From: Longimicrobiales bacterium
GTDB lineage: Bacteria > Gemmatimonadota > Gemmatimonadetes > Longimicrobiales > Gaopeijiaceae
NCBI GenBank assembly: GCA_965116905.1
Contig: OZ220732.1
Span: 968,970 to 1,032,969 of the forward strand
DNA: 64,000 nt
Direction of reading: 5' to 3'
Positions 1 through 64,000 of this stretch are shown here, piece after piece. The position numbers and the translations under genes were made by a program. The stretch's first letter is position 1; each line of letters begins with the position of its first letter. The notes beneath the pieces were generated by a model. It made no database searches. It had not been told where the DNA came from and saw only the letters and a list, made by a program, of their open reading frames with translations.

Positions 1-28
1 CTTGGGCGCGGCCCCGTGAAACGCACAA

Positions 29-66
29 GGGGGGCGACCGGTGACCGGTCACCCCCCTTGCTTTTT
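29..66 (+). terminator. Rho-independent terminator-like hairpin for a + strand gene upstream of the window
   Basis: GGGGGGCGACCGG-TGA-CCGGTCACCCCCC (13-bp stem, 1 mismatch, 3-nt loop) followed by the T-rich tract TTGCTTTTTGCTT. Confidence 0.5.
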
Positions 67-164
67 GCTTCGGGTTCGCTCGGGGATGGGATCTTCCATC
101 CCTGGCAGAACCGCCCGGCCTGCGTTGGCGCGACGCTGCACGGGCTCCGGTTCGCCAGAGATCT

Positions 165-344
165 CTAGATCCCCAACTCCCTCAGCTTCTCCAGCCGGAT
201 CTTCCCGGGAATGGTCTCGCCGGGCGGAACCCTGTCGAGCTTGGTCTCGACGGGCTCCGGCTTTTGATTGCCCTGCCGGAGAAGCGCGACGCCCGCGGCC
301 ATCAGAGCGGCCGCACCAAGCAGGTTGACAGTGGACTTTCGAAT
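165..344 (-). CDS. possible small membrane protein, start codon unresolved
   Basis: Open frame ...RKSTVNLLGAAALMAAGVALLRQGNQKPEPVETKLDRVPPGETIPGKIRLEKLRELGI*, with a strong SD (GGAGGGAG) 5 nt before an ATT codon at 344. The first in-frame ATG is at 302. One predicted TM helix. Confidence 0.25.
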   Translation of the reverse strand: MRKSTVNLLGAAALMAAGVALLRQGNQKPEPVETKLDRVPPGETIPGKIRLEKLRELGI

Positions 345-372
345 CGCTCCCTCCTGTTGTCCAGAGTGTGAA

Positions 373-411
373 TGCCGATATCCTTCACGCGAACGACATA
401 TAATATCGGCA
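373..411 (+). promoter_or_regulatory. putative promoter/operator upstream of the M20 peptidase gene
   Basis: Perfect TATAAT at 399-404 inside an AT-rich patch. A 9-bp inverted repeat TGCCGATAT (373-381) / ATATCGGCA (403-411) flanks it. Confidence 0.3.
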
Positions 412-565
412 ATATCCGTGCCAATGGTCTCGCCAGTGGGTGCGGACAGGACTCAACGTCCGCTCCTTCATGGATTTATCTGCGGTCTTGACGAAACGGG
501 GCCGGGCGGCCGCCGCGCCGCTGCAGGCTGTTCCGTGTCCCACTTTCCTGACGAGCAAACGAAAA

Positions 566-1768
566 ATGGACTCACACATCACTCAACGGGCCGATCCCGT
601 CGACATGACACGCAGGCTGGTTCGCACGCCTTCGGTCAATCCCGGCCTGGAAAAAGGCGGTGCCGGGGAACGCGCCGTCGCCGAGCTGGCAGCGGGGTGG
701 CTTTCCGGCTGGGGATACGAAACGGTGGTCACCGAAGTGTCGCCGGGACGCTCCAACGTGGTCTCCCGACGCGGCGGAGGATCGGGCCCGTCTCTGCTTC
801 TTAACGGCCATCTGGACACGGTCGGCGTGTCCGGAATGACCGAACCGTTTTCCGGCGCTGTGCGTGAAGGCCGGCTGTACGGCCGCGGCGCCGCCGACAT
901 GAAGGCCGGCGTGGCGTGCATCCTGGCCGCCGCGGCCGAACTGGCGGCCGAGCCGGCCTCCGGCCCTATCCCCGGTGAGCTGATCGTGGCCCTCACCGCC
1001 GACGAGGAGCACGCGTCCATCGGCATGGAGGCGCTGGTCGCGTCGGGAGTGGCGGCCGATGCGGCGGTCGTCTGCGAGCCCACCAGCCTCGCCGTCATGC
1101 CGGCGCACAAGGGGTTCCTGTGGATCGACGCGCGGGTGACGGGTCGTGCGGCGCACGGGTCCCGGCCCCATGTGGGGGTGGACGCGATCGCGCACATGGG
1201 CCACGTCCTGGTCGCGTTCGAAGAGGAGGCGGAACGCCTTGGACGGGAGACCGGACACGCACTGCTGGGGCCCGCGTCGCTTCATGCCGGCACGATCCGG
1301 GGCGGGAGTGCGCCCTCGGTCTACCCGGACCGGTGCGATCTGGTCGTGGAACGGCGAACGCTGCCGGGCGAAACGGCGGCGTCGGTCATGGGCGAGACGG
1401 AGCGGGTGGTGGCCGCGGCGCGGCAACGCTGTCCGGAGTTGAACGCGAGCATCGAGCCGGGACTCTTCCGCGCGGCGACCGAAGTGCCGGTCTCGTCACC
1501 GCTGGTGACCGGGCTCCGCCGGGCCTGCGCCCGCGCCGGACTTCCCGGCGATGTCAGGGGGATGTCCGCGTGGGTGGACGCCTGCTTCCTGAACGAGAGC
1601 GGCACCCCGGCCGTCTGCTTCGGACCGGGATCGATCGCGCAGGCACACACGGCCGACGAATGGGTGAGCGTGTCCGAGATCGAGACCTGCGCCCGGGTGC
1701 TAGGCGACTTTTCGCGCCGATTCCTGGCCGGTAAAGCGAGCGCGCCGGGTAAAGCGAACGCCGGGTGA
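566..1768 (+). CDS. M20 family metallopeptidase / ArgE-DapE-type deacylase
   Basis: Motifs LLLNGHLDTVG, GRGAADMKAG and TADEEH in ORF 440..1768. The ATG at 566 (MDSHITQ) was chosen because the upstream extension is non-homologous. Confidence 0.9.
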   Translation: MDSHITQRADPVDMTRRLVRTPSVNPGLEKGGAGERAVAELAAGWLSGWGYETVVTEVSPGRSNVVSRRGGGSGPSLLLNGHLDTVGVSGMTEPFSGAVREGRLYGRGAADMKAGVACILAAAAELAAEPASGPIPGELIVALTADEEHASIGMEALVASGVAADAAVVCEPTSLAVMPAHKGFLWIDARVTGRAAHGSRPHVGVDAIAHMGHVLVAFEEEAERLGRETGHALLGPASLHAGTIRGGSAPSVYPDRCDLVVERRTLPGETAASVMGETERVVAAARQRCPELNASIEPGLFRAATEVPVSSPLVTGLRRACARAGLPGDVRGMSAWVDACFLNESGTPAVCFGPGSIAQAHTADEWVSVSEIETCARVLGDFSRRFLAGKASAPGKANAG

Positions 1769-1782
1769 AGCGAACGGCCGGG

Positions 1783-2187
1783 CTACCGCGCCCGGCTCGT
1801 CACAACGATGGCGCCCCCGGGGAAGTTCGTCCCATACCGCATCGTGGCGTCCGAAGCGTTGAGATACCGTATCGATTCGATGTCGGAGACGGCGATCGAG
1901 CGCAGCGCGTTCTCGGGATCCCCGAGCCGGGCGCCGTCCTGCAGGACCTGGGGCCGGTTCGCGCCTGCCGAGCCCTGGCCACGCCCGGTCAGCCACCGGG
2001 GCCGGAGGCGCCGGACGACATCGAGGGCCGAGAGGGTGGCGTATTCGGTCAATTCCTCGGCGGTGATGAGATTGGGGTCCCGCCGGGGACCACTGGGGCG
2101 TCCCGTGCTGGAACAAGCGGCGAGGGCCGTTACCACGCCGAACGCGATAATGAAGCTCAACGTCATGTGCGAACGATTCAGGCGCAT
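1783..2187 (-). CDS. small lipoprotein with a TonB-receptor plug-like C-terminal motif
   Basis: Signal peptide plus lipobox (VTALAAC). C-terminus reads DIESIRYLNASDATMRYGTNFPGGAIVVTSR, resembling the plug-domain IEVLKGPxSxLYGSxAxxGVInIxTK motif. Confidence 0.65.
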   Translation of the reverse strand: MRLNRSHMTLSFIIAFGVVTALAACSSTGRPSGPRRDPNLITAEELTEYATLSALDVVRRLRPRWLTGRGQGSAGANRPQVLQDGARLGDPENALRSIAVSDIESIRYLNASDATMRYGTNFPGGAIVVTSRAR

Positions 2188-2284
2188 ACCCTACTCCTTT
2201 GTTGGCGGGGAGTGACCCTGGTATTGGGGCCACAGCCGGGACATCCCCGGGGCGGACATTGTAAGTCTCCGGGAGCGGCGGCTG

Positions 2285-3511
2285 TCAAGACGTCAGCGCG
2301 GGGAGAGGGATTCTCACGACATACGGGACGTCCAGTTCGTCCAGAAACCACGCGTAGATGTTGCCATTGCGAATCCGCAGCGGTCCCCGTGGAGTCCCGC
2401 CCAGCACCAGGCGCAGGGAGCCCAGGTAGTCCCCCTCGTGGGTGAAGAGATCGTAGAAGGACGGCTCGTCGCCTCCGGTGACGCGCTGGACCCAGAGCCA
2501 TCCGCCGGGATCGACGAAAACGCCTCGCAGAATCGGCTTCACGTCGGGCATCAGGTCCGCGATCGCTTCGGCTGCGCGACGGCTCTCCGGATCGCGCTCG
2601 ACCATCTCACGCACGAAATCGGCCCGGTCCTCGTCCGTCACGGGATCGACGGGCAGATCGGCCTCGATCACCAGCACGGTGTCTCCTGCCTCATCCGTCC
2701 GCGCCAGGCGGTACGAGGCCGTGTTCGCGTGCCACAGCCCTCCCGCCGGAATCACGCGCACAACCCGGCCGCCCTCGAAGGGAATGCCCCGGTAGGACCA
2801 GCCGCCGCCCTCCTCGGAAATGTACGACCGCCCCGAACTCTCCCCCGTGTAGACCGAATCCGTGTCCTCCGTGGCGGGGTCGTACCACTTGAAGTAGGTG
2901 CGAAAGGAAGACTCGACGAGCCCCGTCTCCGGTGGCCAGGACCGCTCTTCGTCGGAGTGGCTCGTGGCCCTCCACAGGCGTCCGCGGTCGTCCCACACCG
3001 GGTCCCAGATATACCCGTAGCTGCGGACCGGGAAGGGGAACCGCGCGACCTCGTCGCCGGCGAGGTTGACGCCGATGATGTCCATCTGCCCGTGATCGTT
3101 CATCCAGAGGAGACTGTCGCCCTGGAGAAAGATGCCGTTGGCCTCCCTGATCTCGCCCGGCCCCTCGCCCTGGGACGCCAGCACCTCGATGAACGTGCCG
3201 TCGGGGGCGAACGCCCTGACCTCGGAAGCCTGGTAGTCCAGCACGTAGATCGTGCCGTCGCCGGCGGCCTCGACGCCCCGGATGTCGCCGAAAATGTAGT
3301 TGGGGTCGCCCTCGAGGACGCCGACCTTGAGGTCTGCACGCGCGTCGGCCACCGACGGAGCGGCGGCGTCAATGGGCGGGAGAGCCGTGTACCTTATGAG
3401 CCATGCGCCGTTGGGGAGCGTCTCACGCACGGCGTTGGTGGCCGTGGAGGTTTCCGAGGCGCACGACCAGGAGGCCGAAATGGCGACGAGGACGGGAAGC
3501 GCGCGGGGCAT
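2285..3511 (-). CDS. secreted 6-bladed beta-propeller (NHL-like) protein
   Basis: N-terminal signal (MPRALPVLVAISA). Repeated propeller-like segments including the GEGPGEIREANGIF motif. Start taken at ATG 3511 within ORF 2285..3616. Confidence 0.7.
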   Translation of the reverse strand: MPRALPVLVAISASWSCASETSTATNAVRETLPNGAWLIRYTALPPIDAAAPSVADARADLKVGVLEGDPNYIFGDIRGVEAAGDGTIYVLDYQASEVRAFAPDGTFIEVLASQGEGPGEIREANGIFLQGDSLLWMNDHGQMDIIGVNLAGDEVARFPFPVRSYGYIWDPVWDDRGRLWRATSHSDEERSWPPETGLVESSFRTYFKWYDPATEDTDSVYTGESSGRSYISEEGGGWSYRGIPFEGGRVVRVIPAGGLWHANTASYRLARTDEAGDTVLVIEADLPVDPVTDEDRADFVREMVERDPESRRAAEAIADLMPDVKPILRGVFVDPGGWLWVQRVTGGDEPSFYDLFTHEGDYLGSLRLVLGGTPRGPLRIRNGNIYAWFLDELDVPYVVRIPLPALTS

Positions 3512-3540
3512 TGGGGACTTGCTCGGGGCTGCGAGTCGAC

Positions 3541-3579
3541 GAATGGATAGAATGGACGAATGGATACAATGATTGTATC
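3541..3579. promoter_or_regulatory. repeat/palindrome cluster in a divergent intergenic region
   Basis: GAATGGATA-GAATGGAC-GAATGGATA tandem units run into the perfect palindrome GATACAAT-G-ATTGTATC (3563-3579). It lies between the beta-propeller gene and the MaoC gene. Confidence 0.3.
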
Positions 3580-3614
3580 GGAGAAGTGACGTCGATGTTC
3601 CCAATGGCCATGTC

Positions 3615-4097
3615 ATGCGCTACCTGACTCCCGACACCGCCCACGAGGCGCTGGGGCGGACGTTCGTGTCCGACTGGATCGAGGTCGACCAGGAACGCAT
3701 CACCACCTTCGGCCACGTCACCGAGGACCTGGATCCGCACCATGTGGACCCTGCGTACGCCGCGGAGCACAGCCCGTGGGGCGGCACCATCGCCTTCGGT
3801 TTCCTGACCCTGTCGCTGATGACCCCGATGTTGTACCAGGTCTACCGGTACCGGATGGACGGCGGGCGCGAGGACGGATATCCGGCCAGCTACGGTTTCG
3901 ACAAGGTGCGATTCGTGTCTCCCGTTCCCTCGGGATCGCGGATTCGGGGGCATTTCACGGTCAAGGACGTCACCGAGCGCAAGCAGGGTCAACTTAAGAT
4001 TACCTTTGATTGCCGCGTGGAGATCGAAGGCGAGGAAAGGCCCGCGCTTGTGGGAGAATGGCTTTCGCTGTGGCTGACGCCGCCCGCGGGGGAGTGA
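3615..4097 (+). CDS. MaoC-like dehydratase (hot-dog fold)
   Basis: Sequence ...TEDLDPHHVDPAYAAEHSPWGGTIAFGFLTLSL... is typical of the MaoC/(R)-specific enoyl-CoA hydratase family. Start at ATG 3615. Confidence 0.85.
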   Translation: MRYLTPDTAHEALGRTFVSDWIEVDQERITTFGHVTEDLDPHHVDPAYAAEHSPWGGTIAFGFLTLSLMTPMLYQVYRYRMDGGREDGYPASYGFDKVRFVSPVPSGSRIRGHFTVKDVTERKQGQLKITFDCRVEIEGEERPALVGEWLSLWLTPPAGE

Positions 4098-5740
4098 CCC
4101 GCCCCGGGTGCGGGTCCAGGGTGCCGACCAACGCGACCCTCCTCGCCGAGCGGGCACGGACCCATGCCGACAAGCTCTTCCTGCGCTTTCGCGAGGCGGA
4201 CTTCACCTATGCGGACTTTGATCGCCGCGTCGGGTGGCTGGCGTCGGGGATCCGGGCGCACGGCCTGGGTGGGGTGATCCCGACGCTTCTTCCCAACTGT
4301 GCCGACGCGGTCGCGCTCTGGTTTGCCGCCAACCGCGCGGGAGCGGTCTGGGCCCCGCTCAACACCGGTTTTCGCGGAATCGGACTGGCGCACGCGGTCA
4401 ACCTGACGGGTTCCCGCGACCTGATCGTGGACCAGTCGCTGGTGGACCCCCTTCTCGGCGCCGCCGACCGCCTGGAACACGTGGAAAGGCTCTTCGTCCG
4501 CGGCCTGGACGAGGAGGCATCCCGGGCGCTGTCACGAGCGAGCCGCCGTTTCACGGTGCTGCCGTTCGAGGCCATCGTGCGCGCCGATGACGGTGCGCCG
4601 GCCCACGGTGCGTCGGCCCACAGTGCGTCTCCCCACGGTGCGTCGCCCCACCGTCCGGCGTCGCCGGCGGATCCGTCCCTACTCATCTACACGTCGGGCA
4701 CCACGGGCGCGTCGAAGGCCTGCGAGCTGTCCCACCGCTACGTCCTGGGCCAGGCCGCACAACTCGCCCGCGCCGCCCGCATGCGTTCGGACGACGTGAT
4801 CTTCTGCCCGTATCCCGTGTTTCACTGGGACGCCACGATCGGAACGGTGGGCCCGGCCCTGCACCTCGGAGCGACCGCCGTCATCACGGAGCGTTTCAGC
4901 GTTTCCCGCTTCTGGTCGGACGTGCGCAGCTACGGAGTGACGGTGTTCGACTTCATGGGCGCGACGCTGACCTTCCTCTACAATCAGGAGCCCCGCGAGG
5001 ACGACGCGGACAATCCCGCGCGACTCGGATGGGGCGTCCCGATGCCGGCGTTCCAGACCGATTTCGAGCGGCGTTTCGGCCTCAGGCTTGTCGAGGGCTA
5101 CGGATCGACGGAGCTGGGCGTCGCCGTGTTTTGCGACCTGGAAGACACCCGTCCGCCACCGCCGGGCTCGTGCGGCCGATGCCTTCCCGAGTTTCGGCTG
5201 CGCATTGTGGACGACGACGGTCGACCGCTTCCGCCGGGGAGCGTGGGCGAGATCGCGGCGAGGCCTGCGGCTGCCGACGACCGGCACCTGATGATGACGG
5301 GGTACTATCGCATGCCCGAGGCGAACCGCGAGGCGTTTCGCGACGGCTGGTTCCACACGGGCGATCTGGGCCGCCTGGACGAGGCGGGCAACCTGTACTT
5401 CGAGGGCCGCAGGAAGGACGCGATCCGACGGCGGGGCGAGAACATCTCGGCCTTCGAAATCGAGCAGGTGATCGAGTCCCACCCGGCCGTCGTCGAGGCG
5501 GCGGCCTACGGCGTGCCGAGCGAATTCACGGAAGAGGACGTTGCCCTGGCGGTGGTGGTCAGGGACGGTCGCCAGCTCGGCGCCGACGAGATCCTGGAGT
5601 ACTGCCGCGGGCGGATGGCGCGCTACATGGTTCCGGACCACGTGCGCTTCCTGGACGCGTTGCCGAAGACTCCCACGGAGAAGATCTCCAAGCAGCTTCT
5701 CCGCGAATGGCATGTTCCCCCGGCTGGACCGAATCGCTAG
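4094..5740 (+). CDS. AMP-dependent acyl-CoA synthetase/ligase
   Basis: AMP-binding motif LLIYTSGTTGASKACELSHR, then GYGSTE and TGDLGRLDEAGNLYFEGRRKD. The GTG at 4094 overlaps the MaoC stop (GTGA); an alternative ATG lies at 4058. Confidence 0.9.
   Translation: MTRPGCGSRVPTNATLLAERARTHADKLFLRFREADFTYADFDRRVGWLASGIRAHGLGGVIPTLLPNCADAVALWFAANRAGAVWAPLNTGFRGIGLAHAVNLTGSRDLIVDQSLVDPLLGAADRLEHVERLFVRGLDEEASRALSRASRRFTVLPFEAIVRADDGAPAHGASAHSASPHGASPHRPASPADPSLLIYTSGTTGASKACELSHRYVLGQAAQLARAARMRSDDVIFCPYPVFHWDATIGTVGPALHLGATAVITERFSVSRFWSDVRSYGVTVFDFMGATLTFLYNQEPREDDADNPARLGWGVPMPAFQTDFERRFGLRLVEGYGSTELGVAVFCDLEDTRPPPPGSCGRCLPEFRLRIVDDDGRPLPPGSVGEIAARPAAADDRHLMMTGYYRMPEANREAFRDGWFHTGDLGRLDEAGNLYFEGRRKDAIRRRGENISAFEIEQVIESHPAVVEAAAYGVPSEFTEEDVALAVVVRDGRQLGADEILEYCRGRMARYMVPDHVRFLDALPKTPTEKISKQLLREWHVPPAGPNR
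4589..4665 (+). repeat. in-frame 15-bp tandem repeat (4 copies plus 1 degenerate) inside the acyl-CoA synthetase
   Basis: Units GACGGTGCGCCGGCC / CACGGTGCGTCGGCC / CACAGTGCGTCTCCC / CACGGTGCGTCGCCC encode AHGAS-AHSAS-PHGAS-PH just upstream of the AMP-binding motif. Confidence 0.8.
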
Positions 5741-5826
5741 CATTCCATTGGCCGTGTGCGGGGAAGCGTCACGAACGGAACGGGTGACGGCGGTCCCCGC
5801 GCTCCAAGGTCCCATCCGGAGACGAG

Positions 5827-6435
5827 ATGCGGAAACAGCTCGCAGCGCTGATTGCGCTGGGCATGATCCTGATTCCCACGGGGGTCGCTCAGGCCCAGTA
5901 CGGTTTCGGGCTGATCGCCGGTGTCGGGCGGACCGCGTTCACCGGTGCCGGCTCTACCGACGTGCCCTGGAGAACATCCGCACTGGCCGGTGCACTGGTC
6001 GAGATTCCCGCGGACCGGCTCCTGTCCCTGCGGGTGGAGCTGTACGTCGCGACCAAGGGATCGCCGCAGGTGCGATCGGGGCTGGGAGATGGGCTTCGCC
6101 AGGATGCGCTGAAGCTCGCCTACGTGCAGCTTCCGGTGCTGGTGCAGCTGCAGACCCCCCTGGGCGTGCCCCTCCGGTCGCGCACCTTCATGGGCGTGTC
6201 TTCCGCCGTGCCCGTGCGTTGCAGGGTGGCCAACCAGAGTTGTCGCGGGGTCGATCATTTCCACCTCGTGTCCTACGATTTCGGCATGCTGTTCGGTGCC
6301 GAGATCGACTTTCGCGGGTTGGGGATCGGCGCCCGCTACGAGGCCGGCCTGACCTCCGTGCTGCCCGCGGCGACCGGCGGGGACGTGAGGAACGGGATGC
6401 TTGCGTTCACGATGCGGTATACGTGGGGGCGCTGA
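5827..6435 (+). CDS. outer-membrane beta-barrel protein (OMP_b-brl-like)
   Basis: Signal peptide MRKQLAALIALGMILIPTGVAQAQ. Alternating hydrophobic beta-strand pattern and an aromatic-rich C-terminus. Confidence 0.65.
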   Translation: MRKQLAALIALGMILIPTGVAQAQYGFGLIAGVGRTAFTGAGSTDVPWRTSALAGALVEIPADRLLSLRVELYVATKGSPQVRSGLGDGLRQDALKLAYVQLPVLVQLQTPLGVPLRSRTFMGVSSAVPVRCRVANQSCRGVDHFHLVSYDFGMLFGAEIDFRGLGIGARYEAGLTSVLPAATGGDVRNGMLAFTMRYTWGR

Positions 6436-7147
6436 AGAACTCGGACAGGAAGTCCGTTGCCGGCCGGGCGGCCAGGTCTTCGGGCGGACCGCTTTGCACC
6501 ACGCGCCCCCCTTCGAGCGCATATACGGTCGGCTGCCCCAGGGCCTGAATGTCACGGACATCGTGCGTGACCACGATTGCGGGCATGTTGCGTTTCGCGA
6601 GGTGGCGGGCGAGGTACCCGCGGAATCGGCGCCGCGCGGCCGTGTCCATCGCGGCCAGGGGCTCGTCGAGGAGCAGCAGGTCGGGCTCGGGAAGGAGTGC
6701 CCGGGCCAGTGCGACGCGCTGTTTCTCGCCGCCGGACAGCGTGGTGGGAAGACGGCGCGACAAGTGACCGCATTCGATCCGGTCGAGCACGCTTGCGGCG
6801 GTGGCCAGACGGTCCGCGCGGGGCGGCCTGGGCCGGGTTGCGGCGAGCCCGAAGGCGACGTTCTCGACGACGGTGAGGTGTGGGAACAGACCGTAGCCCT
6901 GAGGCACGTAGCCGACGCGGCGCTTCTCCGGCGCGAGGGAGATGCCCTGGTCGGAATCGTGCAGAACCCGATCGCCCACCCGGATTCGGCCGGCGGTGGG
7001 CTGGTAGGCACCCGCGATGACTCGCAGCAGGGTGGTCTTCCCGGAGCCGTTGGGGCCAATCAGGAGCACCGGCGTGCCCCCGCCCTCGATGGTTGCGTTC
7101 AGATCGAAGGAACCCGCCCGCACCTCGACTCCGACCGACCAGTGCAC
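6407..7147 (-). CDS. modC: molybdate-type ABC transporter ATP-binding protein
   Basis: Walker A GPNGSGKTT, signature LSGGEKQRVALARAL, Walker B LLLLDEP. Immediately downstream of modB. No C-terminal TOBE-like extension is evident. Confidence 0.8.
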   Translation of the reverse strand: MHWSVGVEVRAGSFDLNATIEGGGTPVLLIGPNGSGKTTLLRVIAGAYQPTAGRIRVGDRVLHDSDQGISLAPEKRRVGYVPQGYGLFPHLTVVENVAFGLAATRPRPPRADRLATAASVLDRIECGHLSRRLPTTLSGGEKQRVALARALLPEPDLLLLDEPLAAMDTAARRRFRGYLARHLAKRNMPAIVVTHDVRDIQALGQPTVYALEGGRVVQSGPPEDLAARPATDFLSEFFSAPTYTAS

Positions 7148-7152
7148 GGCAG

Positions 7153-8025
7153 TCAGGCTCCCCTGTTCGGGGGTGGGGGGGGCGCGGCCGCGACCGTACG
7201 TTCCCGGGGTGCCACGGCCCCGCCGAATCGGCGTGCGAGCAGGGAAGGCACCGTGCGCAGGGGCACCAGCAGCAGCGCACTCGCCGCGGCCAGCACGAGG
7301 GCCAGCGCGACGGCGACCCGCGTGTCGGACTCGAGCGCCGTGTAGATCGCCAGCGGCATGGTCTGGGTGGAGCCCATGAAGTTCCCCGCGAAGAAGAGGG
7401 TCGCGCCGAACTCACCCAGCGCGCGGGCCCAGGAAAGCGCCGCGCCCACGGCGAGGCCGGGGAGGGCCAGGGGTACGGCCACACGGAAGAACGCACCCCT
7501 GGGCGACTGCCCCAGCGTGCGTGCGACGATGAGCAGGTCCTCGTCGACGCGCCGAAACGCGGCTGCCGCGGCCTGCACGTAGAAGGGCGCGGAGACGACC
7601 GTCTGCGCCACGACCACGGCCGCGGTGGTGAAGGGGATGTGGACGCCCAGGGCCGACATCGCGGGGCCCAGCAGCCCCTCCCGTCCAAACGTCTGCAACA
7701 GCGCGATCCCCATGACGGCCGGGGGGATGACGATCGGGAGGTCGACCACGATTTCCACCACCCGGGTGCGCCGGGAGGTCCGGTTCGCCATCCACCAGGC
7801 GAGCGGCGTGCCCGTGATCACGACGACCAACAGGCTGGCGGCGGTTGTGCGCGCGCTGAGCCACAGAGCGGGACCGAACAGGGGATGCCGCGCGCCCGCG
7901 GCGATGTCGGCGGGCGCGGAGGCGCCGGCCAGCGCGATCAGGGGGACCGCGAGGAGCGCCAGCATGGGAACCGCGGCGAGGATGCCCCACCGCCCCGCCC
8001 CCAACCCCCCGCCCGGCTCCCTCAT
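7153..8025 (-). CDS. modB: molybdate ABC transporter permease
   Basis: Binding-protein-dependent permease signature ...[22 protein letters not shown]... The ATG at 8025 overlaps the modA stop (ATGA). Confidence 0.85.
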
Positions 8026-8807
8026 CGCGCGGGCGCGGAGCCGGCCAGGAAGCCGCGGCGCGTCATGATGTCCTGGCCGGCGGGCGACGCCGCGAAGTCG
8101 ATCCACAGCTCCGCGCCCTCCGGGTTGGCGGCCGCGGTGAGGGCGCCCATCAGGTAGTCGGCGCGCACGTTCACCTCGTCCGGGAGCGGTATCACGCGCA
8201 CGCGGCCCGGGACGGCGTCGGTGCGGTACACGATGGCGGCGTCGGCCACCCCAAGCTCGACCTTGGCGCGGGCGAGACGGACGTTGCTCTCCTCCGACAC
8301 GACGCGCCCGAGGACGGCGGCTTCGAAGTCCGTGCCGTGCCGCGTGGTGGCCCTTCGCAGGGCCATGCGTGCGTATCTGCCCGCCGGGACGTGTTCGGTC
8401 CCGATCACCAGGCGCCGCGCGCGGGGAAGGTCCTCGAAGGCCGCGATGGCGGCGGGGTTGTCGCGCGGCACGATGACCACGAGCTCGTTCTCCGTGAACA
8501 CGCGGCTGCCGGTGATCAGGCCCGCCCGCGCCAGCGCGTCCACGTGCCGCTGGTCGGCCGAAGCGAACACGTCGGCACGCGCTCCCTGCTCGATCTGGAG
8601 CCGCAGCACCTGGCTGCCCGCGAAGACCGGCACCACGTCGATCTCCGGGTAGGCGTCCTCGAAGGCTCCCGCCATTTCCTGGAACGCTTCGGTCAGCGAC
8701 GAGGCGGCGAAGACCCGCAGCACCTCACCCTCCGGGGCGCTTCCGCCGCACCCCGCGAGCAGGATCGCCGCGAGCGAGGCCGTTCGCGGCGCCAACGCCG
8801 ATTTCAC
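8022..8807 (-). CDS. modA: molybdate ABC transporter periplasmic substrate-binding lipoprotein
   Basis: Lipobox LLAGC. Sequence [19 protein letters not shown]...[25 protein letters not shown] is typical of ModA. Confidence 0.85.
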
Positions 8808-9916
8808 GCGGCTTCCACCGTGGTGACCTGTCCGCTGAGGGATCCGTCGTACCCCGGGAGGTGTTTCATTTCGGCCTGGAAATCCGGATCGTCGAGCGTT
8901 TCGAGCAACCGCGAAACCGGCGGCCTTGAAACGCTGCCGGCCGGCAGTACGAGGTCGAAGCGCTCCTCCGTGAGGGGCACGAAGTCCAGCCCCTCGGCCA
9001 GCGCCGCAGCCTCGATCGCGATGCCGGCATCGGCGGCTCCCCAGTGCACCAGCCGCGCCACGTCGCGGTGATTCGCGGCCAGTGGCCCGTTGTCGTCCGG
9101 CAAATGCCCGCCGGCTTCCGCGGTCAGACGCGCGGCCAGGTCGTGCGCCCCGGACCCTTCTTCGCGGCGAACGACACGCAGTTCGTCGCGGAGCAGATCG
9201 GCGCCGCCGGTGATTCCCAGCGGATTGCCCGCGCGCACGACCAGGCCCTGGCGCCAGCTCGTCAGGTTGGCCACGAGCAGCCGCTGGTCCGGGAGCGCGC
9301 GCCGGGCGGCCGCCACCGTGTCGCCGTCGGGATCGTCGCTCGATCGGTGGAGACCCGCGATGTGCACGAGCCCGTCACCGAGCAGATCCATCGCGTGGCG
9401 GTTCCCGGCCGACACCCATGTCACGCGCGCGTCTCTGAAACGGCGGTCCACGCGGTGTGCCAGCGCCCCCAGCAGGGGCGCACAACCGGCGACGAGGACG
9501 TTCTGGCCGAGCTGTGTCGTCGTGCCGAGGGGACGCACCGTGACATCCGCGCCGTTCCCCTCGGAGGTGATGATCCCGTCGGCGGCGCTGGTCGCGTGCG
9601 TGGGCAGGCGGTGCGCGACCCAGCGGTCCCCGATTCGGCCCAGGGCCACGCGCGACCCGCCGCCATTCGCCTCGGCGGACGGCGCGAGGCGAGCGCTGAC
9701 CCCGCTGTCGGCGGCCAGTCGGAAGATCTCCTCGATCCCGCATCCCAGCGAGTAGGCGATCCGCAGCGCGAGCCGGGTGGACGGAACGTTGCGGCCCGCC
9801 TCGATCGCGAGAATGGCCTGCCGGGATACCCCGACCTGCTCGGCCAGCGCCGTCTGGGACAGCCTGGCTTCCTTGCGCCGGGTCTTGAGCTGGTTTTCGA
9901 ACCCGTGCTCGCTCAT
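8804..9916 (-). CDS. XRE-family HTH regulator fused to a PBP-like (molybdate-binding-type) domain
   Basis: N-terminal HTH LSQTALAEQVGVSRQAILAIEAGRNVPS. The C-terminal periplasmic-binding-protein-like domain (VAGCAPLLG...WRQGLVVRAGNPLGI...) resembles PBP_like_2. 4-bp overlap with modA. Confidence 0.8.
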   Translation of the reverse strand: MSEHGFENQLKTRRKEARLSQTALAEQVGVSRQAILAIEAGRNVPSTRLALRIAYSLGCGIEEIFRLAADSGVSARLAPSAEANGGGSRVALGRIGDRWVAHRLPTHATSAADGIITSEGNGADVTVRPLGTTTQLGQNVLVAGCAPLLGALAHRVDRRFRDARVTWVSAGNRHAMDLLGDGLVHIAGLHRSSDDPDGDTVAAARRALPDQRLLVANLTSWRQGLVVRAGNPLGITGGADLLRDELRVVRREEGSGAHDLAARLTAEAGGHLPDDNGPLAANHRDVARLVHWGAADAGIAIEAAALAEGLDFVPLTEERFDLVLPAGSVSRPPVSRLLETLDDPDFQAEMKHLPGYDGSLSGQVTTVEAA

Positions 9917-9972
9917 AACATTTCTCCTGTGCTGGATGGGGACCGGGTCGCCGCAGGACCGGGTTGCCGCAA

Positions 9973-10010
9973 TGTAACGTCTACATTACACAGTGTAAAC
10001 TAAAGTTGAC
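9973..10010. promoter_or_regulatory. two adjacent TGTAA-N8-TKACA palindromic sites upstream of the XRE-modABC operon
   Basis: TGTAACGTCTACATTACA (9973-9990) and TGTAAACTAAAGTTGAC (9994-10010) in an AT-rich patch. On the minus strand, TTTACA-17 nt-TACATT gives a plausible -35/-10 pair. Confidence 0.4.
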
Positions 10011-10175
10011 TTTTTTTGACGACGTGCACCCTCTACCAGCGGCGCGCACCCTCTATCGGCAGAGCGCACCTGCGGGGTGGCGGGCGGAAGGCCCGAAGAG
10101 AGGGTGCCCGAAGAGGGGGGTGGGTCCGCTACGTCTGACGCCGGACCGGGGCCGGCTCCCGGAGCCCGTGGACTC

Positions 10176-10829
10176 CTATGCCATGTGGGGGCGGATCGCC
10201 TGCGCGAGCGAAACCTCGATATCCCACACCGCCGCGGTGACCGCGCGGCCGATCAGGTCCATCTTGCGGATCAGCTCGATGCGCGGGAGCACCGTGCGCA
10301 GTTCGCGCTTCGAGAGCAGCTCCGCGAAGATGCCGCAGGCGTCGGCCAGGCCGATGATGACGACATCGCGAGGGGTGGGAACGATGTCGCTGAAGAGGAC
10401 CTCCATGAGACGCAACTTCACTTCGCGTTCGGCCTTGCCGTCGATCACCGGGTAGCGCCGGGACCGGAAGACCCAGAGAAAGCGGTCCTCGCGGCGCTCC
10501 AGGATCCCGCGCTCGATGAGGCCGTCGATCGCCGCTTCGCGAACGTCGTCGGACATTCCGGAAGCCCGCTCCACCCAGAAACGGGCGTCGCGCTGGTGAT
10601 CGTGCGCGGCGATATCGGCCAGCACCGGATCGAGGATGGCGTCGTCCAACGGGGTTGGGTCGACCAGGATGAGCTTCTCCATGTCGGTGTCGATCCGGTC
10701 TTCGAGCGCGAGATCCATCAGGACCGCGCCGCCGAGCGCGTAACGCAGGGACCAGTCGGGCACCCGAATGAACTTCTCCTCGTCGTCGTCGAGGAGGAGC
10801 AGCATGATTTCTTCCGCGAATCTGAGCAT
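10176..10829 (-). CDS. GPP34/GOLPH3 family protein
   Basis: MLRFAEEIMLLLLDDDEEKF...YALGGAVLMDLALEDRI...IERGILE... is the characteristic GPP34 pattern. Confidence 0.8.
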   Translation of the reverse strand: MLRFAEEIMLLLLDDDEEKFIRVPDWSLRYALGGAVLMDLALEDRIDTDMEKLILVDPTPLDDAILDPVLADIAAHDHQRDARFWVERASGMSDDVREAAIDGLIERGILERREDRFLWVFRSRRYPVIDGKAEREVKLRLMEVLFSDIVPTPRDVVIIGLADACGIFAELLSKRELRTVLPRIELIRKMDLIGRAVTAAVWDIEVSLAQAIRPHMA

Positions 10830-10832
10830 GGT

Positions 10833-12011
10833 CTAAAAGATATTGACTTCGGCCTCCTGGCGCTCCTCCTGAAACCGGGTGTGGCGAAAAGCCGTGACGT
10901 CGAGCGTGTGGGAGTGGCCGTCGGCGACCAGTTCGGAGACCGCGAGTCCGGTCGCGGGCGAGTGCATGATCCCGTGTCCGGAGAACCCGCACGCGTCGAT
11001 CCATCCGTCGGTCCCCGGGTGGAGGCCGATCACGGGGCTGTTGTCGGGGGTGACCCCATAGTACCCCCACCAGCTGCCCTGGCGGTCGACCCCCAGGTCG
11101 GCCCACCACGGGTAGCGCTCGACGCCGGTGATCAGCACCTGCTCCAGCCAGCTCCAGTCGATGCCTTCGGTGAACCCGTCGTCGGCGTGGGCATCGAGAC
11201 CGAAGAGGATGCGGTCGCCCTCGCTCCTCAGGTAGACGCCGGTGCCGAGATCGATGGTGAGCGGGTAGACGCGCTCGTCCGCGATGGGCGCGCTGAGGAA
11301 GATCTGAATGCGCTTGGGCCGCACGGGCACCTCCAGTCCCGCCAGGCGCCCGACAAGGCCCGACCAGGCGCCGGCGGCGTTCACGACATGGCCGCAGGCG
11401 AAGGATTCGCCCCCCGCCTCCAGCGTCCAGCCGCCGCCTTCGCGCCGTGCCGCACTCACGGCGTGGCGGAAGCGGTAGTCCACTCCGCACCGGCGCCCCA
11501 TGGTAACCCAGGCGTGGGTGGCCATGTGGGGATCGATGATGCCGTCCCAGGGGCCGTAGGTCGCCCCGCCGAGGTCGTCCGTTTCCATGGGAACGTACCG
11601 GCGCGCGTCGGCGGGTTCCAGCACCTCGACGGGAGCGCCGAGGCTGTGCTGGAGCGCCACGGATTCCAGGTGGGCGTCCCAGCGGTCCGGGGGAACGAGC
11701 AGCAGGTAGCCGATGTCGCGGTAGCCGATCTCGAAGCCGTGGCGTTCCCGGAAGTCGCGGTAGACGGGCAGGGAGTACATCGAGAACGCGACGTTGGGGC
11801 GCGTGGTGAACTGGACCCGCACCCCGGCTGCGCTGCGTCCCGTCGAACCGAGAGCGGGTGCGGCTTCGCGCTCCAGAACGGTGACCGACAGCCCGCGCCG
11901 GGCCAGGTGGTACGCGCAGCTGGCCCCGACGATGCCGGCACCGACCACGACGACGTCGCCGGTGCGGGTGGCCGCGCCGCCGCTCCGGGCGGGTGGGTGG
12001 GCGGGGGTCAC
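10833..12011 (-). CDS. FAD-dependent oxidoreductase (DAO/sarcosine-oxidase-beta-like)
   Basis: Dinucleotide fold VVVVGAGIVGASCAYHLARRG. Start GTG 12011, 14 nt after the upstream stop. The longer ORF to 12218 overlaps the preceding gene. Confidence 0.85.
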   Translation of the reverse strand: MTPAHPPARSGGAATRTGDVVVVGAGIVGASCAYHLARRGLSVTVLEREAAPALGSTGRSAAGVRVQFTTRPNVAFSMYSLPVYRDFRERHGFEIGYRDIGYLLLVPPDRWDAHLESVALQHSLGAPVEVLEPADARRYVPMETDDLGGATYGPWDGIIDPHMATHAWVTMGRRCGVDYRFRHAVSAARREGGGWTLEAGGESFACGHVVNAAGAWSGLVGRLAGLEVPVRPKRIQIFLSAPIADERVYPLTIDLGTGVYLRSEGDRILFGLDAHADDGFTEGIDWSWLEQVLITGVERYPWWADLGVDRQGSWWGYYGVTPDNSPVIGLHPGTDGWIDACGFSGHGIMHSPATGLAVSELVADGHSHTLDVTAFRHTRFQEERQEAEVNIF

Positions 12012-12024
12012 GGAAGCGGTGCCC

Positions 12025-13551
12025 TCACCGCCTCGTGAACGCGACGCTCCCTTCGATCTCCGCGTGCAGAACCGCGACCTTCCCGTCGGTGCCGATCTCG
12101 AAGCGCAGGAATTCCCGCTGGTTGACCGCGTCCGACCAGTTGCTGCGGAACGTGTCGTAGTGCCAGTGCTCGAGGGTGCCCTCGAACCCGGCCCCGAAGG
12201 CGGCGTGCAGCACCCCACCGTTCTCGGTCACGACGATTTCGCCGTACATGTCGCTCTCGTAGGTGCCGGCGTACTCGGCGAGCGCCAGCGTCGGGGACGT
12301 GCCCTCGGCGCGGCCGTCCTCCACCTTCTGCGCCTGCTCGCGGGCCTGCTCCTGCAGTTGGGCGAACGTTTCCTTCATCATGTCGTTCCACGGCAGCTGC
12401 TCACCGCCCTCGAAGCGGTCGACGAGATGATGCGTGAGAGCGCTCGTGAATCCGTTGGCGCCGTTCAGGTTGGTGAGGATCACCCAGCCGTAGTCGCTTT
12501 CGGGAACCAGGACCACCAGGGCCGTCATCCCGTCGATGTTGCCCCCGTGGGACACCATCTTGATGTGGCGGTAGTCGGTGAGGAACCAGCCCAGGCCGTA
12601 CAGCAGGAAGTCCGACGCGGGGAAGACCGCGGCCCACAGGCCCTCGGGCCGAAGGAACATCTGGGCGGTGTGCATCTCGTTGACCGCCGCTTCGGATATC
12701 AGCCGCTCGCCCTCGTATTCGCCGTCGGCGAGCTGCAGCCGCACCCACTGGGCCACCTGCATGACGCTGGAGTTGATCGAGCCCGCGGGGCCCGCGTTGT
12801 CGATGTCCCGGTAGGGCACCGGCACGAGTTCGCCGTCGGGGGTCTCGATGTGCGGCTCGGCCACGTTGTCCAGCCTGCCGAGCGGCCCGATCAGGGTCGT
12901 GCTGCGGGCCATGCCCAGCGGCCTGAAAAGGCGCGCGGCCACGAAGTCGTCCCAGGTCATTCCCGAAACCGCCCTGATGACCTCGCCGGCCGCGATCCAC
13001 GTCGTGTTGTTGTACTGGAAGGTCGAACGCAGCGGGAACGTGACCGGCTGGTGGCGGACCCGATCGAGAATCTCCGTGCGGGTGAGCCCGCTCGCGTACC
13101 AGATGCGGTCGCCGCGCAGGAGCCCGGTGTTGTGGCTCATCAGGTCGCGGATGCGGATGTTGCGGGTGATGTAGGGATCGCTCAGCTGGAACGTGGGCAG
13201 CTGATCGACCACCCGGTCATCCCAGGCCAGCTTGCCCTCGTCGACAAGCATCGCGATCGCGGCGGCGGTGAATGCCTTCGAGGAGGAGCCGATTGCGAAG
13301 ATCGTGTTTTCGTCGACGGGATCGGAGCCCCCGACCTTCCTGACGCCGAACCCCCTGGCGTAGGTGACCTCGTCGCCCTGCACGATGGCGATACCCATGC
13401 CCGGGACATTCCAGTCCTGCATCATCTCCAGGATGGTCTCGTCCAGGCCGGCCAGCGGATCCTGTCCGGAGGCCGGGGCCGCGGGGGCGAGGAAAAGGAG
13501 CAACACCGCCGTCGTCGCAAACAGCCTGTCGCGGATTCGTAGCACGTCCAT
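12025..13551 (-). CDS. serine hydrolase, class-C beta-lactamase/D-aminopeptidase-like, secreted
   Basis: Signal peptide, SxxK motif (AIGSSSKAFTAAA) and a long C-terminal extra domain. Confidence 0.9.
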   Translation of the reverse strand: MDVLRIRDRLFATTAVLLLFLAPAAPASGQDPLAGLDETILEMMQDWNVPGMGIAIVQGDEVTYARGFGVRKVGGSDPVDENTIFAIGSSSKAFTAAAIAMLVDEGKLAWDDRVVDQLPTFQLSDPYITRNIRIRDLMSHNTGLLRGDRIWYASGLTRTEILDRVRHQPVTFPLRSTFQYNNTTWIAAGEVIRAVSGMTWDDFVAARLFRPLGMARSTTLIGPLGRLDNVAEPHIETPDGELVPVPYRDIDNAGPAGSINSSVMQVAQWVRLQLADGEYEGERLISEAAVNEMHTAQMFLRPEGLWAAVFPASDFLLYGLGWFLTDYRHIKMVSHGGNIDGMTALVVLVPESDYGWVILTNLNGANGFTSALTHHLVDRFEGGEQLPWNDMMKETFAQLQEQAREQAQKVEDGRAEGTSPTLALAEYAGTYESDMYGEIVVTENGGVLHAAFGAGFEGTLEHWHYDTFRSNWSDAVNQREFLRFEIGTDGKVAVLHAEIEGSVAFTRR

Positions 13552-14250
13552 TTACCAGCTCCCGAGTTCACCTGCGCGTGCGATGACCCCGGAAAGGCGG
13601 GCCGCGGCGTTGCGCCAGTTGGTCCGCACCGAGGTCTGGGCCAGTTCAGAGTCGCCGGCCTCGATTGCGTCGACGATGACCTGGTGTTCCTGCACCGACA
13701 CCGCGATCTGGTCCAGCAGGGCGTCGACGTAGAGCCGTGTATACCGCTCGGCCTGTGGCTTGATGGCGTCGTGAAGAGCGAGCAGCCTGGGGCCGGCCCC
13801 GCCTTCCACATACGTTCGATGAAAACGATTGTCGAGTTGAAAGATCCACTCGCGCGACGGCGTGGTTCCCTCGGCCTCGGTCAGCAGTTCGGCGTTCGTC
13901 TTGTTCAGGTCCGTGACCAGCTCCCCGCGGTCGTCGCGGCTGGCGGCGCTCCAGGCCGCGAGCCCCTCCATCTCGCCGACAATGTGAAGCAGTTCGAAGG
14001 CGTCGTCCTGCGTGAGCGGCGCCACGTAGGGACGGCTCTGGCGGCCCGTGCCGGGGTCGCTGATGTAGCCTTCCTGCATCAGGCGCTGCAATGCGCTTCG
14101 CACCGGGGTCCGGCTCAGGCCCAGGCGTTCGGCGACCTCCGTCTCGATCAGGCGGGAGCCCGGCGCCAACCTGCCGTGAACGATCAGTTCGCGAAGGTGC
14201 TGGTAGGCTTGGGTCCCGCGGTCACTGGTGCCGGTTTTCGCAGGCGACAT
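13552..14250 (-). CDS. GntR-family transcriptional regulator (FCD-type)
   Basis: HTH ...GSRLIETEVAERLGLSRTPVRSALQRLMQEGYI... Start ATG 14250. The stop abuts the hydrolase start. Confidence 0.9.
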   Translation of the reverse strand: MSPAKTGTSDRGTQAYQHLRELIVHGRLAPGSRLIETEVAERLGLSRTPVRSALQRLMQEGYISDPGTGRQSRPYVAPLTQDDAFELLHIVGEMEGLAAWSAASRDDRGELVTDLNKTNAELLTEAEGTTPSREWIFQLDNRFHRTYVEGGAGPRLLALHDAIKPQAERYTRLYVDALLDQIAVSVQEHQVIVDAIEAGDSELAQTSVRTNWRNAAARLSGVIARAGELGSW

Positions 14251-14345
14251 GTCTCCGATCCGTGAAGTTGTGGCCTTCTCCCCACTACGAGGACAGCCAC
14301 GGAAAATAACATGTTGGTATGTATCGCAGTTTTGTTCCCACTTTT

Positions 14346-14363
14346 GGATACCTTGCCGTATCC
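14346..14363. promoter_or_regulatory. candidate GntR operator
   Basis: Perfect inverted repeat GGATAC-N6-GTATCC in the GntR/GNAT divergent intergenic region. A related TTGGTATGTATC lies at 14314-14325. Confidence 0.35.
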
Positions 14364-14432
14364 GATGCCACGCTGTACGATGCCGCACCGGAAGACTCCT
14401 GGCAAATTGCCGTTCACAGCCCTGGGAGCGCC

Positions 14433-15311
14433 ATGGCCGACCTCGCGACGCAGCCCTCGGAACCCGTCCTGACCCCTGTCGAGGGGTCTCCCCGCGACGG
14501 GCAGGCGACCGACGATGCACAGATCGAGATTCGTGCCGCGAAGACGCGGGCGGACTTCGAGGCGTGCGTCGAGCTGCAGCGCGATACCTGGGGCGCGTCG
14601 TTCTCGGAGGTCGTTCCGGTCAGCATGATGCAGGTCACCTGCAAGATGGGCGGGATCTGCCTGGGCGCCTTCGCTCCCGGCGGCGAGATGCTGGGCGTGG
14701 TGTACGGTGTGACCGGCGTGCGCAACGGCGAACTCGCCCATTGGTCCCACATGCTGGCGGTGCGGCCGCGGGCGCGGAACATGGGGATCGGCAAGCGGCT
14801 GAAGCTCGCCCAGCGGGAAACGTTGGTGGCCCAGGGCGTCAACACGATGTACTGGACCTACGATCCCCTGGTGGCTCGCAACGCGCACCTCAACCTCAAC
14901 CTCCTCGGAGCGGCGATCGACCGTTTCGTGCCCGACATGTACGGCGCATCGGACAGCGACCTGCATCGTCTGGGCACCGACCGGTTCATCGTCCGGTGGG
15001 ACCTGCACGGCGAGCGCTCGGCCGCGGCCCGTGCCCGCCGGGAATCCCGGGCCAGGCGTGGCGGCCCGCGGCCGATGCTCGGGATCCCGGGTGACAAGAC
15101 CCGGGTGCCCCTTGGTCGGGAAGCCGTCGAGGTGGTCATCCCGCGGGACATCGAGGCCGTCGAGGCAAGGTCCTTCGACGAGGCGCTCGGGTGGCGGCAC
15201 GCATCACGCCGCGTGTTTCGGCAGCTCCTGGGCGGCGGTTACGAGGTGAGCGGATTCATCGCGGGACGCAAGCACGCCCGATACGTGGTTTCGCGTGTGG
15301 CGGGACGGTAA
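14433..15311 (+). CDS. GNAT-family N-acetyltransferase-like protein
   Basis: ...HMLAVRPRARNMGIGKRLKLAQRE... is an acetyl-CoA-binding-like segment. Start ATG 14433. Confidence 0.7.
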   Translation: MADLATQPSEPVLTPVEGSPRDGQATDDAQIEIRAAKTRADFEACVELQRDTWGASFSEVVPVSMMQVTCKMGGICLGAFAPGGEMLGVVYGVTGVRNGELAHWSHMLAVRPRARNMGIGKRLKLAQRETLVAQGVNTMYWTYDPLVARNAHLNLNLLGAAIDRFVPDMYGASDSDLHRLGTDRFIVRWDLHGERSAAARARRESRARRGGPRPMLGIPGDKTRVPLGREAVEVVIPRDIEAVEARSFDEALGWRHASRRVFRQLLGGGYEVSGFIAGRKHARYVVSRVAGR

Positions 15312-15326
15312 TGACGTAGCCGAGTG

Positions 15327-15418
15327 GCGATGCCACGGTCAAGCGGCATGGCCACGGCCGGGCGGCATGCCACGGTCGGGCGGCATGCCACGGTCAAGCG
15401 GCATGCCACGGTCAAGCG
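15327..15418 (+). repeat. five tandem 18/19-bp direct repeats in an intergenic leader
   Basis: GCRATGSCCACGGYCRRGCG x5, each carrying the palindromic core GGCATGCC. The array ends 6 nt before the SD (GAAAGGAG) of the S9 peptidase gene. Confidence 0.85.
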
Positions 15419-15438
15419 GCAATGAAAGGAGCTTTTCC

Positions 15439-17553
15439 ATGAACGGGACGCTGATGCGGATAGCCCCATGGCAGCTGGCCGCTGCGATGGTGCTGGTGTG
15501 TCTGTCGCCGGCCCGCGGCCAGCAGGGCCTCGACGTGCTGACCGCGCGCGATGTCTTCGACCTCGAATTCGTGAGCGATCCACAGGTCTCTCCCGACGGG
15601 TCGCGGGTCGTCTTTGTGCGCCAGTGGTCCGACCCGCAGACCGACCGCAACTATTCGAATCTCTGGATCATGAACCGCAACGGTTCGGGGTTGCGTCCGC
15701 TGACGTCGGGCAAGCACTCCGACAGCTGGCCCCGATGGTCTCCGGACGGGGGCCGGCTCCTGTATCTGTCGGACGCGCACGCATCCGGGGGCAACGCGTC
15801 CGGAGTTGGCGGCGTTGCCGGGCCGCCGCAGATCACCATCCGCTGGATGGACACCGGCCAGACGCAGCGGATCACCGACCGCACGGAGGGACCGCGGGTG
15901 CCGGCCTGGTCCCCGGACGGCACGATGATCGCCTTTTCGTCCTTCGTGCCGGATGCCGGCATGCAGCTGATCTCGATGCCGGATCCGCCGGATGGCGCCG
16001 AGTGGGCTGAACCGGCACGCGTGATCCACGAACTGGTCCACCGCTTCGACGGAGCCGGGGACCTCGAGCACGGATTCACCCATCTCTTCGTCCTCCCGTC
16101 CGAGGGCGGGACGGCCCGGCGGATTACCAGCGGTGACTTCCATCATGGCGGATACGTGGGCCGCTCGGGCCGGGGACAGCCCGTCTGGTCGGCGGACGGC
16201 GAGTCGGTCCTGATCACGGCCAACCGGCACCCGGACTGGGAGCTGGAGAACCGCAACACCGAGATCTACGAGGTTTCGCTCGGCGGCGAGATCCGCGCCC
16301 TCACCGACCGCAAGGGTCCCGACGCGGGTGTGGCGGTTTCGCCAGACGGGCGCCGGATCGCCTACACGGGCTTCGACGACCGCTACCAGGGATACCAGGT
16401 GACCGGGCTCTACATGGCGAACCGCGACGGCTCGGGTGCGCGCCAGGTCGCGGCGCAGCTGGACCGGAGCGTGGGCGGGCTGGCCTGGGCACCGGATTCC
16501 GAACGTCTCTACTTCTCCTATGCCGACATGGGCAACACGAAGATCGCGTACGTGGAGCCGGGCAGCGACGAGGTGCATGTCGTGGCCGAGAACATGGGCG
16601 GCTCGGGCTCGGCCTACGGCGGCGGCAGCTTCTCGGTGGGGCCGCGGGGGACCTTCGCCTACACCGTCTCGACGCCCACCGTGCTCAGCGAGGTCGCGAT
16701 CGGGGCCGACCGCGGCACCCGCGTGATCACGGCGGTCAACGACGACGTGTTCGCCCACAAGACGCTCGGCGAGGTCGAGGAGATCTGGTGGCCCTCGTCG
16801 CACGACGGACGGCAGATCCAGGGGTGGATCATCAAGCCGCCGGGCTTCGACCCCGGTCGGAAGTATCCGCTCATCCTCGAGATCCACGGCGGGCCGTTCG
16901 CGGACTACGGCGACCGGTTCGACATCGAGAAGCAGTCGATGGCTTCCGCAGGCTACGTCGTGCTCTACACCAACCCGAGGGGGAGCACCTCGTACGGCGA
17001 GGAGTTCGGCAACCTCATCCACCACTCCTATCCCGGCAACGACTTCTACGACCTGGATTCGGGCGTGGACGCCGTGATCGACCTCGGGTACGTGGACCCG
17101 GAGCAGCTCTACATCACCGGCGGGAGCGGCGGCGGCGTCCTGTCGTCGTGGTCCATCGGGAAGACGGACCGCTACAACGCGGCCGCGGTTCTGTACCCAG
17201 TGATCAACTGGTACAGCTTCGCGGTCACCTCGGACATTCCGATCACGGTGGCCAAGTACTGGTTCCGGGCGATGCCGTGGGAGGACCCCGAGCACTACAT
17301 GGAGCGCTCGTCGATCTCGCTGGTCGGCAACGTGACCACGCCGACGATGGTGATGACCGGCGTGGAGGACTACCGAACGCCCATGTCCGAGTCGGACCAG
17401 TACTTCCAGGCCCTGAAGCTGAAGGGCGTGGAGACGGTGCTGGTCAAGGTGCCCGGCGAGCCGCACGGGATCCGGGTCCGGCCGAGCCACTTCATGCAGA
17501 AGATCATGTACATCATCGGGTGGTTCGACCGGTACCGGGGGATGGCGAGTTAG
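15439..17553 (+). CDS. S9 family serine peptidase (prolyl oligopeptidase/acylaminoacyl-peptidase-like), secreted
   Basis: Signal peptide, Tol-B-like propeller repeats (WSPDG x several), catalytic block ITGGSGGG and GEPHG near the C-terminus. SD plus ATG 15439. Confidence 0.9.
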   Translation: MNGTLMRIAPWQLAAAMVLVCLSPARGQQGLDVLTARDVFDLEFVSDPQVSPDGSRVVFVRQWSDPQTDRNYSNLWIMNRNGSGLRPLTSGKHSDSWPRWSPDGGRLLYLSDAHASGGNASGVGGVAGPPQITIRWMDTGQTQRITDRTEGPRVPAWSPDGTMIAFSSFVPDAGMQLISMPDPPDGAEWAEPARVIHELVHRFDGAGDLEHGFTHLFVLPSEGGTARRITSGDFHHGGYVGRSGRGQPVWSADGESVLITANRHPDWELENRNTEIYEVSLGGEIRALTDRKGPDAGVAVSPDGRRIAYTGFDDRYQGYQVTGLYMANRDGSGARQVAAQLDRSVGGLAWAPDSERLYFSYADMGNTKIAYVEPGSDEVHVVAENMGGSGSAYGGGSFSVGPRGTFAYTVSTPTVLSEVAIGADRGTRVITAVNDDVFAHKTLGEVEEIWWPSSHDGRQIQGWIIKPPGFDPGRKYPLILEIHGGPFADYGDRFDIEKQSMASAGYVVLYTNPRGSTSYGEEFGNLIHHSYPGNDFYDLDSGVDAVIDLGYVDPEQLYITGGSGGGVLSSWSIGKTDRYNAAAVLYPVINWYSFAVTSDIPITVAKYWFRAMPWEDPEHYMERSSISLVGNVTTPTMVMTGVEDYRTPMSESDQYFQALKLKGVETVLVKVPGEPHGIRVRPSHFMQKIMYIIGWFDRYRGMAS

Positions 17554-17564
17554 CGGAATCGTTG

Positions 17565-17588
17565 TTAGACTAGTTTATTCAACTAGTT
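17565..17588 (+). promoter_or_regulatory. putative promoter/operator of the phd-vapC pair
   Basis: TTAGAC followed by two ACTAGT(T) palindromes 13 bp apart (17569-17575 and 17582-17588) in an AT-rich patch 27 nt upstream of the antitoxin ATG. Confidence 0.4.
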
Positions 17589-17614
17589 GTCACACTCGGG
17601 CTGGAGAAACTCCA

Positions 17615-17854
17615 ATGACCACGGTAGGTGCGTTCGAAGCCAAGACCCACCTCTCGTCCTTACTCAACAAGGCGGCACGGGGCGAAGAGGTGTTGATCAC
17701 CAGGCGGGGGGTCCCGGTGGCGAGACTCGTTCCCGTGGACGCGGCGGATCGAGGGGATATCGCCGATGCGATTGATGAACTTCGGTCGATTCGGGAAGGG
17801 GTCTGTCTGGGGGGCCTGAACTGGAGGGAAATGCGGGATTCGGGGCGCCCGTGA
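17615..17854 (+). CDS. type II antitoxin, Phd/YefM family
   Basis: MTTVGAFEAKTHLSSLLNKAARGEEVLITRRGVPVARLVP is the canonical Phd/YefM N-terminus. 4-bp overlap with the PIN gene. Confidence 0.85.
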   Translation: MTTVGAFEAKTHLSSLLNKAARGEEVLITRRGVPVARLVPVDAADRGDIADAIDELRSIREGVCLGGLNWREMRDSGRP

Positions 17855-18300
17855 CGGGTTTCGTGCTCGACTGCTCCGTTGCGGTTGCGTGGCTGTTTCC
17901 CGACGAGGGCACGCCCGAGACCGAAGCGCTGCTCGACCGGCTGAAGAAGGAAGAGGCCTTGGTCCCCGGCATCTGGCACCTGGAAATCGGGAACGTCCTG
18001 GTGCGTGCCGAGCGGAGCCAACGCATTGCCAGGTCGAAGGTCCCGGCCTATCTCAGTCTTCTGCGGAGGCTGGCGATCGCAACCGACAGCGAAACCGATG
18101 AGCGGGCACTGCGAGAAACACTGATGCTGGCGCGTGAGTGCGGGCTCAGCACCTACGATGCGGCATATCTCGAGTTGGCCATGAGACGGGGGGTCCAGCT
18201 CGCAACGCTCGATCGCGCGCTGATGCGCGCCGCTCGGTACATGCAGGTGGAGACCGTTCCGAAAACGAATCTTCAGGTACATGAGAAGCCACATGATTAA
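17851..18300 (+). CDS. vapC: type II toxin, PIN-domain VapC family
   Basis: FVLDCSVAVAW...HLEIGNVL...TYDAAYLELA retains the PIN acidic residues. Confidence 0.85.
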   Translation: MTGFVLDCSVAVAWLFPDEGTPETEALLDRLKKEEALVPGIWHLEIGNVLVRAERSQRIARSKVPAYLSLLRRLAIATDSETDERALRETLMLARECGLSTYDAAYLELAMRRGVQLATLDRALMRAARYMQVETVPKTNLQVHEKPHD

Positions 18301-19510
18301 GGACAGGAAAACGTCGCGGCCCTCGGCAGCCCCGTCCCGCCGCGCCGTCCTCAAGGCCGCCGCCGGAGCCGCCGGCCTGACCCTCGCCGCCCCGTTCATC
18401 AACCGGGGGCGCGCTGTCGTGCAGGCACACGGCCGCGGCCGGACGGCGACCCCCCAGGAATACTCGACCCGCTGCATCGATCTGGTGACGGGATCGCTCG
18501 TGATCGACATGTTGTCGCCGCTGGTCATCGCGCGCTCCATTCAGCAGCGCTGGGGTCCGGACCTGAGCGGCATGACAGCCGAGGAGGAGCAGGATTTCCG
18601 GGACTCCGAGATCGACGTCTTCCACATCGCGGTCGGCGTGGGCGGGCGCGACTTCGAGGACCAGTACGAGAACACGCTGCTCTTCGTCGCGGGCTACAAT
18701 GCGATCATCGCGTCGCGGCCCGATCTCTTCGTGCGGATCGATTCGGCGGAGGATCTGGCGAACGTGCATGGGTCGGGGCGCGCGGGGATCCTGATCGGAT
18801 TGCAGACCTCGTCCCACTTCCACACGCTCGACGACGTCAACCAGTTCTACTGGCTCGGACAGCGGGTATCACAGCTCACCTATAACTCGCGCAACATGAT
18901 CGGCAACGGGGCCACGGAGCGGGTCGACGGGGGCATCTCGGACTTCGGCGTCGCGATCGTCGAGCGCATGAACGAGATCGGGATGGCGGTTGACGTCTCG
19001 CACTCGGGCGACCGCACGACCCTCGATGCCTGCGAGGTCTCGTCGCGGCCCGTCCTCTTCACCCATTCCAACAGCCGGGTCCTGTCGGGCGGCCACCCCC
19101 GCACCAAGACCGACGAGGCCATTCGAGCCATGGCGGCGACCGGTGGCGTGATGGGGATGACGGGCGTGCGCATGTTCGTGAAGGACAGGGAGCCCACGAC
19201 CATCGAGGATTACATCGACCACTTCGACCATGTGCGCGACCTGATCGGCGTGGAGCACCTGGGCGTGGGCAGCGATGTCGACCTGCACGGCTACGACGAC
19301 ATGCCGCCCGACGAATACGAGGCGCTGAAGGCCGCGTACAAGGACTCGTACGCGTTCCGCGACAAGATAGACATCGAGGGCGTGGACCACCCGAAGCGGA
19401 TGTTCGATTTGACCGAGGCGCTGATCCGGCGGGGATACACGGACGATCACATACGCGGGATTCTGGGCGGCAACTTCCAGCGCGTGCTGGGTGAAATCTG
19501 GGAGGTGTAA
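18293..19510 (+). CDS. membrane dipeptidase (M19 family) with Tat signal
   Basis: Tat motif SRRAVLKAAAGAAG. M19 blocks QLTYNSRN, VDVSHSGD and FTHSN. The start (18281 or 18293) overlaps the vapC 3' end. Confidence 0.85.
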   Translation: MIKDRKTSRPSAAPSRRAVLKAAAGAAGLTLAAPFINRGRAVVQAHGRGRTATPQEYSTRCIDLVTGSLVIDMLSPLVIARSIQQRWGPDLSGMTAEEEQDFRDSEIDVFHIAVGVGGRDFEDQYENTLLFVAGYNAIIASRPDLFVRIDSAEDLANVHGSGRAGILIGLQTSSHFHTLDDVNQFYWLGQRVSQLTYNSRNMIGNGATERVDGGISDFGVAIVERMNEIGMAVDVSHSGDRTTLDACEVSSRPVLFTHSNSRVLSGGHPRTKTDEAIRAMAATGGVMGMTGVRMFVKDREPTTIEDYIDHFDHVRDLIGVEHLGVGSDVDLHGYDDMPPDEYEALKAAYKDSYAFRDKIDIEGVDHPKRMFDLTEALIRRGYTDDHIRGILGGNFQRVLGEIWEV

Positions 19511-19513
19511 ACA

Positions 19514-20752
19514 GTGCGATTCACAAGATGTAAACCAGAGTTGACACTCGGGGTGCTCTCCGTGGCGCTCGGCGGGCTTGTGCCGGCCGTCATGGCAACC
19601 GCGGCGGGAGCGCAGGAAGCACCCGTCGCGCTGGTCGGCGCGCGTATCCACACGGCTGCCGGGCCCGCCATCGAGAACGGCACGATCGTCTTCGCCGACG
19701 GCGTGATCACCGCCATCGGCGCGGACGTCTCGCCGCCCGGCGGCGCAGAGGTGGTCGACGTGAGTGGCATGGTCATCATGCCCGGGATGCTGGACAACCA
19801 CTCCCACATCGGCGCCGACAGCCGCGACCTCAACGAATTCCCGGTCCGGTTCGGCCCGCAGCACCGTATCCGCGACGTGCTATCGCCCGACGACGCGTTC
19901 TGGAAGGGCGCCGTCAAGGGCGGCGTGACCACGGTCATCACCGGGCCCGGGAGCGGCGAGGTCTCGAGCGGGCAGGCGATCGTGATCAAGACGTGGGGCG
20001 AGACAATAGACGAACGAGTCGTGAAGGAGCGCGGCGGGCTCAAGATCGCGATGGGCCGCAAGCGCCCGGACCAGTCACCGACGACCAGCATGGCGGTTAC
20101 CGCGCTGCTGCGCGCCAAGTTCATCGAGGCGCAGGAGTACCAGGCCCGGTGGGACGCGTGGGAGGAAGGCGGCCAGGAGGGACCGGCCCCGCCGCGCGAC
20201 CTCGGCATGGAAGCCGTGGTCCGGGTGCTGACCGGCGAGGATCGCATCCGCGCCCACGTCCACCAGGCGCACGACATCCTCGCGATCATCCGGCTGTCGC
20301 AGGAGTTCGACTTCTCCCTCGCGATCCACCACTCGACCGAGGCCTACAAGGTGGCCGACGAAATCGCCGAGGCCGGTATCGACGTGGTGGGGATGCCGCT
20401 GTTCACCCGCATCGCGCTGTCCGACGAGGTCATGGCCACGGGCACCGTGATGAACGAAATGGGCGTGCGCTTCACCTTCCACACCGACGACCCGGTGGTG
20501 GGCTCCAAGTGGCAGCGCGGCAACGCCGGGCTCGGGATCCGCTACGGGATGACCGAGCAGGACGCGCTCGAGGCGGTGACGATCAACCCGGCCGCGATCG
20601 CCGGGGTCGAAGACCGTGTCGGGAGCCTGGAGGTGGGCAAAGACGCCGACATCGTCGTGCTGAACGGGACGTGGTACGAGGTCAGCACGCTGGTGACACG
20701 GGTGTACGTCAACGGGATGGTCGCGTACGACAGGGAAGGAGAGGTGCCATGA
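19514..20752 (+). CDS. amidohydrolase family protein (secreted)
   Basis: Signal peptide and metal motif MPGMLDNHSHIG. GTG 19514 lies 4 nt after the dipeptidase stop. Confidence 0.85.
   Translation: MRFTRCKPELTLGVLSVALGGLVPAVMATAAGAQEAPVALVGARIHTAAGPAIENGTIVFADGVITAIGADVSPPGGAEVVDVSGMVIMPGMLDNHSHIGADSRDLNEFPVRFGPQHRIRDVLSPDDAFWKGAVKGGVTTVITGPGSGEVSSGQAIVIKTWGETIDERVVKERGGLKIAMGRKRPDQSPTTSMAVTALLRAKFIEAQEYQARWDAWEEGGQEGPAPPRDLGMEAVVRVLTGEDRIRAHVHQAHDILAIIRLSQEFDFSLAIHHSTEAYKVADEIAEAGIDVVGMPLFTRIALSDEVMATGTVMNEMGVRFTFHTDDPVVGSKWQRGNAGLGIRYGMTEQDALEAVTINPAAIAGVEDRVGSLEVGKDADIVVLNGTWYEVSTLVTRVYVNGMVAYDREGEVP
19529..19546. promoter_or_regulatory. third copy of the TGTAAAC-N4-GTTKACA motif, inside the first codons of the amidohydrolase
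   Basis: TGTAAACCAGAGTTGACA is encoded by rare AT-rich codons (tgt aaa cca gag ttg aca) in a GC-rich gene. Confidence 0.3.
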
Positions 20753-22020
20753 TCAGGGCGATCGGGGTGGCCGTATTGGCCATGGCCGCGCTTGGTGGCG
20801 GACGGGCCGATGTCCAGGCACAGGCCGTTGCCCTCACCGGGGGGCTGGTTTATCCCATCTCATCGGAACCCGTTGAGGGTGGGACCGTGCTCATGGTGGA
20901 TGGCCGGATTGCCGCGGTGGGCGCCGACGTGGACATCCCCGTGGGCGCGGAGGTCGTGGACGTGACCGGGAGCGTGGTGATGCCCGGGATTATCGACGCG
21001 ATGAGCTACTACGGGATCGCGGGCGAGGACATGAACGAGGTGCCGAATCCGCTGACGCCCGAGCTGCGGATCATCGAGGCGTTTGCGCCGTTCGGGACGT
21101 TCGGGTCGGGAGAGGCCGGCGAGATTCGGGTGCGCGAGCTGCTGTCGGGGGGCGTGACGGCGACGTACATCGGGCCGGGAGATGCGACCGTGGTCGGCGG
21201 ACAGGGTGCGGTGGTGAAGACGGCCGGCGCGCGTTTTGACGACCTGATCGTGCGCGAGCCCGCGGCGATCGACATCACGCTGGGCGGCCGGCCGGCGTCG
21301 ACCTACCGCGAGCAGTCGCGGTCGCCCTCGACGCGGATGGCGGTCGTGGCGCAGCTGCGGGATCTGCTGGTGAGGACGCAGGAGTGGATGGCGACTTGGG
21401 ACGCAGCGGACCCGGCCCCCCGCAACCTCGGAATGGAGGCGCTGGCACGGCTGCTCCGGGGCGAGATCCCGGCGCGTGTGCAGGCCAACGCGACGCGCGA
21501 CATCCGGGTGGCGATCGAGCTGGCCGAGGAGTTCGGCTTCGAGTTGGTGATCGATGCCGGCGCGGGCGCGCACCAGATGCGCGACGAGCTGGCCAACCGC
21601 GGGATTCCGGTCGTCCTGGGCCCGATCTCGCACCCCTACATCTCCGGCGAGGAGATTCCCGACCCCGGCGACTACGGCGGCGTCGACGAGCGCAATGCCG
21701 TGTGGCTCAACGAGGCCGGGGTGCACGTCTCCCTGGCGAGCTTCTCGCGGGGCTTCGGTCGGTTCGGTCCCGGCGTGGCCGGCCAGTGGCTGCTGATCGA
21801 TGCTTCGATCGCGCGCGGGCACGGGATGAGCGAGGCCGACGTGTTGCGGGCGGTTACGCTGAATCCGGCCGAGGTGCTGGGCGTGGCCGACCGACTCGGC
21901 AGCCTGGAGGCCGGAAAGGACGCGGACGTGGTGGTGTTCGACGGCGATCCGCTGAGCATTCGGACCTGGGCGACCCGCGTGTACGTGGGCGGGCAGCTGG
22001 TCTACGAGCGAGAGAACTGA
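20749..22020 (+). CDS. amidohydrolase-family paralog with degenerate metal site
   Basis: ATGA overlap with the previous gene. Signal peptide. The HxH position reads IDAMSYYG instead of DNHSHIG. Confidence 0.8.
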   Translation: MIRAIGVAVLAMAALGGGRADVQAQAVALTGGLVYPISSEPVEGGTVLMVDGRIAAVGADVDIPVGAEVVDVTGSVVMPGIIDAMSYYGIAGEDMNEVPNPLTPELRIIEAFAPFGTFGSGEAGEIRVRELLSGGVTATYIGPGDATVVGGQGAVVKTAGARFDDLIVREPAAIDITLGGRPASTYREQSRSPSTRMAVVAQLRDLLVRTQEWMATWDAADPAPRNLGMEALARLLRGEIPARVQANATRDIRVAIELAEEFGFELVIDAGAGAHQMRDELANRGIPVVLGPISHPYISGEEIPDPGDYGGVDERNAVWLNEAGVHVSLASFSRGFGRFGPGVAGQWLLIDASIARGHGMSEADVLRAVTLNPAEVLGVADRLGSLEAGKDADVVVFDGDPLSIRTWATRVYVGGQLVYEREN

Positions 22021-22024
22021 GGGA

Positions 22025-23785
22025 GTGATGAGGAATAGAGCGAAGTTGCGGGCGCCGGCGTGCCTCGTTGCGCTTGGCGTGCCGGTCTTGCTGTGCGCCT
22101 GCGTGGAGGGCGGCGCCCCTGGCTCGGCAGGTAGCGGCCCGATGGACGTGGTCATCGAGGGCGGCCGCGTCGTGGACGGCACGGGTGCGGCCTGGTTTCA
22201 TGGCGATGTCGGCATTCGCGGCGACCGGATCGCGGCGGTGACGCCTGCGGGCGGCCTGGCGGGCGTGGATGCGGGCGAGCGGATCGACGCTTCCGGGAAG
22301 GTGGTCGCGCCCGGCTTCATCGACATCCTGTCGCACGCGCGGGGCCCGTTGCTGAACGGCGACGGTCGGCTGCTGGGCAAGGTCACGCAGGGCATCACGA
22401 CCGAGATCATGGGCGAGGGGTGGACGAACGCGCCGGCCAACGCGAATACCGACGCGGGTGCCGGGCTGGTCGACCCCGAGGCCCAGGGCGAGCGGCACGA
22501 CTTTTCGGGTCCGAGGGGCTTCGACGCGTGGCTGAACGCGATGCTGGCCAACGGCGCGTCGCCCAACTTCGGGTCGTTCGTGGGCGCTACGACCGTGCGG
22601 GTCTACGCAATGGCCGAGGCGGCCGGGCCGGCGAGCGAGGCCCAGCTCGACTCGATGCGCAAGGCGACCCGCTGGGCGATGGAGGGCCGCGCGTTCGGCG
22701 TGGCCAGCGCCCTCATCTACCCGCCGGGCAACTTCGCGAGCACCGAGGAGCTGGGCGAGGTCGTCGCGGCGTCGGCGCCCTATGGCGGCGTGTACATCAC
22801 GCACATGCGCTCCGAGGCGGACCGGTTCCTGGAAGCGATCGACGAGGCCATCGAGATCGGGGAGCGGGGCGGCGTGCCGGTCGAGATCTACCACCTGAAG
22901 GCGGCGGGCGTGCGCAACTACCACAAGGCCGCGCTGGCGATCGCCAAGATCGATTCGGCGCGCGCGGCGGGGTTCGACGTGCAGGCCAACATGTACCCCT
23001 ACACGGCGGGCGGCACCGGGTTGCCTGCGCTGCTTCCGCCCTGGGCTTCGGAGGACGGCGCGCTCCTGGACAATCTGCGCGACCCCGAAATCCGGCAGCG
23101 CATCCACGACGAGGTGCTGGCGGACACGGCGGACTGGGAGAACCTGGGCGTGCTGTCCACGCCGGAAGGCGTCATGATCACGTCGGTGGCCGAGGTGGGG
23201 CCGGACGGCGAGCCCACTGGCGCGAGTGGCTTCGTGGGCATGCGGGTCGCCGAGGTCGCGGAGCAGATGGGCGTGGACTGGGTGGACGCGGCGATCGAGG
23301 TGATCCTCATGACCGGCGGCCAGGCGGGCATGATCGTCTTCATGATGGACGAGGCCAACGTCGCGCTGCAGCTGCGGCAGCCCTGGATCAAGATCGGGAC
23401 CGACGCTTCCGGCTTCGACCCCGACAGCGCGACCGCGATGGTCCACCCCCGGTCGTACGGCACCTATCCGCGCATCCTGGGCAAGTATGTGCGGGATGAA
23501 GGCGTGATCACCCTGGAGGATGCCATCCGCAAGATGACGTCCGCGGTTGCCACGCGGCTTTCGATCCAGGACCGCGGCCTCATCAGGGTGGGGATGTATG
23601 CGGACGTGGTCGTCTTCGACCCCGGGACCGTGGCAGACCGGGCCACCTTCGAGGATCCGCACCAGCTCTCGGTCGGCGTCGAGGAGGTGTTCGTGAACGG
23701 GGTGGCGGTGTTGCGCGGTGGAGAGCATACGGGCGCGAAGCCGGGGCGGATCGTGAGAGGGCCCGGGTACAGGCCTGCCGGCTGA
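22025..23785 (+). CDS. N-acyl-D-amino-acid deacylase (D-aminoacylase) family amidohydrolase, lipoprotein
   Basis: Lipobox LLCAC, then VVIEGGRVVDGTGAAWFHGDVGIRGDRIAAV and GFIDILSH. Length and C-terminal domain are typical of the family. Confidence 0.85.
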   Translation: MMRNRAKLRAPACLVALGVPVLLCACVEGGAPGSAGSGPMDVVIEGGRVVDGTGAAWFHGDVGIRGDRIAAVTPAGGLAGVDAGERIDASGKVVAPGFIDILSHARGPLLNGDGRLLGKVTQGITTEIMGEGWTNAPANANTDAGAGLVDPEAQGERHDFSGPRGFDAWLNAMLANGASPNFGSFVGATTVRVYAMAEAAGPASEAQLDSMRKATRWAMEGRAFGVASALIYPPGNFASTEELGEVVAASAPYGGVYITHMRSEADRFLEAIDEAIEIGERGGVPVEIYHLKAAGVRNYHKAALAIAKIDSARAAGFDVQANMYPYTAGGTGLPALLPPWASEDGALLDNLRDPEIRQRIHDEVLADTADWENLGVLSTPEGVMITSVAEVGPDGEPTGASGFVGMRVAEVAEQMGVDWVDAAIEVILMTGGQAGMIVFMMDEANVALQLRQPWIKIGTDASGFDPDSATAMVHPRSYGTYPRILGKYVRDEGVITLEDAIRKMTSAVATRLSIQDRGLIRVGMYADVVVFDPGTVADRATFEDPHQLSVGVEEVFVNGVAVLRGGEHTGAKPGRIVRGPGYRPAG

Positions 23786-23798
23786 TGGATTTCTTCTC

Positions 23799-25034
23799 AT
23801 GCGGGTAGGCGTCGTGGGCGGTGGGGTAATCGGCCTCTGCACCGCCTGGTACCTGAAGGAGCTCGGCGCGGATCCGGTCGTGATCGAGTCCGCGACCCTC
23901 GGCGACGGCTGCTCGTTCGGCAACGCGGGTTGGGTCTGCCCGTCGATCTCGAGTCCCCTGCCCGCGCCCGGCCTCACGCTCAAGTCACTCTCCTGGATGC
24001 TGCGGCGGGACAGCCCGCTGTACATCAAGCCCACCGCGCTGCCCGGTCTGGCCCCGTGGCTGCTGCGCTTCCGTTCGTTCTGCAACCACGCGGATCAGAA
24101 GCGCGGGATCGAGGCTATCGCCGGGCTCAACCGGTTCACGATGGAGCGCTACGACGAGTTGGCCGCCGCCGGCGTGGAGTTCGAATGCCACGAATCGGGC
24201 GTGCTGATGGTCTTCCGCGACTCCGACAAGGCCGCGGCGGCCGAGAAGGAGGTCAAGCTGGTCACCGCGGCCAGCGCGACGAGCTGCACCGATCTGACCG
24301 AGGCCGAGGTGTACGAGCGGGAACCCATGCTGCGTCCCGGGTTCCGGTTCGGGCTCTTCGTCGGCGCGGATCGGCACGTGCGGCCCGATTCGCTGACGGC
24401 GGGGCTGGGTGCGGCATTGCGTGAAGGCGGGGCCGAGATTCACGAGCGGACCCGCGTGACCGGATTCCGGGACCAGGGACGGCGCGTGCGCGGGATCGTG
24501 ACCACGAAGGGCGAACTGGGAGTCGACGCGGTGGTGCTGGCCGCGGGCGCGCGCACCGGGACCCTCACACGCATGGCGGGGTGGCCAATCCCGCTGACCG
24601 CCGGAAAGGGCTACTCGGTCACGATCGACGAGCCCAGGAACCAGCTCCGCCAGCCGCTCTACCTGGGGGGCGCCAAGATCGGCCTGACGCCCTTCCGGGG
24701 CGCGCTCCGGTTCTCGGGAACGATGGAGCTGTCCGGGATCAACCGGCGCATGGATGTGGGACGGATCCGGTCGCTCCGGCGCATTGTCGGGCGCGAGGTG
24801 GACATCCCGGAAGCGGCGTACGGAGGCCGTGAATGGGTGGGGATGCGCCCGGTCGTGCCGGACTCGCTCCCCGTGATGGGAAAGTTGCCGTCGCGCGACA
24901 ACATGTACGTGAACACCGGCCACCAGATGCTGGGCGTGACGCTCGCCGCGAGCAGTGGTTGGGCGCTCGCGGGGCTGATGCTGGAGGGGAAGCCGGGGGT
25001 GGGGCTGGAGGCGTTCTCGCCGGAGCGGTTCTGA
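23799..25034 (+). CDS. D-amino-acid dehydrogenase-like FAD oxidoreductase
   Basis: MRVGVVGGGVIGLCTAWYLKELG...NAGWVCPS... is the DadA-like N-terminus. Confidence 0.8.
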   Translation: MRVGVVGGGVIGLCTAWYLKELGADPVVIESATLGDGCSFGNAGWVCPSISSPLPAPGLTLKSLSWMLRRDSPLYIKPTALPGLAPWLLRFRSFCNHADQKRGIEAIAGLNRFTMERYDELAAAGVEFECHESGVLMVFRDSDKAAAAEKEVKLVTAASATSCTDLTEAEVYEREPMLRPGFRFGLFVGADRHVRPDSLTAGLGAALREGGAEIHERTRVTGFRDQGRRVRGIVTTKGELGVDAVVLAAGARTGTLTRMAGWPIPLTAGKGYSVTIDEPRNQLRQPLYLGGAKIGLTPFRGALRFSGTMELSGINRRMDVGRIRSLRRIVGREVDIPEAAYGGREWVGMRPVVPDSLPVMGKLPSRDNMYVNTGHQMLGVTLAASSGWALAGLMLEGKPGVGLEAFSPERF

Positions 25035-25134
25035 GGAGCGATTCCGTCGCGCCGGGTTGCGACTCGGGGCCGCCCAAGCGTAGAGTGCTGAAGGCCCGTA
25101 TCCGACTCGGCCCATCATGACAGGAGTTGTCCGG

Positions 25135-25569
25135 ATGAAGAAGGAAGGGAAGGACCTGGGATTCATGGCACTGATCGCCGGCTCAGGCGCCGTGGGCGTT
25201 CTGGCGACCCTGTTCGCAGTCGTGGTGACCCGCGGGCCGGCGCCCCCACCTGCCCCGGCGGCCCCACCCGCGCCGGCCTCGGCACCCGTGCAGGTCGAAG
25301 TGAGGCAGCAGGCGGTCGAGAATGTGTCGGAGCGCGTGCCAATGATCAGGATCCGCGGCTCGGCGTCCCTTGGGATGCGCGCCGAACCGATCGTCTATAT
25401 CGATGGCGTCCGCGTCAATGGTGACAGAAGCGGGTTGTCGAAGCTGGTCAGTCCCGACCAGATCGACCGTATCGAGGTGATCAAGGGTGACGCCGCGAAG
25501 GAGCGTTACGGCAGCGAGGCCGCGAACGGCGTGATCCAGATCGTCACGAAGCCCAAAGAGGGTTCCTAG
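25135..25569 (+). CDS. small membrane-anchored protein with a TonB-receptor plug-like C-terminal motif
   Basis: TM anchor, Pro/Ala linker, then IVYIDGVRV...IDRIEVIKGDAAKERYGSEAANGVIQIVTKPK. An SD (CAGGAG) lies 8 nt before ATG 25135. Confidence 0.6.
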   Translation: MKKEGKDLGFMALIAGSGAVGVLATLFAVVVTRGPAPPPAPAAPPAPASAPVQVEVRQQAVENVSERVPMIRIRGSASLGMRAEPIVYIDGVRVNGDRSGLSKLVSPDQIDRIEVIKGDAAKERYGSEAANGVIQIVTKPKEGS

Positions 25570-26708
25570 GGGCCTGCGGGCTCCTGGCGACCTCCCGCCA
25601 GTGGCAGCACCTCGTTCACCAGGGTCATCAGCATTCGGCCCGGCTCTTCGAACATGATCATGTGTGAGCTGCGTTCGAAGGTCACGAACCGTTTGTGGGG
25701 GGCGTCGATGCGGTTGAAGTAGTCGAGGGCGCTCTCGTACGGCGTGTGCAGGTCGAAGCGGCCGTGGAGCATGACCACGGGGACTTCGAAGCGCTCGACC
25801 ATCCCGCTTCGCCGGGATTCCGGTGCACCGTCGATCAGGTGCCGCTCGGCCCACGCCATCGCCGGGAGGAGGCTCGCCACCTCGTCCTCGGTGTACTCGG
25901 GTCCCCACTCGGGGAGTGCGAAGTACAGGTCGAAGGTGGGCTTCCCGTACCAGCCGCCGTCGTACTCGCGGGCCCATTTGCGGGCGGCCAGGAGCTTGGC
26001 GACGGCGCCGGTGCCCGGCGGCGGCGGGTAGGGCTGGAGGGCCTCCAGTTCGCGGATCGCGACCGTGTCGTTGGCCGCGCGGACGCGCTCCATGAGCGTG
26101 GAATAGAGTTGCGCCTCGCTGCCCGGACCTCCCGATTGGCCGAGCCCTACGTACGCGTGAATCCGGTCCGGATGCTGGTCGACTAGGCGGGGGCCGATCG
26201 AGCTTCCGTAGGAGTATCCGAGCACCACGAGCTTCTCCTGTCCGAACCGGGACAGCAGGCGTTCGACGACCACCAGGGCGTCGTCCACGTGCTGCTGGAG
26301 GGTCAGCGTCGGCGCGAGCCGGGCGGAATCCGCGGCGGCGAAGCTCTTGCCCACGCCCCGCCGGTCCCAGTTGACCACCGTGAAGAAGTCTTCCCACGGC
26401 TTCTGGTATGCCCACGCCATCCCCATGACCGGGCTGCCGGGTCCGCCGTGGAGCACGAGGAGGATCGGATTGGCGCGGTTCAGGCCACGGATCGAGATCC
26501 ACTGGGTCGAGCCGTTGACCTCGATCGGCTCCAGGACCTCGACCCCTTCCGGTGTGTGGATCGCTCGCAGGTCGGCCAGGCGGGCGGTGATCGAGTCCCT
26601 GGGCATGGCGGTGCTCGGGGCCGGGGCGTCGCAAGCGGCAGCCAGGAGCGCGAGTGCGAGAATGGCGAAGGAAACAGGTCCGGATCTGACGGCTGCTGGC
26701 AGGCTCAT
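25566..26708 (-). CDS. alpha/beta hydrolase (proline-iminopeptidase-like) lipoprotein
   Basis: Lipobox LLAAAC, oxyanion HGGPG and nucleophile elbow GYSYG. Confidence 0.85.
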   Translation of the reverse strand: MSLPAAVRSGPVSFAILALALLAAACDAPAPSTAMPRDSITARLADLRAIHTPEGVEVLEPIEVNGSTQWISIRGLNRANPILLVLHGGPGSPVMGMAWAYQKPWEDFFTVVNWDRRGVGKSFAAADSARLAPTLTLQQHVDDALVVVERLLSRFGQEKLVVLGYSYGSSIGPRLVDQHPDRIHAYVGLGQSGGPGSEAQLYSTLMERVRAANDTVAIRELEALQPYPPPPGTGAVAKLLAARKWAREYDGGWYGKPTFDLYFALPEWGPEYTEDEVASLLPAMAWAERHLIDGAPESRRSGMVERFEVPVVMLHGRFDLHTPYESALDYFNRIDAPHKRFVTFERSSHMIMFEEPGRMLMTLVNEVLPLAGGRQEPAGP

Positions 26709-27128
26709 GGCAGACTTCCTTCGCGCCTGGTCGGGCGTTCGTTCTCTCGGGCGGCCAGCCCCGGCGTGACCGACTGGCGCGCCCGGCGGCTCCGTTGCCT
26801 AATGGATGTCAGGTATGGGACACTACACCAGGCACGGCCGCCCGCTCGGCCACGATGATCTCGCTGGCGCGGACACCTCCGGTCAGCCGGGCTGCCGGTA
26901 CACCCAGAAAGCGCTCGACATCAAGAGGTTTACGAGGCGGGGCCGCAACGCCCCGACTCAGCAATTCGGCTACGGCGGGGTCTGCGCCGGGACCGTCAAC
27001 GCGACAGGGCTCGATTCTCATCTGACCATAATGACCAGGTCGATCTGGTGTAACAAGCGTCGAGCGTGTGGCCGCTGGGCCAGCATTCGCGGCCCCGCGC
27101 GAGCGCCTGTCATGGGAAAGGACACAAG

Positions 27129-28400
27129 ATGATCGACGCACAGGCGAACAACTCCATACTCCGCTCAGCGGGGCTGCACCTCGCGGGCCTGGGCATTCTT
27201 GTCGCCGCGGCCTGCGGCCCGGCGGCGGATTCGAGCGGGGACCCGGCGGCCGAATCTCAGCCCTCGCTGTCCCCGCCAGCGGCCTCGGCGCTCGCCGAGC
27301 GCTTTCAGGCCGAACTCGACGCGGCGTGGGCTCAGGCGCAGGATACCGACGAGAACTTCCCCGGGGCGACCGCGGCGTTCATTCTCCCGGATGGCAGCGT
27401 CCAAGGCTTCGCAACCGGCGAGTCGGACATGGACGACGACATCCCGATGACCCCGGACCTGCGCATGCCGTCGGGCAGCATCGGCAAGACGTACGTCGCG
27501 GCGGTCGCCCTGCGGCTGGCGATGAATGGGGAAATGGGCCTCGACACGCCGGTCTCGACCTGGCTCGGCGGCGAGGACTGGTTCTCGCGGGTCCCCAATC
27601 ACGCGGACCTGACACTGCGCAACCTGCTCAGCCATACGGCGGGCATGATCCAGCCGTACTTCGAGGACCCCGACTTCGCGGCCCGGCTGGCCGAGTTCTT
27701 CGGCGACCCCGACGCCTACATGACCCCGGAGCAGTTCATCGCCGAGGCGGTGCTGGACGCCGAGCCGCTCTTCCCCGCGGGCGAGGGTTACCACTACAGC
27801 GACGTCCACTACACGCTGGCGGGCCTGGCGATCGAGGCGGCGACGGGCCGCGACTACTACGACCTGCTCGACGAGATGTTCCTGGATCCGTTCGGTCTCG
27901 ACCTGACCCTGCCTGCCGATCGGCGCGACCTGCCCGGGCTGGCGCAGGGCTACGCGCACGCGAGCGTCCGGCTCTTCGACACGCCGCTCGAGATCGTGGT
28001 CGACGGCCAGCTGGTGGTCCACCCGCTGCAGGAGTGGACGGGGGGCGGCGTCGTGAACAACCCGCAGGCGCTGGTGCGCTGGGCGAAGCTGCTATACGAG
28101 GGTGATGCGATCGAAGGGGACGACCTGCCCGACCTGTTCCGGATCGGGTTTCCGACCGACGACACGAAGCCGCATCTGGGGTATGGGCTGGGGGTGGCCG
28201 TCGCCGAGAGCGAGCACGGGCTGACCTACGGCCACGGGGGCTTCTTTCCCGGGTACAATTCGCTGGTCACGTACTATGCCGACCATGGCGTCGCGGTGGC
28301 GATCCAGATCAATTCGGACGATTCACGGATGGGCGACCACCTGCCGAAGCTGGCGGACGTGGTGATCGAGGCGCTGACGCCCCCTCAACCAGCGTACTGA
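27129..28400 (+). CDS. serine hydrolase, beta-lactamase family
   Basis: SxxK motif (PSGSIGKTYVA). Start ATG 27129 with an upstream GGAAAGGA. Confidence 0.85.
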   Translation: MIDAQANNSILRSAGLHLAGLGILVAAACGPAADSSGDPAAESQPSLSPPAASALAERFQAELDAAWAQAQDTDENFPGATAAFILPDGSVQGFATGESDMDDDIPMTPDLRMPSGSIGKTYVAAVALRLAMNGEMGLDTPVSTWLGGEDWFSRVPNHADLTLRNLLSHTAGMIQPYFEDPDFAARLAEFFGDPDAYMTPEQFIAEAVLDAEPLFPAGEGYHYSDVHYTLAGLAIEAATGRDYYDLLDEMFLDPFGLDLTLPADRRDLPGLAQGYAHASVRLFDTPLEIVVDGQLVVHPLQEWTGGGVVNNPQALVRWAKLLYEGDAIEGDDLPDLFRIGFPTDDTKPHLGYGLGVAVAESEHGLTYGHGGFFPGYNSLVTYYADHGVAVAIQINSDDSRMGDHLPKLADVVIEALTPPQPAY

Positions 28401-28402
28401 AC

Positions 28403-30298
28403 ATGTCAATACGTAGAATACATAAAATACGTAAAATACGCATTTTGACCTGGGTCGTCGTCGGATCGCTGCTGGCGCCGGGAGTCGCTGGAGCGGTCCA
28501 GGCCCGGCAGACGGACGTTCAGCGCCGCATTGTGGTGAGCCCGGATTACCTGGTGAGCAGGGACGGGGACCGGCCACACGTCGAGATCATGGCGGCCGCG
28601 AACCCTCGCAACGCGCGCAACCTGCTCGCGGGCGCGATCACGTTCACGCGGCGCGACGGGGGCAGCGCGACCAAGGCCTATGTGAGCCGGGACGGCGGCA
28701 TCGTCTGGGACGACATCATCTTCCCGGAGCAGCGCGAAATGGGGGGAGCCGATCCGCAAGTGGCGTTCACCGCAGCGGGGACGGCGCTCTTTCTCACCCT
28801 CAATACGGCACCCGATGAGACCGGCCGTACGCGCGCGTTTCTGCACTCGTACCGTTCAGAGGACGAAGGCGTGACTTGGTCGGATGTGTACAACCTGGGC
28901 GCGTCCTACGACCACCCCATGCTGGTGGCCGACCAGACGACGGGTCCGTTCGCGGGGCGGGTGTACGTGAGCGTGCTGTACGGGGGCCTCAAGTACAGCT
29001 TGGGCGTGTTCCGCTCGGAGGACGACGGCCGAAGCTGGATCGGGCCGGTGAAGTTCATCGACGGCGCGGGGGAGCGCGGGCTGAACGTGGATCCGATGGT
29101 CGTGTTTGCCGACGGAGCGATCATGGTGCCGTTCGTCGACTTTCCGTTTACGCCGGAGCAGACGGCCGAGTGGGACGGGTCGCGGATCTGGACGGTGGTG
29201 TCGACCGACGGTGGGGTGACGTTTTCCGAGCCCCGGGCGGGGCCCTTGAAGATGACCGGGGACGAGTTGCGCGGGGCGAGGGAGGGTCTCGAGCGGTTTC
29301 GCGGCGGGTCGTGGGTGATGTACGCCGTGGATCGGAGCGAGCGGTATCGGGACCGCGTCTACGCGGTGTGGCCGGACTACTCGGGGGGGCTGCCGCGGGT
29401 AGTGCTGGCGAGGACGGATGATCGGGGGTCGACCTGGAGCGAGCCGACGTCGGTGGCGCCTGACGCGACCCGGGGTGTACAGCAGTTCCAGGCCGCCGTG
29501 GCCGTCAATCGGGACGGGGTTCTGGGGGTGACCTGGTACGACACGCGCGAGGCGCCGTCGGAGTTCGCGTTTCATCAGTATTTCGCGGCGTCGTTCGACG
29601 GTGGCGGGACGTTCACGGCGCCGCAACGGGTTTCGAGCGCGCTCTCGCGGCCCATGGGCGCGGGGAACCTGCTGCCGGCCCCGGCGACCTTCAGCGGACC
29701 GGAGGGAGAGCTGCGGGTCGCGCTGCTGTCGGCGGCTTCGCGCTGGGTGAACGGCGGCGACTACATGGGGCTCACCGCGTCGGCCGACGGGCACTTTCAT
29801 CCGGTGTGGGCGGACGCGCGGTCGGGCACCTACCAGGTGTACACGGCGGAGGTTCGGATCGAGGAGGGGGCGGCGGTGGCGGGTGAGCTGACGCATGGCG
29901 GGCCCGCGGTGGGCGAGCCGGTCGACGTCACCGGCCGGATCGAGCTGGTGAACGATCCCGGTGCCTATGACGCGGAGACGGGCGTGCTCGACCTGTGGAT
30001 CCGGTTGAAGAATGTGTCCGCCACACCGATCGCGGGACCGATCGAGGTCGAGATCCGGAAGTTCGGGAGCGGCATGGACGACACGTTCGCCGAGCTCGCT
30101 CCGGAGGTCCTGAACGCGGACAACGGGATGAGGGGCGGTGGAGCGCGGTTCGTGTATGATGACGCCCTGGGTACCGAGGGCGTGCTCCCGCCCGGCGGTG
30201 TGAGCGGCGCGATGCTGTGGCGGCTCAGGCTGGTGGAGCCGATTCGCGTCCCCAATCTCCACGTGTATGTGACGGGGCGGGAGGTGGCGACACGCTGA
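28403..30298 (+). CDS. BNR-repeat / sialidase-like beta-propeller protein, secreted
   Basis: Six SxDxGxTW-type Asp-boxes: SRDGGIVW, SEDEGVTW, SEDDGRSW, STDGGVTF, TDDRGSTW, SFDGGGTF. Confidence 0.75.
   Translation: MSIRRIHKIRKIRILTWVVVGSLLAPGVAGAVQARQTDVQRRIVVSPDYLVSRDGDRPHVEIMAAANPRNARNLLAGAITFTRRDGGSATKAYVSRDGGIVWDDIIFPEQREMGGADPQVAFTAAGTALFLTLNTAPDETGRTRAFLHSYRSEDEGVTWSDVYNLGASYDHPMLVADQTTGPFAGRVYVSVLYGGLKYSLGVFRSEDDGRSWIGPVKFIDGAGERGLNVDPMVVFADGAIMVPFVDFPFTPEQTAEWDGSRIWTVVSTDGGVTFSEPRAGPLKMTGDELRGAREGLERFRGGSWVMYAVDRSERYRDRVYAVWPDYSGGLPRVVLARTDDRGSTWSEPTSVAPDATRGVQQFQAAVAVNRDGVLGVTWYDTREAPSEFAFHQYFAASFDGGGTFTAPQRVSSALSRPMGAGNLLPAPATFSGPEGELRVALLSAASRWVNGGDYMGLTASADGHFHPVWADARSGTYQVYTAEVRIEEGAAVAGELTHGGPAVGEPVDVTGRIELVNDPGAYDAETGVLDLWIRLKNVSATPIAGPIEVEIRKFGSGMDDTFAELAPEVLNADNGMRGGGARFVYDDALGTEGVLPPGGVSGAMLWRLRLVEPIRVPNLHVYVTGREVATR
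28408..28443 (+). repeat. four tandem 9-bp AT-rich repeats in the first codons of the BNR gene
   Basis: AATACGTAG-AATACATAA-AATACGTAA-AATACGCAT encodes (I-R/H-K/R)4 of the signal-peptide n-region. Followed by TTTTGACC. Confidence 0.8.
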
Positions 30299-30328
30299 CC
30301 GGTCGCGCGGCCTCTGGACCCCGGACGC

Positions 30329-31768
30329 TTACGGAGTCCGGTCCCTCCTGACCTCCTCCAGCAGCCCGTCCAGCTCGTACCTGCCGAAAACCCGCCCGTT
30401 GGCGACGACCAGGACGATGCCCCGGGTGTTCGCGATCGCGTCGAGCGGACTGGCCTCGAGCAGCACGAGGTCGGCCAGCTTCCCCTCGGCGACGGCGCCC
30501 AGCGAGTCGGACGCGCCCAGGAACTCGGCGGGCGCGGTGGTCGCGGCCACGAGGGCTTCGCGAGGAGAAAGCCCCGCCTGGACGAGTAACTCCAGTTCGT
30601 CGTGGAGGCTGAATCCCGGGTAGACGAAGGGGTTGGGCGTGTCGGTTCCCGCGAGAATGCCGACCCCGGCCGCCGCGGCCATCCCGGTCACCGCGAGTTG
30701 GCGGGTGAGAAACGCTTCGCGGGTCTCGATGTCGGCCGGTGTGTCCGTCTCGGTCCCCGGGAACGGCACCTGCCAGCCCGCCGTGATCGCCTGCGGCATG
30801 TACTGCAGGCGCGGATCGTCGTCCTCCCGGAGCCGGTGGAGATAGGCCAGGTTGTTGAGGATCGCGAGCGTGGGCGTCAACCAGGTGCCGTTGGCGGCCA
30901 GGTGCGCCAGAAGCTCGCCGCACACCTGGTCGTCGGCCGCATCGAGGATGGTGCGGTAGAGTCCGGTGTCGAAGAAGGGGTTGGTGAACTCGTCCCCCGC
31001 GGCGCGCATGGCCATCCACTCCGCCCGCGCCGCCCGGACCTCGGCGTCGTTGGACGAGCAGCCCTCGATGACGCCGAACATGTGCGTCATGCTCCGCATC
31101 CCCGCGTCCGACGCGTCACGTGCCGGAACGGTGAAGGGAACGTGTCCGGCGACGTCCACGCCCCGTGCCGTGGCCTGTTCCGCTATGGCGGCGAAGGCGT
31201 CCGCTTCGAGCGCGGAGTAGACCTTGATGAAGCCGGCACCCGCGTCCACCAGCGAATCGACCACGAAACGGGCGCGCTCGGGGCTGTCGGCGATCACCGA
31301 TCCGGGGAACCAGGCGTTTGCCCCATCCGTGATGTTGCCGGACGTCACGGCGCGCGGCCCCACTCGCTCGCCGGCCGCAATGCCCTCCCGGGCCTCGCGC
31401 GCCACGGGCAGTTCGCCCCACATGTCGCGCACGCCGGTCACCCCGTTGGCGATATAGACCGGCAGAGCAGGGGGGAAGAAGGAGGAGAACTCGTGCACGT
31501 GCATGTCCCACAGCCCCGGAATGAGATACCCGCCGCCCCCGTCGATGCGCTCGACGCCCTCGCCGAGCAGCAGATCGTCGGGCGCGGACACGGCGGCAAT
31601 CCGGGTGCCCTGGACGACCACGGTGCGTCCGTCGGCCACGGTGCCCGCCGCAGGATCCACGACGGATACGTTCTCGATCGCGGTGCCGGAGTCGAATTCG
31701 CGTGGGGGTGGGCCGCAGGCGACGGCGAGCGCGGTCACCGCTGCAACGAAGCAGACACGCAGTCTCAT
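30329..31768 (-). CDS. amidohydrolase family lipoprotein
   Basis: Lipobox LAVAC and metal motif PGLWDMHVHE. Start ATG 31768. Confidence 0.85.
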   Translation of the reverse strand: MRLRVCFVAAVTALAVACGPPPREFDSGTAIENVSVVDPAAGTVADGRTVVVQGTRIAAVSAPDDLLLGEGVERIDGGGGYLIPGLWDMHVHEFSSFFPPALPVYIANGVTGVRDMWGELPVAREAREGIAAGERVGPRAVTSGNITDGANAWFPGSVIADSPERARFVVDSLVDAGAGFIKVYSALEADAFAAIAEQATARGVDVAGHVPFTVPARDASDAGMRSMTHMFGVIEGCSSNDAEVRAARAEWMAMRAAGDEFTNPFFDTGLYRTILDAADDQVCGELLAHLAANGTWLTPTLAILNNLAYLHRLREDDDPRLQYMPQAITAGWQVPFPGTETDTPADIETREAFLTRQLAVTGMAAAAGVGILAGTDTPNPFVYPGFSLHDELELLVQAGLSPREALVAATTAPAEFLGASDSLGAVAEGKLADLVLLEASPLDAIANTRGIVLVVANGRVFGRYELDGLLEEVRRDRTP

Positions 31769-31887
31769 GAGGAACCTCTCGGTGGCGGGAGTCATGGCCC
31801 AACTTGCGCCATCGGCACGCCAGGGGAAAGCTTGCCGTTGGCAGCTGCGGGACGGATTGGACCTCCGGAAAGAGGAGCGCAGGGAAC

Positions 31888-34047
31888 ATGTTCAAGGTGA
31901 GGAAACGCGGTGCGCGCGGGGCTTCCCGTGTCGCCGGAATGGCGGGGTGTATGATGGTGCTGGGCGCGTGCGGTGAGCCGGCCGCCGAACCCATTGAAGT
32001 CGCAACCAGTCCCCTGTCGCTTGAAGGCACGAGCCCTGTCGAGTGGACGGGCCATGAGCGGTCCTCACATTTCGTCGCGGCGTCCGACGGCGTGCGGCTG
32101 GCGGTCGACGTGGTGCTGCCGACCGGGTATACGGGCGAGGGCGAGGCGGCCACCGCCTTCCCCGTGATCTTCCGCTACACGCCGTACCACCGCACGTCGA
32201 TCAACCCGGAGACGGGCGAGGTAGGCGTGGCGCCCTACGAGTTCTTTCTGTCCCGGGGCTACGCCTACGTTGCGGCCGACATGCGGGGGAGCGGCGCCTC
32301 GTTCGGGTGGAACGACGTGATGACTCCCATGATGATCGAGGACGGCGGGGCGATCGTCGACTGGATCGCCGCGCAGCCGTGGAGCGATGGCAACGTGGGC
32401 ATGTTCGGCGGCTCCTACGAGGGCTGGTCGCAGTTCGCGGCCGCGGCTGCGAAGCCGGAGGCCCTCAAGGCGATCGTGCCGGTCCACACGGGCTGGGACG
32501 GCCTGCTGGTCAGGCCCGGCGGGGTCTTCAGCTATGCCTTCATGGAGATGTGGACGGCCATGACGGATTTCATCAACCACAACAACGTCTTCCCCACCTT
32601 CCCCATCCCGCCCGTCACCCCGGTGCTGGACGAGGATGGGGACGGCGAGTTGCTCGACGAAATCCCCGTGGATGCGGACGGCGACAGCTGGTTTACCGAT
32701 GACTATGCCTGGCCGGTCGATCCCGCGAATCCTCCGCAGTATCCCGACGGGGCCGAGCGCACGGAGCATGCGTACTTCAACGCCACCATGGAGCACATCG
32801 CGCACCCGGACGGCGCGCCCGGGAACTACGACGCAGTGACCAGCATACGGTCGCAGCACTACTTCGACAGTCCGCGCAAGGCCGACGGACTCACGCCGCC
32901 GGACATGAACTGGGCGATGGTGCCCGACATCATCGAGTCCGGCGTGGCGATCTACAACTTCGCCGGGTGGTGGGACGCCTTCGCGCGGAGTTCGTTCGAG
33001 GTGTACGCGACGCTTGCCGAGACGAATCCGTCGCGGATCGCCGCGTGGCCGATGTATCACCAGGGGATTTCCCCGGCGGCCTCATTGGGGATCGGAGCGG
33101 ACCCGACCCGGGAGAACGTCTACACTCCGACCTACCTGGGTGAGGCGCTGCGGTGGTACGACCGTTGGCTGAAAGGGGTCAGGAACGGCATCGAATACGA
33201 GCCCCCGGTGCACATCTTCCTGCATAACGAGGGGTGGCGGGCGGAACAGTCGTGGCCGCTGGCGCGGGAGGTGCCCACGCGATTCCATCTGGGCGACGGT
33301 GGTGCCCTGGTGCGCGCGTCCGGCGATCCCGGAAGCGACGACTACACCGCGGACTTCACCCACGACGCATCGTTCGGCCCGCCACTCGACGCTTCGCAAA
33401 TCTCCGTCGCGAACGCCATGAAGGGGAGGCCGCCCTTCAACGCGCCCTCGTTCGGCCATTCGCGGCAGCAGATGTTCGGCGTTCCGGGGGACCTGCCCTA
33501 CCGGACGGACAAGGCCGAACAGGTCCTCACCTACACCAGCGCGCCGCTGGCGGCGGACACCGAGGTGACCGGGCATCCGATCGTCAGTGTCGCGGTGTCC
33601 TCGACCGCCGACTACGGCGACCTCTACTTCTATCTGGAAGATGTCGATCCGGAGGGCAATGCGATCCTGGTGACCGAATACCAGCACCGCGCAGGCTTCG
33701 ACCGTCTCGTCGACAACGACCTCATGATCCCCGGCAACACCGGGATCGACGTGAAGCCCGATCTGCCCTGGCACGGCTTCCGCGAGGCCGACTACACCGA
33801 CCGGGTCTTTGCGGACGGGGCGATCGTGAGGGTGACGACGTCGCTTTATCCGACGTCGTGGCTGTTCAGGGCGGGACACAGCATCCGCGTGTCGGTCGCG
33901 GCCGCGGACTGGCCCGTCTTCGACCTGCACCCGGAGCTGTCACCGCAGAATCGGCCCGACGCCGACGACAACCTGGTGCCGACGATCACGATTCACCGGG
34001 GCGGCGAGGAGGGATCCTACGTGGAACTGCCGGTGATTCCGCGGTAG
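31888..34047 (+). CDS. CocE/NonD family hydrolase (S15 X-Pro dipeptidyl-peptidase-like), lipoprotein
   Basis: Lipobox VLGAC, then YAYVAADMRGSGASFG and nucleophile GGSYEGWSQ. Confidence 0.85.
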   Translation: MFKVRKRGARGASRVAGMAGCMMVLGACGEPAAEPIEVATSPLSLEGTSPVEWTGHERSSHFVAASDGVRLAVDVVLPTGYTGEGEAATAFPVIFRYTPYHRTSINPETGEVGVAPYEFFLSRGYAYVAADMRGSGASFGWNDVMTPMMIEDGGAIVDWIAAQPWSDGNVGMFGGSYEGWSQFAAAAAKPEALKAIVPVHTGWDGLLVRPGGVFSYAFMEMWTAMTDFINHNNVFPTFPIPPVTPVLDEDGDGELLDEIPVDADGDSWFTDDYAWPVDPANPPQYPDGAERTEHAYFNATMEHIAHPDGAPGNYDAVTSIRSQHYFDSPRKADGLTPPDMNWAMVPDIIESGVAIYNFAGWWDAFARSSFEVYATLAETNPSRIAAWPMYHQGISPAASLGIGADPTRENVYTPTYLGEALRWYDRWLKGVRNGIEYEPPVHIFLHNEGWRAEQSWPLAREVPTRFHLGDGGALVRASGDPGSDDYTADFTHDASFGPPLDASQISVANAMKGRPPFNAPSFGHSRQQMFGVPGDLPYRTDKAEQVLTYTSAPLAADTEVTGHPIVSVAVSSTADYGDLYFYLEDVDPEGNAILVTEYQHRAGFDRLVDNDLMIPGNTGIDVKPDLPWHGFREADYTDRVFADGAIVRVTTSLYPTSWLFRAGHSIRVSVAAADWPVFDLHPELSPQNRPDADDNLVPTITIHRGGEEGSYVELPVIPR

Positions 34048-34104
34048 CGAGCGTGTGGCGCCCGGCGCCAGGCGCGCGGCCCCACGCGGACCCGGCCGCG
34101 CCTC

Positions 34105-34836
34105 TCAGTCGGCGTAGTCCTGCCCCTGGTGATCCAGCAGCGCCTTCATGCCGTCGAGGTAGCCGATTTCGCCGAAGCCATCGGGCGCGGTTGCGGCCAC
34201 GGCGTCCGCGACCTCGACGGGCACCTGCTTCATGTGGCCGCCGGCGGCCCGGACCATCCACTCGGTCATGCAGGCGCGTTCGAGCGACACCAGGTGGAGC
34301 ATGGCCACCTCGATCGAGGCGGCTGCGACGAGCGCGCCGTGGTTGGCCATGATGAGGGTGCTCCTGCCACCGAGCGCCTCGGCCATGTGCTCGCCCTCCT
34401 CATCCTCGGTCACGATCCCCTCGTATTCGAAATAGGCGATGTTGCCGTGAAACACCCCGGCGAGCTGGCCGCCGCGGGTGTCGAGCTGCCAGCCGTCGGT
34501 CGATGCGAGGGCGGTCACGTACGGTGAATGCACATGGAGGGCGCAGTTCAGATCCGGACGGGCGCGGTACAGGGGCGCGTGGATGGCCCAGGCGCTGATA
34601 TTGGGGACGCCGGTGCCCTCGACGACCTTGCCATCCGGGTCGGTCATGAGCAGGCTGGATGCGGTGACACGCGAGAAATGAGTGTGGCCGGGAGAGAGCA
34701 ACAGGTGGCCGGGGCGGCCCGGAACCGTCGCGCTGAAGTGGTTCCACGTGCCTTCGTGAAGCCCTTCGAGTACCGTGATGCGATGCGCGGCCGCCAGATC
34801 GACGCGAGTCTGCCGGATCAGTTCGGAAGGATGCAT
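34105..34836 (-). CDS. class II aldolase/adducin-family protein
   Basis: ...ISAWAIHAPLYRARPDLNCALHVHSPY...IMANHGALV... Start ATG 34836. The 611-aa ORF extension is antisense to the next gene. Confidence 0.85.
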   Translation of the reverse strand: MHPSELIRQTRVDLAAAHRITVLEGLHEGTWNHFSATVPGRPGHLLLSPGHTHFSRVTASSLLMTDPDGKVVEGTGVPNISAWAIHAPLYRARPDLNCALHVHSPYVTALASTDGWQLDTRGGQLAGVFHGNIAYFEYEGIVTEDEEGEHMAEALGGRSTLIMANHGALVAAASIEVAMLHLVSLERACMTEWMVRAAGGHMKQVPVEVADAVAATAPDGFGEIGYLDGMKALLDHQGQDYAD

Positions 34837-34908
34837 GACCGGAGAATGCCGTTGGCGGCGTCGGCGGCGCAAGCGAGACAGAAGCGGTAACATCCAGTCG
34901 GGATTGCC

Positions 34909-36195
34909 ATGAAAATGAACAAATTCGGGTACCACGCCCGTCCGCCGGGCGCAGTCACTGTTTTCCTCCTGGCGGCCGTCGTGCTTCCGGCCACCGCCGC
35001 CGTTACCGCCCAGGCCCAGGATCTCGTTCTCACCAACGCCCGGGTCGTCGATGTGACCACCGGCGCGGTTTCGGAGCCGGCCACCGTGATTGTCGAAGAC
35101 CGCAGGATCGCCCGGATCGTCGAGGACGGCTCGGGGCAGGGTCCGGCCGGTGCGGTCACCGTCGACCTGATGGGACGGTATCTTGCGCCGGGACTGATGG
35201 ATGCCCACGTCCACGTTTCCTCCGCGGCGAACGCGCGGCGCGCACTCCACACCGGCGTCACCACGATGCGCAGCATGGGCACATCCCACTACGTCGACGT
35301 GGGGCTCCGGGAACTTCAGGCGGGCGGGCACCTCGAAGCGCCCGCGTACCTGGCTGCGGGCTACCATGTCCGGCCCCCGGCGGCCGAGGCCTTCTTCCAG
35401 GACCACCCCGAGCTGGGGCACCTGTACGGTGAGGGGGTGCGCGGCGAGGACGCGGTGCGGGCGATGACCGCGGCGATCGTGTCGAGAGGGGTCGACGTCG
35501 TGAAGACGAACGCGACGGAGCGCGCGGGGCTGCCGGAGACGGATCCGCGACGGCAGTTCTACTCGGAGGCCGAGTTGCGGGCCATCGTGAGCGAAGCTGG
35601 AGCGGCGGGCATTCCGGTCGCGGCCCACGCCCACGGGGACGCTGGCGCGAGGGCGGCGGTAGAGGCGGGGGTGCGGAGCATCGAGCACGGCACCTACATC
35701 AGCCCGGAGACGCTCGCGCGCATGGTCGAACGGGGGACTTTCCTGGTGCCCACGATCGCGATCGTCAGCGATCTTACCATCCCGGGTGGCGACTACGACA
35801 ACGCCCTCCTCAACATACGGGGCCGCCACATGCTGCCTCGCGTCCGGGAGATGGCGCGGCGGGCCCACGAGATGGGCGTGAAGATCGTTGCCGCGACCGA
35901 TACGGGGTACGGCCCGGAGAGCACGACCACGCTTGCCCACGAACTCCTGGAACTGGTGGGGGTTGGCATGAGCCCGCTTGAAGCGCTACGCGCGGCGACG
36001 ACCACCGCGGCAGAATTGTTCGGGCTCACCGGTCAGGTCGGCGTGATCGCACCCGGACTCGAAGCCGACCTGATCGTGCTGGAGCGGAACCCGCTCGACG
36101 ACATCGGGGTCGTGCAGGACGTGCTCATGGTGGTGAGCGACGGCAAGGTCGTGGTGCAGCGCGGCGACTGGCCCGGTCAGCGTCCGGTGTCGTAG
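34909..36195 (+). CDS. amidohydrolase family protein, secreted
   Basis: Signal peptide and metal motif PGLMDAHVHVSS. Confidence 0.85.
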   Translation: MKMNKFGYHARPPGAVTVFLLAAVVLPATAAVTAQAQDLVLTNARVVDVTTGAVSEPATVIVEDRRIARIVEDGSGQGPAGAVTVDLMGRYLAPGLMDAHVHVSSAANARRALHTGVTTMRSMGTSHYVDVGLRELQAGGHLEAPAYLAAGYHVRPPAAEAFFQDHPELGHLYGEGVRGEDAVRAMTAAIVSRGVDVVKTNATERAGLPETDPRRQFYSEAELRAIVSEAGAAGIPVAAHAHGDAGARAAVEAGVRSIEHGTYISPETLARMVERGTFLVPTIAIVSDLTIPGGDYDNALLNIRGRHMLPRVREMARRAHEMGVKIVAATDTGYGPESTTTLAHELLELVGVGMSPLEALRAATTTAAELFGLTGQVGVIAPGLEADLIVLERNPLDDIGVVQDVLMVVSDGKVVVQRGDWPGQRPVS

Positions 36196-36224
36196 TGGCT
36201 CTGGGACATCTCAGCTGAAACCCG

Positions 36225-36815
36225 ATGTCGCCGACCCCTCCCTCGCGGCCGGATGTTGGCCGGGACGGCCGCCTTGCGGCCCGCACAAGGTCCCTCATCC
36301 GCACGGTGCCCGACTTTCCCATACCGGGCATCCGTTTCCGCGATGTGATGGGGCTGGTGGAGGATCCCGACGGCCTTCGGGCGGCGACAGCGGGACTGGT
36401 GGACCGTTTCCGGGATTGCGCGCCCGAGGTCGTGGTCGGAATCGAGGCGCGGGGCTTCATCTTCGGGGTGCCGGTGGCGCAGGAACTCGGCGTGGGGTTC
36501 GTCGCCGTGCGGAAGGCGGGCAAGCTGCCGGGCGAGGTGGCGGGCGCCGACTACGACCTGGAGTACGGGAGCGCGCGTCTGGAGTTGCAGGCGGCTGCCC
36601 CGATCTCGACCGGTACGCGCGTGCTGCTCATCGACGACCTGCTCGCGACCGGCGGCAGTGCGGCGGCGGCGATCAGGCTGATTCGGGGAATGGGCGGGGA
36701 CGTGGTGGGGGCGGGGTTCGTGGTGGACCTGCCGGAGTTGCCGGGTGCGGGGCGGTTGCGGGAACTGGGGGTGGAGGTGTTCGCGCTGTGCGAGTTTTTG
36801 GAGGATGAGGGCTGA
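36225..36815 (+). CDS. apt: adenine phosphoribosyltransferase
   Basis: IRTVPDFPIPGIRFRDV...GIEARGFIFG... with PRPP motif VLLIDDLLATGGSA. Confidence 0.9.
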   Translation: MSPTPPSRPDVGRDGRLAARTRSLIRTVPDFPIPGIRFRDVMGLVEDPDGLRAATAGLVDRFRDCAPEVVVGIEARGFIFGVPVAQELGVGFVAVRKAGKLPGEVAGADYDLEYGSARLELQAAAPISTGTRVLLIDDLLATGGSAAAAIRLIRGMGGDVVGAGFVVDLPELPGAGRLRELGVEVFALCEFLEDEG

Positions 36816-36862
36816 GGTGGCTGCGCGGCGGAGACGCTTTTTATCGGCGACCTGAGCGGGGT

Positions 36863-37066
36863 CTACAGGCCAATCAATTCGGGCGAAGTCGGCTCAGGGA
36901 CCGGAAGACCATCCTTCTCGAGTTCTTCGATGTAGAGTTGTATGGCTTCGCGAATCAGGGTAGTGACTTCCTCGCGGGTTTCGGCAGCGGCGACACAGCC
37001 GGGGAGTTCCCGGACATGGGCTCCGTAGCTGGTGGGCCCTTTCTCGATCACGACGGTATATTGCAT
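36863..37066 (-). CDS. hicB: type II antitoxin HicB family
   Basis: MQYTVVIEKGPTSYGAHVRELPGCVAAAETREEVTTLIREAIQLYIEEL is the HicB/UPF0150 fold pattern. The ATG overlaps the hicA-frame stop (TGATG). Confidence 0.8.
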   Translation of the reverse strand: MQYTVVIEKGPTSYGAHVRELPGCVAAAETREEVTTLIREAIQLYIEELEKDGLPVPEPTSPELIGL

Positions 37067-37188
37067 CAGGTATTCCTCGCCTCCAGGCCCGCTTGCTTCA
37101 AGATGCTCTTCCATGTCCCCAAGGGTAGGTCAATCCCAGGGTTCCCCGCGACAACCACGATTCCTCTCTTGAGCGGATGCTTGAAAAT
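37066..37188 (-). pseudogene. hicA: 5'-truncated HicA toxin remnant
   Basis: My own translation gives IFKHPLKRGIVVVAGNPGIDLPLGTWKSILKQAGLEARNT*, the C-terminal two-thirds of HicA. An in-frame TAG at 37189-37191 precedes it, and the dnaE2 stop lies 9 nt further upstream. Confidence 0.65.
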
Positions 37189-37200
37189 CTACCGACGTTG

Positions 37201-40200
37201 CTAGTGGAAAAATCGCCCTCGCCCCACGAACGACTCTGCCGAATCGCCACCCGGCGTCCCCAGCTCGTCAAGCCAGTCGTTCAGCGAGGTCACCCGCTCG
37301 GCGATCACGTGGATCACCCCGTCGACCTTCTGGACCTTGCCGCGGCAGAGCATCAGCCGCGCGGTGAGGGTGTCGCGGCGCTGGTTCTCGTAGATGGACG
37401 GGAAGACGACCAGGTTGGCGGTGCCGGTCTCGTCCTCCAGGGTGACGAACATCACGATCCCTTTCCCGGGGCGCTGCCGGGTCAGGACGATTCCCGCGAC
37501 GACGGCCCGGTCTCCGTCGGACAGCCCCTCGAGACCCTCCGCGGAAAGCACGCCCCGCTCGTTCAGGCGCCGGCGCAACAGCGCAACCGGGTGGTGCTTG
37601 AGAGACAGGCCCGTGGTCCGGTAGTCTGCGGCCACCTGTTCGCCGGCGGACATGGCAGGGAGCGCCGCGTGATCGTTGCCGCCCGGATCGCCCTCCACCG
37701 ATTCGAACAGCGGCAGCGGCCCCGCTTCGCTCAGCGCCCGCACCGCCCAGGCGGCCTGGCGGCGGTCCAGCCCCGTCGAGGTGAAGGCGTCGGCGGCGGC
37801 CAGACGAGTCAGGACCGCTGACGGAAGGCCCGTTTGCCGCCACAGGTCGAGGGGCGAGCGGTAGGCGGGGGCGGAAGCCGAGGTCGAGCGGGCAGCGGTC
37901 GGGTGGATCGCGAACAGCCGGCCGGCCGTCACCTGCTCGGCGTCCTTCTCTTTCAAGCCGCGGACCTGGCGAAGGCCGAGGCGAAGGGCGAGGGGGCCGT
38001 CGGCGGTCGGCTCCAGCGTGCAGTCCCACTCCGAGTGGTTCACGTCCGCCGGGCGCACCTCGACACCGTGGTCGCGGGCGTCCCGCACGATCTGCGCCGG
38101 CGCGTAGAAGCCCATCGGCTGGCTGTTCAGGAGCGCGCAGGCGAAGACTTCCGGATAGTGGCACTTCAGCCATGACGAGACGTAGGCGAGGTGGGCGAAG
38201 CTGGCCGCGTGGCTTTCGGGGAAGCCGTATTCGCCGAAGCCCTCGATCTGCCGGAAGCAGCGTTCGGCGAATTCGCGGTCGTAGCCGCGGTCGGTCATGC
38301 CGTCGATGAACTTGTCGCGAAAACAGTGGACCGTACCCGGACTGCGGAAGCTGGCCATGGCACGCCGCAGCTGGTCGGCCTCGGCGGGGGAGAAGCCGGC
38401 CGCGACGATGGCGATCCGCATGACCTGTTCCTGGAAGAGGGGCACGCCAAGGGTCTTTTCCAGCACCTGGCGCAGCTCTTCGGACGGGTATTCGACGGGC
38501 TCGAGCCCCTGACGCCGACGCAGGTAGGGATGGACCATGTCGCCCTGGATCGGCCCCGGCCGCACGATCGCCACCTCGATCACGAGGTCGTAGAAGGTCG
38601 ATGGCTTCAGCCTCGGCAGCATCGCCATCTGGGCCCGGCTCTCGATCTGGAAAACCCCGACCGTGTCCGCCCGCTGAATCATCGCATACGTGGCCGGGTC
38701 TTCGTGCGGTACGCTCTCAAGCGTGTAGCGAAGGCCGTACTTCTCCTCCAGCAGGGCGAAGGCCTTGCGGATGCACGAGAGCATCCCGAGCCCGAGCACG
38801 TCGACCTTGATCAGTCCCAGCGCCTCCAGGTCGTCCTTGTTCCACTCGATGACCGTGCGGTCCTCCATGGCCGCGTTCTCGATGGGAACGATCTCGCACA
38901 GTGGCCCGCGTGATATCACGAAGCCGCCGGTGTGTTGGGACAGGTGTCGGGGAAATCCGCACAGCTCGCGGGCCAGCTTCATGGTGAGCGCCAGACGCCG
39001 GTCGGAGGGATTGAAGCCCTCCTCGCGGGCCCGTTCCTCGTCCACCGGACTCGATCGCCATGAGACCATGGACAGCAGCCGCCCGATCACGTCCTCGCTC
39101 AGACCCATGGCCTTGCCCACGTCGCGCAACGCGCTCCTGGCACGGTAGGTGATGACCGTCGCGGTCAGCCCGGCCCGGTTGCGTCCGTACTTGCCGTAGA
39201 TGTACTGGATGACCTCTTCGCGGCGCTCGTGCTCGAAGTCGACGTCGATGTCGGGCACCTCGTTCCGCTCGACGGAGATGAAGCGTTCGAAGAGCAGGTC
39301 GATCTGCGCGGGGTCGACGGATGTGACGCCCAGGCAGTAGCACACCGCGGAGTTGGCGGCCGAGCCGCGTCCCTGGCAGAGGATGTCCAGCTCGCGCGCC
39401 TTCTTCACGATGTCCTCGACGGTGAGGAAGTAGGGCTCGTAGTCCAGCTGCGCGATGAGCGCGAGTTCGTGTTCGATCGTCGCGCGCACCCCGGGCGGAA
39501 TGCCGTCCGGGTAGCGCTTGGCGGCGCCCGCCCAGGTCAGTGCCGCCAGCGTCTCGCGGGGGGTGCGGCCGTCTTCGGCGACCTCGTCGGGGTACTCGTA
39601 GCGCAGTTCGGCCAGGGAGAAACGGCAGCGTTCGGCGATCGCGACGGTGTTGGCGAGGGCGTCCGGGTGGTTTCGGAAGAGCCGGGCGAGTTCGGCGCGG
39701 GGCTTGAGGTGCCGCTCGGCGTTGGCCTCCAGGCGCCAGCCGGCGTTGTCGATGGTACAGTGCTCGCGGACGCAGGTGAGCGTGTCGTGAAGTCGTCGCC
39801 GGGCGGGATCGTGCTGGTGGATGTCGCCGGTGGCGACCAGGGGGACGCCGTGCGCGGCGGCGAGGTCGGCGAGGCGGGCCAGGCGGCGGTCGTCATCGCC
39901 GCGGTGGTAATGGGTGGCGGCGAGGTGGAGGGGGGCGGCGAGGCGGTCGCGGTACCAGGCGAGGTCGTCGGCGAAGTCGTCGCCGGGCGGGACGGGCGGG
40001 ACGGCGATGAACACGTGGCCTGTGGGGTCGGCGGCCGCGGCCACGTCCGCCCGGGTGAGATGGCATTCTCCCTTGGGTGCGCGCCGGCGTCCCGTGGTGA
40101 TCAGGCGGCAGAGGGCGCCGTAACCGTGCCGGGTGGTGGGGAGGCAGAGCAGGCTGGGGCCGTCGCCGAGATCGAGGCGGGCGCCGGGGATGAAGTGGAG

Positions 40201-40389
40201 ACCGGTGCGCTGTGCGGCCTCGTGGGCGCGCACAACCCCGGCCAGCGTGTTGCGGTCGGTGAGCGCGAGGGCGCGGTAGCCCAGTTCGGCAGCGCGCTCG
40301 ACCATCTCCTCGGGGTGGGAGGCGCCCCTCAGGAAGGAGAAGTTGCTGGTGACCTGGAGTTCGGCGTAGGCGGTGGCGTAGGCGGTCAC
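37201..40389 (-). CDS. dnaE2: error-prone DNA polymerase (DnaE2, Pol III alpha paralog)
   Basis: PHP domain start YAELQVTSNFSFLRGASHPEE, 1062 aa, polymerase core and OB-fold region. GTGA overlap with imuB. Confidence 0.95.
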   Translation of the reverse strand: MTAYATAYAELQVTSNFSFLRGASHPEEMVERAAELGYRALALTDRNTLAGVVRAHEAAQRTGLHFIPGARLDLGDGPSLLCLPTTRHGYGALCRLITTGRRRAPKGECHLTRADVAAAADPTGHVFIAVPPVPPGDDFADDLAWYRDRLAAPLHLAATHYHRGDDDRRLARLADLAAAHGVPLVATGDIHQHDPARRRLHDTLTCVREHCTIDNAGWRLEANAERHLKPRAELARLFRNHPDALANTVAIAERCRFSLAELRYEYPDEVAEDGRTPRETLAALTWAGAAKRYPDGIPPGVRATIEHELALIAQLDYEPYFLTVEDIVKKARELDILCQGRGSAANSAVCYCLGVTSVDPAQIDLLFERFISVERNEVPDIDVDFEHERREEVIQYIYGKYGRNRAGLTATVITYRARSALRDVGKAMGLSEDVIGRLLSMVSWRSSPVDEERAREEGFNPSDRRLALTMKLARELCGFPRHLSQHTGGFVISRGPLCEIVPIENAAMEDRTVIEWNKDDLEALGLIKVDVLGLGMLSCIRKAFALLEEKYGLRYTLESVPHEDPATYAMIQRADTVGVFQIESRAQMAMLPRLKPSTFYDLVIEVAIVRPGPIQGDMVHPYLRRRQGLEPVEYPSEELRQVLEKTLGVPLFQEQVMRIAIVAAGFSPAEADQLRRAMASFRSPGTVHCFRDKFIDGMTDRGYDREFAERCFRQIEGFGEYGFPESHAASFAHLAYVSSWLKCHYPEVFACALLNSQPMGFYAPAQIVRDARDHGVEVRPADVNHSEWDCTLEPTADGPLALRLGLRQVRGLKEKDAEQVTAGRLFAIHPTAARSTSASAPAYRSPLDLWRQTGLPSAVLTRLAAADAFTSTGLDRRQAAWAVRALSEAGPLPLFESVEGDPGGNDHAALPAMSAGEQVAADYRTTGLSLKHHPVALLRRRLNERGVLSAEGLEGLSDGDRAVVAGIVLTRQRPGKGIVMFVTLEDETGTANLVVFPSIYENQRRDTLTARLMLCRGKVQKVDGVIHVIAERVTSLNDWLDELGTPGGDSAESFVGRGRFFH

Positions 40390-42023
40390 GCGAAAACCCC
40401 ATGCAGGAACCAGCGCGGCCCGCTCCCCTCCCGGAACAGCCAGTAGCGGCGACCCGCTTCATCCACGACCAGGTAGTAGTCGCGGGACGGAGCCTCCTCA
40501 CGCCACCACTCGCACTCCAGCCGCTCGGGCCCTTCCACCGCGCGCACCTGGTGGAGCCGCCCCTGCCGGTGAAAGCCTCGCAACCGGCGACGCGAATCAC
40601 TGTTGCTCGAGGTGCGATCCGGGACCTCGTCACCGGTCGTGGCGGGAGGTGGCCCGCCGTTTTCCGCGATGACGACATTCACCGGCTCCGGAGGCGAAAG
40701 CAGGCGCAGCGGCCGCAGGCGATCCTCCGGCCAGTTCGCGACCGATCCGGGTTGCGCGGCGGCCCATCCCGCCGCCCGCTCCGGCAGCCAGCTCTGACGC
40801 GGCACCGGCCGCCCGATGCGGCCGAAGCCGAAGCGGTTCCCCAGCCGGTCGAGAAGATCCGCCAGTTCCTCCTCATCGGCGGCCCGGTATCCCCCCGCGG
40901 TCTCGCCGGAGCAGTCGATCTGAAGTTCGTCGACGGTCTCGACCACGTCGGCGGCCAGAACGATCTCGTCGATCCCGAAGCCGGGCTCGACCTGCTCCAG
41001 CTTCTCGGCGAACAGGCCCATGAGAGGCCTCTTCCGGCGCAGCGGACGACTGGTGCCGATGGTCACGGTCCGCCTACCGCCGTCCACCCGGTTGCAGGTG
41101 AGGTGCAGCCGTCGTGCACCCTCGCCGGACCGGCCGAGCCCCAGACAGAGATCGTCCAGCAGCCCGTCGAGCGCCGCACGCAGATCCGCCGGTCTGGAGA
41201 TCGGTTCGGCGAAAGCACGGTGGGCCTCGCGCGGGGACAGGGGCCGCAGCGGCTCGATCGGTTCGTCGATGATCCCCAGGGCCTGCTCAAGCCGCCTGAC
41301 CGGTTCCATCCCGAAGCGCCGGATAAGTTCAACGGATTTTATGACAAATAGTGCGGAGATTTTGTCCAGCCCGAAGGAAGCAAGCCCGTCCGCCACATCG
41401 GCGCTCAGACGCAGGGCGGCTACGGGCAGTTCGGCCAGCGCATCCCTCAGGCCGGACGGCCCGGCGCCGGCCGGTGCCACGGCCGGATCCTCGGCGCCGT
41501 AGTGCGCCAACGCCCACGCGGCTCCGGGAGTGTCGGCGAGGGCCAGCCGCACGGTCAGCCCGAAGTCTTCCAGCGCGGCCCGCAGCGACGCCGTGAGCGC
41601 CTCCTCGCCGCCGAAGAGACGCGTGCAGCCGGCGATGTCGAGGAAGAGCGTGTCCACGCCGTCGGGCATGACGCGCGGCGTGAAGCGGTCCGCCCACCGG
41701 GCGAGTTGCTCCAGCGCCAGGGCGTCGTCCGCGGGGTCGGCGGGGCGGACGACGACATCGGGTACGACGGCCCGCGCGTCGGCCAGCGGCATGCCGTGGT
41801 TGAGGCCCGCACGGGTGGCGAGCGGGTTGGCCGCGCCGATGATCAGCCGGTTGCGGCTCTCCGCGACGGTGACAAAGGGATGGGTGCGCGCCTCGGGCCG
41901 GTGCCGGGCGAGCCTCTCGGTGGGCCACCAGGGAAGCCAGGCGGCGAGGATGCGCCGGGAGATGCGCGGGCCCCATCGGGCAGGCGCACCGGATTTGATC
42001 GAGGCCGTTCGTTCACGAGACAT
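40386..42023 (-). CDS. imuB: ImuB, Y-family-polymerase-like mutagenesis protein
   Basis: RRILAAWLPWWPTERL...TLFLDIAGCTRLFGGEE...LALADTPGAAWALAHYG is characteristic of ImuB. Start ATG 42023. The 1047-aa ORF extension overlaps the HNH gene out of frame. Confidence 0.9.
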   Translation of the reverse strand: MSRERTASIKSGAPARWGPRISRRILAAWLPWWPTERLARHRPEARTHPFVTVAESRNRLIIGAANPLATRAGLNHGMPLADARAVVPDVVVRPADPADDALALEQLARWADRFTPRVMPDGVDTLFLDIAGCTRLFGGEEALTASLRAALEDFGLTVRLALADTPGAAWALAHYGAEDPAVAPAGAGPSGLRDALAELPVAALRLSADVADGLASFGLDKISALFVIKSVELIRRFGMEPVRRLEQALGIIDEPIEPLRPLSPREAHRAFAEPISRPADLRAALDGLLDDLCLGLGRSGEGARRLHLTCNRVDGGRRTVTIGTSRPLRRKRPLMGLFAEKLEQVEPGFGIDEIVLAADVVETVDELQIDCSGETAGGYRAADEEELADLLDRLGNRFGFGRIGRPVPRQSWLPERAAGWAAAQPGSVANWPEDRLRPLRLLSPPEPVNVVIAENGGPPPATTGDEVPDRTSSNSDSRRRLRGFHRQGRLHQVRAVEGPERLECEWWREEAPSRDYYLVVDEAGRRYWLFREGSGPRWFLHGVFA

Positions 42024-42037
42024 GGCCCGTGTAGGAT

Positions 42038-42056
42038 AACCGAATATATACCGAAG
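42038..42056 (-). promoter_or_regulatory. candidate SOS-type operator upstream of imuB
   Basis: Minus strand CTTCGGTATATATTCGGTT, a direct repeat TTCGGT at 11-bp spacing, 14 nt upstream of the imuB ATG. It matches the site upstream of imuA at 15 of 19 positions. Confidence 0.45.
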
Positions 42057-42109
42057 ATCAAATTTCCGGGCCATGGACGATTCCCTTGACCGAGCCCGTC
42101 CCATCCCGA

Positions 42110-42146
42110 CATGCCGGTGTCCCTGGATTTGCCGCGGAAACGCGGG
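42110..42146. repeat. inverted repeat, left copy
   Basis: CATGCCGGTGTCCCTGGATTTGCCGCGGAAACGCGGG, ending 3 nt before the HNH gene stop. Confidence 0.9.
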
Positions 42147-42148
42147 AC

Positions 42149-43636
42149 TCACGCGGCCTGGGCGGGCGGTGGGGGATTGTCCTCGCGTCTGCGGCGGTCC
42201 GGAACCTCGGGTCTGCGGTCGGTTCTGCGCTCGGCCATGCCGGCCTGCTCCACCGCCTCGCTTGGCTCGCCGGCCTGCTCCACTGCCTTGTCGGGCTCGC
42301 CGGCCGCCTCGCCCGCCTCCGGTGCCTGCTCCACCGCCTCCCTCGCCGCGGCCTCGATCTCCCATGGGATCGCCGAGTCCAGGAGTCGTGCCGCTCCGTT
42401 GTACATCTCGCCGGGGGCGAGCGGGGGCGGGGGCGGCAGAGGCAGCTTCGGCTCCGGCAGCGGGGGCGCGCTCGCGACCGCCGCCCCGCTGCGCGCGAAG
42501 AACACCGCCCGGCCGCGCCGGTCGAGCGCCATCCGGACCCTGCCCTCGTGCACGAGCCGGTGATGCCGCCGGCACAGCAGCACCGTGTTCGCCAGACTCG
42601 TCTCGCCGCCGTCGGCCCAGTGCCGGACATGATGCGCCTCGGTGAACCGGCTCCCGCAGGCCGGGTACCGGCAGCCCCGGTCCCGTTCCTCGAGCGCCCG
42701 GCGGAGGTGCGGCGGGATGGTCCGCGTCTTCCGCCCCACGCTGACGACCTTGCCCTCCCGGTGCAGCATCCCCACCAGCGACGCATCGCACGCCATGCGC
42801 CGCGACGTCTCGGCGCTCACCCGCACCCCGTCGAGCTCCGACCGGCCCCCCTCGCCGTCCTCCTCCAGCGTGGCCATCTCGGTGTGCACCGTCACCTGGT
42901 ACCGCTCGGCCCGCGTCCCGCTCGGCGTCGCCTCCGCGTCCCCTTCCCCCGCGTCGACCCCAGTTCCCGCGTCGGCCCCCTCTCTCGCGTCGGCCCCCGC
43001 CCCCAGCCCCGCCGCCAGCGCCCGCTCGGCGACGAGCCCCATCGCATCGGCCCTGCGCTGGCGGCTCCGTGGCCGCGCATCGGGGTCCTCGCCCCGGTAC
43101 AGCGCGTCGCTCGCGGCCTCGATGGCCCGCATCAGCACGGCACCCGCCTCGGGCTCGAGCCGGCCCCGCACCACGTACGTCCCGTCCGCGGCGATGACGA
43201 CCGACAACGTGCGGGCCCGGTGCCGGGCCTCTTCGGCCCCGATCTCGCCGTCGCGCGACAGGTGCTTCACCCCCCGCACCATGCGCTCCACCGCCGCGGC
43301 CGAGCCCTTGCGGGCGTAGTCGAGGAGTTCGGCCTCGGTCCGGGACGTGGCCACCCGGGTGATGGCCCGGGCCTTGGCGTAGGAGAGCCGCCCGGCCTTC
43401 ATCTCGGCCGAGGTGGCGGGCAGGTCCTCGAGCGCATGCGCGACGCGCACGTTCTCGCGGCAGGTGGCGACCGTGCGCCCGGTCCGCCAGGCGAGCCACT
43501 CGGCGCAGGAGTCGAAGGCGTCGGCCCACCCCTCGCGGCGGTCGAACTCGGCGACGAGGGTGAGCATCTCGTGGGTGGCGATGTTGATCCGGGCGGCGAG
43601 TTCGGCGATCCGCTCTCCGAGTTGCGTGGTGTTCAT
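42149..43636 (-). CDS. HNH endonuclease with N-terminal DUF222 domain (REP13E12-like family)
   Basis: HNH block CRYPACGSRFTEAHHVRHWADGGETSLANTVLLCRRHHRLVHEG and a DUF222-like N-terminus (INIATHEMLTLVAEFDRREGW). SD GGAGGA plus ATG 43636. Acidic repeat tail (EAVEQAGEP). Confidence 0.85.
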   Translation of the reverse strand: MNTTQLGERIAELAARINIATHEMLTLVAEFDRREGWADAFDSCAEWLAWRTGRTVATCRENVRVAHALEDLPATSAEMKAGRLSYAKARAITRVATSRTEAELLDYARKGSAAAVERMVRGVKHLSRDGEIGAEEARHRARTLSVVIAADGTYVVRGRLEPEAGAVLMRAIEAASDALYRGEDPDARPRSRQRRADAMGLVAERALAAGLGAGADAREGADAGTGVDAGEGDAEATPSGTRAERYQVTVHTEMATLEEDGEGGRSELDGVRVSAETSRRMACDASLVGMLHREGKVVSVGRKTRTIPPHLRRALEERDRGCRYPACGSRFTEAHHVRHWADGGETSLANTVLLCRRHHRLVHEGRVRMALDRRGRAVFFARSGAAVASAPPLPEPKLPLPPPPPLAPGEMYNGAARLLDSAIPWEIEAAAREAVEQAPEAGEAAGEPDKAVEQAGEPSEAVEQAGMAERRTDRRPEVPDRRRREDNPPPPAQAA

Positions 43637-44050
43637 GTGATCCTCCAGGTTCAAGTCCGGCAACGGCTTATGTGTGGTGAGACTGTCGCACCTGAAATTT
43701 AACCATGGATTTTTCGGCCTTCCGTACGGCCGCAGGACGCACGATCTCGGGGCAAAACGACGTGGAAGGGCCGCCGAAGCCCGTTCGCCCGTCAGCGGGC
43801 CGCCGGTGGCTCCTGGGGGCCACTCGCCAGCGGGTCCCGGACCTCGCCGTAACCGCCATTTCAAAACCCGTCTATAGCAGGATCGGCCTGTGTTTCGACG
43901 GTTTGGGACAGGGGGGGTTGGAGAGCGCGATCCCGGGATCGGTCCGGGGGGATGGGCTGCGGAGATGGGCCAATGGGCTAACGGATGTTGCCTCAGTCTG
44001 GCCTGCGGCTGGCCGGGGCACCGAGGTGGCGGCTGCCGCGGATCGCCCCC

Positions 44051-44087
44051 CCCACGTTTCCGCGGCAAATCCAGGGACACCGGCATG
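44051..44087. repeat. inverted repeat, right copy
   Basis: CCCACGTTTCCGCGGCAAATCCAGGGACACCGGCATG. Confidence 0.9.
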
Positions 44088-44614
44088 CTCCTATGGGCGC
44101 CCGCCCGCCGACGCGCCGCTCCCGCCGCCGCTCCCGCCCGCCGACACGCCCACCCTTGGACGCGCTCCCCCCGCCAGCGCAACGGCGCTCCCCCCGTCAG
44201 CGCAACGGCGACCCACCAACCAAATCGACCGACCGCCAGGTCCACCGGCCAGCATGCCGTTGCAAGCCAGAATGTGACGAGCCCGCCCTCTTCCGAATCG
44301 ACGAGACCACCCTGACGTAACGTTAGGGTTAGCGGAAAACAAATCTCTCGCGGACCCGGAACACCTGTCCATGACTTCTCCAGGGCCTGATCCGGATCGA
44401 CGACCTGGCGCACGCGCCCCTGAAGTCTGCGGATCGGGCGGGGTCAGCGTCCCGTTGCGGCCCCGGCCTGCCGTTGCAACATTTGTTCCAGGCTTCCGGC
44501 TGGGCTGCATCGCCCTGGGCTGCATCGCCGGCCTGCCCGGCACTGGACCGGGGACCGGGGAGCGGGAGCCGGACGCCGGACCCGCGACCCGACATACGGA
44601 GCGGACCGCATGCC

Positions 44615-45634
44615 ATGAAGAAGAGGAGCCGCGCACCGAGCCCGTTTGGCATTGCGGCGCTGGACCTGTTTGCGTCGGCCCTCGGCGCCTTCATTCTGAT
44701 CGCGGTCGTCATCTTCCCGATGATCGGGGAGGCCGTGCCGGACATTCCGGCCCCGCCCGCGCCGACCGTCATGGCGGTTCCAACGCCCGACTCGGTCATA
44801 TGCCCGGTGTGCCCTACATGCCCGGTCGTCGCCGCCGTCGTGGAGCCGATCGCCTGCCCGGTGTGCCCCACATGCCCGGTTCCGGAACCCGTGCCGGAGA
44901 CGATCTGCCCGGCAGTTGCCGTACCCGACCCCGTGGAGTGCCCGGTCTGTCCCACGGTGCCTGCCACGGTGCCTGCACCGGTCATCTGCCCGGAGCCCGC
45001 CCCCGCGCCCATCCAGGTAAACGCTCCGCAGTTCCGGTTCCCCCATCTCGACATCATCATCGCGCTGGACGTCACCAACAGCATGGGCGGGCAGGTCGCC
45101 AACCTCAAGGCGGAGGTCGAGCAGCTTGCCGTCCTTCTGAACCGGATCTCGCCCAGCTTCGGCATCGGGATGGTGGCGTTCGGAGATCGCCGGTGGGAGA
45201 GCCCGCTGTTCCTGTTCCCGTTGCGGGAGCTCTCCGGTCCGGCCGCGAACCGCGATGCGTTCCGCACGTTCGTGAACGGCCTGTCGGTCGGCATGGGAAC
45301 CGGAAGAGGCAGCAACCCCGACAGTCCCGAAGCCTTCTACGACGCGCTTTCGGCGGCGTCCCGCATGACCTGGCGGCCGCGATCCGAGCGGAGGGTCGTC
45401 GTTCTGGTGACCGACAACCCGGCATACAGCGACGAGATCGACCGATCCATACAGGTCGCGACCGGCATCGGACGCCCCGAAGGGCATCGGGTCTCCACGG
45501 TCTACGTCAGGACGGGGGGCACGAACACCGCCACGGAGGAGTTTCTCCAGAGCGTCGCCGACGCCGGCGGTGGTCAGTACGTGCGGGACGTAGGAGGCTC
45601 GCTGACGGTCAACCTGCTTCTGTCCCTTTTCTGA
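44615..45634 (+). CDS. bitopic protein: MotB/ExbD-like Asp-bearing TM helix, Cys/Pro-rich stalk, vWA domain
   Basis: MKKRSRAPSPFGIAALDLFASALGAFILIAVVIF has D17 in the TM helix. CPVCPTCP repeats give 10 Cys in aa 61-126. vWA features: DIIIALDVTNSMGG (DxTxS MIDAS-like) and VVVLVTDNPAY. Confidence 0.75.
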   Translation: MKKRSRAPSPFGIAALDLFASALGAFILIAVVIFPMIGEAVPDIPAPPAPTVMAVPTPDSVICPVCPTCPVVAAVVEPIACPVCPTCPVPEPVPETICPAVAVPDPVECPVCPTVPATVPAPVICPEPAPAPIQVNAPQFRFPHLDIIIALDVTNSMGGQVANLKAEVEQLAVLLNRISPSFGIGMVAFGDRRWESPLFLFPLRELSGPAANRDAFRTFVNGLSVGMGTGRGSNPDSPEAFYDALSAASRMTWRPRSERRVVVLVTDNPAYSDEIDRSIQVATGIGRPEGHRVSTVYVRTGGTNTATEEFLQSVADAGGGQYVRDVGGSLTVNLLLSLF

Positions 45635-45710
45635 CCGGTCCCGCCTGGCTGGCGGCGCGGGCGCGGACCCGTTGGCCCCTGGCCGACGCCGACATCGGGA
45701 GCGGGCCCCG

Positions 45711-46625
45711 CTACCCCCGGCCGGAACTCCGCTCCTCGTGCAGCCTGTTCGACAGATTGCCGAGGCAGTACTGGCCGATCCTGTTCAGGGCACCCTCTTC
45801 CTTCTCCTGAATGATGTGCATCGCGAACATCAGCACCGCCGATTGCAGCAGGGCGAGCAGGGTCGTGTAGAACGCAACCCCGAGGTCTCCCGTCAACTGC
45901 TCCATCATCTCGGGTCCGATCGACCCCTCCACAATGCTGGCGCCCGCGAACATGAACCCGGCGCTACGCATCGCGAACGCGATCCCCAATACGGTTCCGA
46001 TGAAGCCGAGCGTCGGTATCAGCCAGACGACGTAGCGCAGCATGTTGTACCGCAACTCGATTTCGTGCTGGTAGAGTTCGAGCGACCCGTTGGTCATCGA
46101 GTTGACCTGGTCCACCGACCCGCTGTTGCGGAACTGCAGAAGCGCGCCGGTCAGCAGGCGTTGCAGCAGGTACCGCTTCTCCGGGTCGGACTCGACCACC
46201 CGTTGGTAGATCGGGGCCAGGTCGCGTTTGCGCAGAATGGTCTCGTCGTCCTCAGGCAAAAGCCCCAGGCGAACCTGCTCGCCTTCCCGGCGGCCGGCAA
46301 GATGGCGCACCACCAGCTCTCCGGCGGCCGCGCAGAAGGCGAGCCACATCACGTTCTGTATGGTGAACGGGTAGGGGAAGATCCGGGTGTTCCTGTCGAC
46401 CAGCAGTTCGGCGGCCATGCTGTTGTCGCCGGCCGGGAACACGTACGACAGAGCCCCCACGAGGACGATCCCGGCCAGCAGCGAGACGAAAAGGGTCACG
46501 GCCCGGAACGGTACCTGCTCGCCCCTCTCCGCGGGCCGCTGCGAGGTGCGCGTCCACTCCGAAGTCGACCCCGAAGGCTCCGAAGTCGACCCCGAAGGCG
46601 CGCCCGCGTTGTCGCTGTCGCTCAT
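45711..46625 (-). CDS. MotA/TolQ/ExbB-family proton-channel protein
   Basis: Signature LIPTLGFIGTVLGIAFAM plus a following TM helix (LGVAFYTTLLALLQSAVLMFA), with two N-terminal TM helices. The ATG at 46625 overlaps the upstream stop (ATGA). Confidence 0.8.
   Translation of the reverse strand: MSDSDNAGAPSGSTSEPSGSTSEWTRTSQRPAERGEQVPFRAVTLFVSLLAGIVLVGALSYVFPAGDNSMAAELLVDRNTRIFPYPFTIQNVMWLAFCAAAGELVVRHLAGRREGEQVRLGLLPEDDETILRKRDLAPIYQRVVESDPEKRYLLQRLLTGALLQFRNSGSVDQVNSMTNGSLELYQHEIELRYNMLRYVVWLIPTLGFIGTVLGIAFAMRSAGFMFAGASIVEGSIGPEMMEQLTGDLGVAFYTTLLALLQSAVLMFAMHIIQEKEEGALNRIGQYCLGNLSNRLHEERSSGRG
46558..46599 (-). repeat. perfect 21-bp tandem duplication in the 5' end of the MotA-like gene
   Basis: TCCGAAGTCGACCCCGAAGGC x2 on the plus strand encodes PSGSTSE-PSGSTSE. 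Confidence 0.9.
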
Positions 46626-48067
46626 GGCCGCCCGCACTCCGGAAGGCGAACCCCGCCCAGTTGGGGATTGATGCCGGACTCGAAGCGCATCAGCGGCTTC
46701 GGTATGCATCCCGACAGGCGATTGTTGCTCAGCGTCAACCGTTTCAGGCTGGTCAGGTTGGCCAGTTCGCCAGGTATCTGCCCGGAAAGCTGGTTGCCAT
46801 TGAGGGCGAGGAGTTCGAGTTGCCGCAGTCTGCCGAGCTCGGGCGGTATCCGGCCGGCGATCTGCGTGCGGGACAGGCGCAGCCGCTTGAGGCTCGCCAG
46901 GTTTCCGAGTTCGGGAGGGATGATCCCGGTCAGCGGGTTGTTGTACAGGTGCAGGTCCTCAAGGCTCGATATCGCACCCAGTTCGGCCGGAATTTGACCC
47001 GAAAGCTGGTTGTTCTCGAGGAACAGCGCCTTGAGTTTGCGCAGCGAGCCCAACTCGGCCGGAATCGCGCCGGAAAGCTGGTTTCCACCCAGGTTGAGGA
47101 GCTCAATCTCCGCCAGGCGCGCGAGGCGGGTGGGAATCACGCCCCCCAGATTGCGCGCGTTGAGATCGAGCCCCACTACGTTGTCGCCCCGAGACCGAAC
47201 ACCCGTCCAGGATCGCCGGTTCAGGGCGAGGCGCCAGTTCAGGTCGCCGGTGGTCCCGGCCAGATCGTTTCTCGCGGCGAGCAGCAGCTGGTCGTCGGTG
47301 AGCCGCTCTTCGGTGCGTCGCCGCGCCGCCTCCATGGTCTCGGCCTGTCGCTGCTGCCGGTTCCCCAGCCGCTCGGCTGCGGTCCGGCGCGCCTCGTCCA
47401 GCCGCGCCGCCTCCGCCTGACGCGCCTGCTCCGCCAGGCGGGCTTCCTCCGCCAGCCGTTCCTGCTCGGCCAGGCGGGCTTCCTCGGCCAGGCGGGCTTC
47501 CTCGGCAATCCGCTCCATCTCGCGGCGGGCCTCGTCGGCGAGCCGCTCCTCCTCGGCCAGACGGGCCTCTTCCGCCAGCCGCCGCTCTTCCTCACGCCGG
47601 GCGGCGTCGCGGCGGGCCTGTTCCGTGACCCGCTCCTCGCGAGCGATCCGGCGTTCTTCGGCCAGCCGCTCTGCCTCGGCCTCCAGCTCGTCCAGGCGGC
47701 GCTCCTCCTCCGCCTGCCTCTCCGCCTCCCGGCCCGCTGCCAGCAGTTCCGACAGGCTGGTGCGGTCCAGGTATCCGGTGGCCTCGATACCCCGGTCGGT
47801 CTGCCATTCGCGGAGTCCTTGACGGGCTTCGGGTTCCAGCACGCCGTCGGCGTCGCCGGAGTAGCGGCCTTCGGCGGAGAGTCCCATTTCCACCAGCGCC
47901 ACGACATCGGTGCCAAGCCCGAGCCGGGCCTCCAGGGCGGCGGCGCGCTCCTCGGGCGTGAGGGTCCGGTTCCGTGCCACGAACACCATGAGGGCAGCTG
48001 CGCCCACGATGATGGTGACGCCGGCGGCATATGAGAGACGACGAAGAGCTGCCCCGGGGCGGCGCAT
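46622..48067 (-). CDS. TolA-like bitopic protein: TM anchor, PG_binding_1-like domain, long Glu/Arg/Ala helical spacer, seven plant-type LRRs
   Basis: TM helix YAAGVTIIVGAAALMVFV. PG-binding-like GDADGVLEPEARQGLREWQTDRGIEATGYLD. (E)ARLAEE repeats. LRR units such as LNLGGNQLSGAIPAELGSLRKL. The ATG at 48067 shares a base with the upstream stop (TGATG). Confidence 0.8.
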   Translation of the reverse strand: MRRPGAALRRLSYAAGVTIIVGAAALMVFVARNRTLTPEERAAALEARLGLGTDVVALVEMGLSAEGRYSGDADGVLEPEARQGLREWQTDRGIEATGYLDRTSLSELLAAGREAERQAEEERRLDELEAEAERLAEERRIAREERVTEQARRDAARREEERRLAEEARLAEEERLADEARREMERIAEEARLAEEARLAEQERLAEEARLAEQARQAEAARLDEARRTAAERLGNRQQRQAETMEAARRRTEERLTDDQLLLAARNDLAGTTGDLNWRLALNRRSWTGVRSRGDNVVGLDLNARNLGGVIPTRLARLAEIELLNLGGNQLSGAIPAELGSLRKLKALFLENNQLSGQIPAELGAISSLEDLHLYNNPLTGIIPPELGNLASLKRLRLSRTQIAGRIPPELGRLRQLELLALNGNQLSGQIPGELANLTSLKRLTLSNNRLSGCIPKPLMRFESGINPQLGGVRLPECGRP

Positions 48068-49137
48068 CACCGGCTCCAGACGAGACCGATCTCGGTACGG
48101 CCCAGGGCGCGCCTGATGAACAGATCCGGTCCGCCCTCGGCCACTGTGGTTCCCTGCCGCGACGGCAGCGCGGTCACGCGCGAGATCGCCTCGATCTCGG
48201 ACTTCTTCCTCGACCCGAGCACCCAATCGACCGCTCCCCAGACTCCGAGCACGCTCCCCACACCGATGAACCAGTTGTTTGCGGTTTCGGTCCGGTCCCG
48301 CCTGTGCACCGCGGACAGGTACTGCCACTCCGTGTCGTAGTCCGCCCGATCCGGAACGCCCAGCCAGGGCAGCCACCTCACCGTCGCGTAGGAGCCGCCC
48401 GCCATGATGGTGCCCCAGAGGAACTTCCTCTTCCCCGACTCGCGCCTCGCGGTGGCGTCCCTGTATTGCTCCTCGAGAGCCGGACTGGCCAGCGTGGGGA
48501 GCTCTCCTTCCATCGTCTCCATGTCACGCCTTCCCAGGATGTAGTCGGCGGCACCCCATGAGAGGAGGCCGGCACCACCCAGCAGGACGGCATTCCTGAC
48601 GGTCCTCGCCGTGGCGTGTCTGTCAACGGCGGCTTGATGGGAGGCCGAGTCGGCATAGGCGTCCTCGTCTCCCGCCTCGAACACGATCCCGGTTGTAGCA
48701 ATGGCGACGACGGCCAGCGTCCCTCCCCAGAACCACCTTTTCAGGCCCGACGACCGACGCGCCTTCGATCTCTCGTATTGCGCGTGGATGTCCGGGATCA
48801 CGGACCCCGTCGCTGGGGGCTGCGCTCCGGCGGACACGGTTCCCACGACCTCGACTTCCGTAGCGAGGACATATCCGATCAGGTCGTCTTCGCCGGGCTG
48901 GCCGGGTATCGACACGATATGGTACGGACCCGACTCTCCGATCCAGTCCAGCGTCGCACCGGCCGCCAGGTTGGCGACGACGGGGCTGGAATCGGACGGA
49001 TCGAGCCGGACGGCCGCGCCATTGCCGAGCGCCCTGACCTGTTGGGCCGAAGCGAGCCCGTGTCCGATAGCGGGTGCTGCGAAGGAGACTCCGAGAAACA
49101 TGAGGCCAGCGCCGACCAGGCCGTGCTTCAGCTTCAT
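48067..49137 (-). CDS. signal-peptide protein with SH3b-like domain and internally duplicated 2xTM module
   Basis: Signal MKLKHGLVGAGLMFLGVSFAAPAIG. SH3b-like AAVRLDPSDSSPVVANLAAGATLDWIGESGPYHIVSI. Two repeats of the type KRxFxWG...TM...TM...DYILGRR. Confidence 0.6.
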   Translation of the reverse strand: MKLKHGLVGAGLMFLGVSFAAPAIGHGLASAQQVRALGNGAAVRLDPSDSSPVVANLAAGATLDWIGESGPYHIVSIPGQPGEDDLIGYVLATEVEVVGTVSAGAQPPATGSVIPDIHAQYERSKARRSSGLKRWFWGGTLAVVAIATTGIVFEAGDEDAYADSASHQAAVDRHATARTVRNAVLLGGAGLLSWGAADYILGRRDMETMEGELPTLASPALEEQYRDATARRESGKRKFLWGTIMAGGSYATVRWLPWLGVPDRADYDTEWQYLSAVHRRDRTETANNWFIGVGSVLGVWGAVDWVLGSRKKSEIEAISRVTALPSRQGTTVAEGGPDLFIRRALGRTEIGLVWSR

Positions 49138-49330
49138 TCTCGCTATTTGCTTCCTCGCGCTGTCTGATCCGCCACCGGCCGGCGGACCAGTCCCGCTCTC
49201 GCGGGCGGTTGGTTGCTTGGTCGAACTTAGCGGATCGGCCCGATGTGGTCTAGCAGCCCGTGGACAAAATCCCCCCGGCATTCGAGCGGCGATGCATCCG
49301 GGCCGGATGCTCGGCCTCACCTCCTCGCGC

Positions 49331-49381
49331 TGTAAACCAAAGTTTACAATATGTCATGTTTACTATACGTCTTGGTTTGTC
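49331..49381. promoter_or_regulatory. nested palindrome/half-site cluster in a 421-bp divergent intergenic region
   Basis: TGTAAAC-CAAA-GTTTACA (49331-49348, perfect 7-bp arms). A third GTTTAC at 49358-49363. Outer arms AAACCAAAG / CTTGGTTTG. Confidence 0.4.
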
Positions 49382-49558
49382 GGGCCCGCACTCTGCGTTG
49401 CTCCTCGGGCCCGTAGCGCTGCTACTGGCCCTTCGTCGCGCCTTGCCGGCCCGGCGCCTCACCGCTCTCGGTGCTCGGGCGGCTTTGTCCACGGACTGCT
49501 AGCATTGGAATCGGGCGGTTTCTCACCGTTGAAGGGATCTCACAACCCGCGTTAGGAC

Positions 49559-50125
49559 ATGACCTCACACGGAACCTCGGCCACGACCTGGCTGGCGCTG
49601 CTTCGCGGCATCAATGTCGGCGGCAGGAACGTGATCCGGATGGCCGAACTGCGGGAGTGCTTCGAGTCGGAAGGTTTCCGCGATGTCGTGACATACATCC
49701 AGAGCGGGAACGTGATCTTCCGTTCGGTGTCGTCCGGGCCCGGTGCACTGACGACGCGGATCGAAGGGATGCTGGCGGGGGCGTTCGACTACAGGGCGAA
49801 AGTCACGTTGCGGTCACGCGGGCAGATGCGGGCGGTGGTCGACGAAGCGCCGGAGGGGTTCGGCGTCCGGCCGGATGTCTACCGTTACGATGTCCTTTTC
49901 CTGATGCCTCCGCTGATGGCGGCCGACGCCATGGAGCATGTCGGCACCAGGCCCGGCGTCGACGAAGCCTGGGCGGGCGAAGGTGTTCTCTACTTCTCCC
50001 GACTCATCGCCAGGGCATCCCGGAGCCACCTCGGCCGTATCGCCTCGATGCCCGTGTACCAGAGCATGACGATCCGCAACTGGAAGACGACGAGCCGGCT
50101 GCTGCAGCTCATGGAGGGGCACTAG
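49559..50125 (+). CDS. DUF1697 domain-containing protein
   Basis: WLALLRGINVGGRNVIRMAELRECFESEGFRDVVTYIQSGNVIF is the canonical DUF1697 N-terminus. Confidence 0.85.
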   Translation: MTSHGTSATTWLALLRGINVGGRNVIRMAELRECFESEGFRDVVTYIQSGNVIFRSVSSGPGALTTRIEGMLAGAFDYRAKVTLRSRGQMRAVVDEAPEGFGVRPDVYRYDVLFLMPPLMAADAMEHVGTRPGVDEAWAGEGVLYFSRLIARASRSHLGRIASMPVYQSMTIRNWKTTSRLLQLMEGH

Positions 50126-50787
50126 CAGCCCGGACTGCCGAGAGTGAGGGTCCACTCCGCCGGCCTTCCGCCGCGGCAGTGCTGCAGGGCGACGCGCCAC
50201 TTCGTCCCGTCTGGAGCCGCCGTGACCCGCCAGCGGCTGACGGCGGCCCGCACCCCGGCCTCGGCTCCGCGCGACAGCATCAGTCCCAGCACGCCCGTCC
50301 CCTCGGCGGCCAGCATCAGGCGGCGCCCCGCTGCCAGGCCGGTCCCCCCGGTCTCGGCCACTACCCCCCGCACGGCCCGGCAGCGAAGCGCTTCCTCCAT
50401 GGCCCACAGCATGTCGTCCCGGCGGCGCAGCCCCGACACGACCAGCAGCTGTCCCGCGCGGATCCCGTAGCGGACCAGCCCGGGAGCGTACAGGTCGTCG
50501 TCCCGGGCGAGCCACAGCAGCGCGCCGCGCCCGCCGCGCCTGCCGCGCGAGCCGCCGCATGCACGCGCCAGCAGAGCCGCGCAGAACCCGGTGGCGGCCT
50601 CATCTCCCGCCACCTCGTGGATGCAGCCCAGGCGCAGCCCGCCACCAGGGAGGGCGTGATCGATCTCGGGTACTCCCAACGGCAAACGCGGTTGCTCCGG
50701 CGATCCGGCTTCCTCGATTCCGCGGATCGCCCGGCGGAGCGCTTTCGCGGTGTCCCGCCGGCGCCGGTCCAAGGGTAAAGTGACCAT
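50122..50787 (-). CDS. imuA: ImuA, RecA/SulA-like translesion-synthesis accessory protein
   Basis: LPLGVPEIDHALPGGGLRLGCIHEVAG...ALLWLARDDDLYAPGL...MLWAMEEALRC is typical of ImuA. Its stop shares the palindrome CTAG with the DUF1697 stop. Confidence 0.85.
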   Translation of the reverse strand: MVTLPLDRRRRDTAKALRRAIRGIEEAGSPEQPRLPLGVPEIDHALPGGGLRLGCIHEVAGDEAATGFCAALLARACGGSRGRRGGRGALLWLARDDDLYAPGLVRYGIRAGQLLVVSGLRRRDDMLWAMEEALRCRAVRGVVAETGGTGLAAGRRLMLAAEGTGVLGLMLSRGAEAGVRAAVSRWRVTAAPDGTKWRVALQHCRGGRPAEWTLTLGSPGC

Positions 50788-50800
50788 GGACCGGGCAAGA

Positions 50801-50819
50801 TACCGAATAAATACCGTAA
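50801..50819 (-). promoter_or_regulatory. candidate SOS-type operator upstream of imuA
   Basis: Minus strand TTACGGTATTTATTCGGTA, 13 nt upstream of the imuA ATG. It pairs with the imuB-proximal site. Confidence 0.45.
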
Positions 50820-50886
50820 TAGCAAGTCCAACCGGGTTCGCCCCATGTTAGGAACCACATGTATTCCCCTCAGTCGGGAGACCCCA

Positions 50887-51309
50887 ATGTTGATCAGAGT
50901 TCTGCTGGGCGTGGCCCTGACGTTCACCTCGGGCTGCTCCCTCGCCCTTGTGAAGGGACCGCCGGACTTCATTCCCGCCGACGAGCCGGTGCCCCCTGAG
51001 TCGTGCACGATCGAGAGGGCGCTTCCCTTCCTGGACGCCGTCGGCGCCGGAGCCTTTCTCATCACGGCGCTCACCAGCTCCGACGGGGATGCCGTGAGGT
51101 TTGGCGCGGTCGGTAGCGGTGCGCTCGGCTTCTCGTCCTATACGGGCTTTCGCAGAGTGAAGCAGTGCAGGGAACGCATGTTCCAGATGCTGGAAACGCC
51201 TTCCCCCGATACCCTGTTCCCGAGATCGCTGGTCGAGATCGCCGATCCGCTTCTGGGTGCACCGCGGCCGTTCCGCGTCAACGACGGATCGCCGGACCGG
51301 TCCCGGTAG
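50887..51309 (+). CDS. hypothetical lipoprotein
   Basis: MLIRVLLGVALTFTSGC is signal/lipobox-like. No recognisable domain. Confidence 0.5.
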   Translation: MLIRVLLGVALTFTSGCSLALVKGPPDFIPADEPVPPESCTIERALPFLDAVGAGAFLITALTSSDGDAVRFGAVGSGALGFSSYTGFRRVKQCRERMFQMLETPSPDTLFPRSLVEIADPLLGAPRPFRVNDGSPDRSR

Positions 51310-51322
51310 GCGCCGGCCGCGC

Positions 51323-52741
51323 ATGGGGAAGCCCGGCGTGAAGGAGAGCCGCTCGGCGTCCGGCCGCCGCACAGTCGTCGCTTCGCTCCACGACGAACTG
51401 CGCGACCGCTTCGGCGAGCGCTATTCCACCGCGGCCGCCGTCCGCGATCACCACGGCAAGGACGACTCGCACCACCCCGTGATTCCGCCCGACGGTGTGG
51501 TTTTCGCCGAGTCGACGGAAGAGGTTGCGTTCGCGGTGCGGGTTTGTGCGCGGCATGGAGTGCCGGTGATCCCGTTCGGGGCCGGCACCTCGATCGAGGG
51601 ACACGTGCAGGCGGTGTGCGGCGGGATCTCGATCGACATGAGCGGCATGAATCGCGTGCTGGCGGTCCGGCCGGACGACATGGATGCGACGGTCGAAGCG
51701 GGGGTGACGCGGATGCAACTCGACAGGGAGCTCCGCGGCACGGGCCTCTTCTTCCCGGTCGATCCGGGCGCCGACGCGACGCTGGGCGGCATGGCGGCCA
51801 CGGGCGCGTCGGGGACCACCACCGTGCGGTACGGCACCATGCGCGACAACGTGATCTCGCTCACCGCCGTGCTGGCGAGCGGCGAGGTAGTGCAGACCGG
51901 GGGACGCGCGAGGAAGTCGTCGGCAGGGTACGATCTCACCAACCTCCTGGTCGGGTCGGAGGGGACCCTGGCGGTGATTACCGAGCTCACGGTGCGCCTG
52001 CACCCGGTCCCCGAGGCGATGGCCGCCGCCGTGTGTTCCTTCCCGGGACTGGATGGAGCCGTACGTACGGTGGTCGAAGCCGTACCCATGGGTGTCCCGC
52101 TCGCACGTGCGGAATTGCTGGATGCGACGGCGATGCGTGCGGTCAACCTCTACTCGGGATTCGACTATCCGGAGGCGCCCACCATGTTCTTCGAGTTCCA
52201 CGGATCGGAGGATGACGTGCGGGCCCAGGGCGCCATAATGGAAGAGATCAGCCGCGGCCTCGGAGGGACCGCGTTCGAGTACGCGCGCAGACAGGACGAA
52301 CGGGCCCGGTTGTGGAAGGCGCGCCACGACGCCTACCCGGCGCTGCTGGGGCTGAGGCCCGGCTGTCACGGCCTGACGACCGACGTCTGCGTACCCGTCT
52401 CACGTCTGGCCCGCTGTATTGCCGAGAGCGAGGAGGACCTGAAGACGGCTTCGATGCCGTGGGGCGTGGTGGGTCACGTCGGCGACGGCAACTTCCACGC
52501 GGTCTTCATCATCGACCCGGACTCGGAGGCGGAGCTGGCCGAAGCCGAAGCAATCAACGAGCGCATCGTGCGGCGCGCGATCGCCATGGAAGGCACCTGC
52601 ACCGGCGAACACGGAATCGGCCTGGGGAAGATCGGCTTCCTCGAGTCCGAGTTCGGGGCTTCGGGGTTGGCGGCGATGCGGGCTGTGAAGGCCGCGCTGG
52701 ACCCTCAGGGGATCATGAATCCGGGGAAGGTCGTGGCCTGA
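51323..52741 (+). CDS. FAD-linked oxidase (D-lactate dehydrogenase / GlcD-like)
   Basis: FAD-binding PCMH block VIPFGAGTSIEGHV and C-terminal GTCTGEHGIGLGK. Confidence 0.85.
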   Translation: MGKPGVKESRSASGRRTVVASLHDELRDRFGERYSTAAAVRDHHGKDDSHHPVIPPDGVVFAESTEEVAFAVRVCARHGVPVIPFGAGTSIEGHVQAVCGGISIDMSGMNRVLAVRPDDMDATVEAGVTRMQLDRELRGTGLFFPVDPGADATLGGMAATGASGTTTVRYGTMRDNVISLTAVLASGEVVQTGGRARKSSAGYDLTNLLVGSEGTLAVITELTVRLHPVPEAMAAAVCSFPGLDGAVRTVVEAVPMGVPLARAELLDATAMRAVNLYSGFDYPEAPTMFFEFHGSEDDVRAQGAIMEEISRGLGGTAFEYARRQDERARLWKARHDAYPALLGLRPGCHGLTTDVCVPVSRLARCIAESEEDLKTASMPWGVVGHVGDGNFHAVFIIDPDSEAELAEAEAINERIVRRAIAMEGTCTGEHGIGLGKIGFLESEFGASGLAAMRAVKAALDPQGIMNPGKVVA

Positions 52742-54086
52742 GCCGGGGCAGCAGCACGCAGATGGAAATCAGGATCAGAGCGGCCGCAGCCGGCAATCCG
52801 GCCTGCGTTGCCCCGCCGGCGGGGGCGGCCGGCTCGAAGACGGGCACCTGCTCCCAGTCCACCTGAGCCACCGGTGTGGCCGAGAACAGGAACGGCTGGA
52901 AATGTTCCTTGAGGCGCTCGTGGTACCCCCGAACCGCTTCCTGGTAGGCGAGTTGGGTACCCAGGTCGGCTGAGGAGAGGCGGTCGAGCGCGATCTGGGT
53001 TGCAAGCGGCGGGACCAGCAGCGACCACCGGCGGGCCCACTCGTCCCGCCGTGTCAGGACCTCTCGGTAGGCGCGCGAGGCGTCCCGGGCGGCCTGGTCG
53101 CCCCGGTGATTCATCGCGTAGTACCACGCCCATGTAAACTCGTCTTCGGGAACGGTCCGGTCGCTCCACTGCGGGTAGTCCTCGAAGAAGGACTCCATCG
53201 TTTCGGCCTTAGGAAGATCCCACGCTTCGTGATACCCCTGGCGCTGGCGCACGGTCAGTTCCAGAGCTTCGGGGACGGGGTGCAGAATCGCATTCGTCAG
53301 GCTCAGGACCGCGGGAGCCAGAAAGGTGAGTGCCACCCAGACGCCGACCAGGATCATGGCATTGGCGGTCGAGGAGCGGCGTCCGCCGGCGATGCCCAGG
53401 CAGAGCGCGAACCAGAACAGGGCGTGGAGGGCGATCAGGGTGAATGCCCAGCCTGCACGGCCATCGGCGTCGACTCCTGCAAGGGACGCCCCGGCCAGGA
53501 CCAGTGACGCGACCAGGCCCGCCGCGAGGATCACACGCGCGGCGATCTTTGCGGCGATCAGCCGCCGGGGTCGGGCGAAGAGCCGGGCCATCCGCCACGT
53601 GCCCCGCTCCCGCTCGCCCGAAACGATGTCGTAGGTGACGGCTATGACGAAGAGCGGAAGCAGGGCGATGAGGATGAAGGTCAGGTCGATGTGCCCGGCG
53701 GCCGCGAGGCGCGGATTCAATGTCTCGTGTTCGTAGAGCTGTCCTTCGAGCGCCAGCAGCCGTATCCGCAGGCTGGCCGTCTCGACCGCCGTTCTGCCGC
53801 TCGCCAGTGCCGACAGTCGGGACGGTGGCTGGGGTGCCGGGAAGGCCAGGTAGTAAAGCGGTTCGCCCGCTTCCGTAGTCGGGGGATAGATGGACGACAG
53901 ATACGCGAGCTGATCCCGGTAGGCGGTTTCGGCCGCTGCCGTGGCGGCTTCGGCGGCCTGGATTCTCTGCTTCGCCTGCCAGCCCGCATACACTCCCAGC
54001 CCCAGCAGGAGCAGCACCGCGGCCGCGGTGCCGCCGGAGCGGACCACCCGGGCGAATTCAAGCCGGATCAGGCGCATCCACGCCAT
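52713..54086 (-). CDS. ABC-2/DUF3526-type permease (type B paralog)
   Basis: Multi-TM protein with VSGERERGTW. Resembles the 55565..56995 product. Start ATG 54086. Confidence 0.7.
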   Translation of the reverse strand: MAWMRLIRLEFARVVRSGGTAAAVLLLLGLGVYAGWQAKQRIQAAEAATAAAETAYRDQLAYLSSIYPPTTEAGEPLYYLAFPAPQPPSRLSALASGRTAVETASLRIRLLALEGQLYEHETLNPRLAAAGHIDLTFILIALLPLFVIAVTYDIVSGERERGTWRMARLFARPRRLIAAKIAARVILAAGLVASLVLAGASLAGVDADGRAGWAFTLIALHALFWFALCLGIAGGRRSSTANAMILVGVWVALTFLAPAVLSLTNAILHPVPEALELTVRQRQGYHEAWDLPKAETMESFFEDYPQWSDRTVPEDEFTWAWYYAMNHRGDQAARDASRAYREVLTRRDEWARRWSLLVPPLATQIALDRLSSADLGTQLAYQEAVRGYHERLKEHFQPFLFSATPVAQVDWEQVPVFEPAAPAGGATQAGLPAAAALILISICVLLPRLRPRPSPDS

Positions 54087-54115
54087 CGCGCGTTCGGATC
54101 TCGTCGGGCCGGCCC

Positions 54116-55564
54116 TCACGATCCGGAGCCGTCCACACCCACACGGGGCAGACGCTTGCGACCCAGCCCGAGACCCGCGAGAGGAAGAACGATCCACAGC
54201 CCCAGTGCAGCCAGCGACTGAGGACGATCCGCCAGTGCCCGGCGTAGAGTCGGCGGTTCTGGCTGGAATACGGGGAATCGTGTCCATTCCTGGCGCGCGA
54301 TGCGCTGGGCGCGGTCGTTCTCGTACCTGATCTCGTGGACGTGGAGGTCGTTGAGGCGCTGGATGATGTCATACCGGTGGGCCTCGGCCTGCACCCGGAA
54401 AGCTTCGACGGCCTCCGCCCCGGTGCCCGCTGCCCCCATCGACAGGTCCCGCGCCGCCAGATAGGGAGAGAGCAGCCCGAGCCAGGCCATGACGCGGTCC
54501 TGTCGTCGTTGGGCGGCGAGCAGTTCCTGCTGTTGTTCCTCGTTGATCCGGCTGGTGACCTCCTCGCCCTCGCGGCTTACGACCCCTCCCCAGTTGATCG
54601 GAAGTTCCTCGACGGACTCCACCCCGTAACGCGCCAGGTACTCATCGCGGAGTGCCCTGAAGAAGGGGTCGTCCGGGTTGTGGCTGTCCCCCACTCCCCT
54701 CTGCGCCTCCTCGACCTGGGCGGTGAACTGCGCACGCGACGGTATGGGATGAAGTGTGCCCGCGAGGGAAGCACCGAGGCGCGGAGCGGCAACGCACAGC
54801 GCGACCCATATCGCAACGAGCTGGGCCAGAGCGGCCCGGGAAGAGGCTCTGCGTGACGAGATCCAGACGGTCAGCAGCACCCACCCGGCAAGATACACCG
54901 CGTAGGCTACCGCGAGCGCCAGCAACCGTGTGGCCGAGGCCTGGCCCTCGCCTCCGACAGCGACGAATGCGGCCGTGACCAGCCCGATCGGAAGGGCTGC
55001 CGCCGCGGCTACCGCTCCGACGGCCAGCACCTTCCCTCCCATGATCTGCCCCGGCGTCGCGCCCTGGGCAAGGAGGAGCCGAAGGGTACCCCGTTCCCTC
55101 TCGCCGCTCACCGATGCGAACCCGGCCGCCACCACGAGCAATGGCAGGAGCAGCCCCAGCACCGCGGCCGGCGTAAGGCGCCCGAAACGCAGCATTCCGG
55201 TGGCGTGCCTCGCGTCGCCGAAGCTGGCGGCGTTCTGTCGGTGCCCTTCCAGGAAGAGCGACGTGCCCGCGTAGGCACCGACCCCCGGGTCGAAGAACGC
55301 GAGGGGTGCCTCCTCGCGGAAGACCAGGAAGCCGTAGTGGATCACCCGGTGCGGATGCCGGTCCGGCTGCTCAGCCCACTGACGATCAACCAGCGCCTGG
55401 TAGCGGGCGCGCTGTTCCGCCTCGCTCGCCGTGTGATGCCGGGCTCCGAGCACCGAGACGACCCCGAGGGAAACGACGAGCCCCAGCAGGAACAAGACGT
55501 AGCGATCCTCACGCATCGTACCGATCTGCCGCCGCGCCACGAGCAGCGTGTTGCGGAGACCCAC
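54116..55564 (-). CDS. ABC-2/DUF3526-type permease (type A paralog)
   Basis: ...HYGFLVF...FDPGVGAYAGTSLFLEGHRQN...SGERERGTLRLLL closely parallels the 56997..58409 product. Confidence 0.75.
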   Translation of the reverse strand: MGLRNTLLVARRQIGTMREDRYVLFLLGLVVSLGVVSVLGARHHTASEAEQRARYQALVDRQWAEQPDRHPHRVIHYGFLVFREEAPLAFFDPGVGAYAGTSLFLEGHRQNAASFGDARHATGMLRFGRLTPAAVLGLLLPLLVVAAGFASVSGERERGTLRLLLAQGATPGQIMGGKVLAVGAVAAAAALPIGLVTAAFVAVGGEGQASATRLLALAVAYAVYLAGWVLLTVWISSRRASSRAALAQLVAIWVALCVAAPRLGASLAGTLHPIPSRAQFTAQVEEAQRGVGDSHNPDDPFFRALRDEYLARYGVESVEELPINWGGVVSREGEEVTSRINEEQQQELLAAQRRQDRVMAWLGLLSPYLAARDLSMGAAGTGAEAVEAFRVQAEAHRYDIIQRLNDLHVHEIRYENDRAQRIARQEWTRFPVFQPEPPTLRRALADRPQSLAALGLWIVLPLAGLGLGRKRLPRVGVDGSGS

Positions 55565-56995
55565 TCAGTCTGCTCCCCGCACCCGCCCGAGCCCGACTCC
55601 GGCGCCCATCCCCACCAGCAGGACCAGCCCGCCCAGAACCGTCAGAGGAACCGCCGCGCGGCGTGCTGCGTCGCCGGGGCCTTCGTCCGCAAGGCGAAAC
55701 CTCGGCACGTTGGGGAGCACGCTGGCGGTCATCTGCTCGTCGGCCAGGATCGCCGGCACGAAGAACTCCCGCCATTGTTCCGCGAACGCCCGCACCTGCG
55801 ACTGGAAGTGGGCGAACCGCGCGTCCCCCGTCCCCGCGGCGTCGGCGAGCACCTCCTGGGCCAGCAGGGCGGGCGACAGGAAACGGTAGCGGCGCACCAG
55901 GACGATCTGATCGGCGCGCCGGGCGTCGTGTTCCGAGGTCACTTCCTCCAAACGGCGGTTCACGGCGTCCGTGGCGGCCCAGGCGAGGGCGCCCAGACCG
56001 GGTTCGTCGGCCACTACCCCCTCGGCCATTTCCGGATGGTCCTCAAGGTACCTGGCGAGCAGTTCGCTGCGCTGGTTCACGGCGTCGTTCGAAGCGTCGC
56101 GCTGGGCGGTGATCATCTCGACGCGAGACGGCAGCGGGTGGAGCAGGCCCGCCGCGATGTTGATCGCCGCCGGGAGCACCACCACGAGGACCAGCCACGC
56201 GCCCACCAGCACCGTGGCGTTCCAGGCAGAGGACCGGCGCAGGGTGTTGACCCACGCCGCGAGCACGAACCAGAAGAGCGAGTAGGCGACGACCGCGGCA
56301 CACCACAGAAGAACCCGCCCTGGTGAATCGAGGCCTCCCGTTGCCAGAATGCCCAGCAGCGAGATCGCGAGCACCATTCCCACCACCAGAAGCGCCCGGA
56401 ATGCAAGCTTCGCCGTCACGACATCCCGGACCGACACGGGCTGCGACAGCGTCAGCGCGAGCGTCCCCTGTTCGCGCTCCTCCGAGAGCACGTTGAAGCT
56501 CAGGGCCAGAATGAGCAGCGGCAGCAGGTAGACCACGACGAAGGCCAGGTCGAAGCGTCCCACCATCAGGTTGAGCGGGTTTTCGACCTCGCCGTTCTGT
56601 TGAAACGACGACTCGTTGGTGTAGATGTTGACGTCGTAGTAGTACGGCAGAAGATCGCTTTGCCCGACCGCCAGGGCCGTAAGGGAACCCGGTACCAGCA
56701 CCGCGGTGTGGCTGCCGCTGGGACCGCCCAGGACCAGCGGTGAGCGCGGGTCGGCAAAGGGCGAAGACGGTTGGCCGCCGGCTGCGATGGCGCTCAGTTC
56801 CTGCTCAAGGGCACTGGTGCGCTCGACGTTGCCGCTCTCGACGGCCTCTACGGTGCGCTCCTGAAACCGCAACCAGACCACGCCGTTTGCCAGCGCGTAT
56901 ACGAGGAGGACGGCGAAGAGCCCCAGCACGATGCGCAGCGCCCGATCGGCCATGAGCAGACGCCATTCGTTCCGCAGGACGGTACGTGCGGTCAT
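55565..56995 (-). CDS. ABC-2/DUF3526-type permease (type B paralog)
   Basis: MTARTVLRNEWRLLMADR...LSEEREQGTLALTL... Start ATG 56995, 1 nt after the upstream stop. Confidence 0.75.
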   Translation of the reverse strand: MTARTVLRNEWRLLMADRALRIVLGLFAVLLVYALANGVVWLRFQERTVEAVESGNVERTSALEQELSAIAAGGQPSSPFADPRSPLVLGGPSGSHTAVLVPGSLTALAVGQSDLLPYYYDVNIYTNESSFQQNGEVENPLNLMVGRFDLAFVVVYLLPLLILALSFNVLSEEREQGTLALTLSQPVSVRDVVTAKLAFRALLVVGMVLAISLLGILATGGLDSPGRVLLWCAAVVAYSLFWFVLAAWVNTLRRSSAWNATVLVGAWLVLVVVLPAAINIAAGLLHPLPSRVEMITAQRDASNDAVNQRSELLARYLEDHPEMAEGVVADEPGLGALAWAATDAVNRRLEEVTSEHDARRADQIVLVRRYRFLSPALLAQEVLADAAGTGDARFAHFQSQVRAFAEQWREFFVPAILADEQMTASVLPNVPRFRLADEGPGDAARRAAVPLTVLGGLVLLVGMGAGVGLGRVRGAD

Positions 56996-56996
56996 G

Positions 56997-58409
56997 CTAC
57001 GCGACCTCCGCGCGCCGCACACGCACCGCGGCGGCAATGATCGCTCCGACGAGCCACGTGCCAAGCACCAGAAGGGACAGGATCCGGTTGCCCAGCACCC
57101 AGCCCAGCGTCGGGGCGGCGTACTGCAGCGGAGGGACCGACTCCCAAAGCTCGGCACCGGCCGCGTACGAGAAGTCCCCGGTCAGCGAGTTTTCGGTCAT
57201 GTCGCCGTTCATCTGCCGCATCAGATCGCGGCGGTACGTTTCGGCGGCGGTGGCGAAGTGCCGGTGCTGCTCGACATCCGTGCCGGCCAGTCCCATCGAC
57301 AGTGTGCGCACCGCGAGCAGCGGCGCCGCGACCGCCAGCGTCTCGTGCACGACGCCCTGGCGCTCGAAGGTGTCCCACAGCGAGCCGTAGTTGCGGTCGA
57401 AGATCCGGTTGCCGAACTCCTCGCTCTCCTGCAGGTAGACGCCCACCGCGTTTATGGGCAGGTCCTCGACCCGCTCTACCCCGTACTCGGCGAGCAGACG
57501 CTCCGTCGACGCGTCCCGATCCGGAGGAGAGATGTCTCCCGCGCCGGTGGACATTTCGCTTTGCACGGTACGGGCGAACTCGAAGGCGGAGGGCGTCGGG
57601 TGAAGCCATTTCGACAGGTCCACCGCGACGCGCGGTGCCACGAGCCCGTTCACCACCCACACGGCCAGAAGGACCACCAGCGCGGTGCGCGCCGAGCGGG
57701 CCCACGCGGAGACGGCCAGCGACAGCCCCAGAAAGGCGGTGAAGTAAGCCAGATAGACGCCGGCGAGAACAGTGCCGCGAGCCAGCGGGGACGCGGCCGG
57801 ACCAGGACTTGAGACGACCAGCGCGGCCGCTCCCACCAGCGCGGCCGGCACCAGCAGCAGCGCCAGCGCTGCCGAGATACCCAGCGCCTTGCCCGCCGCG
57901 AGTTCGCGCCGGCCGACTCCGGTAGCCAGCAGCTGCCGCAATGTGCCGCGTTCCCGCTCGCTGGCCAGCGCGCCAAAGGTCAGCAGGATGATGAGGAGGG
58001 GCACGAGGTGCTGGAGTACCTGCGCCGCCGTCAGAGCCCCTATGCGCTGTGCCGCCGTCGCGTCCTGGGCCGGGCGCAGCAGGAAGTCGTTCTGCCGGTG
58101 TGCCTCCAGCCACACCGAGGTGCCCGTGTACGGGTCCACGCCCTCGTCGAAGAAGGACAGCGCCAGGCGCGGCTTGAATGCGTAGATGCCGTAGTGCGCC
58201 GCCGAGTGGGGATTCTTCTCGCCCTGCGTCTCCCAGTGGTCCCGGGCGGTGGCCTGGGCGGCCGCGTGTTCCTGTTGCGCGTTGCGGGCCTGAACCCATC
58301 CGTGGCCCAGGGAGATCAGCAGCAGCGATCCAACGAGGATCGAGCACCACCGGAACCGGCCGTCGCGAACCACATCGGTGAACTCCTTGCGGACTATGTG
58401 CCTGATCAT
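56997..58409 (-). CDS. ABC-2/DUF3526-type permease (type A paralog)
   Basis: MIRHIVRKEFTDVVRDGRF...HYGIYAF...FDEGVDPYTGTSVWLEAHRQN...SERERGTLRQLL. Confidence 0.75.
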   Translation of the reverse strand: MIRHIVRKEFTDVVRDGRFRWCSILVGSLLLISLGHGWVQARNAQQEHAAAQATARDHWETQGEKNPHSAAHYGIYAFKPRLALSFFDEGVDPYTGTSVWLEAHRQNDFLLRPAQDATAAQRIGALTAAQVLQHLVPLLIILLTFGALASERERGTLRQLLATGVGRRELAAGKALGISAALALLLVPAALVGAAALVVSSPGPAASPLARGTVLAGVYLAYFTAFLGLSLAVSAWARSARTALVVLLAVWVVNGLVAPRVAVDLSKWLHPTPSAFEFARTVQSEMSTGAGDISPPDRDASTERLLAEYGVERVEDLPINAVGVYLQESEEFGNRIFDRNYGSLWDTFERQGVVHETLAVAAPLLAVRTLSMGLAGTDVEQHRHFATAAETYRRDLMRQMNGDMTENSLTGDFSYAAGAELWESVPPLQYAAPTLGWVLGNRILSLLVLGTWLVGAIIAAAVRVRRAEVA

Positions 58410-58418
58410 CGACTTCTC

Positions 58419-59159
58419 CTAGTCGTGCATGTGTTTCAGGTAGATGCGTTCCAGATCGGCGTGGCCGATCTCGTCGGTGCTCAGCTCGGTGACCAGGCGT
58501 CCGTATCGCATGATGCCCACACGGGTGCCGGTGTCCTTGGCGCGAAACAGGTCGTGCGTCGCCATCAGCACCGCGACGCCGCGTTTTCGGAGCCTTTCGA
58601 CCAGTGCCGAGAACTCGTTCGACGCCTTGGGATCGAGACCGGATGTGGGCTCGTCGAGCAGCAGTGCGTCGGCCTCCTTCGCGATCGCGATCGCAATGCC
58701 GACCTTTTGCCGCATGCCCTTGGAGTACCCGGATACGCGGCGGTCGACCGCGTCCCGCTCCAGACCGGCTTCGACCAGGATTTCGGTGAGCCGCTCCCGG
58801 CCCAGCGATCCCCTCCCGCCCAGGGCGGCGAAGTACTCCAGGTTCTCCAGTCCGCTGAGATTGCGGTACAGCATCACCTGTTCGGGGATGTAGGCGAGGC
58901 GCTGCTTCGTCTCGCGATCGTGGGTGGCCACGTCCAGGCCGGAAACGAGGGCCTGGCCGCCCGAGGGCGCCACGAACCCGAGGAAGAGGTTGATGGTGGT
59001 CGTCTTCCCCGCGCCGTTGGGGCCGAGGAGGCAATAGACCTCCCCCGGTGCGATGGTCAGGTCGAGTGAGTCGAGGGCCCGCGTGTCACCGTAGTCCTTG
59101 CTGAGTCCGCGGGCCTCGAGAAGGGGCGTGTGCCCCGGCCGCGATTCGGCGGTCTGCAT
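58419..59159 (-). CDS. ABC transporter ATP-binding protein
   Basis: Walker A GPNGAGKTT, signature YSKGMRQKVGIAIAI, Walker B LLLDEPTSGLD. Confidence 0.9.
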   Translation of the reverse strand: MQTAESRPGHTPLLEARGLSKDYGDTRALDSLDLTIAPGEVYCLLGPNGAGKTTTINLFLGFVAPSGGQALVSGLDVATHDRETKQRLAYIPEQVMLYRNLSGLENLEYFAALGGRGSLGRERLTEILVEAGLERDAVDRRVSGYSKGMRQKVGIAIAIAKEADALLLDEPTSGLDPKASNEFSALVERLRKRGVAVLMATHDLFRAKDTGTRVGIMRYGRLVTELSTDEIGHADLERIYLKHMHD

Positions 59160-59252
59160 GTGTTTCCATCTCTCGCGTTGGGTACGCCGTCATCGGCGCA
59201 ACCGTTTGACTGGCCTGCTGCTGGCGTCCGGGCCGGCAGAGGGCTGGGATCG

Positions 59253-59567
59253 CTACAGAGAGATGGAAGGCGGCGGCGCGCGACTGCGATGAGGGGAGAG
59301 ATGGACGATTCCGGAGGTCAACCGGCTTCCGGGGAGTGCGGGGGTTCGCACCACGCCCGGCTCCAAGACGGCCGGAGCGTCCGCGGTGGCTGTCTGCACA
59401 CCCTGGTGGCCAAACTCACAGACGGAGCACACGGCCGACAGATCGGACTCCGTGTGCGTGTGAGTGCTTTCAAAGGCGGTCAAGAAGAGCAGGGAGAGGC
59501 CGATGGCGATTCCAGCCAGCGAACGCACGCGTCCCCGCGATCCTCTTAGACCGATCAGGTGGGTCAT
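59253..59567 (-). CDS. small membrane-anchored protein with a CxxC-x3-H motif (DUF2946-like?)
   Basis: TM helix LAGIAIGLSLLFLTAF followed by HTHTESDLSAVCSVCEFGHQ. SD GGAG lies 8 nt upstream of ATG 59567. The family assignment is from memory only. Confidence 0.4.
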   Translation of the reverse strand: MTHLIGLRGSRGRVRSLAGIAIGLSLLFLTAFESTHTHTESDLSAVCSVCEFGHQGVQTATADAPAVLEPGVVRTPALPGSRLTSGIVHLSPHRSRAPPPSISL

Positions 59568-59710
59568 GGTTCGCTCCGCCTTGCCCCGCAGACTCACACA
59601 CCGGCCCCGCGAGGCCAGCACCGACACGGACGTTACGACGAGTCGCCCGGCCAATCAAGCTACGCGAATCGGCCAGCCGGGGCTCTGGCAGAATCGCGGG
59701 GACGGCCACC

Positions 59711-59739
59711 TTGACCTGATAGCATTGCAATCATAGGAT
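59711..59739 (+). promoter_or_regulatory. sigma-70-like promoter with embedded palindrome, positioned for a leaderless transcript
   Basis: TTGACC (59711-59716), 17-nt spacer, TAGGAT (59734-59739). The palindrome ATTGCAAT (59724-59731) lies in the spacer. The ATG at 59745 is 5 nt after the -10 element. Confidence 0.5.
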
Positions 59740-59744
59740 GTCTC

Positions 59745-59813
59745 ATGGCAAGCATCACGATCCGCAACCTTGACGACGAGGTGAAGAGGAAGCTTCGCGT
59801 GCGTGCGGCACAC
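59745..59813 (+). pseudogene. relic of a ribbon-helix-helix (FitA/VapB-type) antitoxin, first 23 codons only
   Basis: MASITIRNLDDEVKRKLRVRAAH matches the conserved N-terminal beta-strand and helix of RHH antitoxins. It then runs in frame into a lipoprotein signal peptide. Confidence 0.55.
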
Positions 59814-61748
59814 ATGCCCGGGCTCGTGGTCCTGGCCCTCCTGCTGGGCTGTGCCTCGAGCCAATCCAGCCAGCCAGCCCAGCCCCTCGACCTCACCCTC
59901 GAGAACATCTACGGGCCCCGCGGCCGCGCGGGCGCCAGCGAAATCAGCCCCGACGGGCAGTACGTGGCGGTATCGGCCACGGGCCCGCAGGGGTCCGGGA
60001 TCTACCTGGTGCCGACGGGGCGCGGTGCCGCGGCGGCTGGCGAAGCAACCACACCCGGCGCCCCCAAAGCCGGCGCCCCCACCACCGGTGCCCCCACCAC
60101 CGGCGCGCTCTGGACCGAGGGCAATTCCCCGTCCTGGTTCCCGGACAGCGACCGCATCGTCTTCCGGCGCGGCGCCGACCTCTGGACCGTCGCGGTGGGC
60201 AGCAACGAAGCCGTGCGAATCACCACCGACGACGACAGCGAGCGCGCGCCCCGGGTTTCCCCCGACGGCAACCTGGTCGCCTTCTACTCGGGGCGCTCGG
60301 GCTACCAGGACATCTGGGTGGTTCCCGCCGACGGTTCCGGCGATCCCCGCCAGGTCACGTTCGATGCCTTCGCGCCCGACGACTTCCGCTGGTCCCCGGC
60401 GTGGGCTCCGGACAGCCGCCGGATCGCCTACGTATCGAACGCCGCCGACTACTGGCACGACGACATCTGGGTGGTCGACATCGAGACCCTCGACGCGCGC
60501 CAGGTGTCCCGCACGCTGATGGCCTCGACCGAGCCCGTGTGGTCGCCGGACGGCACGAGAATCGCGCTGCTGGGCACCCACAAGGACGGCTACTGGTACG
60601 AGGACCTCGCCGACATCTTCGTCCTCGACCCGGCGGCGGGCACGGAACGCACGGTGGACATGCAGATCCACGCCACCGACTGGCTGCACCGCATGCGGAT
60701 CTTCTGGTCCGGCGACGGCGAGCGCATTCATTTCCCCTACCATGAGCGCGGCGACTTCGACCTGTGGTCGGTGCCCGTCCAGGGTGGGGTGGCCACGCGC
60801 GTGACCAACATGGGCGGGTCGCTCGGCTCCATATCCTCCTCTGCCGGGTCGGAGACCTTTGCCTTCACGCGCGCGACCCCGACCCGGGGGTCGGACGTCG
60901 ACCTCATCCCCTCTGCCGGAGGCCCACTCCAACGCCTCACCAACTTCGCGGCCACCTGGACCACCGTGGTCGACCCTGTCGAGGTTTCCTTCCGCAGCTA
61001 CGACGGCCTCTATATCCAGGGCTTCCTGTACATGCCGCCCGACCACACCCCGGGCGAGCGTCACCCCGCCCTGGTGCAGGTGCACGGCGGCGGGACCAAC
61101 TCGTATCTGCACGGCGAGAACCTCTTCGAGCAGTACCTGGCGTCGCAGGGCTACGTGGTGCTGGCGGTCAACTACCGCGGCGGTTCGGGCTTCGGCCGCG
61201 AATTCCAGGACCTGGGGATCAACGACTGGGCCAACGGGCAGGCGCGCGACGCGGCGGCCGCCGGCGAGTTCCTGCGCACGCAGGACTACACGGACGGAAA
61301 GGTGGGGATCTACGGGTACAGCTATGGCGGCATCACGAGCATGGCTGCGATCGCGCGTGTGCCCGGAGTCTTCGACGCGGCGGTGCCGATGGCCGGCATC
61401 TACGACTTTGGCGACGCCTACACCAACGCAGACCGCATCGGCCGCATCTTCATCAGGACCGGCCATTCGGGCTCGCCGGAGGAGCAGCCCGACATCTACG
61501 CGGTGAGCAATACGCTGGCTCGCATCGGGAACATCGACACGCCCCTGCTCATCATGCACGGCGAGCTGGACGTGCGCGCGCCGTACCGCCAGTTCGAGAT
61601 CGCCGTGGCCGAACTGGAGCGCCACGGGAAGGTCTTCGAGAGCCGGAGCTACCCGGGCGAGACCCATGGACTGCGGCCGGCGGCGCGGATCGACATGTAC
61701 ACGCGCGCCGAGGCGTTTTTCGGCCGGATGCTGAGGGGCGACGGGTAG
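59814..61748 (+). CDS. S9 family serine peptidase lipoprotein
   Basis: Lipobox LLLGC, WSPDG-type propeller repeats, catalytic GYSYGG, and late D and H blocks (HGELDVRAP, GETHG). Contains a 15-bp tandem repeat encoding GAPKAGAPTTGAPTTG. Confidence 0.9.
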   Translation: MPGLVVLALLLGCASSQSSQPAQPLDLTLENIYGPRGRAGASEISPDGQYVAVSATGPQGSGIYLVPTGRGAAAAGEATTPGAPKAGAPTTGAPTTGALWTEGNSPSWFPDSDRIVFRRGADLWTVAVGSNEAVRITTDDDSERAPRVSPDGNLVAFYSGRSGYQDIWVVPADGSGDPRQVTFDAFAPDDFRWSPAWAPDSRRIAYVSNAADYWHDDIWVVDIETLDARQVSRTLMASTEPVWSPDGTRIALLGTHKDGYWYEDLADIFVLDPAAGTERTVDMQIHATDWLHRMRIFWSGDGERIHFPYHERGDFDLWSVPVQGGVATRVTNMGGSLGSISSSAGSETFAFTRATPTRGSDVDLIPSAGGPLQRLTNFAATWTTVVDPVEVSFRSYDGLYIQGFLYMPPDHTPGERHPALVQVHGGGTNSYLHGENLFEQYLASQGYVVLAVNYRGGSGFGREFQDLGINDWANGQARDAAAAGEFLRTQDYTDGKVGIYGYSYGGITSMAAIARVPGVFDAAVPMAGIYDFGDAYTNADRIGRIFIRTGHSGSPEEQPDIYAVSNTLARIGNIDTPLLIMHGELDVRAPYRQFEIAVAELERHGKVFESRSYPGETHGLRPAARIDMYTRAEAFFGRMLRGDG

Positions 61749-62066
61749 CCGAATCTTGCCGGGGCTGTAACCGGGGCGTAGCCTGAGCCGTAGTACTCAA
61801 GACGGAGAGGGGGTCTGGGCGGCGGCGCGGGGGTGAGGTTGAGCATAGGGAATGGGCTGGTGGAAGACGCCGCTGCGGGCCGATGGTGTGGCAATCCGGC
61901 CCGGCCTCATCTCGAGAGGAGTTGGGCGATGCTCTTCTGCCGAGCGCGCTCCTGTTCGCAGACGTTTCGCGACACACCTCGCCGTCCTGCGCCCGGTCGG
62001 TCACCCGGTTTCTGCTCCACTCCCTCCGCCATCGGAGATTCTGACGGGTCCATCCACAAAGGAGGA

Positions 62067-62333
62067 ATGATGAATGCTAACGTTTTCGAAAAGCGACCGA
62101 GGACGGTCCGGAAGAGGCGCTGGAAACCCGCAAATGCCATATCGGGGGCGGTGGCGCTGGCCATCGCCCTCGTTGTCGGCTCCCTGCCCACTCCGCTGGC
62201 GGCCCAGACCGGTACGATCAGCGGTGTCCTCACCAACGGAGAGACGGGCGAACCGCTCTCCAACGTCCAGATTTCCTTGAGGGGACGGGGCTCGGCACCC
62301 TCACCAACAACCAGGGCCGCTTCCTCCTCCTGA
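62067..62333 (+). CDS. N-terminal fragment of a TonB-dependent receptor (signal peptide plus first half of a CarboxypepD_reg-like domain)
   Basis: SD AAGGAGG. MMNANVF...LAAQTGTISGVLTNGETGEPLSNVQISL, after which the frame degenerates to a stop at 62333. Confidence 0.6.
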   Translation: MMNANVFEKRPRTVRKRRWKPANAISGAVALAIALVVGSLPTPLAAQTGTISGVLTNGETGEPLSNVQISLRGRGSAPSPTTRAASSS

Positions 62334-64000
62334 ACGCGCCGGCCGGGGAGCGCGAGGTTGTGGCGCAACTCATCGGTTTCAGGGAAGAGCGGCGCACGGT
62401 GTCGCTGGGCTCCGGAGAGTCGTCGCTCGTGGACATCGCCATGTATCCTCTGGCGGTTGAGCTCGAGGGCGTGGTCGTCACCGGAACGGCCATCGCGGCC
62501 CAGAAGCGCGAGGTGGGCAACAGCATCTCCCTGGTCACCTCCGACGAACTCCTCTACTCCGGCGCCATCAACCTGGAGGACGCCCTTCGCGGCCGCGCCC
62601 TCGGCGTCAGCATCACGGGCGCGTCGGGGACGGCCGGCGCGGGATCCGACATCCTGCTCCGTGGAACCAATTCGGTGAACGGGCGCAACCGCCCGCTCAT
62701 CTACGTCGATGGGGTGCGCATGCCCACCGGCACCCTGGAGGACGCCACCGGCGAATCCCAGGAGCACGCCACCTTCCTCGGCAGCATTCGCGAGGAGGAC
62801 ATCGAGAGGATCGAGATCATCAAGGGGCCCGCGGCGTCCAGCCTCTACGGCACCGACGCCAGCGCCGGTGTGATCCAGATCTTCACCAAGAAGGGTTCGC
62901 CGGGCGCGCCAAGGTGGACCATGAACATGCAACAGGGCCTGCAGCGCATCGGCCACGTCGGGCCGAGCCTCGACCCCACGGGGCTCCGCGTGAACGACTG
63001 CACCCGCCAGTTCACCCATTCCCTCGAGGAGGGCTACCACTTCAACCGCGACGAGTCGGGCGCACTCGTCGGGGACCCGGGCTGTCCGGCCAGCGGCACC
63101 TGGCTCCGGGACGCCCACGTTCAGGATTACTCCCTCTCGGTCAGAGGCGGAAGCGAAGAGGTGACCTATTTCGCCTCCGCGGGCTACGGCATCACCGAGG
63201 GGGTCATCGACCCGAATGAGTCAGAGGACGTGAACGTCCGGGCGAACTTCACGTTCAGCGGCTTCGAGAACTTCCAGATCAACCTCAACAACTTCTACAC
63301 GCGCCGGGACATCGCCTGGATCCCCAATGGCGACAATTCCGAGGGGCTGCTGTTCAACGTGGCACGCGGCGATGAGGGGGAGACACCGGACAACGACGAC
63401 TCGGCGGTGCTGGACCTGACGCAGGACCAGACCATCAACCACTTCAACTCCAGCGCCAACATCGACTGGACGCCCATGGACAACATGCGGCACCGGCTGA
63501 CCTTCGGCCTGGACTATTCGAACTCCCACTTCATCACCCAGCGGCCCTGGCTCTTCTGGAACAACCCCCTCGGCACGCGGACCGTGGACATCGAGAACCG
63601 CCGCGTGATCACGCTGGACTACGCGGGCACCTACCTGTTCGAACTCCCGGGGAACTTTACCTCCACCACCTCTGCCGGCGCCCAGTACAACCAGTTCGAG
63701 CACCTCGGGAACCGGACCGACGTGGAAGGCTTCATCGGCCCCGGAGCGAAGGTGCTGGAGAACGCGGAGGAGGTCACGAACTACAACGAGGACCGGGACG
63801 CCACCGAGGGCGGTGGGTTCTTCATCCAGGAGCAGATCGGCTGGAGGAACCGTCTCTTTGTCAACGTGGGTCTCCGGGCCGACACGCACAGCTCCTTCGG
63901 GCGCGAATACACCCGGGACGTCCGGTTCACGATGTACCCGAAGGCTCAGGCCACGTATACCCTCTCCGACCACGAGTTCTGGCCGTCGTGGTGGGAGACC
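62285..64000 (+). CDS. TonB-dependent receptor body (SusC/RagA-like), 3' end beyond the window, out of frame with its N-terminus
   Basis: My own translation gives TGLGTLTNNQGRFLLLNAPAGEREVVAQLIGF (rest of CarboxypepD_reg). The plug reads IYVDGVRM...IERIEIIKGPAASSLYGTDASAGVIQIFTKKG, followed by barrel strands to the window edge. Confidence 0.85.

Follow-up and report, generated by a model that had tools for sequence, protein, structure and literature searches.

A four-gene module of a Longimicrobiales bacterium with a TolQ/ExbB-fold subunit, an Asp-helix vWA protein and a putative kinase-less receptor

SiiAB is the MotAB-like pair of the Salmonella SPI-4 adhesin system, and the type VI secretion PpkA-PppA-Fha1 pathway is a Hanks-type kinase/FHA/PP2C module with a vWA component. 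A vWA-kinase-FHA-PP2C operon is also known from Deinococcus (DRA0331-0334; bioRxiv 10.64898/2026.01.23.701218). A review (PMC9389320) describes every structurally characterized complex of the MotA/ExbB fold whose central helix bears an Asp as a 5:2 motor. Closest to the present locus, tolQ-like genes whose partners are vWA proteins tethered by a TM were recently predicted (Origin and Evolution of Bacterial Periplasmic Force Transducers, Mol Biol Evol 2025, PMC12204202): the vWA protein carries a TolR-like ‘transpore-helix’ with a conserved Asp, has no tolR or exbD gene nearby and was proposed to form, as a dimer, the core of a 5:2 motor. This family, with a reference in Idiomarina, occurs mainly in Proteobacteria and Verrucomicrobia, usually with heterologous vWA gene pairs. 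The pairing idea is thus not new, and the initial annotation, which knew of no described system of this composition, was only partly right. The kinase/FHA/PP2C link and the variant with genes C and D were not found in the literature searched.

The locus and its gene models

The window (64,000 nucleotides of a Longimicrobiales contig) contains the four genes A to D at the positions initially annotated (table 1), and independent ENA gene calls yielded identical products (356, 481, 304 and 339 aa for D, C, B and A, respectively). The overlaps behind both proposed translational couplings were read directly in the sequence, as ATGA at 46622-46625 and as TGATG at 48065-48069. The gap between the convergent genes A and B is indeed 76 bp (45635-45710), and a search of this spacer for a consensus terminator found none. 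Codon usage is native, as first stated, with GC3 values (0.81-0.88 in the four genes) matching those of flanking host genes, and the domains named for A to D were recovered by Pfam and Foldseek. Moreover, the four genes occur together in at least 33 related loci, in three different gene orders within Longimicrobiales, which is more than chance and confirms the four-gene module as a conserved unit.

Table 1. Coordinates of the module genes and their features in the window.
Feature	Residues	Position	Strand	Basis
Gene A	339 aa	44615..45634	+	ORF and translation, Pfam VWA, family alignment, identical ENA call
A, basic N-terminus and single TM helix	1-37	44615..44725	+	linkage near B homologues, alignment
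A, Asp17 codon	17	44663-44665	+	
A, Pro/Cys-rich stalk with CPVCPTCP motifs	~38-140	44726..45034	+	sequence
A, stalk tandem repeat (54-nt x1.9)		44801-44905	+	TRF
A, vWA domain, periplasmic, MIDAS-type D152-x-T154-x-S156 + D267	146-339	45050..45631	+	Pfam, conservation
Convergent A/B spacer, GC-rich (76 bp)		45635..45710	.	sequence
Gene B	304 aa	45711..46625	-	Pfam MotA_ExbB, family alignment, AF2/Foldseek, hhalign
Gene C	481 aa	46622..48067	-	Pfam, TRF, N-terminal alignment, kinase-fused orthologues
C, cytoplasmic stub (12 residues), then TM	TM 13-32	within 46622..48067	-	
C, PG_binding_1	56-103	47759-47902	-	Pfam
C, Glu/Arg/Ala helical spacer, 18/36-nt repeats	~110-285	47213-47740	-	TRF
C, seven 24-residue LRRs	295-462	46682-47185	-	Pfam, counted in sequence
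Gene D	356 aa	48067..49137	-	homologues, family alignment, AF2, Foldseek
D, signal peptide	1-31		-	
D, SH3b domain	32-98	48844-49044	-	Foldseek
D, two repeats of long hydrophobic helical hairpins	117-322	48172-48789	-	AF2
D, C-terminal beta-hairpin			-	AF2

The putative A/B complex

The assignment of B as a MotA/TolQ/ExbB-fold subunit was upheld. Indeed, B scores 36 bits against Pfam MotA_ExbB (cut-off 22.9), and its AF2 model (pLDDT 73) matches TolQ, ExbB, MotA and ZorA chains in Foldseek with probability 1.0 and a target-normalized TM-score of up to 0.68. Four TM helices are predicted, the motifs PTLGFxGTVxGIA and GVAFYTTLLAL are invariant in the family alignment, and T211 of the GTV motif, also invariant, aligns with E. 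coli TolQ T145 (hhalign). Against the NCBIfam tolQ and MotA equivalogs, B reaches about 13 (cut-offs 221 and 304, respectively); its family profile had no match in the PDB, and tblastn with E. coli TolQ, ExbB and MotA queries did not recover it. At the level of sequence, these comparisons show B as a divergent member of the family, and not as an ordinary TolQ, ExbB or MotA.

The Asp postulated for A is present in the helix AALDLFASALGAFILI and, as Asp17, is invariant throughout the family, together with F11, L16, L18, F19, A20, A22, G24, F26 and P35. Residues 1-37, covered by no Pfam model, recur in 82 of the 86 loci compared, no more than 8 kb away from a B homologue (median distance 1.2 kb), and the loci span at least five phyla (Gemmatimonadota, Acidobacteriota, Gamma- and Alphaproteobacteria, Latescibacterota and Binatia). 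The helix is 45-75% identical across loci even where the remaining protein differs, and at many loci it is the only segment of A that aligns. Since this Asp17-bearing helix is linked to B and no ExbD, TolR, MotB or OmpA-domain gene occurs in the seven Pfam-annotated neighbourhoods, A is very probably the dedicated Asp-bearing partner of B, as had been proposed from the window. Read directly, its arrangement, basic-EIN-(5-7)-D-(13-17)-P, resembles that of TolR and ExbD from E. coli; by hhalign (E = 0.11-0.42), homology to the TolR, ExbD and MotB helices falls short of statistical detection.

The periplasmic domain of A, a vWA of the adhesion type, is a marginal Pfam VWA match (24.4 bits versus a cut-off of 23.8); 20 of 35 non-redundant members of the family confirm it, and the MIDAS-type residues D152, T154, S156 and D267 are conserved by column. 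It also matches Pfam VWA_2 and Integrin_beta and, weakly, PDB profiles of integrin I-domains and BatB, while a vWA MIDAS start is found in 104 of the best 126 helix-bearing representatives. Among representatives with both a recognizable helix and a MIDAS start, 60 linkers are helical or charged and 18 Pro-rich (11 with at least two Cys), and either type, coiled-coil-like or CPxCP/Pro-rich, could hold two chains in parallel.

Taken together, A and B would assemble into a membrane complex that conducts protons and belongs to the MotAB/ExbBD/TolQR type, presumably with five B around two A. The N-terminal helix of A would sit in the B pore with Asp17 as the proton carrier, and the stalk would join two A chains and extend the vWA, as a metal-dependent binding domain, into the periplasm.

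Genes C and D and the kinase neighbourhoods

C carries the PG_binding_1 domain and the seven LRRs first described. Its proposed role as a TolA/TonB-type arm found less support. A specialized Tol/Ton-like transducer, in which B and A are the motor and C is a periplasm-spanning arm whose LRRs deliver force to an outer-membrane or adhesion target, is suggested by the TM anchor, by a helical spacer that spans about 170 residues and is built from repeats, like TolA domain II, by the C-terminal binding domain, by translational coupling to B and by the large Big_2-LRR surface proteins adjoining the module in sister loci. However, the N-terminal alignment finds no His/SHLS motif in the TM of C, Pfam detects no TonB_C or TolA_C domain, C is restricted to Longimicrobiales, in contrast to the widespread B/A pair, and the C orthologues in sister Longimicrobiales clades bear an N-terminal, cytoplasmic Ser/Thr (pseudo)kinase, which marks C as a receptor ectodomain. 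We thus regard such a transducer as rather unlikely.

The Big_2-LRR proteins (600-1700 aa) occur in several sister loci of one sub-clade only, and many host genomes are, going by bin names, sponge-associated MAGs. Both observations would suit an accessory motor that secretes or retains large LRR/Big_2 surface adhesins, by analogy with SiiAB, but the window holds no such adhesin gene, no type I secretion genes lie near the module and the adhesin neighbours do not extend beyond that sub-clade, making this reading highly improbable.

The domain order of the C orthologues, Pkinase-TM-PG_binding_1-spacer-LRR, instead argues that C is a sensor ectodomain that lost its kinase; as read from its relatives, C is the apparent kinase-less outer half (PG-binding domain, spacer, LRR) of a receptor Ser/Thr kinase. 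At one Longimicrobiales locus (L042) the kinase retains VAIK, HRD and DFG and has FHA and PP2C neighbours, and in the other Longimicrobiales clades it lacks the Lys and the DFG Asp. The series thus runs from the active kinase with FHA and PP2C through the sister-clade pseudokinases to C without a kinase domain, the window probably being the derived end where phospho-signalling would have been lost. This loss is read at the window locus, and FHA, PP2C or kinase partners may sit elsewhere in the genome.

Outside Gemmatimonadota, B/A loci contain FHA genes in 38 of 47 cases, PP2C in 32/47 and trypsin-FHA in 34/47, and Ser/Thr-kinase genes also accompany the pair outside Longimicrobiales (L090 and L092 are examples of FHA/PP2C-type loci from cultured hosts); among the 40 Gemmatimonadota loci, FHA and PP2C were found at L042 only. 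In other phyla, a receptor kinase of the kind of C would work with B/A, FHA proteins, a PP2C phosphatase and trypsin-FHA proteins, and the window module is, on this gene content, an apparently reduced branch of a widespread signalling cluster that combines motor and kinase.

The cytoplasmic FHA, PP2C and kinase genes surrounding most relatives would also fit a non-rotary role, with B and A as a gated ion channel or static membrane scaffold that regulates, or is regulated by, the receptor kinase/FHA/PP2C module, without mechanical output; the FHA protein encoded just downstream of B in relatives bears at its N-terminus a conserved peptide that might dock on B. We give little credence to this alternative, since Asp-helix complexes of this fold with known structure are all described as 5:2 motors, the pore Thr and helix Asp are invariant, and long dimer-type stalks make sense for mechanical output.

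D is confined to Gemmatimonadota (35/40 loci versus 0/47 in other phyla). Its signal peptide, SH3b fold (Foldseek matches to bacterial SH3b, rmsd 1.3-2.2 Å over about 67 residues) and four long helices agree with the initial annotation; the TM nature of these helices (35-53 aa, with hydrophobic Gly/Trp-rich stretches) is a prediction, and in the AF2 model, of modest confidence (pLDDT 63), their insertion in the membrane is plausible.

On balance, we favour a proton-driven A/B complex in which C, the kinase-less receptor-kinase half, and D would be lineage-specific envelope partners, tied to peptidoglycan via PG_binding_1 and SH3b, respectively; this reading is probable rather than secure. Rotation of the complex, a binding target for the vWA domain and the biological role are what we infer from it, the role most likely being envelope sensing or force transduction powered by the proton gradient, with phage defence and a duplicate of Tol/Ton being less likely.

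Comparison with known systems

Resemblance to Zorya, raised by the initial annotation, did not withstand comparison. As in ZorAB, a MotA/ExbB-type channel is combined with PG-binding elements, and B matches ZorA by PADLOC (weakly, E = 5e-5) and by Foldseek (8vvn). However, PADLOC recognizes in B only the generic core of MotA/ExbB and gives no match for A, C or D; B lacks the long ZorA tail, A has no OmpA domain (the PG-binding domains belong to C and D instead of the Asp-bearing subunit), and the module has neither ZorC/D/E-like genes, nuclease/helicase effectors nor mobile-element association. Zorya membership was rejected on this basis. A Zorya-like conflict system, in which a PG-anchored proton motor senses breach of the envelope by phage and triggers effectors such as the trypsin-FHA proteins of other phyla, could also draw on relatives with kinase, FHA, vWA and protease sets as in conflict systems, on two paralogous copies in some genomes and on the adjoining HNH element. 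The plastic context first described is real, both in the 37-nt inverted repeat flanking this HNH/DUF222 gene and in the separation of imuA from imuB-dnaE2, but the family is essentially absent from plasmids (one homologue in 72,556) and phages (none in 50,697 records). Moreover, B shows 48-90% identity between phyla and roughly tracks taxonomy, unlike fast-evolving defence genes, and we consider such a defence role quite unlikely.

The favoured proton-driven complex shares with TolQR/ExbBD the TolQ/ExbB fold and GTV pore motif of B, and the N-in single TM helix of A with its Asp and EIN-type juxtamembrane motif. It differs in that B apparently has four TM helices (predicted) instead of three and falls far below the TolQ equivalog cut-off, that the periplasmic domain of A is a vWA and not ExbD-like, and that a TolA/TonB-type partner is missing from the module. 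Relatives of the module combine Ser/Thr kinase, several FHA, PP2C and vWA as do Hanks-type modules, and C would descend from such a receptor kinase; those modules, however, have no MotA/ExbB-type channel, and the window lacks the kinase, FHA and PP2C parts. In architecture only, the C orthologues recall plant-type LRR receptor kinases (cytoplasmic kinase, single TM, extracytoplasmic 24-residue LRRs), but their kinase is bacterial Hanks-type, degenerate or lost in most Longimicrobiales, and a PG-binding domain and long helical spacer separate TM and LRRs. Finally, the predicted family of PMC12204202 likewise has a TolQ-like gene beside a TM-tethered vWA with an Asp helix and no tolR or exbD; compared by description, it has vWA gene pairs where a single vWA gene is found here, and the FHA, PP2C, kinase, LRR and SH3b neighbours, unmentioned there, define the present system.

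Gene models and genomic setting

The four neighbouring genes, designated A (a protein with an Asp-bearing helix and a vWA domain), B (a MotA/TolQ/ExbB-like subunit), C (a PG_binding_1-spacer-LRR protein) and D (an SH3b protein with long helices), lie where the initial annotation had placed them, and the ENA assembly, which is independent, calls products of identical length. The stop/start overlaps described earlier (ATGA between B and C, TGATG between C and D) can be read in the sequence, as can the convergent arrangement of A and B, 76 bp apart. GC content at third positions (0.81–0.88 in A–D) equals that of the adjacent host genes, and a scan of the module for promoters and terminators gave nothing informative.

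Coordinates of the module, of the neighbouring HNH element and of two clusters in cultured hosts
Feature	Location	Strand	Basis
Gene A	44615-45634	+	ORF call
Gene B	45711-46625	-	ORF call
Gene C	46622-48067	-	ORF call
Gene D	48067-49137	-	ORF call
HNH/DUF222 endonuclease gene	about 42149-43582	-	
37-nt inverted repeat, 97% complementary, bracketing HNH/DUF222 gene	42110-42146 and 44051-44087		
Rhizobium leguminosarum BT01 kinase/FHA/PP2C cluster	L092, pRlBT01d record 153351-174055		
Microbulbifer epialgicus kinase/FHA/PP2C cluster	L090		

The module has imuB-dnaE2 (37201-41990) on one side and, on the other, an ImuA-like gene (50122-50787), the latter matching the NCBIfam ImuA model at 63 bits, under its cut-off of 150. 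The error-prone polymerase cassette is split, with dnaE2 and imuB approximately 8 kb from the ImuA-like gene, and its two halves are separated by the HNH element, the four-gene module and a DUF1697 gene. The HNH/DUF222 unit resembles a small mobile element that has integrated between imuB and gene A. The region had been called plastic: the HNH element and the split SOS cassette are indeed present. This arrangement is confined to the clade and does not characterise the family as a whole. In the closest relative (L007), DUF1697 and imuA also adjoin gene D. Further along the window (52713-58418) stand four consecutive paralogous minus-strand genes of about 470–530 aa each; the one tested matches ABC2_membrane_2 and DUF3526, and L007 has the same cluster close to its module. 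Between D and the DUF1697 gene, the divergent promoter region contains a perfect palindrome, TGTAAACCAAAGTTTACA (49331-49348), with near copies (one or two mismatches) at 9994-10011 and 19529-19546, i.e. two in the window versus 0.12 expected by chance. As a regulatory lead upstream of D this palindrome was set aside, the site not being conserved in related loci.

A TolQ/ExbB-fold subunit and its probable Asp-helix partner

B is a divergent protein of the TolQ/ExbB fold. It matches Pfam MotA_ExbB at 36.1 bits (cut-off 22.9) over residues 158–281. Because a sequence search of the PDB with the B profile retrieved no solved structure and nothing relevant, the fold was established by structure prediction: the top 48 Foldseek matches of the AF2 model (pLDDT 73) in the PDB are all TolQ, ExbB, MotA or ZorA, with probabilities of 0.92–1.0 and target-normalised TM-scores up to 0.68. 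The helix pattern of this model suggests four membrane helices. The pore-type T211 of B, within a GTV motif, pairs with TolQ T145 in alignment and is unchanged in 16 diverse homologues. With a Pfam score above cut-off, a matching fold and a retained pore Thr, the family assignment first proposed from sequence stands. Orthology to TolQ or MotA was rejected, as B reaches 13 bits against the NCBIfam tolQ equivalog (221 required) and 12.6 bits against MotA1 (303.8 required). In tblastn searches with E. coli TolQ, TolR, TolA, ExbB, ExbD, MotA and MotB, no canonical copy was detected within the 64-kb window. Homologues of B, sharing 48–90% identity, occur in Gemmatimonadota (Longimicrobiales), Acidobacteriota, Gamma- and Alphaproteobacteria, Latescibacterota and Binatia. 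The N-terminal tail of B includes an exact in-frame tandem duplication of a 21-nt unit (46557-46599; PSGSTSE).

The initial annotation had also likened the module to Zorya. PADLOC does return a match on B, but it is a generic core match spanning only positions 39–125 of the 505-position ZorA model, and A, C and D give none. Moreover, B (304 aa) is devoid of the long C-terminal tail of ZorA, A does not carry the peptidoglycan-binding domain of ZorB, no ZorC/D/E effectors are present (the module neighbours being imuB, HNH, DUF1697 and imuA), and the high sequence conservation of the B family counts against a defence role. Searches of 50,697 phage records and 72,556 plasmids for the B/A family returned no phage homologue and one plasmid homologue. 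The likeness to Zorya is not upheld, and a Zorya-like defence system is a weak explanation of this locus.

The strongest result of the analysis concerns the helix of A, which, judging from sequence comparison, appears to be a portable module reserved for a single divergent TolQ-like subunit. Residues 1–37 of A were found by tblastn in 82 of 86 loci with a B homologue (approx. 45–75% identity), the helix gene lying at a median distance of 1.2 kb from the B gene, and beyond these residues A does not align in many of the 86 loci. The segment contains a single N-in TM helix with an Asp near its cytoplasmic end; this residue, D17, does not vary in sets of 24 and of 35 diverse partners, and the helix alignment shows F11, L16, L18, F19, A20, A22, G24, F26 and P35 to be invariant as well. 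The linkage and the invariance of D17 bear out the proposal that A supplies the Asp-bearing partner helix of B. Just three records (L001, L002 and L083) have two Asp-helix genes, and these capture what is in essence a single Vicinamibacterales locus. In the database protein P0249, the C-terminal helix of a B-type subunit stands at the start and is followed by the vWA partner. The protein may be a true fusion or may result from a wrongly called gene boundary, and both readings imply that the two genes are adjacent.

No Pfam model covers the helix segment, and a Pfam scan of this short sequence at E = 10 gave no ExbD or MotB_plug match. Similarly, hhalign gave no significant match of the helix profile to E. 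coli TolR, ExbD or MotB (E = 0.26, 0.42 and 0.11, respectively), although so short a segment does not allow a firm negative, and a word-indexed homologue search with a 50-residue helix profile matched only fragments of 35–85 aa. Read directly, the layout of the helix (basic residues, E-I-N, an Asp a few residues into the helix, and a Pro ending it) parallels that of TolR and ExbD. Whereas the periplasmic domain of MotB, ExbD and TolR is ExbD-like or OmpA-like, A has a vWA domain at this place, and the annotated neighbourhoods are free of ExbD, MotB or OmpA genes. The score of A against Pfam VWA is marginal, and the same match is seen in 20 of 35 non-redundant relatives. When A was searched exhaustively, 821 clusters at 50% identity were obtained; among the best 150 of these, the helix is present in 126, and 104 of the latter also display a vWA MIDAS start. 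Of these 104 clusters, 60 have a helical, charged linker joining the helix to vWA and 18 a Pro-rich one; the latter frequently contains CPxCP motifs, which the A protein of the window also has. Both linker types may hold two chains in parallel, fitting a dimeric core. In the stalk of A, a 54-nt unit (CPVCPTCPVPEPVPET) is repeated in frame 1.9 times (44801-44905).

Genes C and D and their neighbourhoods

C corresponds to the outer half of a receptor kinase and is not the TolA/TonB-type arm initially suggested. Pfam detects PG_binding_1 and LRR in C, and its C-terminus is made of seven 24-residue LRRs counted in the sequence, without any TonB_C/TolA_C-type domain, so that a role as a TolA/TonB force transducer was rejected. 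Neither a conserved His nor SHLS spacing was found in 25 aligned C N-termini. Orthologues from sister Longimicrobiales clades possess approximately 320 additional N-terminal residues matching Pfam Pkinase, which gives the architecture Pkinase-TM-PG_binding_1-spacer-LRR; in the window, only 12 residues precede the TM, the cytoplasmic Pkinase domain being gone in this clade. A TolA-like arm is contradicted by the TM of C, by its C-terminal LRRs and by these kinase-bearing orthologues.

The orthologue of locus L042 (7351-9951) keeps VAIK, HRD and DFG, and the locus also contains an FHA protein and a PP2C phosphatase. Conversely, the VAIK Lys and the DFG Asp are lost in the orthologues of L029, L030, L035, L039, L041 and L053 (about 7.5–10 kb in each), which are probable pseudokinases; among these C orthologues, the kinase domain looks catalytically intact only in L042. 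Judged by motif content, C and its orthologues form a natural series running from active kinase to pseudokinase to absence. The spacer of C consists of in-frame 18/36-nt repeats (ARLAEE-type, 47392-47582), and its length differs among relatives.

For D, the match to Pfam SH3_3 is weak, and the beta domain of the predicted structure matches solved bacterial SH3b domains. The SH3b-like domain reported initially is consequently retained, while the four TM helices are better described as four long, partly hydrophobic helices, candidates for spanning the membrane.

The surroundings of B and A fall into two forms:

— Gemmatimonadota loci possess D in 35 of 40 cases. FHA and PP2C each occur in one of 40, both in the hybrid L042, and trypsin-FHA in none.

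— Loci from other phyla never contain D (0 of 47). The B/A pair is accompanied there by a downstream FHA protein (38/47), trypsin-FHA (34/47), PP2C (32/47) and a small FHA protein (26/47), as well as by Ser/Thr kinases with Sel1 or FGE-sulfatase ectodomains.

Within Longimicrobiales, genes A–D are neighbours in other genomes, in three orders (D-C-B facing A; A-D-D'-C-B; D-C-B-A). This linkage survives rearrangement, which argues for a shared function.

The cluster of the kinase type is found in the cultured hosts Microbulbifer epialgicus, Rhizobium leguminosarum BT01, Nioella ostreopsis and isolate LSUCC0112. In R. leguminosarum BT01 it sits on a 1.33-Mb replicon, and downstream of the Asp-helix gene come a 180-aa ORF whose N-terminal segment is hydrophobic, a protein of 1610 aa rich in Gly, Ser, Asp and Ala, and one of 500 aa with FHA at its C-terminal end. 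In one Gemmatimonadota bin (IRC4_bin_45, L069), the B and Asp-helix genes are nearer to Latescibacterota versions than to Longimicrobiales ones, a resemblance that points to horizontal transfer or to a binning error. Many hosts of loci L007–L086 are MAGs, and the bin names (RHO, IRC, APA, SB06xx) and the taxon name Candidatus Spongiihabitans suggest, as names alone can, a marine sponge microbiome origin for many of them.

Proposed function and relation to known motors

The window module is real, conserved and testable, and the B/A system most likely serves envelope sensing or force transduction. From the observed fold, domains, linkage and kinase series, we infer that B and A would form a proton-conducting complex of the MotAB/ExbBD type, in which Asp17 of A would carry the proton and the vWA domain would act as the output on the periplasmic side. 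C and D would be its peptidoglycan-tied partners, and in most phyla the system would report via kinase/FHA/PP2C signalling. The same conditional reading applies to a five-to-two stoichiometry, to any rotation, to what the vWA domain binds and to the physiological role; B/A may instead constitute a non-rotary channel or scaffold, or may have an adhesin-handling role. Since several cultured bacteria possess homologous clusters, the hypothesis can be put to a direct test.

A more complete scenario, which we regard as improbable in its entirety, would make B/A the engine of an unrecognised proton-powered envelope mechanosensor, read by a relay in most phyla and rewired in Longimicrobiales. In this scenario the motor would move the vWA head, which is integrin-like, by traction or rotation against some periplasmic or wall ligand. 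The linked receptor kinases have solenoid ectodomains (LRR, Sel1) that are one candidate for this ligand, and the kinase/FHA/PP2C relay would read the outcome in most phyla. In Longimicrobiales, many of them apparently sponge symbionts, this relay would have decayed and the machine would have been rewired onto peptidoglycan-anchored LRR and SH3b partners.

Five-to-two proton motors drive flagella, nutrient uptake, envelope integrity, gliding and one phage-defence system. The locus would represent a further branch of these motors, large (821 vWA-partner clusters at 50% identity) and well conserved.

The initial annotation knew of no described system of this kind. The core idea of a motor/vWA pairing was in fact pre-empted, as tolQ-like genes had been predicted in 2025 to pair with TM-tethered vWA proteins bearing a TolR-like Asp helix, without tolR/exbD (PMC12204202). 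As for the kinase/FHA/PP2C cluster, literature searches on MotA/TolQ together with FHA, PP2C and vWA yielded no description of it, and a term search of a survey of MotAB relatives (PMC12505986) gave neither vWA nor FHA. Like the class of PMC12204202, the window module comprises a tolQ-like gene beside an Asp-helix vWA protein, without tolR/exbD. Compared by description only, the Idiomarina family of that paper has heterologous vWA pairs, whereas the window has a single vWA gene; kinase, FHA and PP2C neighbours are unmentioned for that family, whereas B/A relatives outside Longimicrobiales have them. To this known class, the present analysis adds comparative evidence for the Asp helix as a portable module of one TolQ-like subunit, a consistent link of B/A to Ser/Thr-kinase, FHA and PP2C genes outside Longimicrobiales, and the apparent decay series of the kinase in C orthologues.
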